This document shows positions 1 through 64,000 of a stretch of DNA of 64,000 bases, piece by piece. How positions within the stretch are numbered: the stretch's first letter is position 1; each line of letters begins with the position of its first letter. The stretch covers positions 144,398,001 through 144,462,000 of the forward strand of contig OZ024741.1 in assembly GCA_964016885.1 (NCBI GenBank), in the 5' to 3' direction. The stretch is from Eledone cirrhosa (taxonomy: Eukaryota). The position numbers were made by a program, and so were the translations under genes. The notes under the pieces are model-generated. The model had not been told where the DNA came from, ran no database searches, and worked only from the letters and a program-made list of their open reading frames with translations.

Positions 1-927
1 CCCTCTGCTCTATTTTTCTCTATTGCTAAAATCTTACTAAACCTAATGGACTCTATTCCAATTGCTCTTTTCAGAGCAAACCACCACTTGTTGTTGACGA
101 TGGCCCCCGTCAACGCCCGCTTAACTAGTTCGCTAATCCGGTCTCTGTAGGCCTTGCGCGCTGGAAAGGACGCGTTTAGCTTCCAGTAGCCGGGTCCTCC
201 TCTATGAAGCCTATCTAATTCAAGCACACAGATCACGTATTTGTGGTCCGTGTAGCTGACTATCTTGAATTGTGGACAGCCTATGCTAGACCTATCTATT
301 TCTCTGCAAAATACTCTATCTAGATATGATATGGATGACCCTATGCGATTTGTCCAAGTCCACATTGGCACATTCGGGAAATCCAATCGGTACCTGTCAG
401 ACAGTTCAAAACGCCTGAGCAGGTTGGTGAGGCTCTTGCACCCTCCTCCCCTATCCGCTAATCCCACACAGTCCAAGCGTACATCTAAGATCCCGTTCCA
501 GTCGCCCACTAACACTAAAGAGCGGGATGTTCCAAGAAAGGTCTCCAGACGCCGGAAGAAATCAGGTCGCCCTGTTCCTGTCGGGGCATAGACGGCCACT
601 AGCCTGAAAGCTTGCCCGTCTCCGCTGGTCACGTCTAGCACCACCAACTTACCTTCTGGGTCCAGGAAGATGGCCCGTATGGCGAAATCCAAACCTCTCC
701 GAAAAAGCACAGCAACTCCCCCCCCCCCCCGATCCCGGACGGCTGTGAGATGCGTACACATCGTAGCCGCCGAAGATCGGTGCGAAGGCCCGTGCTTCGG
801 AGATTCTGGTCTCGCTGATGGCCACTACATCTATGTTTAGTGACCTGAGGTCGTTGAGCAGGTGGCCCTGCTTCCATGACGACCCCAAGCCACGCGCATT
901 TATGCTGCCTATTCTGAGTGAGGTCAT
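1..927 (-). pseudogene. LINE ORF2 N-terminus (AP endonuclease), frameshifted
   Basis: ORF 649..927, continued in other frames, shows the APE motifs. Confidence 0.85.
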
Positions 928-961
928 GTTGAAATGGAGTGGAATAGATGGGAAAGACCAC

Positions 962-2884
962 TTACCTTACTTCTCGTAGAGGAAGGATGGTTTGTCCATC
1001 CTTTTCACTGCTTGTGGCCTCCTCCGGAAGGATGTCCTCATAAATCCTCCTGGAGAGTGTTTGTCGGAAGTCTCCGATGTCTTTGGGGAATTTTTGTTTT
1101 AGTGTCATGTACGTTTTCTGTGTGATGCGAGTGATTTGTATGTGTGGAGGTGGTGTGAATTTTGGGGTTGTTGTGTAGTCTTTTTCTGTGATGCTGGTGT
1201 TGTGTTGGATGTAGTGTAATAATTGCTTGTTGTTCAAATGTAATGCTGTGTAGTGTGTATCGTTTTGGTTGTTTTGTTTTGTTTGCGTTTGTTGTGGGTT
1301 TGTTTCTGTTACGCTTTTTGATGACTTTTGTGGTGTTGGTTATGGTGGTGTTGGGGTTAATGATGGTGATGGTGTTGGTGTTTGTGGTGATTGGGTTGGT
1401 GATGCTGGTGTGGATGGTGGCATATCTGTCCTAACGTTTTTGTTTGATAATTTATTTGTTTCCCTCTGTATTTTGTTTAGGAGGGGGAAGGAAGAGAGTT
1501 TTTTCTGTTTTGGTTTCTTTTTTTTTTTTTCCTGATACCGTTTCCCACTCCTCGTCGTCACAATCTGTCTCCAGTTGCGATAAGCCGGGGAGTGGAAAAT
1601 CCTCCACAGGCGTTGGTTTTGGTTGTGGCGTGGTGGATGGTGTAGGCGCTGGTGCTACTTCTGGCGCGTTGGGTTGTGGTGGTGTTGGTTTTGCTACTGT
1701 TGCTGGGGTTGTTGCTGTTACAGTTGCTTCTGTTGTTGCTGCTACAATTGTTGCTGCCATTTCTGCTGCTGGTGGTGTTGATGGTTGAGTCACTGGGGTG
1801 GGTAAGAGAGGTGGCCTCAACCTTTTAGCCTGAGGGCAGAAATCCCTTAGGTGGGTTCCTTCACCACAAACGACACACCTAGGCCTTCTGCCCTCGACGA
1901 TTACGGTGAGGTGGCTGCCGTCAGTGTGAGGTATATTACCTCTGGGATCTCCTCAATGCTTTTATGGTCCGCTTGGATCAGGAGCTCCATCCCAGATCCG
2001 GACTAGTTCTCCTGCTTTTCCTTCGCTATTTCAATTATCTTGGTGTTGGCCTCGATGCTGGCGAGGACGGCAGCCATTAGCCAGGGAATTTCGATGGCCG
2101 GTGGAACGTGGGTCACCCTGATCTTCACAAGTCTCTGGCCACAATAGCTTGGGACGAGTGTGAAGTCGTCACTTCTTAATGGGGCCATGGAGTGTTCTCT
2201 GGCCTCCTGTGGTGTTTCAAAGAACACGTCCACGGTTCCATATTTCTGCCCACGTCTGATGTGGGTTTTTTTTGCCCACACATGTCCCAAAGCTTTTTGG
2301 ATTTGGGACTCGGATGCCCGTTCCACTCGGTGCGATTTTATGTTAATTGTCCGATATACATGGTGCATAGGCGCCGATGCTGCATTTTATTAGGTGGGGT
2401 GGGGGTGGGGTGGCTGACCCTGTACCCATCTTTCTTTACCATTCCTTTGGCTTCTTCTAATTCCTCCTGAGTTACCTGGATCGTTTCGCACGTTTTTGCT
2501 ACTCTGGCAAAACTCAGGGTAGTTTTCTTAATTTCATTGTTGCTGTTATCGTTATTTTTGTTATTGTTAATTTTAGTTTCAGTTGTGGTGGTGGTGGCGT
2601 CAGTGGTGTTCGGTGTGGAAGAGTTCATTTTGGTTGAATTAATTTCGATATCACGAGTTAATTTATTTTTTTCTTTTGTTTCTGTTGTCGCTGTGGTGGT
2701 GGTGGGGTTGCGGCTTTAACACCTGCAGTCATTGGTAATGGCGGGAAATGAACGTCTGCCTGAGACAAATTTAAAATATTGCTACTGCTTACATTTCCAG
2801 TGTTGGCAAACGTAGCAATATTTACAATGGTGGTGTCGTGTGAGGTGTTAGATTGTGAGGAAGGAGTGACTCTGCGTCATCCAT
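962..2884 (-). pseudogene. LINE ORF1 (gag-like, zinc knuckle, Pro/Thr-rich C-terminus), frameshifted
   Basis: ORF pieces 2338-2628, 2003-2368, 1452-1820 and 962-1237; CX2CX4HX4C knuckle at ~1840-1880. Confidence 0.8.
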
Positions 2885-3120
2885 GAATTTTCAAAGAAAA
2901 ATGTTTTGTTTGATAATTATAAAAAGTTTTAAATTTTGGGCTCAAGGCCCCAATATTTTGAGTGTATTTTCAGAAATCAATGTATGTGCACTTATATACA
3001 GTTAACAATAAAAATTTTCCATAAATGACAATTTTAAACAACTGAAAATAACAAACCTTTGCGGAGCTCACGATGATACGATTTACTACGTAGGTCGCCA
3101 ATAATAATAATAATAATACG

Positions 3121-3230
3121 AAGAAGAAGAAGAAGAAGAAGAAGAAGAAGAAGAAGAAGAAGAAGAAGAAGAAGAAGAAGAAGAAGAAGAAGAAGAAGAA
3201 GAAGAAGAAGAAGAAGAAGAAGAAGAAGAA
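3121..3230. repeat. (AAG)n microsatellite
   Basis: Pure trinucleotide run. Confidence 0.98.
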
Positions 3231-3810
3231 GCTATTATCGTGTGTATGACGGATCCGACTATTGACCGTGTCCATCATGAAGATCACTCCACAATCTTCT
3301 TTTGGCAAGGAAGTGTTTGCTGTTTTCCTCTGTCTGGTGGCTTTAACGAAAGCGGTTGTGTGGTGGACGCAACAGAAAGGACTGAAGAACTATAATTTCC
3401 TCTTCAGCCAAGCCATCAACTTTTTCAAGTTCTACTTGGAAAGGAGGTGAGGGTGGCGAGGGAAGTGTTGGCTTCTTTATTACACTTGTTAAAAGGTGGG
3501 TGAATGTATTGAGGATGGCCAGAGTGAATTTGCCTACTCTGAGCATGCGCCTGTAGATGAGAAGTTCGTCGGAAGTGAGAGGAGCACATTCCTATGGGGT
3601 TATTAGGGTGATTTCGGATCTGTGGGAGTTCCTAAATTGCCCTTGGATGGTGCTCTTCTGTTGTTTTAATATTATTGTTATTTTGTTACCTGTCTACTTT
3701 GTGTCACGTTTTACATTGTATTATATTATATGTAACACCCCACGGCCTTTGTCCATTTGTATTGTCCTTTGTATTTCGGCCCAAACGGCCAATAATGAAA
3801 GAATTATTAC
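3231..3810 (+). mobile_element. Tx1-like LINE 3' fragment (ORF2 C-terminus plus 3' UTR)
   Basis: AVFLCLVALTKAVVWWT..KGL..INFFKFYLERR matches the ORF2 C-terminus at 50510-50750. Confidence 0.8.
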
Positions 3811-4419
3811 AGGTGTGTGTGGGTATGTGTTTGTGTGTGTGTTTGCTAACCCTGCAATAATATTAATAATACTAACTTTTGTTTGTTATTTCAGTTTCTG
3901 CAGCAATAGATAAGTAAATAAATTGGAGCAAAGATCAAGAAAGTAAGAGCAACTAATAACAATCGGAATAAACATATTTTATAGAAATTAATCGTATATC
4001 TTTCTTTCTGAGCCGAGAAATTCCTTCTCTCTTTCTCTCGTCTCCGACGTTTCACCATTTTATATGAGGTTTTCAAGATTTAATGCAACCATTGATCAAA
4101 TCAAAGATATCAATCAATCATGAAACATTGATCAGAAATGACAAGGCAATTCTTATCGATATTGCTTACAGATCGAATTCTGTCATTTGTGAGGCCAATG
4201 TGAGGTCTATCAATCATAAATGGTTTCAGATTCTACTTACAATTACAGACATAAACGCATACACATAAATACTCACATATACATATTTATATGTACACAT
4301 ACACATACACATACATATACATATGTACACGCACATGTATACATACACACATAATACCTACATACGCATGCGAACACACACATACATATAGATACATATA
4401 TACATACATTTATTTGTGA

Positions 4420-4560
4420 AGGCGCATGGCTGAGTGGTTAGAGAATTGGATTCGCAATCGTGAGGTTGTGAGTTCGATTCCTGATCCAGGCGATGCGTTA
4501 TGTCCTTGAGCAAGATACTTTATTTCACGTTGCTCCTTCTACCTGGAGTTGCGGCCGATA
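4420..4560 (+). mobile_element. tRNA-derived SINE (CORE-like)
   Basis: A box TGGCTGAGTGG, B box GTTCGATTCC, then GTCCTTGAGCAAGATACTTTATTTCACGTTGCTCC. Confidence 0.75.
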
Positions 4561-5279
4561 GATAGTATTAGCAATTTGAAAAACCAACGGAAACATTGTT
4601 TCCTCGGTCCGAATTGACGATTATACATGTATACACGATTATACATGTATACACATACGTACATACATATAGATATACATACATATACATACACACACAT
4701 GCATTCATATACATACACACATACATGTGCATATACACTCACACACACGAAATGATACACATACTCACAAAATAATACACATTAATACGAAACGACACAC
4801 AATGATACTCACACACAAAATGACATACACAATGATACACACTCAAAATGATATACACAAAACGTCACACACACATATACATACACACAATGAATATACG
4901 TATTTACACACATACACACACACGCACGCATACTCACACACAAAAACACCGAGAAACATATATACATAACTATACATATATACATATGTACGAGCATACA
5001 CAAACAAAATGGCTGACCCAGGTTGACTTCAACTCTATTAACAAACGTATTTCAGCAAGTAGCTTTGAAATATAGCGGAAAATTCGATTGGAAAGAGTGT
5101 AAATTGAAGTCATAAAGTCTCATCGATTATACTTATAATCCGAACCTTCACCACCGCCAGTCCACTATATTTTCTCTTAAATCTGGGTTTCCATCTCTTA
5201 TTTTCAGATTTTGCCTTCAAGCATATTGTTTTGATATTCATAATCAAAAACACTTCATTCTCTTTATTTTCTATGTATG

Positions 5280-6043
5280 TTCTTCTGGTTTTATAATTTC
5301 ACAAATTTTTGCCAATAGAGAGAGAGTCGGTTTCTAACATGTTACATAACATCAACTAGGTAGATATGTATGCATGTCTGCATGTGTAGATATTGATGTT
5401 ATTGTTTGTGTGGATGTGTATGTTTTGAATTGTATGTGTGCATGTGAAATGCTTAGTATCTGTACATGTGTATATGCAGTTATTAGATGCAAATTTTTTG
5501 GAATGGAATGTTTTACATATTTTTACTGTTCCATTAATGGATTGTACTTGTAATTTCCTAACTAGTTGTGTTCTTTCTGTTCCTGTGAAGCCCAGTTTCT
5601 CAAGATTTGTATTGAGGCAGTTACTAACATATCCCAGGGCCCCAATAATCACAGGCATAAATCTGAAGGTATAATCAGGGTGGAGTAGCTGCAGATTTCT
5701 CATCAGTTCTGCATAAATATTCTCCTTTTCGCTAATCTTTGATATTATATTGGCATCTGCTGGACAGCTAACTTCCACTACTGTGCATGCCTTCTTTTCC
5801 CTGTCCCATATCATTATATCTAGTCTGTTATGCCTGCAATTTATTTGGGCTTTTACTGGAACATTCCACCAGTACTCTTTCATATTATGTATATGTACGT
5901 CTGACACATTGCTGTAGTTTTTAATGTGTTTATTATCGGGGCTATTTTTTCTACTGATTGCATTGTACAGTGTTTTGGCCACTACATCATGCCTCATAGG
6001 TAGATAGTACCGCGATGACATCTTTGGACATCTGCTTATGACA
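5280..6043 (-). mobile_element. R4/Dong LINE, 5'-truncated (restriction-like endonuclease domain plus 3' UTR)
   Basis: RHDVVAK, RLDI..WD and VVEVSCP; near-identical to 25307-26100; (TACA)n on both sides. Confidence 0.9.
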
Positions 6044-6387
6044 TGTATGTATGTATGTATGTATGTATGTATGTATGTATGTATGTATGTATGTATGTAT
6101 GTATGTATGTATGTATGTATGCATGTATGTATGCATGCATGCATGTATGTATGTGAGTATGTATGCATGCATGCATGTATGTATCAAGGTATGTATGCAT
6201 GCATTCATGCATGCATGCATGTATGTATATATGTATGCATGTATGTATATTTTGTGTTTTTTCTTTGTCTACTTCCTTTCTATTTAGCTTTTTGGAGTAT
6301 TGGCCAAGTAAGTATTTCTCTTGCCATCATTTTAACATGGCATTCTGAATGTATGTATGCATCAATGTATGTATGTATGTATGTATG

Positions 6388-7182
6388 TTCTTCTGGTTTT
6401 ATAATTTAATACATTTTTACCAATAGAGAGAAAGGGTTTCTAGCATAAACACAAGATTATTTCATTAGAATTTAGACAACAACTAGGTAGATATATATGG
6501 ATGTCCGCATGCGTTCGTGTGCAGATATGGATGTTATTGTATGTGTGGATGTGTATGTTTTGAGTTATATGTGTGCATATGCATATGTTTTGTATCTGTA
6601 CATGTGTATATGGAGTTATTACATGCATTAATGGATTGTACTTATAATTTCCTAACTAACCCTGTTCTTTCTGGTTCTGTGAAGCCCAGTTTCTCAAGAT
6701 TTGTACTGAGGCTGTTACTAACATATCCCAGCGCTCCCAAAACACAGGTATAAATCTGAAGGTATAGTCTGGGTGGAGTATCTGCAGATTCCTCTTTAGT
6801 TCTGCATAGATATTCTCCTTTCGCTAATCTTTATTATTATTTTGGCATCTGCTGGGCAGCTAACTTCCACTACTGTGTATGCCTTATTTTCCCTGTCCCA
6901 TATTATTATATCTGGTCTGTTTTGCTTGCATTTTATTGGGGTTTTTACTGGAATATTCCACCAGTCCTCTTTCTTATTATGCATGCATATGTCATCCATA
7001 TTGCTGTAACTTTTAATATATTTATTATCGGGTCTTGTTTCCAATGGATTGCATTGTATAGCGCTTTGGCAACCACATCATGCCTCGTAGGTAGATAGTA
7101 CCATGATGATATGGGAGACATTTTCGATGTTAATTCTGCAGAGTTTGCATTTATTGTCACATCTCGGTATTTTGCCTGCATC
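6388..7182 (-). mobile_element. R4/Dong LINE, 5'-truncated, more decayed copy
   Basis: RHDVVAK and RPDIIIWD..VVEVSCP; the same 3' end AAACCAGAAGAA abuts (CATA)n. Confidence 0.85.
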
Positions 7183-7873
7183 TTTTTTTTTTTAAATCAG
7201 ATAATTTGTATCATCTGCGTGATGCGGTGTGCGTGATAAGTTAGGTCCTTCAAGTTACAGGTACAACTCATTTTTACTAGCTGAGTGGACTGGAGCAACA
7301 CTAGGTAATACAACGCGCCGACGAGCATCGAACTTACACCTTACGTTCTTGAACCGATCGCCTTATCTACAAAGCTTTCGTAGATATGATATATATAAAT
7401 TTATTGAACACTATTAAACCACTGCATGAAGATGTTTGACTATTTTTGAAACAAACATCAAAAGACGAGGCAAAGTTACATAAGAGAGACATAGAATTAT
7501 GGAAGATTGCTCCATGGTCGAGCGAATGGATAAATGATTTTAGTGAAATTAATTGAATTTCTGATAAATATCTACATCTACGTCTGGTAATTTCCCGAGA
7601 CTATCGAGAGGTAAGCATATAAACAGCTATGTAGAGAAAACCATACAAACATAAAGGAATAAATACACACACACATACACACATGTATATATGTAATTAT
7701 GGATATGTATGCATGTGTGTATATGTGTGTATGTGAGAGTGTTTGTGTGTGTACAAACAAAAGGTATACGTGGACATGCATGAGAGGAGCATTTTGCATG
7801 AAATGTAATACATACACATAGAATCAAGCAGTCGGAATATAGCAAATGGTTAAATAAAATTAAAAAAATAAAT

Positions 7874-8070
7874 CTTCAGTCAGTTGAGACTATCAATGCA
7901 ATTTCAAGCCCGAAACTTCCTTTAGAGTTGTTCAGATAACTGAACTATCTTAAAAACTTGGAGCAGCTCGGGCTATAGGGGATCTTTCTTTTGTTCACTT
8001 CTCGTTATCTGAACAACATTAAAGGGAGTTTTTGTTTTGAAATTGCGAGGATAGTTTAAGTTGATTGAAG
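7874..8070. mobile_element. Palindromic MITE-like element
   Basis: Imperfect inverted arms of ~70 bp (GTTGTTCAGATAAC / GTTATCTGAACAAC). Confidence 0.55.
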
Positions 8071-8104
8071 CTTTAACACTCGCCCAATTCAGAATGTGAG
8101 ACTA

Positions 8105-8204
<100 letters not shown>

Positions 8205-8239
8205 TGCGTTCGTGTGTGTGTGTGTGTGTATATAAATAT

Positions 8240-8910
8240 ATGATGGCTGCCATTTTTTTACAGAAGACGGCCAACTCTTCAACGAATTCCATGCTATGAA
8301 ACTCCGCCAACTGCAGTCTGCTGGCCAGTTTGATGACTGAATCTGCTTTGTTTAAGTCATCTTTTCTAGACTTTTCCCATGTGGTATGGGTGAGCAGTGC
8401 GTCTCCAAAGGTCTGCTCTGACGCTCATGACTCCCCCGAAGCGTGTTGCTGTGCAGGTTAACAGTGCAGCGACGATAGGATAAGACACGAGGCACCTACA
8501 TGTAAATTTGAGACTATGAGCTTCTAACCGTTCGAGTCAGCACACGTAGCCACTCCATCCCCGCGGCTATGTGTCCTCTGACAAACTAAGGCAAGATAAC
8601 AGCACAGTTGCGAGGATCGCATGTGTTATTGTCATGGAGTTTGACCTCTCCAGGGAGTGTGGCTGTACTCACCATGCTTGGCCAATTGCAGGTTGGTGAG
8701 GTTATTTAACCCATACTTGGAGTGGATGGCCATTGACTCTGAGCAGTTCATCCATCCTTTGACAGCTCTTGTGTTCGTGCTGCTGGGTTTCCACTTATCC
8801 TACTCACCTAACCAGGGTCTGGTGAGGTAGCCGGTTTAGTCGCCGACAACTCGATCACGAAACAGGTTGTGCTGGGATACATGGTACCAGTAGCAGACAC
8901 AGACCTGACC
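8240..8910 (-). mobile_element. Short non-autonomous RTE-like retroelement
   Basis: Shares the 5' motif (CTACTGGTA.CATGTATCCCAG..GGCGACTAAAC.GG), the internal AGAGTCAATGGCCATCC and the 3' end GGCAGCCA with 9134-9746. Confidence 0.6.
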
Positions 8911-9133
8911 TGCATATATACATACACACACAAAGTCGCCTGTGGGATACGGGCTAGCACTTGCTGTATGCTGGACAGTTACGTCACCATTACATTTTCC
9001 CAAAGGCAACTCAGTCCACATTTTCCCTGTCTCAATTGGTTTATATGCCCGACTTTTCGACTATTGTATAGTTAAACATGCATGTAGCATCTTACTTTAA
9101 GCTAATGTACTTTCAATATGTCTGTATATATAT

Positions 9134-10634
<1,501 letters not shown>

Positions 10635-10719
10635 ATATATATATATATAACCAAAGTTTATATGGTTCGTTGATTATTCAACGAATACAATTTTACAATA
10701 GATTGGAAGCACTCGACAG

Positions 10720-12010
10720 AAATTTGATAATAAATAGCAATGAGAATAGTATAAGGTCTGTAAATAACAATGGGAATAAATGTAATTGTAGAAATAGGTC
10801 TGAATGCCCTTTACAAAATAATTGTCTTGATAAAAATCTTGTATATAAATGTGCCATTAAGGCAAATGATAATATATATATAACTACATAGGTGCCACTG
10901 CATCTAAATTTAAGGAACGTTGGTATATTCACAGACATACTTTTAATAGACCGGATAAAACATTTTCAATTTCACTTTCACAATTACTATGGTCTTTAAA
11001 GTACAATAACATTAAATACTCCATCTCTTGGAGGAAATTACGATTTGCTATCCCTTACCGGAACCCAGCAATCTCAGAATTTTGCCATCTTTGCAATGAA
11101 GTGATTCCCTCACATAATCACAAACTATGCCAATTTAATCAACCCCCCCAAAAAACATTGAATTATTTAGTAGTTATCATAAAATTGGTAAAACTTTCCA
11201 GGCAATGTACCAGTTCCAAAAAAATAAGGACAAATAACAAATTAAATATATGTAAATTTTGTCTAATTGAAGTAATAATTTAGATATTTATATGTAATAG
11301 AATAACCCTATTGAGAGTTTTTTTATCCTATGATTTGATTAGGATAGTTCAATATTTAATTAGACATCAATTAAGATATATACAATAGATAGTTTAAGGT
11401 TCCTAAAATATCGCTGGACGTGAGAGAACAGATTCCTTATAAGTTAAAAAATGATTTTACATTGTAAATCAGTTATCTTCCTTTTGTTTACATAGTCCGA
11501 AAACTTTTTTGATTAGCTTGAAAAAAACATATATAAAATATAAAATATGGATTACTAAAAAAATGATTAATAGTTTTATAATACATAGACTATCATTAAA
11601 AGTAAACTATATATCAGAATAATTAAATATAGAAGTAAATATAACCATTCATTAAATGAAATAAAATTTATAGAGAGTAAATATAATCACAGTTGGATTC
11701 TAAGAAATAAATGAAAATTAAAAAATAACGAAGTTTCACAAAAAGTGAATTTTTAAATTCTAAATTAATTTAGATAATAAATGAACAAAATATATCTATA
11801 CTTCCGGTTATACGTCCTTACTCACTTTTTCTTATGACGTCGCACAACATTCCCTTCTTTTTCTTAGTCTGTATGTCTGCTGTCTGCATTAGATAACGTT
11901 TTTCGAAATATTTACTTCTGCGTTCACAGACTGATTTTTTAAGTTTCAGAAGATCCCGTTAAGGGTGAAAGCAGCGATTCTTTGCTTAAACTTTAATCTG
12001 TTATTTTAAT
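10720..12010 (+). mobile_element. Penelope-like element 3' remnant (GIY-YIG plus pseudo-LTR)
   Basis: CNCRNRSECPLQNNCLDKNLVYKC then YIGAT (frameshifted); parallels 44980-45370; hammerhead-like motif at 11941-11993. Confidence 0.75.
11941..11993 (+). ncRNA. Type I hammerhead ribozyme motif with mutated core (CAGAAGA)
   Basis: Stem I AAGTTT/AAACTT, stem II CCC/GGG, GAAA, stem III AGCA/TGCT, CUU triplet. Confidence 0.6.
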
Positions 12011-12084
12011 ATATATATTCCTGTACATATATTTTTGCATACACAAAAACAAAAACCTATTTATTTCATAAAAGCACAGACGGT

Positions 12085-13007
12085 TATCGTCATTGTTACT
12101 GTTCGAGGTTAGAGGACCACAGTCTTTCCAAGATCTGAGAACCATCAATGGCCATCAATGTTCCACTTAACGTTTGGCTTGCCAGATGCGTGGTATGTTA
12201 CACGGTGACAGCCATTGGCACCTCACCCTGCAAGAAGCAGCAACTGCTAAAGTCCCTTCTCAGCTGCGAAAACCTTTTGCCATTATGCTGCACAACTGCG
12301 ATCTCGCCGACCCTCTTGCACTGCGGAACAACCACCGCGATAGTCTAGCTGAGAACATCCTCCACCGCACACGCAGACACAATCCAAACGTAACATACGA
12401 TGTCGTTTTCAATGAGGCGCTCATTTGTCTTGAAAACAGTGTCTTGGAGATTGGTGGTAAGCCTCTAAGTCACTACAGATTACCTGCTCCTGACAGGATT
12501 GTCCAGAGTTCAACGTCTACAGAGCTTCTCCACGAGACGAGCTACGAGATCAGTGATTCTCCCATGGTCAATTGTATGTAGGATGCTCTAGGGTGAGCTC
12601 GCCAAACAATCTCTTCATCTTTGGTCCGGAGGGCCGAACAAAAAATATTGTATACTCTGAGGCTCTAACAATGTAATTTAAATATTTTCTGCTACTTGGA
12701 ATTTCCATTATGGTTGCACAAATTATTGTTTGTTAAACAATTTGTTCTCTTTCAGCCTTTATTGTAGTAACTATCAATTTTCTTTAACGTACTGGCTGCT
12801 GAACTGGGGAATCCTAAAAACTATTCAAACCCAACATCAGAGCACGTTAACCCCCCCCCCCCCCCACCTCGCTGACTTGAGAGGGCGTGCGGTATCTTTG
12901 CACTAGAGTGTATGTGTGTGGGGGGTGGGGGGGGGTGGGGGTGGGGGATTCCTGAAAAGATAAAATGCCAGTATACCTAGCCGGACGCCAGCCGGGCGGT
13001 CATTAGT
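12085..13007 (+). mobile_element. Helitron remnant, internally deleted RepHel
   Basis: GP.SFQDLRTING..ACQMRGMLHGDSHWHLTLQEA..QLR..FAIML joined at ~12556 to a PIF1-type C-terminus (SHGQLYVGCSRV..TKNIVYSEAL). GC-rich hairpin and CATTAGT end at ~12978-13007. Confidence 0.85.
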
Positions 13008-13665
13008 TATATATATTGATGGGGATATATGCATTTTATTATATTTTAATACATATTTAATAGTTATTTAATTAGGCATTAAAGATAAAGTCTTTTAAAG
13101 TTGTAGTATAATACTAATAGAATATCTTACCTTATAATAACAAATTATAATAATCTGGAATGAGCTAAATTAAATTAAATTAATTTAAACATATACATTT
13201 GTAATTAACTTAAATATTTGATTGCTATAGAAAGTAAACTATGCCTTATAATATAAACTTATAATTAACTAAAACGTAATCCAATACAAGCGGTATTCAC
13301 TGATAAATATGGAAAAAATTTTAATTTCTAATTTTGTTTAGCATTTGAATACAACGGTTTTTTTATTCTCCCCTCTATTTTATCCTTTCCTTTTCCTCTT
13401 CTTCGTTTTTCTTTATTACCCGTTTTTTTTCTTTTTTTCCTTTTTCTTCCCGCATCTTCCCTTTCTTCTGTTTTTATTCCCCTTTTTCTCTCTCTACATC
13501 TCAACTCCCCTTCTATATTTCTACCTTGCTCTACGTCCTCTTCTTCTCTAAGTTTATCATATTATTTGTGGTATAAAAACGTTGAGGGTTGGTGAAATAA
13601 ATCACTGCCACTATTGTAATTGAATAATCAAAACCGCAGCGGCATGTCGCATATCCAATCTCTTA

Positions 13666-13732
13666 TATATTTTATCTGATGAAAACGTACTTAAACATCA
13701 TTGTACCTTTGAAATATGTATAATAAAATATA
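13666..13732 (+). ncRNA. Type I hammerhead ribozyme motif (Penelope pseudo-LTR)
   Basis: Stem I TATATTTTAT/ATAAAATATA, CTGATGA, stem II GTAC/GTAC, GAAA, short stem III, AUA triplet. Confidence 0.7.
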
Positions 13733-15097
13733 TATTTTGATTATGAGAATATTTTTCATTTATTAATATTTTGAATAATATATATAACTGTTAGATACGC
13801 ATGCAGTGACTAAAAACAGAATGTTTTAAGTCTGCATGTCTAACAATATATGCGTAGCTTGTGAATAAAAAATTCAAGGGGTATCGCTGGTCGTGGCGAT
13901 TCCTTCCAAACATGTTTTGTAATATATCGTCTTATTGGCTAATTTCATCGTCTTATTGGCTAATCAACCAACGATAGTAATTGTTGCTCAAAAGCGTTTT
14001 GTTTGCACGTTTATTTATCGTTTCGCTTTCGAATCTCTCTCCTGTATTTTGTCGTTTTATCATCAAAATATTTTTCTCGTTTTGCTAAGTTATATCGTTA
14101 ATTTATATATGATTTAAAAAAATTAATATTAACTATTTTTTTTCAGTTCGTTATAACATGCTTAGAATATTGGTTGTACCATATTTACATATATATATTT
14201 CCATATTATTGTTCGTTTTATGTTAGATTATTTTATTATTATTATGTTAGATTATTTTTTTATTATTATGTTAGACTATTTGTATGTAATATTTAATTTT
14301 TATTAATTCAACTATAACAATTATTATGTAAAATATATTTATTTAATATCTTTGTATCTTGTTCCTCTTTATATAGTGTAATGGAATATAGGCAGGGTTC
14401 GGATTGTAATACAAACTGCACTTTCTTTGTAACAATTTGTAAGAATAATTTGTCTAAAAACTTTGTTTGTAAAAATTTGTAAAAATAATTTTTTAAAAAT
14501 TTTGTTTGTAAAAGATTGTACAAATATTTTTAAAACTATCGTTTTTACAAAAGTTTGTAAATTTTTGTTTGTAAAAATTTTTAAAACATTCCAAGCTAGC
14601 GTATATTCAATAATAAATTAATAATTTATAGTGATCTGGCAGTCATATTATGATTGTAAACTTTGTAATTTTGATTCAAAAAGAACTTTGTAATTGTAAA
14701 ATTTTGTAATTTTGATCTAAAATAACTTTGTAATTGTAAAATTGTGTTCTAAAATAACCTTGTAATTGTAAAATTTCATATTTTTGAAATTTCAATTTTT
14801 AATTTAATGTACTTAGTTTACTATGATACTCAACTACAGGTGTCACGTGCGTTTAAAAATGTTTGATATTATTAATATATTCGATCGCAAATTGGCGTGT
14901 TTATATCTGAACATAAGTATGACAAATGTTATTTCCTCTTATTTTGTATTTATTTAAGCTACTAATAAGTATTTATTTGCTGGTTCGTGATGTATCCCGC
15001 AAGTGAATCGGGACCCGTCACCGATTTTGGTGTCCCCACTGCCGATGTGAATGAGCAGTGCCGGACTTGTGAATTGGGTTTTGATGTTGCGGGCAGT

Positions 15098-15575
15098 TCA
15101 TCTTCTTACAATCATGCGGTCCCACAAGCTTGTTCGCATTGCTGCGCCAATAATCTGCCAGACAGGCGTATTAAATTGAAGAACATTTTTGTTTTTATAG
15201 TAAGCTTTCTGATAAGACTGTATATTATCTTTATTGACAATTCTATACACAGCCTTTCTTTGCAATACTTTATCTCGCTTCGCAGATCTGTACTCGGCCT
15301 GCTTTTTAGACAACTCGGTACGTTTCCTAGCCGGTACGCTCGGCTTGTATTTTTTTAGATATAACGACTGAATTTGCAGATCTGTACTCGGCCTGCTTGT
15401 TTGCCAACTCGTGCCGTTTTGAAGATCTATGCTTGGCCTGTTTTTGCTTTATTTTAGCCGAATTCGCAGCTCTATAATCGGCCTGTTTTTGTCTCAACTT
15501 CTCCCGATTCCGCATCCGGTAAGCTGCTTTCGCGTCTTCGTAAACGGTCTTTGCATCGAATAAGGAAACTAGAAA
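15098..15575 (-). pseudogene. Decayed ORF of basic 15-residue repeats (KQAEYRSAN-like), function unknown
   Basis: ORFs 15327-15515 and 15098-15313 carry recurring KQA(D/E)YR units. Confidence 0.45.
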
Positions 15576-16032
15576 AAAATGCTTGACTTCCGGATGCAGA
15601 TCAGATCTTGGTGCACAGATTTGTTAAGTCGTATAAAAAGACGATAATCGACACCAATCTTCACAACGAGGCACATATTCACGTGCAGAGTGTGTTCTCC
15701 AGATCCGTTGGTATGCGCAATTTTCTGTGTGCTCTTACAACAATAATTTATTATTAATATATATCATGTTTAACTAGAGTTATTACAAGCGTTGCCTTAA
15801 AAAATATTAAAACTAGACCTGAAAAATGCGCAAGCTCAAAAGAGCCACAGAATGTTATAATAAACCTTCAAAAGTGTGGGACTAGAGTTGTTGCTAAAAA
15901 ATATTGTAATCATTATCTATCGTACATTCTGTGGCATCCTTTATAAAAATATCACAATAAATACATCTATGTTTAATGTAATAACAGCTATAAATAATTA
16001 CGTAATATTATTATCATATACTCATTATTATC

Positions 16033-16225
16033 AGGGCGGTGGATTGGCAGTATCGGTAGAGGGTCGGACGTCATGCTTTGCAGCATAGAGTTACGGCCCT
16101 TTATGGTCTGAGTTCAAATCCCGCCGAGGTTAACTTTTCCTTTCATCCTTACGGGGTCGATAAAATAAAGTACCAGTAATACACTGGGATAATTGCTGGC
16201 CTTGTGCCAAAAGTAGAAACAATTA
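16033..16225 (+). mobile_element. tRNA-derived SINE (Meta-domain-like)
   Basis: B box GTTCAAATCC and CCTTTCATCCTTACGGGGTCGATAAAATAAAGTACCAG; flanking duplication ATTATCATATACTCAT. Confidence 0.85.
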
Positions 16226-16576
16226 TTATCATATACTCATAGTAACAAAATAATTGTGTTGAAAATTAATATGATGCTTATATGAACGATCAAATCTATA
16301 ATGATAATTTTATAAATATACTAATATTAAAATAATTTAGTTATATATTATTACATTTTCATCGAACTATAACATTAACAATCGTATTATGTCATCACAT
16401 TTTTATCACTGCAAACTTTCATATTGGAATTACCTTAAGCCACTTATTACTTCGCTTTCGTGCTTTTACAGATGTAGATATTCGGCTGTATTTTATATCT
16501 AATATCATGATCTCATGGTAATTTGCATGCAGTGTAAAATAGGTTTATTAATAACTTTAATATGAAATGTATTATA

Positions 16577-16664
16577 CAGGGCTGCGGAGTCGGCCAAAAA
16601 TTGACTGGTTCCAACTCCGGATCCGATACTCCATTATTTTCTAAATTTCGGCTCCGCAGCCCTG
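16577..16664. mobile_element. hAT-type MITE, 88 bp
   Basis: 13-bp TIR CAGGGCTGCGGAG; 8-bp flanks GTATTATA/TTATTATA. Confidence 0.75.
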
Positions 16665-17079
16665 TTATTATAATAATTTATTTATTTTATAGTTGTAAAT
16701 CATATTTTTATATGTTACACTCTAAGAATTAACTAAGTGAAATAGTGTAAAAAGAAAGGCATAGTTGGTTTAAGCTAATGTTCAATATCTCATTAGATGT
16801 TTAGTAATAATTAATACGAAATACAATTAAACCGAATTCTATATTATAAATTCATTTAAATAATTATCGTGTCGTCTTGAGTTCGTTATGAGTCTCTTTT
16901 TTATAAAAGGATGCCACAGAATGTACGATAGATAATGATTACAATATTTTTGAGCAACAACTCTAGTCCCACACTTTTGAAGGTTTATTATAACATTTTG
17001 TGGCTCTTTTGAGCTTGCGCATTTTTCAGGTCTAGTATATATATGTGTGTGTGTTTGTGTGTATGTGTGGTGTGAATGT

Positions 17080-17152
<73 letters not shown>

Positions 17153-17264
17153 GTGAGAGAGTGAGAGAGAGAGAGGGAGATTAACATATAGACTTGTTGG
17201 TGTGGATTGCAAATAATGTATTTTTCTAAATTACATTTTCAACATAAGCATTAGTATCTCCAAG

Positions 17265-17323
<59 letters not shown>

Positions 17324-17696
17324 AAATTTAAGCAATGACTTGCATTAGGATATTCATTTTAATAGTATATATATTTAGACACAGAAAGTTCTAGCAACAA
17401 TAGAATTGGCTATTTTTTTCTTCTTAGCAAACTGACAATCGATTATGGCTCAAATGATAAAATTAGATCATTCTATCACAGTAGCTTAGAAGACAGGCAT
17501 ACAAAACTGTCTGCTTTGGTTGCAAATCCTTACACTTTTCCCATCCAAGTTGGACTATTAATATTATTGGCAGAATCGTTACAGTCAATTTTGTTTTCCT
17601 CCTTGTTTCTATAAAATATAGTACCAATCGATTTAATCGATTCTCCCCTCCCCATAAAATTGCTGGCCTTTTGCCAAAATTATAATCCACTATTTA

Positions 17697-17880
17697 GGGC
17701 TGTAGATTGAGAGAATCGTCAGAGCTCCGGGAAAATGCAGTGCATTATTTTTTCTGGCTCTTTAGGCTCTGAGTTGAAATCCTGTCGAGGCCAACTTTGC
17801 TTTTCCTATTTCCAGTGTCTATAAATTTTAGTACCAGCTCCACAAATTGCTGGCCTTGAGCCTAAATTAGAAATCATTAT
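17697..17880 (+). mobile_element. Degenerate SINE of the same family
   Basis: GAGTTGAAATCC..AACTTTGC and the 3' end TTGCTGGCCTTG..AGAAA. Confidence 0.65.
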
Positions 17881-18778
17881 TATATATAGTTCCTCTGTAA
17901 GTCCATATATTTTTTTATTTTTGTTTAATTTCTCCAAGAAATTTTGATTTTATAATTTGTATTAAGTTTATTTGCAACATACTTAGGAAAGAAAAGGGTT
18001 TGAAAACTCTTAGTTATCCCGTCTCCAATATTGTCTTTGGATAGTAAACATGTAAAGGTGGGAATAATTTTCACAGATATTTTAAAGTAGCACCATTTTA
18101 CATGCAGGCACATGGCTTCGTGGTTATGGTATTTGGGCCACAATTATAAAGTCGTTACTTCAATTACTGACAGAGCATTGCGTCCTTGAGAAAGACACTT
18201 TATTTCACGCTTCTCCAGTTCACTCAGCTGGTAAAAAGTTCTGATGAAAACAGTTTCTTCTTTGCAATGCGAGCATGTCGAAAATAAATGGTTTAATGTG
18301 TGTTGTGTGTGTGTACGTTGGACTTTCGCCATTTTCGATATCCAGCTTTCGTGTTATATGATCAATGAAACAGCCTGCTTGTGAAATTAAGCTGCAAATG
18401 GCTGAACACTCCAAAGACACGTGTACCGTTAATGTAGTTCTCAAGTAGATTCAGCGTGACCTCATTTTTTCCAGCTGAGTGGATTGAAGAAGAGGAGCCA
18501 ATGGCGGGAGATACAAATATAGAAAAACAAAACAAGGGGATCTATCTCTCCATCGTTCTAGTCCACATCTTTCTCCTCTCCCCCTCTTCCCCTCTATCTC
18601 TATAACTCCTTCATTTCTCATCTCCCTTTCTCCCTCTCTCACGCTCTCCGTTTGATTTGTGGTTACATCTTAACCACTCGCCCCCCCCCCCCCCCCCCAA
18701 AAAAAAAGAACTTACTATACAAATAGTATCCAGCTGGAAACGGCTACCTTTCGCGCTGAGAATACGCACATTTTACGA

Positions 18779-19433
<655 letters not shown>

Positions 19434-19796
19434 ATATATATATATATATGCATATATATATATATATAGTAATATTCTGTTATCATGCCAGTTGGTTTTC
19501 TTTAATTATTATTTTGGTTTCTGAGTTTTCAGAATATAATTATCGTTTAAATTGAATTAGTCATGAACTAATTTCTCTCGTGAAAACGTGGATTTTTCAC
19601 GATCGATACTTTGGGGAAATATGGCTGCCAAATACTGAAAATATAGTATTGCATTGAATTCTAACTTTCAGTAAACATGTTTCTAGCATTTTCACTACCT
19701 GACTCTATCTTTCTTTCTGACGACGTATAGACACATATACTTCTTCAGTATACAAATACATACATACATACATACATACATACATACATACATACA

Positions 19797-20065
19797 TGAT
19801 GGCTGCCCCCTCGTTATCGAGTATGGCCATTGCACGATATACTATTATTATTATTAATAATTATTAATTAATTCTATCGTGCAATGCCTGTGCGTGAAGA
19901 TATTTTTTAAAGTGAGGAAAGACTGTGCACTGAGCCAATCCTACTCTCTATATAATCCGAAAAGAAGTAAAGATCAATATCATCGGTAACTACTGAGCCG
20001 GAGGTTTTATATCGGAATTATCCCAGTTTCCTGAGTTGCGTTCTCCTAGAAGAATGCCCTGACAA
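19797..20065 (-). mobile_element. Short RTE-like non-autonomous element, diverged
   Basis: 3' end GGCAGCCATCAT followed by (TATG)n; shares ATGCCTGTGC.TGAAG..AAGTGAG.AAAG with 9134-9746. Confidence 0.6.
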
Positions 20066-20156
20066 ACAAACATGCATACATACATACATACATACATACA
20101 TACATACATACATACATACATACATACATACATACATACATACATACATACATACA

Positions 20157-20403
20157 TGATGGCTGCAACTCGATTTCAAGTAATGCGATCACTTGAAACT
20201 TAAGCATGTACATCACGGACGTGGCTTTTTAGTCCTGCTCGGGACTTGCCTATGGTCAGCAATGCCATGCATCGCAAAAAAATGTTATATTAAGTGATGC
20301 CTGTGCTTGAAGCTTTTTTAAGTGAGGAAAGGCTTTGCACAAGGCCAATTCCACTCTCTGAACATCGAATGCATTTACCCAAAAAGTAAAACTGGTCTAC
20401 ATC
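20157..20403 (-). mobile_element. Short RTE-like non-autonomous element, diverged
   Basis: 3' end GAGTTGCAGCCATCAT followed by (TATG)n; same internal motif. Confidence 0.6.
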
Positions 20404-20424
20404 ATACATATGTATGTATGTATG

Positions 20425-23400
20425 TTTTCTCTTTCTCTTAATTTCGAGTATATTTTTTTGACCGGCCACCTTCCTGGTGGCAAGGTTGTAAAAGAAAAGA
20501 AATTGTCATCCCTTGAATCGCAAGAATGTTTTGCAAATTTTGAAGGTGCCAGCTATCGCAGCCATTTGTAGACTATGAATTAGGGAGCTGCGCTTTTTGT
20601 CCGCAAATCCAAGTTCAGTCATACTTTGGTCCAAGCGGGTTGGTATATAATCCGTAGCACCAATAATGATGGGTATGAAGCTAAAGGTGTATCTTGGATA
20701 CTGGATTTGTAAACTCCTCATCAATGGTCCGTAGATGTCCTCCTTCTCCTGTATTTTTCTGACAACGTTTACATCAAGTGGGCAGCTGATCTCCACAACA
20801 GAACACGTTTTCAATGTGTGGTCCCAAACTACAATATCAGGCCGGTTGTGCTTTAATTTGGTGGCAGTTTTTATTTTTAGGTTCCACCAGTATTCCTTAG
20901 TGCCATCTGTCTCAATATATTCTTCCTCGTTTGTTGTTAATTTTGTTTTCCGAAGTGCGTTCCAGATGGTTCTAGCTATCCCATCGTGTCTCATGGGGAG
21001 GTAGTAGCGAGATGACATTCTTTCGCAGCTGGCAACAATGTGGCTTACATCCTCGATCTTTGTTTTACATAGCCTACATTTATTGTCAGCTGCTGGCCCT
21101 CCTCTTTTGTGCAGCAGATATTTGGTAGGGAGTTCTTGTTCCTGTATTGCATAGAGATATCCCTCAAGGTGTGATGTCATAAACTTGTCGGAACTCCATG
21201 CCAGGCTTTTTGAGTGGTTTATCCCCTCTATGGTCTGTGTTTTACGCCTCAAGTATCCATGCACAACTTTTTCTGTAAATTGGTCAATTTTTTTATCTTG
21301 TTTGAACATTGAATAGGATCTTCCGATTTCTCTGGGTGAGAGATTTATATCAGGCTTTATTCCATATCTCTCCTCCAGATCAGTCGCTATTCTAATGATA
21401 TTTCTTTTTTCATGGTCATAAACCTGGGCAAGATGGTTGCCAACCTTTTTCCTCTGTTGAAGGTGTTGCTTCAGTGTCACTATCCGGGTCTCATATGTTG
21501 TTAATATTGATTTTAGACCCCGGCCACCTTCCTTGCGTGAGAAGTATAGCCTATCCACATCACCATTGATGTTAAAGTTGCCAGTACACTGAGAAGTTTT
21601 CGAGTTCTAACATCCATCTCACTTAGTTCTTGCAATGACCAGTTCAGTAGGCCAAATGTTGGCGTTAGAATTGGCACAGCATAAGTATTGTGGGCAATGT
21701 ATTTGTTGTATGCTGACAGTTCTGATAACCATATTTTCTTTACTCTTCTGAGGTATTCAGTTCTGGTTCTCTCCTTATTTATGGGTCCATCATATCTGAT
21801 ATTCTCATCCTGTCCAAGATATCTGTAGTTGTCACCTGACTGCAGAGGTTGTATTATCAGGCCGTTCATCTCTAGATTTCTAGAGGAGGGCACAGCTCTT
21901 CCACGTTTTACTGCCAAATATGCACACTTGGACTCACCAAATTTAATTTTGATGTCGGTTGAAAATTATGTAATGAGGTCCAATTATTTCTTGATGTCAT
22001 TGATATTTGGCCCATACAACTTCAGGTCATCAACAAAGAAAAGATGGGAGATACTTCTGGTCCCACTTCTTTGTCCACCTTGTTTCCTGAGTAGGTAAGA
22101 TAGTGGATTCAGTGAGAGAACGAAGAGTAGCACTGACAAGCTATCACCCTGAAAGATGCCTTTCTGGTAATGTATCTTATCAGTCTTAACCTGCTCCTTC
22201 TCACCTCTAAGGATCAAACTGGTGTACTAGTTCTTGGTCAGGCGTTCAACAGCAGCTACCAAATGGTTGTGGGACTTTAGCTAACTGTAAAGCCTTAATA
22301 ATCCACCCATGAAGTACACTATCAAATGCTTTTTGATAGTCCAACCACACGACAGTCATGTTTCTGCGATTCTTTGTTGTTTTTTCCTGAATCATTTTGT
22401 TAGTTAGTAGGTGATCTATGCAACCCCACACCTCCCTCTTTCCACCAGCTTGCTCAGGTGTTATGATGTTGTTGGTAGCACAGTGATCCTGTAAGAACAG
22501 GTTAAGGCACCCAGTATATAATTTATACATGATGTTTTGGCAGGCAATTGGGCGGTAATTTTTAGCAAGGGTGGTTTGGCTATTTTGGGGAATGAGGAGA
22601 GTAGAGGCAGTTGATAACCATCTGGGCAGTTCTTGTGTGCCCTTAATGGTTTCTGTAAACAGCCGTATGAGATCTTGCCGATAGAAAGTGAAATTCTTCA
22701 ACCAGTATCCTGTAATGAGGTCTGGGCCTGGCGATTTCCTATTCGACATTTTCTGTAGAGCTGTTTCCAGTATTGACCCATCTACGTCATATTGTTTTGT
22801 CTGGACATGTTGGCAGTAGTCCTGTTCCAGTTCTTTTAGCCAATTAGCTTGTGTGTTGAATCCGTCATCCGTTTCCCATACAGATCTCCAGTAGCTCTCA
22901 ACCTGTTCTTTTGAAGGGGTGTCATTTACAGAGATTGAGCTTTTGCCACCGAAGCTGCGATAAACTGATTTAGGATCTCTGGCAAACAATCTATTTAGCA
23001 CTTGTCGTTTATGTGCTGTTGACTTATATTTTAGTCTTTCTGTTGTAGCTGTGAGTTGTTGTTTCAACTGGTGTAATTTGGAGTTCAAAGTTTTAAATTT
23101 TGTATCTCCAAATCGTCTCTCTAACTTTTTCTTTAGGTCTTCCTGGTGTCGTATGAAGTTGCTCTCTATGTTGCATTTCATAACGACTGCGATGTGTGAG
23201 ATACTTCGTCTCAGGGACAAAATTTTGGTTTTTAAATTTCGCATCCACGCTGGTTCAGGCTTTCTGTTTGTATCTTGATTGCGTGGTTTTAGATGTGTGT
23301 TATATGATAGCAATGTGACAGCTGAAACATATAACAAAACATTAAGCGTTTCAAATGTCGTTTCTACACCTTTAGATCGTATAGCCTTCAGATAATTGCC

Positions 23401-24620
23401 AGCTATTTCGTTCACCGCTTCCAATTCCAATTTAGTGGGTTCTTTACTGACTCTAGTGTTGTATGGTCTGTCACTCACATTAAGGCTGTGTATCTCTTGA
23501 AACATATCGTTCCATATCACTTGTAGGGAGCCCACAAGTTTTTGGTGCTCTGTTTGTTCAGTAGAGTCATGAATTTCAGCCTCATTGTTGATGTGGTGAC
23601 AATTACTACTAGAGTCAGCTGACCTTTCTCGCTGTTCTTCAGTGGAAGTGGGATGGATTTCAGCAAAATTGTTGGTGAGCTGTTCACTGTTAGATTTAGC
23701 TGGCCATTCTCTTTGTCTTTCAGTGGAGGTGGGGTGGTTGTCTACAAGGGCTGTATTTGTAGTATCACTCAATTCCGTTAGATGTATCAATTTACATCTA
23801 ATGATACGTTTTGCCTGTTCATTTAAATGCTTTGGAGAAAAGTCTAATTCTGGGTGTTTGGAGTTCCATAAAGTTTTTAGCCTTTGCATAAAACCGAACT
23901 TTTGGGGTTCAGATTGTTTGTATGCTTCATATAATACTTTGTTAAGCTCGTAGCTCCACTGTGTACAACGGTTGTAATTGCGATTTGGTCGAAGGAGACT
24001 TGTACTTTTTGCCATGATGAGTTCGTCTATTCACTAATATTTCGTATTTATTTTTCAAAATAGTCGATGATCTTCTTTAAAAGTTACGACAAAGTTCTGT
24101 TAGAATCAAATTTAAAGTTATTCACAGCTTGGGTAATATTTCTTTTCAGTTAGTTTTTAATTCTACAACTGTGTTTTAAATGTTGCTCTTGAATCGTTTG
24201 AATCGAGAACAAAAAGAACCGTTACTTAGTATATTCCTTTATGAATGTAATATAATATAACAACGCTGTATTTATATGTTAAAGTTTATGTATCATTCAT
24301 ATAAATAGGTGTTCTACAGCCTATTCACAACATAGTCACAGTTCAAACACTTATATTTTTGTTTCTGAATCGAAAACGTTACTTGTATATTTCTTTATAA
24401 ATGTAATATAACAACGTTGCATTTATATGTTAAAGTGTGTGTATCGTTCATATAAATAGGTGTTTTACAACACACTTACAACACACTTACATGAATTATT
24501 GTATGTAATCTTACCGCGTAATGTAGCTCAACTTTTTCCAATATATGGTATGTTGCCTTCATGTAAGCCGTAATTACACACGTCCGATTATCGGACACTG
24601 ACCACAACGGTCGCCATTTT
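20425..24620 (-). mobile_element. Near-full-length R4/Dong non-LTR retrotransposon (family A)
   Basis: A single frameshifted ORF (24015-20506) with RT and restriction-like endonuclease; (TACA)n at both ends. Confidence 0.92.
20506..24015 (-). pseudogene. R4/Dong polyprotein (RT, CCHC finger, PD-(D/E)xK endonuclease), frameshifted
   Basis: SPGPD, NYRPI, DYQKAFDS, GIFQGDSLS, FFVDD, YRYLG, CRLC..HIVASC, RHD, RPD..VVEISCP. Confidence 0.9.
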
Positions 24621-24865
24621 ATGTATGTATGTATGTATGTATGTATGTATGTATGTATGTATGTATGTATGTATGTATGTATGTATGTATGTATGTATGT
24701 ATGTATGCATGTATGTATGTATATATGTATATATATATGTATATGTATGTATATGTATATGTATGTATATGTATATATATATATATATGTATATATATAT
24801 GTATATGTATGTATATGTATATGTATGTATATATGTGTGGATATATATATGTATATATATATCTT

Positions 24866-25280
24866 CCGGGAGAGATGACCCCTTAGCCTTTGTCAAGGCA
24901 GAATTCTAGGAGAAGGAAAACTCTGATATAACACCTGCAACCCTGATGGTATCCAATGATGTTGACTTGTTCTTCTTTTTGGTAAATATCATCTTGGTTA
25001 AGAGAGTGGGACTGGCTTTCTGCAGTGCCTTTGCTCACTATAAAAGCTTCACGGCACAGGCATTGCTTTATATCTGGAGATGTCTCTGCACTTGTCATCA
25101 CATGGTACCATGTGCCCAGCACTATGTGTCAGTAATTGTCACAAGTGTAGTGTTTGTACCAGAGTTTTCAAGTCGCTGGCTGGACTAAAAAGTCACACTC
25201 GTTCAGCGCATCAGTAGGGGTTCTCCTACATGGATACAAAGTAGTGGCCGTACTCGAAAACGAGTTGGCAGCCACCACCA
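24866..25280 (+). mobile_element. Short RTE-like non-autonomous element, 5'-truncated
   Basis: Near-identical to 9333-9746; microsatellite on both sides. Confidence 0.7.
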
Positions 25281-25306
25281 TGTATGTATGTATGTATGTA
25301 TGTATG

Positions 25307-28300
25307 TTCTTCTGGTTTTATAATTTCACAAAGTATTACCACTAGAGAGAGAGTCGGTTTCTAACATAGACACAAGACTCTCTCATTGGAATTTACACAA
25401 CATCATCTAGGTAGATATGTATGTATGTATGTCTGCATGCATGTGTAGATATGGATGTTATTGTATGTGTGGATGTGGATGTTTTGAGTTGTATGTGTGC
25501 ATGTGTATATGCTTTGTATCTGTACATGTGTATATGCAGTTATTAGATGCAAAATATTTGGAATGTTTTACATATTTTTACTGTTCCATTAATGGATTGT
25601 ACTTGTAGTTTCCTAACTAGTCGTGTTCTTTCTGTTCCTGTGAAGCCTAGCTTCTCAAGATTTGTATTGAGGCAGTTACTAACATATCCCAGTGCCCCAA
25701 TGATCACAGGCATAAATCTGAAGGTGTAATCAGGGTGGAGTATCTGCAGATTTCTCATCAGTTCTGCATAAATATTCTCCTTTTCACTAATCTTTGATAT
25801 TATATTGGCATCTGATGGGCAGCTAATTTCCACTACTGTGCATGTTTTCTTCTCCCTGTCCCATATAATATCTAGTCTGTTATGCCTGCATTTTATTGGG
25901 GTTTTTACTGGAACATTCCACCAGTACTCTTTCATATTATGTACATGGATGTCTTCCACATTGTTGTAGCTTTTAATGTGTTTATTATCGGGGCTATCTT
26001 TTTTACGAACTGCATTGTACAGTGTTTTGGCCACTACATCATGTCTCATAGGTAGATAGTACCGCGATGACATCTTTGGGCAGCTGCTGATGACATGGGT
26101 GATATCCTAGATGTTAGTTCTGCAGAGTCTGCACTTGTTATCACATCTAGGTGTTTTGCCTGCATCCCTATCTCTTTTGTGAATCAGGTATTTCGTGCTA
26201 ATCTCCTGTTCTTGGATTGCAAAAGCGTATCCTTCAAAGTGGGAGCCAATATAGCGGTTGTTGGTCCAAGATAGACTACTTTCCTTATCTATATTACTCT
26301 CACTCTGGAGCTTCCTGGCAACATATCCATGCATGATTTTTTGCTGATAGGCATGCAGTTTTTCATCCATGGATTCACTGCGATACTGCTGAGTGACATC
26401 CCTGGGTGTGAGTTTTTGATTGTCACACAGGGAATATCTCTCAAGGAGTTCCTTCCCAACTCTCATGATCTTATCTGTTTCATGCAGATAAACTTGCTCG
26501 AGAAGCGGGCTCCTACGCTTCGAGATTCGTAGATGTTGTCGGAGAGATATGATGCGACATTCAAATGTTGTCTAGACTGATGTTAGGCCTCTGCCTCCCT
26601 GCTTACGTTTCAAGTAAAGGCGGTCTATGTCACTGTTGATGTGGAAGTTTCCGGTGTTATTCAGTATTTTTCGAGTTCCAACATCAACTGCTCGGATTTC
26701 GTCTATTGTCCAATTGAGTATTCCAAACGTAGGTGTTAGGACAGGCACAGCAAACTACATTGTGAGCCACTGTTTTGTTTTGCGCAGAGAGTTCCGATGA
26801 CCAGATCTTTCTTAATCGGGTGTAGTATTCCCTGGTTACGCGTTCTTTATTACAGATACCATTATAGGTTATGTTCTCATCTATCCCCAGGTATCTGTAG
26901 CAGTCCTCATCAGATATCGGTGAAACAGTTAGACCATTGATGACAATGTTGCTAGATTGGGTTGTTGTTTTTCCCCGCTTTACAGTCATGTATGAGCATT
27001 TATCTTGGCCAAACTCCATTCCTATATCCTTTGAGAACGTTGTAACCAGGTCAAGATTTTTCTTCATCCCATCCATGTTCTTGGCATAGAGTTTCAGATC
27101 GTCCACAAAGAAGTTATGGGTTAGGTTCGTATTTCTGTCCTCCTGTGAGCCAATGATGTATCCCTCACATTTCTTGAGCAGAAAGGACAAGGGGTTTAAT
27201 GACAAGATGAACAATATCACAGAGAGACTGTCCCCCTGAAATATACCCCTGCAATATTTTATTTTATCAGTGATAATAGAGTCCTCCCTCTCTGTCTTTA
27301 ACCTTAGGATAAAGAAGAAGACAGCCTCTCTATGGCTCTGACAATAATGTCTGGGACTTTAGCAAGTTGGAGGGCCTCTATCATCCAAGAGTGGGGAACA
27401 GAATCGAAAACTTTCTTGTAGTCCAGACAGACTGTAGTCATATTCCTCCTAAGTTGTCGCACCTCCGACATCGTAGTTTTGTTGATTAGGAGTTGTTCAG
27501 CACATCCCCAAACTCTTTTCTTTCCAGCTGCTTGTTCATCTGTGATGATGTTATTATTTTCACAGCGATCTTGGAGGAATAGGTTCAGGCAGGCTGTATA
27601 CATCTTATACATTAGGTTCTAGCATGCAATGGGTCGGTAGTTTTTTTGCCAAGTGGGTGTCTTTGTTCTTGGGGACCAGTAACGTTTTTGCTAATGTCAA
27701 CCATTCTGGTATAAGTGTATCTCCATTAAGAACTTGTTGGTAGAGGTCAGTAAGATACCCCCGATAGAATATTAGTTTTTTGTACCAGTAGCCGACAATC
27801 ATGTCTCTTCCTGGTGTTTTCTTATCTTGGAGTTTTCCTATCACAGTCTCACGGGTACCCTCACTTATTTCGTATGTTTTTGTTGTAGTGTAGGAGCAAT
27901 AGTTCTTTTGGATTTCTCTTAGCCACACTGCATCTTGGTTGAAATTCTTCTTTTCACCCCATATTTTTCTCCAAAAGGAATCTAAATCTTTCTGGGATGG
28001 AGCCTCAGTGACACTTATTATTTTGCCCTTCATATCTCTATAGACTGATGTTTGGTTTCGTCTGAATCTTTTATTAAGCATCTTTCTCTCATCTACCTTT
28101 TTCAGGTATCGGCGTTTTTCGCTAACAGCTCTCAATTCTTGTTTGTGGGTGATCAGCTTATATTGAAGAGTTCTGGTTCTACTGTTACCAAACATCGTCT
28201 CTTTTTTATTTTTCACTCTTTGTTGGTGAGGAGTGCGGTTTTATTGTGTTTGCATGCAAGGAGCATTACCACATGTCCTATGTTTTTTCGTAGGTCAGCA

Positions 28301-29416
28301 CTCTTTTTTTCTATTTTAGTTATATATGATGGTATTTTTGGTGGTGTTTTGTTCTTGTTAATATCTCTGCAATCACCCACCAAGATAATGCTTCACTGTC
28401 ATTGCTAAGGCATATAAACAGGCGTTGATTTGCCAAAATGTTGGAGTTTTTATCCGTCGTAAATATTCATCCTCTATTTCGTCAATAACAGGTAGTATTT
28501 CATTATTTGGTTTTTTATTCACCATTGTCATTTTAACACGTTCAGCCAGAGAGATATTTATACATGAGTTAATTTCTTTCTGGAAGATTTCGTTGAGGGA
28601 AATTTTCAATTGTTTATACTTTTGATTATAATTATCGATAGTATTTTCCACAACAGTCGAGGTAGACTCAGATGGTATACGTGGTGTCACATTTATTCGA
28701 TTATTATTATTATTTCTTCGATTATTATTATTATCGATAGTGTTTTCCCCAGTATTCGAGGTAGACTTAGATGGTACAGGCATAGTTGTTTCAAGGCGCT
28801 GTTCGACCTGGCTGCTAGGAAGTCTAGTAGCATGGCGACCTGTAGCACGTGTTGTTGATTCCATGTTTGTTGTGGGGGACTTACAATTAATAATATTTAT
28901 CTTATTTTTACGTTCAACAAACGTCGCTTGTTGGCGTAATTGTTTCGCTGTGAAATAATTTAGCTCTGGGTGCATTTCGTCCCAGTGTAGCTTCATTCTA
29001 TTCATATAGCCAATGGAGGGATTGTTTTTTACCATTTTATAACAATTAAATAAATCATTATTATGTTTGCAGCTCCAAGAGAAATGTGATTTATTATTTC
29101 GGTTTCTTCTGTAGCTACAACTGAATAAAGTTTGATTACCTTCTTTGTTATTTGTCTTCGATACTTCCTTAATTTTCTTGTTGATGTTGTGTTCAGCCAT
29201 GCTGTTTGTAGCAAATCCTTGTAAAATGAATTATGTATTTAGTCGGATATCTCTACGAATTCGAATAAAAGGTGTCTTCAGAAGGGATAGTTAGAAGAAT
29301 AACCAGTTATTCAACCTGGCTGTAGTTGTGGCATTACTGTCGGAGATAGTATTCATCTTAAATTTAATAAATAGTCTCCCACGCCAAAATATGCGACTGA
29401 TCGCGTTAACTGATGG
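25307..29416 (-). mobile_element. Near-full-length R4/Dong non-LTR retrotransposon (family B)
   Basis: Broken ORF 29200-25543 with RT and REL motifs; (TACA)n at both ends. Confidence 0.92.
25543..29200 (-). pseudogene. R4/Dong polyprotein, multiple frameshifts and stops
   Basis: DYKKVFDSVPH, QGDSLS, FFVDD, YRYLG, CRLC, RHD, VVEISCP. Confidence 0.9.
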
Positions 29417-29492
29417 TATGTATGTATGTATGTATGTATGTATGTATGTATGTATGTATGTATGTATGTATGTATGTATGTATGTATGTATG

Positions 29493-29543
<51 letters not shown>

Positions 29544-29605
29544 ATGAAAAACATTTTGAAGGCCTTTCGTTATGAATTTTAAGGTGTAACTAACGTCACA
29601 TATCC

Positions 29606-29703
29606 AGCTTCAGCAAAAGCGGAGGAAAGTAATTGACGATGTCACCGTTTCTCATTCATAAGTGGTTGTCAAGACTACATATCTCTCTGCTTTTGCTGAA
29701 GCT
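29606..29703. mobile_element. Small MITE-like hairpin
   Basis: 15-bp inverted repeat AGCTTCAGCAAAAGC. Confidence 0.5.
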
Positions 29704-29999
29704 AAAAAAAGCTGGAGTTTTATAGAGTTCTGCTTATGTCTATGAGCTAATGAAACTCATTTGCATATGGAGCGGTAGCCCACCCACCATCCATTACAAA
29801 TTTGTATTGGTGCTCCGAAATAGCGATATAGATTTGAACGTACGTATTGTATATTTAACAGTATACGGTATGTTTATGAAAAATACCCAAGGCGCCATGC
29901 TGTGAGACCGAACGATGATTACAAAGCGAACTTCTTGAAGGTTTAAGCATGCTGCGTCCACATTTAAAGTAAATTTCTCAACATTTAACATGAATTTAG

Positions 30000-30200
30000 G
30001 GTGATGGATTGGCTAAGTTGGCAGTGTCGGATAAAATGCCATAGTGACACTTTTTCTAGTTCTTAACATTCCGAGTTAAAATCCCACCGAGGTCAGCTTT
30101 GCTTTTCATCCTTCCGGAATCGATAAAATAAAACACTGGGATTTATTTAATCAACTTTGCTCTTACCCCAAATTTGCTGAACTTGTGCCTAAATTAGAAA
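30000..30200 (+). mobile_element. Degenerate tRNA-derived SINE
   Basis: TTTGCTTTTCATCCTTCCGGAATCGATAAAATAAA. Confidence 0.7.
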
Positions 30201-30228
30201 TCAACATTTAACATAACTTTGTTGTTTG

Positions 30229-30340
<112 letters not shown>

Positions 30341-31121
30341 TCTCTACCCCCCTTATTTCTTTCTCGCCCTCTCTTTCACATTCATTATCTCTCTCTTTTT
30401 TCTTTCTCTTTCTCACACTCGTCATCTCACTCTTTCTTTCTCTGTCTCTTTCTTTCCTTTTTTTAACTCGAGTAACATTCAGTTAGTGTGAGAATAATCT
30501 AAATAAGAGTTTCTGAGCTGAGAGATAAGCAATAATATACATGAGTTAATGGTAGGGTGGGTGAGAACTTTCGAGCCTCACGTACTTACTGATTGGGAGC
30601 TAATGGAAAGTTTTTCCTTTTTTCTTTGCAGATTAGTTTTAATGAATTTAATTGAAGGTTACGCTATCTCAGAGCAATTCACTAAGAATCTCTGATAAAA
30701 TCTCAATTATTAAGCTGTGAGAGCTGAAACATTGTATTAACTATGTTTTTGTTGTATATTGTTGCTGTTTTTGTTTAGCACCAGGTCAGCCCTGATTGAG
30801 ACACAGCTATGATCAAATGCCTTTAAACAGCTATAGCTATTTCACCTCAGGTGATAGTCTTTTCATTACTGATATTATCTACCGGCCACAACTCCTGTCA
30901 GATGGAGGCGGGATTTAAACAGACTATACAGAGCCAGACGAAATATCGTAAAGCATCGTATCCGTCTCTTTAACTATTCTGCTAGTTCAACACCCCTGGA
31001 CTGATGCTGTACCGCCTCGAAAGAAAGTAAGTCAAAGTTGACCACGACGGAATTTGAACGCGGAGTGCAGAGAGTCGGAACAAATACCGATGCCCTAACG
31101 CTATAATGCATCTAGGATAAC

Positions 31122-31415
31122 ACAGGGTGTTTAAAAAATATTGATATCATTTAAGATGTAAATATCCTTGAAACTACAAAATCTAGGACAACGAGCCTGA
31201 GTTGGTTCAATGTTGAGCAATACAAAATATATTCCTGAAACATTTGTCAACATTATAACACTAATTCGGGGTCGATAAAATAAAGTACCAGTAATGTACT
31301 GGTAATGTCTGGCCTTGTACCAAAAGTAGAAACAATTATAACACTAATTAATATATATTTTAATGTGACAACCTGGAAAACAGGTGATGATATTAAACAT
31401 TTTGAAACACCCTGT
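31122..31415. mobile_element. Tc1/mariner-type MITE interrupted by a truncated SINE
   Basis: TIR CAGGGTGTTT.AAAA; SINE 31267-31334 has a 15-bp duplication ATTATAACACTAATT. Confidence 0.7.
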
Positions 31416-32838
31416 ATAATCAAATGTTCCTTTTGTTGGTTACTCAGAACGCAAACATACGGAAGAAGTACCGCAAGTTATCTCATCTAATAATTATGCC
31501 AATCCACCACCCTTTGAATCCTACTTTATTTTACTATACGATATTTTTTATAGATCCCAAAGCAATATTAACATCAGGCGGGTGTGGGGTAGGGTTTGAT
31601 TTGAATTCTGAGTGAAGAGAGCCAGAACATATACAGGAAGGCATTTTGCCCTGTCCTTCGCCGGAGTGAGTCTCCTACATAAGATAATATGGTGCCATTT
31701 GAGAGAGATCTGACTGCTATTTCTAGCAAGAAAAAGACCATGTAGAAGCTCCTTCGTTGGCGCATGTATTTTTATATGTTAGTGGTTTATTTTGGTTATG
31801 GTTTCACTGATATTGTCCAGTTTTCCTTTTCTGTCGGTTTTTTTCCCATACACGACGGCTGATTAATTTAGTTTTAATGTTATCAGCAACATTTCTTCTC
31901 ATTAATGCATAATTAATGCTTATTCACCTCTCATATTCTGAGGAAAAATACCGGCATACTTACAGTTTAAAATGTCATGAACACACACACAATACATATA
32001 CACATACAATACACACAAATACATGTACATACGCAAGCACACACAATACGTATAGAGTAGTGTAATTGCGTGTACGTGTGTGTGTATATGTGTGTATGCG
32101 TGCATGGTGTAACATTTATTCAAGTTAAGACTAGTTAATAAAAACAGCCTCTTCAGTAATAAATATAGTTAGTTATTTTCTCAAAATTGTTGAAATGGAA
32201 AGAAGCATACATTTCTTACTGAGAAATTGGACAGAACTTTGGAAGAGAACGTTATAGGTTCGTGCTCCTGTTTCTGCCACTTTTTGCCGTTCTCAAATTA
32301 TTTAATATAAATATGTCTCTAGAACCCCCCCTTCCTCCATCCTTCGGTCACAACTCACTTTGAATTTCCACCTAGAAAAGTCCTCTCCAAGACACAAGCC
32401 TATGCATGTGCTTTATAGAGGACCAACAGTCACCATGCAAGTCTGTCAAAGACCAATATAACTTGGCACCAATGTCATCGCAACTAATTTTTGACAACTG
32501 CGTTGTCAGGAGCAATGTGAAATAAAGTGTCTTGATCAAGGACACACAACTACAAATACGAGAGAGAGAGTTTATTCTATATTCTGCCATTATTTGAGTA
32601 GAAACAATTATTTGAGTATTTTTGATGTTGTCACTGGTACAGGCAAGAGTGTGATTAAGAAGTTTATTTCGCAACGACCTGGTCTTGACTTCAATACCAT
32701 TGAGTGTCGTCTATTACTGGTTGACCAGTACCCTGCGAATAAATATGGGCCCGTATCTCTTGTTTGAGCCGTAGAGATGTCGTGTCTTGGGCCTTTTAAA
32801 CTTGACAGAGCCCATCATTCACCAGGCCTTGAGAGGGC

Positions 32839-32886
<48 letters not shown>

Positions 32887-33577
32887 TAGAGAGAGAGCCG
32901 GAAAAATACAGCAAAGTTCGAACGACTCTTCTAATTCGGCGACTACAAACACATACTCACATTCTTACATGCATACATACATACATATATATACACATAC
33001 ATACACACATATATATACATACATATATGCATACGTACATATATGCATACATACATATATACATACGCATATGTGTGTGTGCGTGTGCGTCTGCTTATAT
33101 CAGCGTGAAGTGGAAACATAAAAGCAGCTTGCGATATTTATGTACAAATGGGTTATCACTTCATACGACAGGGTTCATTTTACAATTCAGATATTTGCAA
33201 TTTAGTGAAATTAGTACATATAATGTGATGTGCGGCCGATTGTTGCAATTGGTGGTGGATCCCCCCACCTCGCTTTTCCTTTCTTACAGAATGAAAATAT
33301 AAACACATAATATACACAATACTTAATGAATACTTCTTATAGAATGAAAGTATAGTCACATATAATAAATGTAATACTTATGACAGACTAAATCCCTTAA
33401 ATGGTAGCTATATATACAATCATCCACTTTTATAAAAAAAACAAATCATACACAAAACGCCAGCACCAACAGTTTTGCAAGAGATGTGAACATGAATGGA
33501 CCTATTATTTTTATCTAAAGACATTTTTTCCAATTCCACCCTTCCCGTCCCCTCAATCTATTTTATTTCTCATTATT

Positions 33578-33613
33578 TCTTCTGATGAAGGACTAGCGTC
33601 CGAAACGTTAAGA
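33578..33613 (+). ncRNA. Minimal type I hammerhead ribozyme motif
   Basis: TCTT-CTGATGA-A-GGAC TAGC GTCC-GAAAC GT T-AAGA; loopless palindromic stem III. Confidence 0.7.
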
Positions 33614-33693
33614 CCCTCTTCCTGCTATATCAAGCGTTAACCTAATATATACCTTCCATATACTGTACCGATTGTGTTGTTATTTCTGTTTAC

Positions 33694-33743
<50 letters not shown>

Positions 33744-33750
<7 letters not shown>

Positions 33751-34200
33751 ATACTTGGGGAGGGTCATATTGTTGTAATAATATTGCCAGAAATAATAAC
33801 AGAACACACTCACTGTTTGGTTGGTTTTCGCTTCTGTATCTTTTATATCGCCATAGCTAATTTATTTGGCAATCAACATTTATCATTGATTGACCAACGG
33901 TTAAAATACAGATATAAATATATATATATATATATTCTATCAAAGTTCTTTCGTTGCACATCTGCAACATCATCAGTGGTTCTATTATTATGTTTCCTTC
34001 TATTGTATTATATTGTAATGTCTACGGCATTTTTATTTTATTTATTTATTTATTTATTTATTTATTCTTGTCTCCGTTTCTGCGCATGAGTTTGCGTGTG
34101 TGTATAATGTTTGGTGTGTGTGCTGCGTTTGAGTGTATGTGTTTTGGTTTTTGTATTCCATCTTTGTTTAATAGTGTGTGTTTATATGTTATGTATATAT
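33744..34200 (-). mobile_element. Penelope pseudo-LTR/3' end family copy
   Basis: Homologous to 57134-57467, 59418-60042 and 63036-63638; contains CTGATGA-TGTTGCA..TGCAAC-GAAA. Confidence 0.7.
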
Positions 34201-34363
34201 ATATATATATATATATTTATTTATTTATATTTCCCTTAATCATTTAGGTACATTTATTTTTCTTGATTTTCACCGAGGCAAGCTCTAGGATATGAGTTTG
34301 ACCCCTGAGCTCGCGAAATTAGGATATTCTGCTCACATATTTTTTTCACTGTATCTCACTATT

Positions 34364-34550
34364 TGGATTGGCAGTATCGGTAGAAGGTCGGATGCCATGC
34401 TTTGCAGCAAAGAGTTACGGCCCTTTATGGTCTGAGTTCAAATCCCGCCGAGGTTAACTTTGTCTTTCATCCTTACGAGGTCGATAAAATAAAGTACCAG
34501 TAATACACTGGGACAATTGCTGGCCTTGTGCCAAAAGTAGAAACAATTAT
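34364..34550 (+). mobile_element. tRNA-derived SINE
   Basis: Near-identical to 16033-16225. Confidence 0.85.
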
Positions 34551-35073
34551 TTATGGAAAGCGTTTTATCTATATATAGGGGTGGGGTGAGGTATTATATC
34601 CCTCGTGGTCGGCACTTCTTCCCAGTTGCTTCATTGCTAAGACAATGTGAGTTACCATTGTCTGCAGAGTATAATAGTTAGATTAATTCATATATAATGG
34701 TTTGCATCTTAGGCACAAAGACAGCAATTTAGAGGTAGAGGAAATTTGGTAAAATCGTCCCCAGTACTGGCACATTATTTTATCGACCCCGGAAGTATGA
34801 GAGTCTAAAATTGGGGTTAGAACGTAAAACCTTATAACAAATACATCGAAGTATTCTAACTGATTGCTAACGACTGTACCAATCCACAACAGTAGATTAA
34901 TTATATATATTAGCAGCTATTATAAAGTACAAGAAGTTGTGGATTGTGTAAGCGTTAAATGGCAGTCAAGAAAGTTTATAGCTATAATAGGTATTAGCAG
35001 CTAAATTACAGAGTGACTTGATCAACTTGGAATGATTAATTCTTTGGAAACAACATTTACAACTATCCATATA

Positions 35074-35700
35074 CCGTATATACTCGTGTAAAAGTCGAAT
35101 TTTTTTACACCATTTTAAGGTTAAATTTATGGTGTTGACTATTACAGGGCTACTACTTTTGAGGGGCTTGAAATTCAAACAAGAATACAATGAATTACAG
35201 TAATATTATCGATTCTATACATAATACTGTGCATATGACCGATAACTGCTCGGCGTGTTTCGCATCTCAACTCTCCAATCTGGCAGTATCGGTAGAGAGT
35301 CGGACACCATACTTTGAAGCATAGAGTTACGTCTCTTTATGATCTGAGTTCAAATCCCGCCGAGGTTAACTTTGCCTTTCATCCTTGCGGGGTCGATAAA
35401 ATAAAGTACCAGTAATGTATTGGGTAATTGCTGGCCTTGTGCCCAAAATAGAAACAATTATTTTCATAATGCTTGAAATTCAAACAAGGTTTGTAAATTT
35501 TTAGTTTCAGACATATATTTACGATAATATAAATTTGCTTTAAATTTCTGACGATTTTGTAACTGCTATTTCTACATATAGGATGATACCTTAACCCACA
35601 AATGTTGGTCTGTTATCCGTGAAATACTAGGGTCGACTTTTATACGAGCTCTACGGAAAATTCAAGAAATTTTCGCCAAAAATAGGGGGTTGACTTATAT
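35074..35700. mobile_element. pogo/Tigger-like MITE with a nested SINE (35280-35460)
   Basis: Left end TA-CCGTATATACTCGTGTAAAAGTCGA; inverted GTCGACTTTTATACGAG and GTTGACTTATA near the right end. Confidence 0.55.
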
Positions 35701-35936
35701 ATATATATGAAAAAAGTCAGGACCCCGACGGCTGAGCTCCGGCCGTTTCGACAGCTATATATATATATATTTATATATACAGAATGGGGCGTAAACATCT
35801 CCCATAATTGGAGCGAGCATTGTATGGGCTGTAGTGGCGGTAGAGGGTCTCATTCGGTATGTTAGGCTCTATCATTTTCAATATCTATCATAAGTTGGAC
35901 CGGCGAATATCGTGGCTTTGTTGTTCAAGTGTATTA

Positions 35937-37905
35937 CACCGTGTAACAAAAAAAATTTTTTCTCTGTTCCTGGCTTGTAATCACTTTTTTGTGTTGCTTA
36001 GGTCCCAAATAAATAAAAAAAGTGCTATTAAACAGTTAAAAGTTTGGGTTTGTAAAAATTCTAAGCTATTTACTAGAATTATTTGTATGTTGGATGTTAC
36101 GTTGTATGTAAGTTTAATTTGCTAATGTTAAATGATTTTTTTCTATATGTTTCAGGTTAAATTAAAATTATAAAATAAAGAGTAATACCTAAAGAAAATT
36201 ATAAAAGGGCAATAAAGTATAACATTGTTAAAAAGTGGATTAAAGAGATTTATTGATACTGGATTTTCGCACCCTGAATAAAGGGTAAGTTGTGTTTTAA
36301 GCACGAATTTTCATTAGTATGATTAGTGTTCTTTTATATTATTTAAATATGTATTTCCATTTCCAATATTTATTTTGTATTGCATATCAAATTTATTTTC
36401 CAAGACAAATATTCTGATGAAGAGGAGGAGATGGATGCTGAGGACTTGAATTACTTGCCTTGAGGTAGCAGAAAAAGTTCCTCACTTCCCAAACCAAAAA
36501 GAAGTCAATGACCAAGTCCAATGCAGAGCTATTCGTCTCCAGGATGAAGCAATGGAACTTTGTCAAGGAGGAAGTACAGTTGACAAATCAGAGAAGTCGA
36601 CACGAACCTTTCTCAGGCTTTTACGCTCTTAGGGATGGCCTCTGCTTCTGCCATGACGTGTCTGGACTGTTTGACATTATTGGGGTGCCGTTTGTGCCCA
36701 AGGAGTGGCGGCTATTTATAGACAACTCCACCACAAGTTTGAAGGCTGTCCTCCTCCACAATGGAAACAAGTTCCCGACACTGCCCCTAGCTCATTCAAT
36801 CTGCCTGAAGGAAGATTACTACAGTGTGAAAGTCCCCTTGGAAGCTCTGCAATACAACGAGTGCAATTGGGAAATCATTGGAGACTTCAAGATGGTGGCT
36901 TTCCTGCTTGGACACCAAGGAGGCTTTATCAAATTCCAATGCTTCCTCTGCCTTTGGGACAGCAGAGGCACCTCTGACCACTACAAAAGAAAGAACTGGG
37001 AGCAGCGAACAGAATTTGTAGTTGGGACTCGGAACGTCATGTGGGAGCCACTGGTTGATCCCAGGATTGTGCTCATGCCGCCACTGCACATTAAGTTGGG
37101 GTTGATGAAGCAGTTTGTGAAGGCTCTCAACCAAGAATCAGCCGCTTTTAAGTACCTTTTTGAGTTCTTCCCCAAGTTATCTGAGGCCAAAATCAAAGGT
37201 GGAATTTTTGTTGGACCTCAGATAAAGAAGGTGTTTGAGTCTACCGAGTTCTCCAATAAGCTCAATAGGATTGAGAGAACAGCATGGAACTGTTTCAAGG
37301 CAGTTGTTAAGGGCTTCCTGGGCAACTACAGAGCTGAAAACTACCAGCAACTGGTGCAGGATCTGATAAAGGCTTTTGGCGCCATGGGATGCAGGATGTC
37401 GCTTAAACTCCATATGCTGGATGCTGACCTGGAAAAATTCAAGGACAATATGGGCGCCTACTGAGAAGAACAAGGCGAACGATTCCACCAAGATGTGAAA
37501 GAGATAGAGCGGAGGTATCAGGGCCAGTACAATGAAAAAATGATGGGGGACTATATCTGGAGGCTAGTGCGGGAATGCGACCTGGACTACAACGGCAAAT
37601 CCAGGAAATCCAGTCATTTTTGACGTGTATAAGTTGCTTTATAAGTGTTATTTGTTTTTACTTGTTTGCGTTTGATAAGCTTGTGTAATAAAATAAATAT
37701 ATACTCTGTTGATTTAATTATATGAACTGATAAATAAAAAAAAAATGTGTTTTTTCTTGAAAAATATGAAAATTTCGAAATATCAAACTCCTGACCACAA
37801 ACCCAAACTTCTGATTAAATAACAGTGTTTTTTAAATAATAATGGGATATAACAAACCATGAAATGACACTTAGAACCGGGGAAGAAAAAATATGTTACA
37901 CGGTG
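35937..37905 (+). mobile_element. Chapaev3-like (CMC superfamily) DNA transposon
   Basis: Perfect 12-bp TIR CACCGTGTAACA; 3-bp flanks TTA/TTG; transposase ORF inside. Confidence 0.8.
36508..37623 (+). pseudogene. Chapaev3-like DDE transposase, N-terminally deleted, premature stop at 37464
   Basis: WRLFID..SLKAVLLHNGN, GDFKM, CFLCLWDSR and PPLHIKLGLMKQFVKAL; EEQGERFHQD continues after the stop. Confidence 0.8.
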
Positions 37906-38936
37906 TTGTGAAAACAACCGTTCTGTAATAGGGACGCAGCGAGTGTTCTATAGATGATTCACGTTCGGTCCACATGCATCTGTATCAGATAGGAAAACGA
38001 TTTTGCTTTGGATTTCTAACCTTCAGTCCACTGAATCTCCACTGAAAAGAAAATCACCTGGCAGACCTAGGACTGTTAGAACTCCAGAAAATGTGGCAGC
38101 AGTAAGAGCATCCATTAAGCAATCGCCAAAGCGTTCCGTTTATACAAACGCATTACATAGCACTTGGGATGTCAAGTCGGAGTTTGAGGAGGATTTTGCT
38201 TGCCGATTAGAAGCTGCATCCTTACAAAACGATGTTGGTTCAATAATTAACTGAGACAGATCATGCCAACTGCAAAGCCGTAAGTTAACAAGTTCCCGCT
38301 GAGGCTCACTTCCATATCAATAGAGCCGTAAAGAAGCAGAATTTTCGTTACTGGGCTGAACTCCACGAACGACCGCTTCACTCTCCTCGCGTAACTGTTT
38401 GGTGTGCAGTTGCTTCTTTTTTGAAGAAGGTGGTGCAACAGTAACTGTTACCTCTGACCGGTACGTTGAAATGATGGAGACCTTTCAGCACCCCAAACAA
38501 ACTGAACGATTTGGATACAGAACATACGTGGTTTAAAAAGCACGGGGCCAAAGCTCGTACAGCACGACGTTCACTCGGACTGTTGGGGAAATGTTTCCTG
38601 GGCGTGTGATCTCTTTAAGCCCTTGTAACTTTTTCCTTTGGAGATACCTAAAGGAAAAACTTTTCCAGCATCGCCCTCAAACTCTTGATGATTTGAAGGA
38701 AAGAATCAGTGAGGAAACCGATGCAATTCCACCTGAGATGACTCGGAGAGTCATGGAGAACTTTCGGGAACGACTCCATCAATGTATTACCATCGACGGC
38801 CACCATTTGTCTAATATAATTTTAAAAAAACTATTTTTTCTGAAATTTTTAGAAATATAATAATTTTTTCTAGATAGTTAAGTTCAAAATGTGGGAGATC
38901 TTTATACCCCACCCTGTATATATATATCTATATGTC

Positions 38937-39023
<87 letters not shown>

Positions 39024-39247
39024 ATATATATATATATATATATATATATTCCTTATAACAGTCTTTCCTCTCTCTCTCTCTTTGGTTGAGCACACTTCTT
39101 TTAGTGGTTTGTGGGCTGCCCTTTCTAGCAGCTCCTCCCTCAGATACCACTGGTTCACTGCCCTAAGCACACTGTGACATCTCTCTGCCGCGTGTAGCTG
39201 ACGGTCGCTTTAGATTCTCTTAGAGTTGTCTGGAATGTATAGTCCTG

Positions 39248-39328
39248 CACGCGCTGATGAACCATAGGCTATTCCATTTCAGTCAACAACTTCCTGGCGA
39301 AACCGATCTCTTTGGATTTGTACTCGTG
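39248..39328 (+). ncRNA. Type I hammerhead ribozyme motif
   Basis: CACGCG-CTGATGA-ACCA...TGGC-GAAAC..ATC/GAT..GTA-CTCGTG. Confidence 0.6.
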
Positions 39329-39576
39329 TGTTATATAGTTATAGAGGTGCGTATATACATTTTAATTTATATTTTTAATTAATGTATGTCTGTCCTGCCT
39401 TCCATAGATTATAGCTTCCATACACTGGTTGTTTTCCCAGTTTTATTGATGGCACACTATCTCTCTCTGGTGTGTTACCTTTTCAACATATTGTATTTTA
39501 AAGAGCTCAGGATTCTTTTTCCTTTGAGCACATTATTGACAGGGAATAACAAGAGTCTATGGCTCCGTTAATTTAT

Positions 39577-39616
<40 letters not shown>

Positions 39617-39621
<5 letters not shown>

Positions 39622-40222
39622 TCAGTATGTATACGTACATCCATATATGTATACATACGTACAGTAGTATGTATATATATACATACATGCACACATATAT
39701 GTACGTATGGGTTTACCGAACATTTATTATAATGTTCGGTTTGTTTGTAAACAAACAGCCCCAATTAAGCCGTACTGTGTTCGGCAACCATCGTTGCCCT
39801 TTTGTTCAACACTGACAAAGGAACGATGAACTAGTTTCAAGCTTATTAGCTATCGTCAGCATCGTATACCCTCCTGTCAGATGATTGAAGGTTTGAAAGT
39901 ATATACTTTCCTTATGCAGATTAACGGCTGAGCAGCCTAATTTGCATATCGAGTGAGTTAATCGGCCGGGCGTACCGAAAACGATAAATGGAAAAGAATG
40001 AAACAAAATTTCATTTCTCACTCTTAGTACGACTGATACTTAAATATCAGTATGTATACGTACATACATATATGTATACAGACGTACAGTAGTATGTATA
40101 TATATACATACATGCACACATATATATATGTACGTATGAGTTTGTCGAACATTTATTATAATGTTCGGTTTGTTTGTAAACAAACAGCCCGAATTAAGTC
40201 GTACAGTGTTCGGTAACCATCG
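39617..40222. repeat. Dispersed repeat with ~180-bp direct terminal repeats; homolog at 61415-61942
   Basis: 39617-39792 recurs at 40041-40222. Confidence 0.75.
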
Positions 40223-40668
40223 GTGTGTACGTCCATAAAGAATAATTAAATAAGGAAGAAATGAAAAAATAAAAAAAAGAATAACGTAAAATATAGGCCG
40301 GCAAATACGTTAAAAAAGCGTGAAAAAATATGTTCTGCCACAAAAAAAGCTATTAAAAAATTACAAAAGATATTTACGATCCCGCGAATAACCGGAACCG
40401 CGAATGCGGGGTACACTGTTTATATTATACATATGTGTGTGTAATTGTGTAAATATACGTATATATATATATATATATATATTGGTAAAAGGAAAAGAAA
40501 ATGCTGACAAATTGTTCCCAGTGAAAAATAGTTGAATTAGGAATAAGTAAAAATTAGTAATAAGTATTGGTTAGTATTCAGTTTTGGTTTTAAGTTTTTA
40601 CCGGTTGCGCATTTCTAATGCTTTTCAAAAATAATTTTGAGATAGAGCGCCCGTGATGTTTGCTCTAA

Positions 40669-40718
<50 letters not shown>

Positions 40719-40852
40719 CCACTGCCTTCTATCTTTACACACGGCACTAGACAAAATTGTTTCTTCATCATACACTCTCATCCGGGAACAGTTTTGTATG
40801 GCGCCAATTCGTGATTTGAACTCGGGAATTTTATATTCTCCGAGTGAGAAGA

Positions 40853-40936
40853 ACCCTCTGACGAAAGTCTTCTTCTCAATGAATTTCCGCATGGATTATC
40901 CATTCATTTTGAGACTTGAAACCGCGTGGTAAGGGT
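40853..40936 (+). ncRNA. Type I hammerhead ribozyme, intact core
   Basis: ACCCT-CTGACGA-AAGTCT...AGACTT-GAAACC GCGT GGTA-AGGGT. Confidence 0.75.
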
Positions 40937-41321
40937 AATTATAGCAGGTATAGTGAACTTTTTAAAATTTATTTAAAAACTTTTTCTTATTTGCTAAACC
41001 TTGATTATATATGTTCTGGCTCGTTAATTTATTAACCTGCCATAGAACCACATTGGTATACGGTTGGATAATACATGTGTGCTTATATGTATTTTGCATG
41101 TAGGAAAACATACTTTATTATTATTAATCTCCCCTGGTCGAGATAACATTTTGGTCGTTTTAACTGCTGCTATTTCTAGTGGCAGTAGATTGACCTTTCC
41201 GCCGCTGCCTTCTATCTTTACACACGGTACTACACAAAATTGTTTCTTCATCATACACTCTCATCCGGGAAGAGTTCTGTATGGCGCCAGTTCGTGAATT
41301 TATATTCCCCGAGTGAGAAGA

Positions 41322-41405
41322 ACCCGCTGACGAAAGTCTTCTTCTCAATGGATTTCCGCATGGATTATCCATTTACTTTGAGACTTGAAACCGCGCGGTA
41401 AAGGT
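41322..41405 (+). ncRNA. Type I hammerhead ribozyme, second tandem copy
   Basis: Same core as the first copy; stem I weakened (ACCCG/AAGGT). Confidence 0.65.
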
Positions 41406-41472
41406 AATTATAGCAGGTATAGTGAACTTTTTAAAATTTATTTTAAAACTTTTTCTTATTTGCTAAAATTTG

Positions 41473-41572
<100 letters not shown>

Positions 41573-41584
41573 CACACATATGTA

Positions 41585-41787
41585 CGTATGGGTTATATCG
41601 AAGAATAATTGCAAACAAACGGCCCGATTAAAGCTGTGCCATGTCGATGATAAATCGTCATCCGTTTGGTCAACACTGGCATTGAAGAACAATCAATATG
41701 TTTCTGGGTCATTACTCTTTATCAGGACTGAATACCTCAGCCGTAACTTGCTCGGTATGCAAATTAATGTTCGATATAACCCATACG
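41585..41787. mobile_element. Tc1/mariner-type MITE; inverted relative at ~42000-42320
   Basis: Perfect 18-bp TIR CGTATGGGTTATATCGAA with TA flanks. Confidence 0.75.
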
Positions 41788-41843
41788 TACATATGTATAT
41801 GTACACACACACACACACACACACACACACTACATATGTATAT

Positions 41844-41934
<91 letters not shown>

Positions 41935-43049
41935 ATAAATATATATATATATATAGATATATGTATGTAAATGTGTATGCGTATATGTTTATGTGTGTAC
42001 GTATGCATATTTACATTTATGTATCTCAACTGTTCTAGGGCGAGAAATAAAATTTTACTTTTAGTTTTCGGCAAGACCAGCCGTAACTCACTCAGTATGC
42101 AAATGAGGCTACTCAACCGATGTGCACTTAAGAAAATGCTATATATTTTCAACTGTTCAACAGATAAAGAGTAATGACCCAGAAACATGTTGATTGTTTC
42201 TCAATGCCAGTGTTGAACAAATGGGTGACGATTTGTCATCTACATGGCACAGCTTTACTCGGGCTGTTTCTTTACAAACGAATCGAATATTATAATTAAT
42301 GTTTGATATAACCCATCCGTGTAGATATATTGTCTTTAAAGCATTGGAATATCCGAGACCCCAGTAGACAACTGATGAAGAAAGCTCCTCTCCGTTCTTG
42401 CTTTCTTCTCAGTTTTAAGCCTACTTTAACTAGCAACTACACAGCCTTCCTATTCTCCATTTATTTTATTATGTTTCGCTGTGACCTGTCTTCTCTTTCC
42501 TTCTACATTCCTATTTCGTTGCTCTACTATTTCCCCTCTTTCTTCCTCTTCCTTTCTCTCTCTCACTTTCACTCAGCCTTTCTCTGCCAGACCCCCTCTT
42601 TGTTTCCCTCGCCTGACCCTCTAGCAGTCCTTTTCTCACTTACACACGCTGGGACCAGACGGGTTTTTTCATTCGTTCACACACTTTAGAACTTACGTTC
42701 AGCACCGTTGTGTACTTGGATTTTCTTTCTTGAAGCTGCTCGCACATTCTCCGGTTTGTTGTTTTTTCGCTGTTTTTCTCTTTTCTTCCCTTTTCCCCCC
42801 TTTCCTTTCTATTTTCCTCCCTTCTCTTCTCCTTTTTCCCAATAACTTACCTAGTTATTGAACGCTCTGCGGGTAGATATATTGTCTTTAAAGGGTTGAA
42901 ATATCCGAGACCCCCAGTAGACAACTGATGAGGAACCCCTCCCCCTCATCGTTCTTGCTTTCTTCTCAATTTTAAGCCTATATATATATATACAAGGAAA
43001 AGAAATCGAAAATGCAACTGGAGTCTTTTTAAGAATATTTATTTATTTC

Positions 43050-43085
43050 CTTTACCGGTTTCACAGTTCTTATGCTTTTCAAAAG
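43050..43085 (-). ncRNA. Minimal type I hammerhead with U3-A8 core (UUGAAAA)
   Basis: CTT-TTGAAAA-GCA TAAGAAC TGT-GAAACCGGTA-AAG. Confidence 0.55.
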
Positions 43086-43403
43086 TAGAATTGAGATGAA
43101 GGGTTTGTGATTTTCCTCGCATCTGGTTGGTGTTCGAAAGTTCTTTTTGTTTTGTGGAAAGAGTGGCTCGAATTGTTGGTTTTATATAAATGTAATTTGG
43201 TTGGTTGATGACTGTCTCATGAATAAGTACATCAAATTTCGCACCAGTTCGTATTTATTGCCATTTTCACATGATTGGCCATATAATATAGGCACCAGAA
43301 AAAAGATGGTTTGTCATAGAAAGTTTAAATTGTTAAAATATTAACGTATGTTAAAGTATATTTAGCTCTGGTCTTTTATTTTCGAATATAGAAGAGAGCG
43401 TAT

Positions 43404-43473
<70 letters not shown>

Positions 43474-43853
43474 TGTGGATGGTTAGCATGTAATGGTGTT
43501 AACATATTAACATGTATTAAACTATATTTTCCTTATTTATTCGTATTTAGTCTGTTGTATTGTCAGTGCAAAGATAAAGTGGGAAGACTTGGAATTTGGG
43601 TGTCTTATCGTTTGCACATATGTCTAGATGTCCACTGAGTGGCAGCTGTCTTGTGGTAAGGTCTCGTAATTGTTGGCGATGAATTGTCATTCTGTTTCTG
43701 AGGGTGAGTTTAGCTTACACACACACAAACACACGCATACTCCGCATATATATATATATATTTAAAAGTTAAACAAGGTTCAATGAATACATCAAAGAAT
43801 GGGTTTTACAATAGATTGGAAGCACTCAATCGAAAGGTTTTCCAGAGTTATTA

Positions 43854-46800
43854 ATATTAATTCAAAATAGTAACAAAATAGATATTCTTGTGATCAATTA
43901 TATTGTATTATACATATTTCAGAGGTACTGAGTTAAGTTCAACAGTACGTCCTCATCAGATAAAATAAAATGATACATGACAGACCCTGACATAGTAGAT
44001 GGTTAAGATTCAGTCATGGTAGTGATTAACTTATGACAAAACTCAATATTTATACCCTAATATTGAGAACATGAGTATTGGACCCGCTCAGATAGAAATA
44101 GAAACTTCGTCATTACCATGGGATCTTCTGATTCAGCGCAAATCACGGATCTTCTGGGGATTTCATCTTAAATATGATAAATAGAAAACTGCCGGAGATT
44201 ACCGGTGGTTTATATAGGGACGATATTTTATTTACGGTTGTTAAACACAACAATATAGAACTAATTAGAGTAAAGAAAAATATAATTGAATTCTTTAAAA
44301 ATTACGACCTTAAACTAGAGGTAGAAAGTGGTACCAAAATAGTTAATTTCCTTGATGTTACCCTTAACTTAAACTCGGGTTTTTATTACCTTTTCCATAA
44401 GTCCAATAAAAACTTAAATTACGTTAGTTATTACTTTAATCACCCTAAATCTGTAAAAAAAGCAATTGTAAATAGCGTACAAAAACGCATAAATAGAATA
44501 TCTGCCAATAAATCAATCTTTGATGAAAATGCAGGATATTACAATGACGCGCTAAAAAGACAGGTTATAAAACTAATATAGAATATATAGACAGTAATAA
44601 TCCGAGTCTTAATCCTGATAAAAAATAATGGCATATATAAACGAAATTCTATAAATTCTAATAATTGTAATTCAAACACCTGTACTGTGAATAAATCGGG
44701 GAAAAGAACCACAACTAAATCAGTTATATGGTTTGCCCCCCGCCCCCGCTTCTGTAGCAGTAAGAACACCAATAGCTAATCTATTTTTTAAAGCTTTAGA
44801 TAGTTCATTCCCTAGTCAACATAAATACCACTCCATATTTGATAGACACATAATTAAACCGTCTTATTATACAACAATGAATATGGCCCAAAACATCGCT
44901 AAAATAAACAGTATAATTCTAAACCCAAATCAACATAATGATATTAATAATAGTGTTAATATAAATAATAACAAATCAAAATGTAATTGTAGAAATAAAC
45001 CAGATTCCACTCTGCAAAATAATTGTCTGGATAGAAATCTGGTGCACCGTAAAAACAAATAACAACACATACAACTATATAGGAGCAACTACTTCGACTT
45101 TTAAATCGAGATTTGCGAATCACAAATGCTCATTTTCGAATTTTAATAGGAAGTCTTCGACTTCTTTATCACAACTTATATGGTCATTAAAAGACAAAAA
45201 TTTAAAATACTCGATCTTTTGGACGAAGCTTTGTAATAGTAAAATATATACCAACTCATCCATATCAATTAACTGCAACCTCTGTACAAAGGAGGCCCTA
45301 TTAATAATTACTAATTATGAAAACTTAATTAACAAAAAAAGTGAATTATTCTCAAACTGCCTTCATAAAGCTTTGTTTACATTCCAAGTCTCGCAAAAAG
45401 TCAGGAAAAAACAGTAAACAATCAGGCCTGATTTTTGACGTTTCTTATCAAAAAAAGTCATAACGGTTTATAAAACTTTAATAATGCTTTATCTTCTAAT
45501 CATGATAGAATGAAGGACACTCGTTTGATAACTTGTTTACTTGATAGATATTCATACCTTATGATCTTTTGGATATTTATAATTTTGATTCAGATATGTA
45601 TTTATCTGTCTCTGTTTTAAATATATAGTTTGGATATTTGTAAATTTACTGATTATAATTGAACTGTGGATCATTCATGCGTTTCGTATTTTATTTTATA
45701 TATTTTACTAATTTTGAGTATGTTTTGGGGGACTCAGTAAGTTAGATTTGCATTTGTTTTTTTTATGTATATCTAGGTATAAATATAACAAACCATATCA
45801 GCCGACACATATTGGTCTATCTCTCCACTGAACTGTAGGTAAAACTACATTTATAGCATTACTAATAATGATTATAATTATTATTTTTTATTAAACGTAT
45901 GCCGTTTCATTAATACCTATATATAGTTGTACAGATATCTTTATCTAGTGTAATAACATAATCGTAGTTACATTTATAAATAATTTAGACACTCAAATGA
46001 CTTTATATTGTTATAAGTGTTTGATATTCCCTGGAAGGTCGAACTTATATAATCATTTACTTAATATGATATAATTTAATTTAACTTATTTTATTTTATT
46101 TTATTTTAATTAAAATTAGATTACCTTCGACTTTTTCAAATATTTAGCTCCTCCTTATATCACATTCGCTAAAATATTTTAGATATATCTTTTCTATACT
46201 ATATTAAAACCCTATTGCATTTAGAATATATTTTTAATATCGGGCATCTTCAAGTTTCGCAAACAATTCATTTTCTTTTATTTGTATATTTATTTTGTAT
46301 CTAACCCCTATCATTAAGACTCATATAGTTTTGACTTATATCTTTATAGTATATATCAACTAAATGAAAATAATTGATATAAAACATTAATTCTTTAGCA
46401 ATATTTTTAACAACATTTTTAACTATATATATTTTTGAACAATATTTTCAGTAACTTATTTACTTTATTGCATTATTGCATTATTGTATTATATTATATA
46501 TATTTGAAAAGTATCACCTCAATTATAAACAAATAATAAACTATAATCTTTGTATTCTTTGATCAATACATATATATAATTAAAAATTTGGACTTATTTA
46601 TGTTTAGTTATAAGGCCGGTTGATACTTTAGGCACTCAAACTATTTAACAATAAATTCTTTAATAATTATAACTATAATTATTTTATAAATTATATTATA
46701 GAAACTGTTGTCAATATTATAAATAATTTTGGTAAAGATTACCTTCGTGAAGTTATAAAAGCATTATAGATATTTTCTTTCTCGTGTTTCGTAAATCCTT

Positions 46801-47451
46801 TAAATTTGTTTTCATAAAATTTGAATTTTAGAAATTAAACATAATTATATTATAATATTAATACAAATATCTATTAACTTTTAAAAACCTAAAATATTAA
46901 TCATTACCCTGAAATAACTTAAATTAAATATTTTGAAAATTAACCGCCAACTATATTATTTTGGACATGTGTTGCTTATATGGAGATCTGTGTATATAAA
47001 CTTGAACATAAATTACTCCCCTTTGTCTCTCTCTCTTTGATCATCTTTCATCTGTTTTTTCAGGCCACCTACTAAATGTATTATCACATCGGCTGTTTCT
47101 TCCTCTATGCTTTCCTTTCCCTCCTCTTTCTCCAGTAGTTTTTAAAAATTAAAAACATTTTATAACTGTTATATTGATGCCATATATTTCTTAAACTCTA
47201 TTACACGCACTCTCTCTATTGTTTGTATTATATTATCTCATGTTCTCAATATTAGGGTATAAATATTGAGTTTTGTCATGAGTTAATCACTACCATGACT
47301 GAATCTTAAACATCTACTATGTCAGGGTATGTCATGTATCATTTTATTTTATCTGATGAGGACGTACTGTTGAACTTAACTCAGTACCTCTGAAATATAT
47401 ATAATACAATATAATTGATCACAAGAATATCTATTTTGTTAATATTTTGAA

Positions 47452-47458
<7 letters not shown>
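43854..47458 (+). mobile_element. Penelope-like element, 5'-truncated, with an inverted pseudo-LTR at its 5' end
   Basis: RT remnants (MGSSDSAQITDL, GLYRDD, VNFLDV) and GIY-YIG (CNCRNK..NCL, YIGAT..FKSRFANHK); ~222-bp inverted arms at 43854-44075 and 47237-47458. Confidence 0.88.
47345..47411 (+). ncRNA. Type I hammerhead in Penelope pseudo-LTR (inverted copy at ~43900-43968)
   Basis: TATTTTAT-CTGATGA-..GTACTG/CAGTAC..-GAAATATATATA-ATACAATA. Confidence 0.65.
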
Positions 47459-47530
<72 letters not shown>

Positions 47531-47624
47531 ATGTGTGTACGTATGCATACTTACATATATATATGTGTGTGTGTGTGTGTGTGTTATATGTGCACACATA
47601 TATATAAACGAATATCTATATATG

Positions 47625-47692
<68 letters not shown>

Positions 47693-47693
<1 letters not shown>

Positions 47694-48205
47694 CTTTCTT
47701 TATTAACCACAAGGGTTGACACAAAGTATAACATTAAGGACAACACAGGACAATACAAATGGGCATTTCTGCGTGTAAAAAAAAAACAAAAACAGAGTAT
47801 GTGACAAAAAAGGAAACAATGAAAAATTCCCCAATAGGGGAGTGACCTCCGAGGGTTGCTCGAGGAGAAAGCCCACAAGAAAAGCCACGGTTACACTGAC
47901 CGCTAGGGCAAATGCCCTCTTCCAGTTTTCTTCCTACAATGCTACAGGCACACGCTCAGGGTAGACCCATTCCCACGGGCCATTCTTGCCTCTCTCACCC
48001 ACCTTTCAACAAACTGGCTGGAGGTCAGCACTTTCCTCTCCACCCTGATTTTCCTCTTCAGGTGAAACCTGAAAAAGTTAATGAGGGCGTCACCGAAGAG
48101 GAAAGTACCGGTCCTCAACCCTTTCAAACGTGTCCACCATACAATCTCTTTTACCATGGCCACCAGGCAGATAAAAACTGCCCCCCCTCCTCTACAAGGC
48201 CAGCG
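47693..48205 (-). mobile_element. Tx1-like LINE 3' fragment ending in (ATT)n
   Basis: MVKEIVWWTRLKGLRT..FFRFHLKRKIRVE..RWVREARM; AATAAA followed by (ATT)n. Confidence 0.85.
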
Positions 48206-48368
48206 ATTACCTCAGTGCACCACTGGTACTTTATTTTATCGACCTCGTAAGGATGAAAGGCAAAGTTAACCTCGGCGGATTTGAACTCAGAACACAAATG
48301 GCCATAACTATGCTGCAAATAATAATAATAATAAAAAGGACGATTTATGTCTTCATTACGTTTATGGA

Positions 48369-48456
48369 GTAGTGACGTGCGTTTCGCCATTGATCAGCTC
48401 AAGGTTTGATCTGTACGATCTAGCTTGACTCTGGAATCAAAAGCTCATCGGACTTC
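48369..48456 (-). ncRNA. Hammerhead motif with long stem II insert, core CCGATGA (mutated)
   Basis: AGT-CCGATGA-GC...GC-GAAACGCACGTC-ACT; related to the arms of the 61020-61256 hairpin. Confidence 0.5.
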
Positions 48457-48887
48457 TGTACCTCTATAAATTTATGCACACACTTATTGCATTTCCAATT
48501 TCACTTAAATTGCTACAATAAGAAGTTCGTTTTCCCAGCGAAAGTTCATGTGTTCTAACACTACATTTGTCCATGTATGTAGTTCTCTCCAAAGTGCCTC
48601 ATACATTGAAACCTGTATGTCATTTGTACGTATATTTATGTAATTTGTACGTACATTTATGTAATTGCATCTGAACAACAAATTATTCAAAAATCAGTTT
48701 GATATTAATCACTTCAGCGTGTCAGTAATCAATATAAACTATAGAATTTCCCATGCAAACCAGAAACTTATAAAAACGCAAATTTTCCAGTTCATATGGT
48801 TGTTGATATATCCAGTAACCCTGGTATATATGGCATACCAATGCCAAACTCCAAAGATTACATTCAAGTTTATTGCCGTCATTATTG

Positions 48888-49080
48888 AGGGTGGTGGATT
48901 GGCAGTATCGGTAGAGCGCCAGACAACATCCTTTGTAACATAGCATTTATGGTCCTTTACGTTCTGAGTTCAAATCCCGCCGATGTTAGCTTCGCCTTTC
49001 ATCCTTACGGGGTCGATAAAATAAAGTATATCTCATGCACTGGGGTCGATTTAATCGCCCCCACCCAAATTGCTGGTACA
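48888..49080 (+). mobile_element. tRNA-derived SINE
   Basis: Same family as 16033-16225. Confidence 0.8.
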
Positions 49081-49934
49081 ACTCAGTCAGAAACCTTTAT
49101 TGACGGTACACGTTTACTAATACTCAAGAACCACACATCAGATATCCTCGGGTCCCAAATAATATGGGGGGTGAGAATAAGCGGGTGAGGATGGGTTGGA
49201 ATAAGGTCGCGGGGTGGATGGTGGAAAAAATCTGAAAAATTAATAAGCGCTGGGGGAGAGGGGCATTATTCGAGACTCGATAGTACCTGAAATTATCTAG
49301 CTATCCTACATCCTTTAGGTAACTGGTGAATAGTTTGCAATGAGAAATTGCAATCAGAAGTCTGCCACATACTATTATAATATCACCAATTTCTCTCTAA
49401 CTATTCAGTAATACACCAATACAAAAATCTCTAGCAGTGTCTCTTCAAGTAACTCTAGGTGTATGTTTTCTTATATATTATTAAAAAATATATAAGAAAA
49501 AGTGTATATTCATATATATGTGTGTATGTATGTGCGTGTATACACGCACATACACACATATACATGCATGTAGGTGTTTATGCGTATTTGATACAGCCAT
49601 AAAGTTACGTCGTGCTTGTGTTATATGTATATATATATATATATAAATAGAATTTAGCTTCAGGCATAGCTATATACGGATATGTATAGAAATTTCGTAT
49701 TTCTAAAGAAACACAGTAAGCTTACAGGGTAAACATTTAAGAAGCCGTAGCTATGCAAAAAACACCGGGGCTAACGCCCTCTAGTGGTGTCCAGCAGAAG
49801 CAAGGGGGACAATCGTCGATGCTTTTAAGACTTAACTCATCTTCATCCCAATAATTATATTTTTCTCCCCAAACTAACAAAACACACATCTATTTGTATA
49901 TACGCTACAATTTATGTACATGTTATGTAAAGAC

Positions 49935-50262
49935 AGATGGGAGAGATAGATATAGATATAGAGAGGGGGGGAGAGTTTGGTGTTAATTGATATAGAGAGG
50001 AAATTGGTAGAGACTGTTGTATGGTTGATGTAGACAAGGGGAGCGTTTGGTGGCAATGAATAGAGCGAGAGGATTGATAAAGATAGGTATTGATAGATAT
50101 AGAGAGGGGGGAGAGTTTAGTAGTGATGGATAGAGTGAGAAGGAATGAGAGAGTGTCTGGTATGGTAGATGTAGAGAGGGGGATAGTTTGGTGGTAATTG
50201 ATATGGTGAGGTGGTTTGGGAGAGTGTGTTGATAAAGTGGGGAGGAGAAATTGATGTTTATT
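49935..50262. repeat. Degenerate GA-rich ~30-bp minisatellite, resuming at 55845-56200
   Basis: Recurring GATATAGAGAGGGGGAGAGTTT units on both sides of the LINE. Confidence 0.7.
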
Positions 50263-50509
50263 GATATATATTTCTATTTATTTGCCACCAGGGCATCAAA
50301 GATTGGGACAAATACAAAGGGGGGAGTTTACATACATTTAAAAAGACGTGTAAAAAACATATAACAAATTAAATTTAACAATCGATGTCCTCAATAGGGA
50401 GGGGCGTTGACATGGGTCGCACAGACCCTCGAAAAAATGTGCAACCCTCCTCTTCAGGAGCACACAGAGCGGGTGCTTCCTTCCTCTTCTCATTCTTCTC
50501 CTCTCTCAC

Positions 50510-53500
50510 CTACAGGCTGATATAGAGAGAAGGCCCATTCTCTCGGGTCATTCTCGCTACTTTCACCCATCTTTCATAAAACTTGCTGGGGTAGAGCACC
50601 TCTGTCTCCATTCTGATCCTTCTTCTAAAGTGGTACTTGAAAAAAAAGACCAGTTGTTGGCCGGCGAGATAGGTGTCTGACCTCAGCCCTTTCAACCTTG
50701 TCCACCATACAACTTCTTTCGCCATGGCTATCACACAGAGGAAAACACCGCCTCTCCGTTTTTGAAAGGGGGAGGCGGTTTGATCGTGACAATGTTCTCG
50801 GTGGTCAACCGGATTGGTCCCACCCGCGACAGTAGTCGTTCTACATAGCCCCACAGCTCAGCAACGCCCGGGCAGTGTACGAATGCGTGTGCGACGGTTT
50901 CCACGCCACGCACGCATCTTGGACAGATCTTCTTCGAGGGGCCCCTACCCGGGCGCCCGTGTCTGTAGAGCTTGTCCCGAACGGGTAAAGCTCCTCGGTA
51001 ACATTGCCAAGCCAGGGACTTTTGGAAGTTGTCCATCGGTCCCGGGCCAAACGTCCTACCGAACAGACTGGCCAGCTCGTCTTCCTCCATTACCCAGAGC
51101 CTCTCCGAGAGCGTCGTCGCACATACTGCGCACCAACCCTCTATAGAATGTTGAGGTTGAGTCTCCACTGATTGCCGGATCCGCTTGCCAGAGGGCCGTG
51201 AGCGCCTGGGCACATTCAATGTGCCAGTCGCCCATTTTTCTCGGTCTTTGCTTGACCCAGGATTGCAGCTCGGTGAGTGAGACGAGTCTCGGAAAGGCTC
51301 GCCTCACAAACAGGGCCCACACCGGCTGACCGGTGAGGAATACCTGGAGGTGCCGTAGCCTTAATGCGTGTCTTCGCATCGTCAGCCACGGCATCCCCAG
51401 CCCTCCGTTCGAAGGGTGTTGACAGCAGATGGATCTTCTCACCAAAGGAGCCTGCTTCTTCCAAAGAAATCGGAAGAGCGCGCGCTCCATTTTGGCGAGT
51501 GTTTTATCTGGGCAAGGCACGACGGTCAAGCGGTAGTAGATGACGGACGCTATATAAGCGTTCGCCACCTCCGCTCGACCTTTCAGAGATAGTTTGCACT
51601 CGGCCCACTTCTGAGCGAGTGCAAACACCTTGCCCGTTACCTCGTCCCAGTTTTTCTCCACCTGGAGGTCCGGTCCGAACCAGACCCCGAGCAGCTTCAC
51701 CGGTCCCTCTGTCCAGCATCCCACGATGCCGTCGGAGGGCATCGTTTTGCCCCTCCACGTCCCGAGTTGCAAACCGACGGACTTGTCCCGGTTCAGCTTG
51801 GCTCCTGTGAACCTTTCATATTCCTCCAGTAAGGTGCCGATCTGCCCGATTTCCGAGGCGCACGACACCATTACTATCACGTCATCGGCGTAGGCCGACA
51901 CCGCTTTCCGCAATCCCGGTTCCAAGGGGATGCCCTGCACAGCTCCAGCTTCCGCAGTAGTGGCTCGAGAGCCAGCACATACAGGAGGGAGGAGAGAGGG
52001 CATCCCTGTCGAATGGACCGCGTGATTTGGAACGGCTCCGAGAGGTAGCCGTTCACCTTGACCCTCGAGCAGGTGTTGCTGCTGAGCATTGCAGCAATCC
52101 AGCCCCTGAAAACGGGTCCAAAGCCTGCCGCCACGAGTACCGCATCCAGGTATCGATGGTCAACCCTATCGAACGCCTTAGATTGATCCAAGTTGATCAG
52201 GGCCCCACCAAAGCCGGGTTCGTTCCCTACCCTCTCTACGATGTATCGCATGAGGTGGAGGTTGTCGTGTATGGACCTGGACGGGATTGCGCATGTCTGC
52301 GCTTCTCCCACCAGGTTCCCAACGACAAGCGCCAACATCTTCGCTAACACCTTGGCCAAAATCTTTAACTCTGTGTTTAGCAGAGTTATGGGCCTGAAGT
52401 TATCTATGTCATCCCCCTTGTTCTCGTCCTTCCTCACCAGCGTGACTACGCCCTTGGTCACAGAACTGGGAATTCTCCCGTTCTGTTGCCAGTTGCAGTA
52501 GACCGCCTCGAGGAGACCGGAGAACAAGCCCTGCATCGCTACATAAAGTTCGTATGGTAGACCATCGAGACCCGGAGATTTGCGTTTGCCGCATTGGCTC
52601 AGCGCTTCCCCTATTTCAGCGGCTGAAATCGGCCTCTCGCAGGACTTCGCCTCCCCGTCCGAGAGCCGCGCCATCGTGGACTTGTTTCCACTTTTTGCCT
52701 CTGTCACTCGGGCCCAGCTAACAGCTTTGGCTCCCTCGTTACCCAGAGCACGTATTTTACTCCTGACAACGCAGCCCTCGTGCTTCGCATCAAAGAACTG
52801 GTCTAGGGCCGTTCTTGACGCCAGCACGCCGGCCACGTTTCCACTCCTAATCGCCTCTTCTACTCTATTTGTTAATTCCCTTTCAGTTCTATTCCTATCT
52901 GATGCTAATTCCCGACTAAAACCTATCGATTCTAATCTAATTTCTCTCTTGAGAGAGCCCCACCACCTGTTGTTGACAATTGCCCCCGTCAAACGCTGCT
53001 TAACTAGTGTGCTAATCCGCTTACTGTAAGCTTTGTTTGTTGGTAAAGACAAGTTTAGCTTCCAGTAACCGGGTCCCTGTCTATGAGTTATATTAAGGTT
53101 GACCACTCCGGTCACCAGCTTGTGATCCGAATAGTCAACCATGAACATTCGTGGACAGCTTAATATGTCCCTATCCTTATTTCTAACTAGGAACCTATCT
53201 AGGTACGACCTAGATGTTCCGCTGCGATTACTCCACGTCCACCGTGGAACAGTCGGAAAATCTAGTCGATATCTATCGGCCAGATCAAATCGGCCGATTA
53301 ATCGTTTGAGGCTGTTACACCCCCCTCTATCGGGACATGCCCCTACATAGTCCCAACGTGCAGGATACCATTCCAGTCCCCCACTAAAAGCAAGGAGCGA
53401 GACGTTCCCACGAAATTCTCCAGGCGTCGGAAGAAGTTCGGTCGCGGTGTCCCAGATGGGGCATACGCTGCCACCAGCCTGAAAGCTCCACCTTCACCAC

Positions 53501-53798
53501 TGCCGACGTCTAAAACCACCAGTCGACCCTCCGGGTCCAGGTGTACCTTCTGTGTGGCAAGACCCAGGTATTTTCGCAGCAGAACGACAACCCCACCCCC
53601 ACCCCTCGGCTGACAGAGAGATGCGTAGATCTCAAAGTCGTCGAAGATGGGGGCCAGTTGGCACTCGCTGCTGATCCTGGACTCGCAAATAACCATTACA
53701 TCCACTCTGTGCGACCTGAGGTCATTTAAGAGTTTGCCCTGTTTCCAGGACATCCCCAAGCCGCGTGCATTCACACATCCAACTCTTATATTGGCCAT
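50510..53798 (-). pseudogene. LINE ORF2 (AP endonuclease-reverse transcriptase), frameshifted
   Basis: NARGL, GDWN, SDH, SPGLDG, FRPITLLN, DQSKAFD, RQGCPLS, AYADD, CPRC..ETVAHAFVHC. Confidence 0.92.
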
Positions 53799-53840
53799 GT
53801 TGGTGCTGAAGAGTTAAAAAGGAAGAGGAAAGGAAATTAC

Positions 53841-55655
53841 TTACCTCTTCGTCTCCTGGGGACCAGGCTGCACAATTTCCATGGGGGTGTTGGAAGGGTT
53901 ATTTGGTGGGGTGGTGGTTTGTGGTGGGGTGAGGACATCAGTGTGTGGTGGGATTAGGGCGTTTGGTGGGGTGTGGGTGTCTGGTGTGGGGGTGGGAAAA
54001 CATCTCAATAGGACGCTGTTATGTAGTTTGGTGCAGTTGGTCCCACATGCATTGGATGGTTCTTTTTCAAAGTTACATAGGTTACCGTTGGGACCCTAAT
54101 CATCATTAGGTGCAGTTTGTTCTCTGCGTAGGTGAAAGTGATCCCTTCGGTTTCCACCGAAGGGTTATTTTCTATCGCTTTCATCAACGTTTTATTGTTC
54201 TTGTTAATGTATATATAGAGTTTTTATTGTGTTGTGTTTGTTTTTGTTTGTTGTTCTTGTGCGTGTTTGCGTTTTGTAGTACGTGTTGTTTTGGGGAGGG
54301 GCTGGTTTTTTTTATTTGTGATGTTTGTTCTGTTTGTGCTAGTGGTTGTGTGTTTGTGGCATTTTTGTTAATGTGGTGCCTTTTTTTTTTCCTTTTCACC
54401 TGTTGAAAGGGTTCTCCCTCGTCGTCACTGGGTGACGTTGATACGGAGTCCTCTTCCGTGTTGTTGGGGAGGGGTATATTTTGGGGTTTTGTTGTGGTTG
54501 CTTTTGTATTTGTTTTAGGTGGGGAGGGGTTGGGTGGAACAGTGTTTTGTGTTGTTATTTTTCCGTATTGTTGTGGTTGTTGTTATTGTGGTGGTGATGG
54601 TAGTGGTGTTGGTGGTGGTGGTGGTGGTTGTGTTGTTGTGTTCGGGGTTGGCAGAAGAGCCTTTTTTTTACTCGTTAATTGAGGACAGGCAGCTCTCAGG
54701 TGACCCCTGCTTAAGCAGTGGTAACATGACGGCCGCCTTCCCTCCACTGAAATGTTTATATAAGTTAGCCCGTCCAGAGGCACGCGTTGTGGGATATTCG
54801 CTATTCGTTCTGGGCTCATTTGCACCAGAACTTCTACGCTGGTCCCACCAAATACACACCCGGAGGACTTTCCTATTGAAATGATCTTGTCTTCGTCAAA
54901 GTCAATGATTCCACATAGTATCCACCAAATATTTACATTTGGTGTGATACTCATTATTTTTATTCTTTGTGTCCTTTTTCCGCTGTATGTGGGGAAAAAG
55001 GTGAAGCGAGGGGACACAATGGGTGATACCGAGTACTTTTGAGCTGTTGACTGGTTGTTCATTAGCACCGAAATGCTACCAAACAGTTTACCTTTCTGTA
55101 TGAAGGTTAAGTCCTTCATTGCATCTTTTAGAACCAGCTCAATTTCATTTTGTGATAATTGAGCTGGTTTTCTTGTTTCGTTCGATATTGTCCTGAAAAC
55201 CACAGTTTTCAGGACAGCCTCTCTACGTAATTCCTGTGGAGAATTGATGCTAAAAGCACCGTTTTCGCCAAAAGTCACGAATTGTTTTGCGTCTTGTAAT
55301 AGTTGTTTAGCATTTGTTATGTCTATTGGCGTGTATAGTTCGTTTTTTTTTACAGTCTGTGCGAATGTTGTTTTGGTGTTGTCTTTTTTGTTGCTGTCAC
55401 TGTTGGTAATATTGTTCATGTTTTCCTTGGTGTTGCTATTGTTGCAGTTGTTGGTTGTGGTGTTATTGTCATTGTTCTTGTTGTTGGTGCTGGTATTATT
55501 TACCGGGTTTGGTTTCGTGGTTTCAATACTTTTTTTAACGTTTTTCGATAATGCGAGGGGGGGAAGGCTGCAAGCTTTGTACTCCTACCTTCCCTCCACC
55601 ACTTTTCTTAGTGGGCGTGGCACTCACGACAGTGTGCGTGGTGGAAATGGCATCC
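53841..55655 (-). pseudogene. LINE ORF1 (zinc knuckle), frameshifted
   Basis: ORF 54583-55419 contains EGRRPSCYHCLSRGHLRAAC; a Pro/Thr-rich tail ends GPQETKR-stop at 53841. Confidence 0.85.
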
Positions 55656-56202
55656 ATTGCCACCAAGTCTACAGTTTTGAGATGAAAATTTCGCCCCAGA
55701 AAGGGGCGAAAATTAGTTGACTCAACGTCTGACAGCCCAGGCAAGGGGTTAAACTAACAATGTTATCAAATTGAGCAAAAAACTCACAGTTTTTTGACAA
55801 TAATCGGTAAAAGTCCGGAGCAAAGTAATTCACATCTATATCAAGTGTTAATTGATATAGAGAGGGGGATTGGAGGAGAGTACCGTGCAGTAGATATAGA
55901 GAGGGGGAGAATTTAGTTGTTGTAGAGATATATATAGGGATTATGGGAGAGTGCCGTGGAGTAGATATAGAAAGGGTGAGAGTTTAGGAGTGATTGATAT
56001 TCAGAGGGGGATTGGGAGAGATAAGTGTTGATATTTATAGAGAGTGAGAGAGTGTATTAGTCTTAGATATAGAGAGTGGGATAAGAGAGGCGGTGTCGTG
56101 GTAGATACAGAGAGGAGTAGAGTTTGGTTTTAGTAGATACAGAGAGGGGGATTAAAAGAGAGTGTTGTGTGATAGACATAGAGAGGAGGAAAGTTTGGTG
56201 GC

Positions 56203-56543
56203 ACTCTCGGGTCCTAAATAATAGGAGGGGTGGCAATAATAGGTGGGGTGATGGTGGGGGTCTTGTGAAATCAGTAATTGTATAGTGTACGTTCGTAAAT
56301 TGGGATTTTTTGTAATGTTCTTCTTTTGTCATATATAATGTTTTTTTTAATGTAAAATAAAATTATTATTAGATTCTCCAGCTGCTGTATCGATATGAAT
56401 CACTTACAATAAAATTTCGCCGGGGATAGATAGTAAAATTTAATAAGTGAGTTGCGGTGGGAGTGGAATAAAAACCGGGCGTGGTAGAAAAAAATCTGAC
56501 AAGTTAATAAGCAGGGTGGAGACGATTATTCAAGACCTGAGAG
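56203..56543. mobile_element. MITE-like element; related copy at ~49147-49285
   Basis: Imperfect TIR CTCTCGGGTCCTAAATAAT / ATTATTCAAGACCTGAGAG. Confidence 0.55.
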
Positions 56544-56970
56544 TATGTAAATTATTGACGGACGTAAGAATGAAAACTCAATACCGAAGTAGAGTTTAAA
56601 TATTCATTTATTATGGCTAAGTCTTATTACTCTGGAGTCTCACGTGCGTACTCACCAGACAAGTCTAGTGATCCTGTGAGTGCGCAGGTGAAACTTTACA
56701 GTAACAAAGCTCACCAATATATATATATATAAGAAAAAAGGAGTGCTGCGTGGTTGCACATGGGTTACATATGAATAAAATTAGTCCTTCATCAGTGATC
56801 TTCCAACCTTCATTGGTATTTCATCGCTTTAAAAATCATATACCTCTGGTTGGTGCGAGCAATAACTAAATAAAGTTATTGGGACAAGTAAAATAGCGTG
56901 AAGCGACCGAGACATGTAAACAAACAAAGATGGTATTGCAACGGAAAGATAGGAAGAGACAAGTACATGA

Positions 56971-57515
<545 letters not shown>

Positions 57516-58043
57516 TGAATAAATTGGGTATAATACCAGTTTCTTACCAAATGCGAAGAAGCTCGATATATTAACCCCTTAAGAAAGGACACAAAGCATA
57601 ATTTTTTTTAAATTATATATATACAGTAGCTGTAGAACACGGGTAGGGGGGGGGGGGCATGCCCCCCCCCTCCAATAATTATATTTTCTCCCCAAACTAA
57701 CAAACACACATCTATTTGGATATGCGCTACACTTTATGTACATGTTTTGTTTATCGCATATTGAAGTTTCCTGACTATTTTAGAGTGCAAAGAGATAAAC
57801 TAATCACTATAACTAAATTGTCCAAATTTGCCGCCCACAATTTTTTTGTTTTCTTACATGTGATAGAGATATTAACTATGTATTCGCCTAACTACTACGC
57901 TTCATACTGTAATTTACCCTCCGTTCTACTGTACGGTACTATCGTTCAATATGTAGATAATATATTTGTAATATTGATCCCACTTTCAAAACTTCTTACT
58001 ATAACTTAAACATCTCCCTATTTATTAGTTATTATATGTACAT

Positions 58044-58732
58044 CGGTAGAGGGTCGGACGCCATGCTTTCCAGCATAGTTACGTCCCTTTACGATCTGAG
58101 TTCAAATCCCGCCGAGGTTGACTTTGCCTTTCATCCTTACGGGGTCGATAAAATAAAGTACCAGTAATGCACTGGGTAATTGCTGGCCTTGTACCTAAAG
58201 TAGAAACAATTATATGTACATGTACATAGGGCGGTGAATTGGCAGTATCGGTAGAGGGTCGGACGCCATGCTTTCCAGCATACTTACGTTCCTTTACGGT
58301 CTGAATTCAAATCCCGTCGAGGTTAACTTTGCCTTTCATCCTTACAGGATCAATAAAATAAAGTACCAGTAATGAAGTGCGTAATTGCTGGCCTTGTGCC
58401 AAAAGTAGAAACAATTATATGTACATATATTTTTTTACTTACTTCAATCTAGATTCTAACTTGTAATTTTTTTAATTTTTAATTTTTAATTTTTAATTTT
58501 TAGTGTTAATTTCCAACTCTCATTCATAATTTCCACTGTGAAACCATAATTGTTTCTACTTTTGGCACAAGGCCAGTAATTACCCAGTACATTACTGGTA
58601 TTTTATTTTATCGACCCCGTAAGGATGAAAGGCAAAGTTAACCTCGGCGGGATTTGAACTCAGAATGGCAAGGGCCGTAACTCTATGCGTCAAAGCATGG
58701 CGTCCGACGCTTCTACCGATACTGCCAATCCA
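58044..58732. mobile_element. Cluster of three SINEs (58044-58208 +, 58228-58413 +, 58551-58729 -)
   Basis: Family motifs; flanking duplications ATTATATGTACAT (three times) and CCACTGTGAAACCATAAT (twice). Confidence 0.88.
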
Positions 58733-59155
58733 CTGTGAAACCATAATACCTAGAAATAAGTATATATTCTCTAAGCGATTGATGGTCAATTCTACTGTCC
58801 ATGCTTAATTTAGGGGTAGTATTGAGACCTATTGATACTCATACTCTCCCACCCCCACTAGTTCTCGGCCGGCTGCCATTAACAGGGGAGTTAGCAGTAA
58901 GTTATAACCGTGTCATATTACAGGCCTGGATGGGGGTCATTGTTTGGTTGAGAGGGGGACTTGCCTAGGCGAGTTTCGTAGAACTCTTGCGGTAGTTGAT
59001 GGTCAACTTCCTTCGGACTTGCGCCTGCGCAGACCGGTGGGGGTGAATTGGGACTCACAGGGGAACGGGCGAAGTACTCAAGAGCACACGCTTTGTCCGT
59101 TCCCATGTCGATTCAATTTGGATTGCCTCGGAAACATAACCTTATTATGTAACAA

Positions 59156-59230
59156 GCTGTCTGATGATGTCACGGCACTGGGCGCACCGAATCGTGTGGC
59201 CACTGCCGTCATTGAAATATGTATCACAGC
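59156..59230 (+). ncRNA. Type I hammerhead ribozyme, intact core, extended stem II
   Basis: GCTGT-CTGATGA-..ACGGCA...TGCCGT..-GAAATATGTATC-ACAGC. Confidence 0.72.
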
Positions 59231-59417
59231 ATTATTATTAAAGGACTTTAACATCTGAATCTACTTCGCTTTTTCTTATTCGATATATACTCCGTCACTC
59301 CTATGTGGAATAAGTACGTTGAGTGCTTGAATTGAATTGCAGCAAGTATATATATATATAACGGCGATGAATTAGTTTTGCGAGGTTTTTTATATGAAAT
59401 CGTGTGTCGAAACAAAT

Positions 59418-60042
59418 ATTGTTATACTTGGGGAGGGTCATATTTGTGTAATATTGCCAGAATTAAGAACAGAACACACTGACTGTTTGGTTGCTTTTCG
59501 CTTTTCGCTTCTGTGTCTTTTATATCGGTAATCTAATTTATTCGGTCCTCAATGTTGCCATTGACTGACCAGCGGTCTAAAAATAATACAGATACAATAT
59601 AGACACAAACACATATATATAGTTTATCAAAGTTCTTTCATTGCATATCTGCAACATCGTCAGTGGTGCTATTGTTTCCTCCCGTTACATTGTATTTTCT
59701 ACGCCATCTTTATTTAGTCTGTTTATATATTTATTTATTTGTTTATTTTATTTTGTCTTCGTTGCGCATGCGTTTGCGTGTGTGTATAGTGTTTTGTTTG
59801 ATGTGTGTTCGTGATTGGGTGACTGTGTATTGGTTAATGTATTCTATCTTTACTAGTGTGTGTTTATATGTGTTTGTTGTTATTGTGCTTGTGTATGTAT
59901 TTATTTATTTATTTATTTATCTATTTATTTATTTATTTATACTTCTCTTAGGTCAGTGTTGTTTGTTTGGGTGTTGTTGTTATTCCATTCATTCTTTCTG
60001 TTTAGCCTTGGCCTCAGTACTATACATTAGCTATAACTACCA
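59418..60042 (-). mobile_element. Inverted near-identical copy of the Penelope 3' region at 63036-63638
   Basis: About 620 bp of reverse-complement identity. Confidence 0.85.
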
Positions 60043-60066
60043 GCGGTAATGTTTTCTTAATGCTCT

Positions 60067-60067
<1 letters not shown>

Positions 60068-60127
<60 letters not shown>

Positions 60128-60152
60128 TCCACTACTACTGCTACTACCACAT

Positions 60153-60219
<67 letters not shown>

Positions 60220-60238
60220 CACCACCACCACCACCACC

Positions 60239-60296
<58 letters not shown>

Positions 60297-60297
60297 A
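60068..60297. repeat. Compound (ACT)n/(ACC)n microsatellite
   Basis: Trinucleotide runs. Confidence 0.97.
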
Positions 60298-60600
60298 TGC
60301 TGCTGTTGCTGCTGCCACTGTACTCTAGGAGTGAAAGGATGGAGGTGGTTGTATGTGATTTTCACAGACTTTGGTGACAAATAATTTGAGGTCATTACAA
60401 ACGGTAACAGATACCGAATCACAGAGACAGCTAATAAATAGACTATACTTTTATCTGTTTCAAAGCCTCGGTCTCAGCTGTCTAATTTAGGGATTTATTT
60501 AATTACCTTCACTCCCACCCCATTTTCCATTTGATCCCTTCTATTATGGATTATTTTCAGCCCACAATACTCCATTTTCCTGGTTATTATAAACAACCCA

Positions 60601-60820
60601 AGGGCGGTAGATTGGCAGTAACGGTAGAACGCCGACACTCTACTTTGCAGCATAGAGTTAAACCCCTTTACGTTCTGAGTTCAAATCCTGCCGAGTTTAG
60701 CTTTGCCTTTCATCCTTATGGGGTCGATAATATAAAGCACCAGTAATGCACTGAGGTCGATTTAATCGACTTTCCCCCCTCTTCAAATTGCTGGCCTTGT
60801 ACCTAAAGTAGAAACAAGTA
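60601..60820 (+). mobile_element. tRNA-derived SINE
   Basis: Family motifs as at 16033-16225. Confidence 0.82.
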
Positions 60821-60992
60821 TAAGTAATCTAAATCATTTCCGTGTTTATGGTATCTGAAAAGAAACATAGAAAACACCTGAATGGTCCAGATTTGTACTT
60901 TACAGTAAGCACAAATAATGATTACACACACACACATACACACACATACACACGTGTACCTATTGTTTACTTTGTGAGGGTCATACTGCCGG

Positions 60993-61019
<27 letters not shown>

Positions 61020-61023
<4 letters not shown>

Positions 61024-61256
61024 AGAAAGGATAAAAAGGACGATTGATTATTCCTTCATTGCATTTATTGATAGGTGACGCGCGTTTCGCCACTGATCAG
61101 CTCAAGGTTCGATCTATATCGATCCTACCCGACTATTATTGAGTCGGGTAGGATCGATATAGATCGAACCTTGAGCTGATCAGTGACGAAACGCGCGTCA
61201 CCTATCAATAAATGCAATGAAGGAATAATCAATCGTCCTTTTTATCCTTTCTATAT
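61020..61256. repeat. Near-perfect palindrome (115-bp arms, 7-nt loop) derived from a Penelope pseudo-LTR
   Basis: One mismatch seen between the arms; each arm holds the hammerhead 3' half GAAACGCGCGTC. Confidence 0.9.
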
Positions 61257-61354
61257 TTTACACTCTGTATAGCTCTACACATCATCACAGAAGTGAACCT
61301 AAACATCGAGTGCTCACCCGGGTGAACCTGCAGTAACTCCTAGTTACACCCACT

Positions 61355-61417
<63 letters not shown>

Positions 61418-61964
61418 TATGTATACGTACATACATATATGTATACAGACGTACAGTAGTATGTATACATATATACATACATGCACACATATATATATAT
61501 GTACGTATGGATTCACCAAACATTTATTATAATGCTCGGTGTGTTTGTAAACAAACATCCCGTATCAAGCCGTAGTGTCTAGCAACCACCGTTGCTCGTT
61601 TGTTCAACACTGACAAAGGAAGGCTGTACTAGTTTCAAGCTTGTTAGCTATCGTCAGCAACGTATACCTCCCTGCCAGATAGTTGAACGTCCGAAAGTAT
61701 ATACTTTCCTTATGCATATTAACGGCTGAGTAGCACAATTTGCATATCGAGTGGGTTAATCGGCCGTGTACATATATGTATACATATATATATGTACGTC
61801 TGTATACATATATGTATGTACGTATACATACTTATATTTTAGTAACAGCCGTACTAAGAGTGGGAAATGAAATTTCGTTTCCTTTTTTCCGTTTATCGTT
61901 TTCGGTGCACCCGGCCGATTAACCCACTCGATATGCAAATTACGCGCCCCCCCCCCCCCAAAAA

Positions 61965-63635
61965 AAACAATGATCAGGTAAGAAAAATGGTCGCACATGC
62001 AATAGGGGCTAGTATCAAAACTACCATAAAGGGCCACATATTCAAGTTCAACGAGAAGATCTACACCCAAAATGAAGGAGCAGCCATTGGCGTCAGCATA
62101 GCTGGTAACGTTGCCAACCTTTTATGGTATGGTGGGAAAGGAGACTCAAAGATCTCCTTGATGAGAGCTCCATAGACCTCATCATGTACTCTCGTTACGT
62201 AGACGACATCAATATAGTAATAAGGACATCCCACAAGAGAGCGCTAACACGTTTGATTTAGAACGTAGCACAATGGAAAGCATCCAGCAGATAGCTAATT
62301 TCATACACCAGAGTATAACTGTAACTATCGACATCCCTTCCAAACACCCTAACAATAGACTACCTGTATTAGACACGGAACTCTGGATTAACACTATAGA
62401 CGAGAGAGCCCAAATTCTCCACTCACACTATGCTAAATCCATGGCCTCCAAATACCTGATACTCAAAAACTCAGCAATGTCCAGTAGTGCTGATCGCAGA
62501 CTTGGTAAGAGTGATGAAGAATGTGTCCCGCATGTGCGACCCAACAGAAATGGAAAGACACATCCAACACTTCATCAACCGCATGCAGTTCTCTGGCTAC
62601 AACAAAAGAGACAGAATCAGAGTATACGAACGAGCCACGAAGAAGTATAAGACCCTCATAGAATTGGACATGAAAGGAATTTGCCCATTATACAGGAGCA
62701 AATCATGGAATAGCTTAGATAGGACTAGACACAAAATAAGGGAAGCCACCTCATGGTACGACAACCAGAGATACCAGAGTGTGATGTTTGTGGACGCTAC
62801 CCCTGGAGGGAAATTAGCTAACCAGTGTAGAAAGGCCCTGAGAAAGACCCACTTAAAGATTAAGGTGGTAGAAAAGCCAGGAACCACCATAAAAATCCCT
62901 GATCAGCAAAACCTACCCTTTTAAGAAAACCCACTTTACTAATAGGAAATGTATCATATGTAAAGTAAACCCCCGGATAAACTGTAAAACTAGAAACGTA
63001 GTCTATAGCATAAGATGTACAGAGGGTTCTTGCAGAACTGGTAGTTATAGCTAATGTATAGTACTGAGGCCAAGGCTAAACAGAAAGAATGAATGGAATA
63101 ACAACAACACCCAAACAAACAACACTGACCTAAGAGAAGTATAAATAAATAAATAAATACATACACAAGCACAATAACAACAAACACATATAAACACACA
63201 CTAGTAAAGATAGAATACATTAACCAATACACAGTCACCCAATCACGAACACACATCAAACAAAACACTATACACACACGCAAACGCATGCGCAAAGAAG
63301 ACAAAATAAAAATAAAAAAAATAAATATATAAACAGACTAAATAAAGATGGCGTAGAAAATACAATGTAACGGGAGGAAACAATAGCACCACTGACGATG
63401 TTGCAGATATGCAATGAAAGAACTTTGATAAACTATATATATGTGTTTGTGTCTATATTGTATCTGTATTATTTTTAGACCGCTGGTCAGTCAATGGCAA
63501 CATTGAGGACCGAATAAATTAGATTACCGATATAAAAGACACAGAAGCGAAAAGCGAAAACCAACCAAACAGTCAGTGTGTTCTGTTCTTAATTCTGGCA
63601 ATATTACACAAATATGACCCTCCCCAAGTATAACA

Positions 63636-63638
<3 letters not shown>
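61965..63638 (+). mobile_element. Penelope-like element (possibly Naiad-type), 5'-truncated, GIY-YIG core deleted
   Basis: HIFKFNEKIYTQNEGAAIG, YSRYVDD, LPVLDT, FVDATPGG, CIIC..NCKTRNVVYSIRC and PRLNRKNEW; hammerhead at 63388-63429. Confidence 0.82.
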
Positions 63639-63705
<67 letters not shown>

Positions 63706-64000
63706 GTGTGTATATATATGTGTATATATGTATATATATATGTATATATACACACACACACATATATATATATATACATATGTGTGTGTGTGTGTGCGTG
63801 TTACCGGCATTGTGTAAAACAGGTATTATATAGAACATACAGTAAAATTATTAAATATGTGTATTTTATGCTTACTTTGTATCATTTACATACAAATGTT
63901 ATACATGACGTTGCTGTTCTATATCTTACATACAAGAAAGTATAATACTATACTACAAGCGTGCGACACTTTATTAACGAATTGAAATCGCTGAAAACTA

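Follow-up and report, generated by a model that had tools for sequence, protein, structure and literature searches.

A conserved 5′-splice-site-like motif at the ORF1–ORF2 junction of a LINE clade in Eledone cirrhosa, a candidate U1 docking site in unspliced RNA

The window, by which we mean the whole stretch of 64,000 nucleotides of Eledone cirrhosa DNA analysed here, comes from a host genome of 3.0 Gb and carries two related LINEs on the minus strand, at bases 1–2884 and about 50,250–55,650, with endonuclease, RT and zinc-finger domains. The features around their ORF1–ORF2 junctions are listed below, a slash marking the putative cut.

1..927, minus strand: 5′ part of ORF2 (APE endonuclease), family A1, with a frameshift in a G run near 721–731
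914..916, minus strand: first downstream YAG (CAG), inside ORF2 codons 4–5 (Leu-Arg, first strand of the endonuclease)
928..959, minus strand: pyrimidine-rich spacer ending in CAAC, with no AG ahead of the ATG (from the sequence and the copies)
960..968, minus strand: 5′-splice-site-like motif AAG/GTAAGT, cut between 966 and 965, complementary in sequence to the host U1 5′ end
962..964, minus strand: ORF1 stop codon TAA within the donor motif, where a 461-aa open frame terminates in an intact copy
962..2884, minus strand: ORF1, family A1, broken in this copy by stops and frameshifts, with a CCHC knuckle and a low-complexity tail
53796..53838, minus strand: spacer of family B1, with CAG at 53808–53806 and ATG at 53798–53796
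53839..53847, minus strand: the same motif in family B1, GAG/GTAAGT, over the ORF1 stop

The start of A1 ORF1 (962..2884) was set by eye from a related copy, and in intact relatives ORF1 is open to the TAA of the motif, giving 461 aa in family A and 552 aa in family B. A1 ORF2 runs past the window start to the RT, the zinc finger and an (ATT)n tail. Pfam matches were PF03372, PF00078 and PF13966 for family B and PF03372 and PF00078 for the family-A fragment; two ORF1 pieces had no Pfam match, their CCHC pattern being visible by eye. Two characteristics of L1/Tx1-type APE LINEs are present, namely an ORF2 with endonuclease, RT and a C-terminal zinc finger, and a poly(A) signal with a simple-repeat tail (AATAAA followed by (ATT)n at the 3′ ends of A1 and A2). 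The name Tx1, given in the earlier reading of the sequence, is a provisional label here; a named Tx1 element is absent among the 120 ORF2 relatives listed, and Argonauta hians supplied the closest named protein matches among the relatives listed (59% and 67%). A repeat annotation of Octopus vulgaris describes 13 recently active L1-Tx1 families and, in the part of its text available, mentions neither ORF, intron nor any word in splic- (PMC13282606).

The ORF2s of the A element and the 53.8-kb element are 68% identical in DNA and 45% identical at four-fold sites; on these sequences the two are related, so they are not independent cases. Family A is abundant, with 4,761 exact matches to the ORF2 start, and the LINE family at the window start is young. 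Copies often lie head-to-tail at a spacing of about 6 kb and carry (ATT)n tails (e.g. contig C1, 55.43–55.45 Mb), and truncated C-type copies lie in (TATC)n, which together suggests microsatellite targeting. Elsewhere in the window, broken mobile-element ORFs (RT-like, transposase-like and Penelope-like by eye) were seen at 20,500–29,300 (minus strand), 9,800–10,600, 36,469–37,464, 44,100–45,400 and 62,100–62,900, and a 205-nt unit is tandemly duplicated at 58,042–58,426 with 92% identity.

At the A1 junction the original prediction had placed a donor over the ORF1 stop, and its minus-strand coordinates hold (AGG 967–965, TAA 964–962, GT 961–960, CAA 931–929, ATG 927–925, CAG 916–914). A cut of 52 nt, from donor position +1 at 965 to 914, does bring ORF2 into the ORF1 frame. 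The 53.8-kb element shares the motif at 53846–53839, as had been claimed, and its CAG at 53808–53806 gives a 39-nt cut, again in frame. A 37-nt alternative had also been proposed, with CAA at 931–929 as a decayed CAG. Of 1,646 candidate copies 40 were scored, and in the best 30 of these position 929 was A every time, never G; an AG ahead of the ATG was absent in the first 30 of the 4,761 unselected family-A copies; the CAA is therefore not a decayed CAG. A second perfect AAG/GTAAGT was observed within ORF2 at window positions 647–655 (minus strand) in A1 and also in D1, and was absent from the A2 copy scanned. In family B the ORF2 stop is followed by a donor-like TAG/GTGAG (window 50,530–50,520, minus strand) that family A lacks.

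Related junctions were collected through downstream anchors that do not include the motif, namely an endonuclease pattern (467 matches), distant-protein queries and ORF2-start patterns; B2 and C were first reached by an ORF1-tail pattern, and M1 was counted by a pattern one base off (211 matches). This gave 15 junction types, A1, A2, D1, D2, K, B1, B2, B3, C1, C2, F, H, J, M1 and M2, with B2, B3, C2 and F represented by single copies; in the B2 copy the sequence immediately 5′ of the motif is altered. Loci with 5′-truncated or deleted junctions, or with no N-terminal match, were excluded (3 of 30 and 4 of 9 loci, and 1 of 30 elsewhere). All 15 subfamilies belong to one clade in one genome.

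Within family A, positions 967–960 were invariant in the 30 best-matching copies. Among the first 30 unselected copies the donor was kept in 29, once as GTGAGT, and deleted in one; 12 of the 30 were of type A2, which has a different ORF1 tail and CG/GTAAGT, and in 11 of these the spacer was longer by one base. Across the 15 subfamilies, columns −2 to +6 agreed in 13, 15, 15, 15, 14, 14, 14 and 15 cases. At four-fold sites, 13 of 48 columns reached agreement in 13 of 15, identity between the two main branches (11 rows) was 39–56%, and the spacers were unalignable. The motif thus appears to be under selection, as had been suggested, its columns being shared by at least 13 of 15 subfamilies despite strong silent divergence. 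It spans four phase changes, is read as codons in J and M1, is retained where its TAA is not the ORF1 stop (D1, D2, J, M1 and M2), and always lies 27–54 nt upstream of the ORF2 start.

The host U1 was found, with a canonical 5′ end. Its predicted duplex with the site was −10.3 kcal/mol at 960..968, between −9.0 and −10.4 kcal/mol in 14 of 15 subfamilies, and −8.1 kcal/mol in K, where the motif is weaker with T at +5. In 13 of 15 subfamilies the site was the best or tied-best U1 match among the 96–136 GT sites within 1.4 kb, which exceeds what chance would give. The other intron-side variants were GTGAGT in B2 and GTAGGT in H, the latter also in 15 of 30 J copies. Both are common donor variants, so that two of the three intron-side changes, and with them the pattern of variation, follow the donor consensus.

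Outside the clade, a donor-like site at the ORF1 end was present in one of eight distant L1/Tx1-like junctions from metagenome contigs, and the motif is hence not general there. That one element reads G/GTGAGT with the ORF1 stop at +6 to +8, an arrangement as in D and M2. A first metagenome scan and a viral scan found nothing, and 34 random 10-kb stretches gave no new family junction. Family C at one stage seemed to read through the donor, a reading that was rejected, those copies being B/C chimeras and true C stopping at the TAA of the motif. A1 and A2 have a common ORF2 (97% over the first 900 nt) and different ORF1s, and chimeric B/C junctions also occur; in these sequences ORF1 is evidently swapped as a module near the motif. 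No description of a conserved splice donor at a LINE ORF1–ORF2 junction was found in the literature searched, subscription journals, Repbase reports and supplements being outside the search.

The relation of the motif to the reading frames was then compared between subfamilies. The donor lies in phase 2 in ten subfamilies, in phase 1 in D1, D2 and M2 and in phase 0 in J and M1, with four changes on the ORF2 tree. Because the offset between ORF1 and ORF2 differs by single bases (A1 against A2) and across all three frames, simple stop readthrough is excluded, as the original prediction had argued; the one-base difference between the A1 and A2 spacers rules out readthrough and is neutral for splicing. 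Cutting at the first YAG restores the frame in 6 of 15 subfamilies; if any AG may serve, cutting at the first one does so in 10 of 15, A1 and B1 (phase 2) and M1 (phase 0) among them. Six of these ten AGs, family A included, fall in one conserved Arg codon of the first strand of the endonuclease, and four of the six need an AAG acceptor; the coincidence of frame in them follows from the protein. Out of frame are D1, D2 and K, and also J and M2, whose ORFs are intact. The D type accounts for 21 of the 30 endonuclease-pattern loci inspected, and in D2 no AG lying within 100 nt of the donor is in frame.

Acceptors varied as well. The spacer has no AG in 9 of 15 subfamilies; in the remaining six its AGs occur only as YAG just past the pyrimidine tract, in frame in B1, B2 and M1 and out of frame in K, J and M2. 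In family A a YAG is found only inside ORF2, YAG positions differ between subfamilies, and the candidate branch column of B1 is polymorphic (12 A and 18 C of 30). The putative introns, at 30–55 nt, are below a human length threshold of 65 nt, which may not be that of the host, and introns of 37–65 nt exist (PMC4463651). As regards a U2-type intron, a U1-complementary 5′ site was found, while a conserved YAG, a conserved phase and loss of the intron from copies were not. Against an unspliced reading, the cut precedes the ORF1 stop in every one of the 15 subfamilies, and this, together with a YAG after a pyrimidine tract, resembles a real intron; the stop position could just reflect a T-poor ORF1 tail that reaches its first stop in the motif.

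Human L1 RNA is copied preferentially in cis, and spliced copies make up about 1.8% of full-length insertions (PMC5860796). We therefore searched for intronless copies, genome-wide for A1 and B, in a test that assumes for these LINEs the cis preference shown for human L1. The proposed family-A spliced junction had no match at up to one mismatch. Of 1,404 exact A1 exon ends, 1,336 continued with GT, 46 had another base at +1 and 22 at +2. Inspection of 66 of these 68 variants revealed point changes or small indels in every case, no spliced end and no copy joining ORF1 to a distant acceptor; the other two were covered, for the proposed junction, by the mismatch-tolerant search. Splicing at the proposed site was thus seen in 0 of 1,404 A1 ends (95% upper bound 0.21%). 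In family B all 39 exon ends with a base other than G at +1 were inspected and none was spliced. An acceptor with GT after it would escape the A1 count, and one with G after it the family-B count.

Among contigs from runs of unrecorded kind, which are given no weight as evidence here, no joint at the donor was seen in 15 of 88 and 15 of 27 listed for A1/A2, and two such contigs cross the junction uncut. A search with the endonuclease protein gave two matches, neither fused to ORF1; the longest of the 120 ORF2 relatives listed has 1,320 aa; and in a weak test no fused protein carrying the ORF1 tail was found among 68 longer candidates.

Subfamily J (603 exact matches; an example lies on contig C11 near 11,303,490) differs in its ORF2 start. 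Its ORF1 passes through the motif and ends at a TAG overlapping AUA, which stands at the position of its relatives' AUG in 30 of 30 unselected copies. The first AUG in this frame comes 35 codons downstream, beyond the conserved N-A-R-G-L motif. In many copies the ORF2 frame is open over 1,166 aa, ORF2 itself having 1,145 codons, and a copy-to-copy dN/dS of 0.35–0.41 indicates that ORF2 appears still to be under selection. A 39-nt GT–AG cut would leave J out of frame. Lacking an ORF2 AUG and with a stop over AUA, J needs non-AUG reinitiation or a −1 slip, and its sequence points to termination–reinitiation at AUA (A at −3, G at +4) or to a −1 slip on A-AAA at the stop. J would then offer an example from nature of ORF2 expression that does not depend on AUG. 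Stop and start lie within about 50 nt of one another in all 15 subfamilies and overlap in J.

The anatomy of J, which is of the coupling type, and the constant placement of the motif ahead of the ORF2 start would both suit a rather unlikely alternative, in which the motif belongs to an element that couples translation (a ribosome or protein site, or a sequence pairing loosely with the pyrimidine spacer in a stem) and resembles a U1 site by coincidence. Coupling in SART1 relies on RNA structure (PMC5972666). Here, the motif paired a little more strongly with its own spacer than with swapped spacers (p = 0.019 over 11 related rows, the row named B2 being a B1 point mutant), and hairpins beat spacer shuffles in D1, D2 and F (z −4.2, −4.3 and −2.9). 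No such excess was found in A1 (z 0.04), A2, B2, C1, H, J, K and M2, B1 and C2 being borderline, and z was negative in just 9 of 15 subfamilies; moreover, variation in the motif tracks the donor consensus. A universal hairpin was rejected, the donor core being predicted to pair in most subfamilies but equally well with shuffled pyrimidine spacers. For the donor motif, TURBS-like pairing with 18S rRNA found no support: the host 18S holds no exact complement of it, and the best wobble duplex, at −10.6, is not exceptional next to 40 shuffled 9-mers, whose mean was −8.7 and minimum −11.3. The host 18S match is about 2,870 nt long, for a model of 1,831 positions, which implies large expansion segments.

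Readings in which the donor is used differ in what becomes of the product. Occasional splicing to out-of-frame, distant or host acceptors could act as an attenuator, the spliced RNA having no functional ORF2p and so not being copied. This unlikely reading accounts for the missing intronless copies and is consistent with a strong donor in 14 of 15 subfamilies, with the YAG past the pyrimidine tract in six (out of frame in K, J and M2) and with the splicing of human L1 RNAs at internal sites (PMC5860796). It is opposed by the nine subfamilies without a spacer AG, by intron lengths under the human threshold (PMC4463651), although the host limit may differ, by the absence of copies with a distant acceptor among the 66 A1 variants, and by the nearest A1 and B1 products, which are in frame and should have been copied, none being found. 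That a minority of transcripts loses a 30–55-nt intron over the ORF1 stop, with a fusion or stop–start overlap product copying unspliced RNA in trans, is in our view quite improbable. If true, such gating of RT by the spliceosome would be a foamy-virus-like strategy, for which no LINE description was found in the literature searched, and would break the rule of cis preference. The narrower form, in which the product is an in-frame fusion of ORF1 and ORF2 acting in trans, is very improbable. The first AG in frame in 10 of 15 subfamilies (A1, B1 and M1 included), the stop always inside the putative intron and the tolerance of spacer indels speak for it. D1, D2, K, J and M2 are nevertheless out of frame, six of the ten in-frame cases derive from one Arg codon (four of them on an AAG acceptor), no intronless copy was found, and the model needs a trans preference. 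The in-frame splice of the original prediction thus fails against three donor phases, a first YAG in frame in only 6 of 15 and no intronless copies, and as a clade-wide mechanism it is, on sequence grounds, already contradicted.

Finally, the motif may have no function of its own and reflect shared ancestry and stop-codon context, a highly improbable account. TAAG is a strong stop context, all 15 subfamilies come from one clade and one genome, and only one of eight distant junctions has a donor-like site. Yet eight adjacent columns hold where four-fold sites are 39–56% identical and spacers unalignable, and the motif is kept in the five subfamilies in which TAA is not the stop.

In every genomic copy inspected the motif is retained, without dependence on codon phase or stop position. 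The constraint lies on nucleotides and follows the donor consensus, unmatched by acceptor, phase or intron loss, so that a U1 docking site in unspliced RNA is the best reading; a near-perfect donor kept in 15 subfamilies with no copy cut is likely a docking site and not a fusing intron. We hold with moderate confidence, from sequence comparison, that the motif serves U1 snRNP as a docking place in unspliced RNA, likely limiting early 3′-end formation, with ORF2 likely made by translational coupling. U1 would bind the predicted site at the ORF1–ORF2 junction and, in what is the weakest step, might guard the RNA, which is 6 kb long and has no introns, against premature cleavage/polyadenylation or termination within the A-rich tail of ORF1. 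The short spacer and the weak or absent acceptor would keep actual splicing rare, and ribosomes finishing ORF1 would restart 0–50 nt away for ORF2. Poly(A) hexamers lie 190–560 nt upstream of the motif in A1, A2, B1 and C, four of the five elements scanned, in a region of 43% A, a composition at which they are expected anyway; the fifth, D1, has none upstream of the motif. The ORF2s of A2 and B1, as scanned, hold no poly(A) hexamers to suppress. The equally good second site within ORF2 of A1 and D1 counts against U1 protection.

The analysis bears on how LINE ORF2 is made from a two-ORF RNA and on what spares a long, A-rich RNA without introns from being terminated early. The clade amounts to a natural mutagenesis series, with 15 junctions, a constant motif of 8–9 nt, three phases, spacers of 27–54 nt and a family without an AUG.

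Reinitiation in human L1 tolerates non-AUG starts, and in Ty1/copia elements and for foamy virus pol, spliced subgenomic RNAs set the ratio of structural protein to polymerase. Ty1/copia elements and foamy virus have defined acceptors and detected spliced RNAs, whereas no acceptor is conserved here. Coupling has been described for silkworm SART1 and proposed for human L1 (PMC5972666; PMC3894237), and as in these the present LINEs have two ORFs per RNA, the stop of one overlapping the start of the other or lying near it (UAAUG in SART1, a 63-nt spacer in L1). The available text of those two papers mentions no splice-donor motif at the junctions, and J, unlike L1 and SART1, is a natural amplified family in which AUA is overlapped by the stop. 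In caliciviruses, reinitiation tolerates changes of the start codon (PMC5972666). The splice sites within LINE RNA recall the SpIREs, spliced human L1 copies whose RNAs undergo copying in cis and leave countable traces in the genome (PMC5860796). SpIRE splicing, however, deletes 5′ UTR or ORF1 sequence and is a dead end, whereas the present donor is conserved, with no spliced copies seen (upper bound 0.21%, against about 1.8%). The closest likeness is with foamy virus and HIV, in which a 5′ splice site is also retained in unspliced genomic retroelement RNA; their major splice donor is a U1-dependent suppressor of polyadenylation, U1 acts there independently of splicing, and RNA structure can mask the donor (PMC3694450). 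The present elements differ in being non-LTR, in having the site 2 kb inside at the ORF1–ORF2 junction and in having no duplicated LTR poly(A) site, and suppression in them is putative. Were the motif a U1 site, the retroviral trick of keeping an unused splice donor would have arisen convergently in a non-LTR element.
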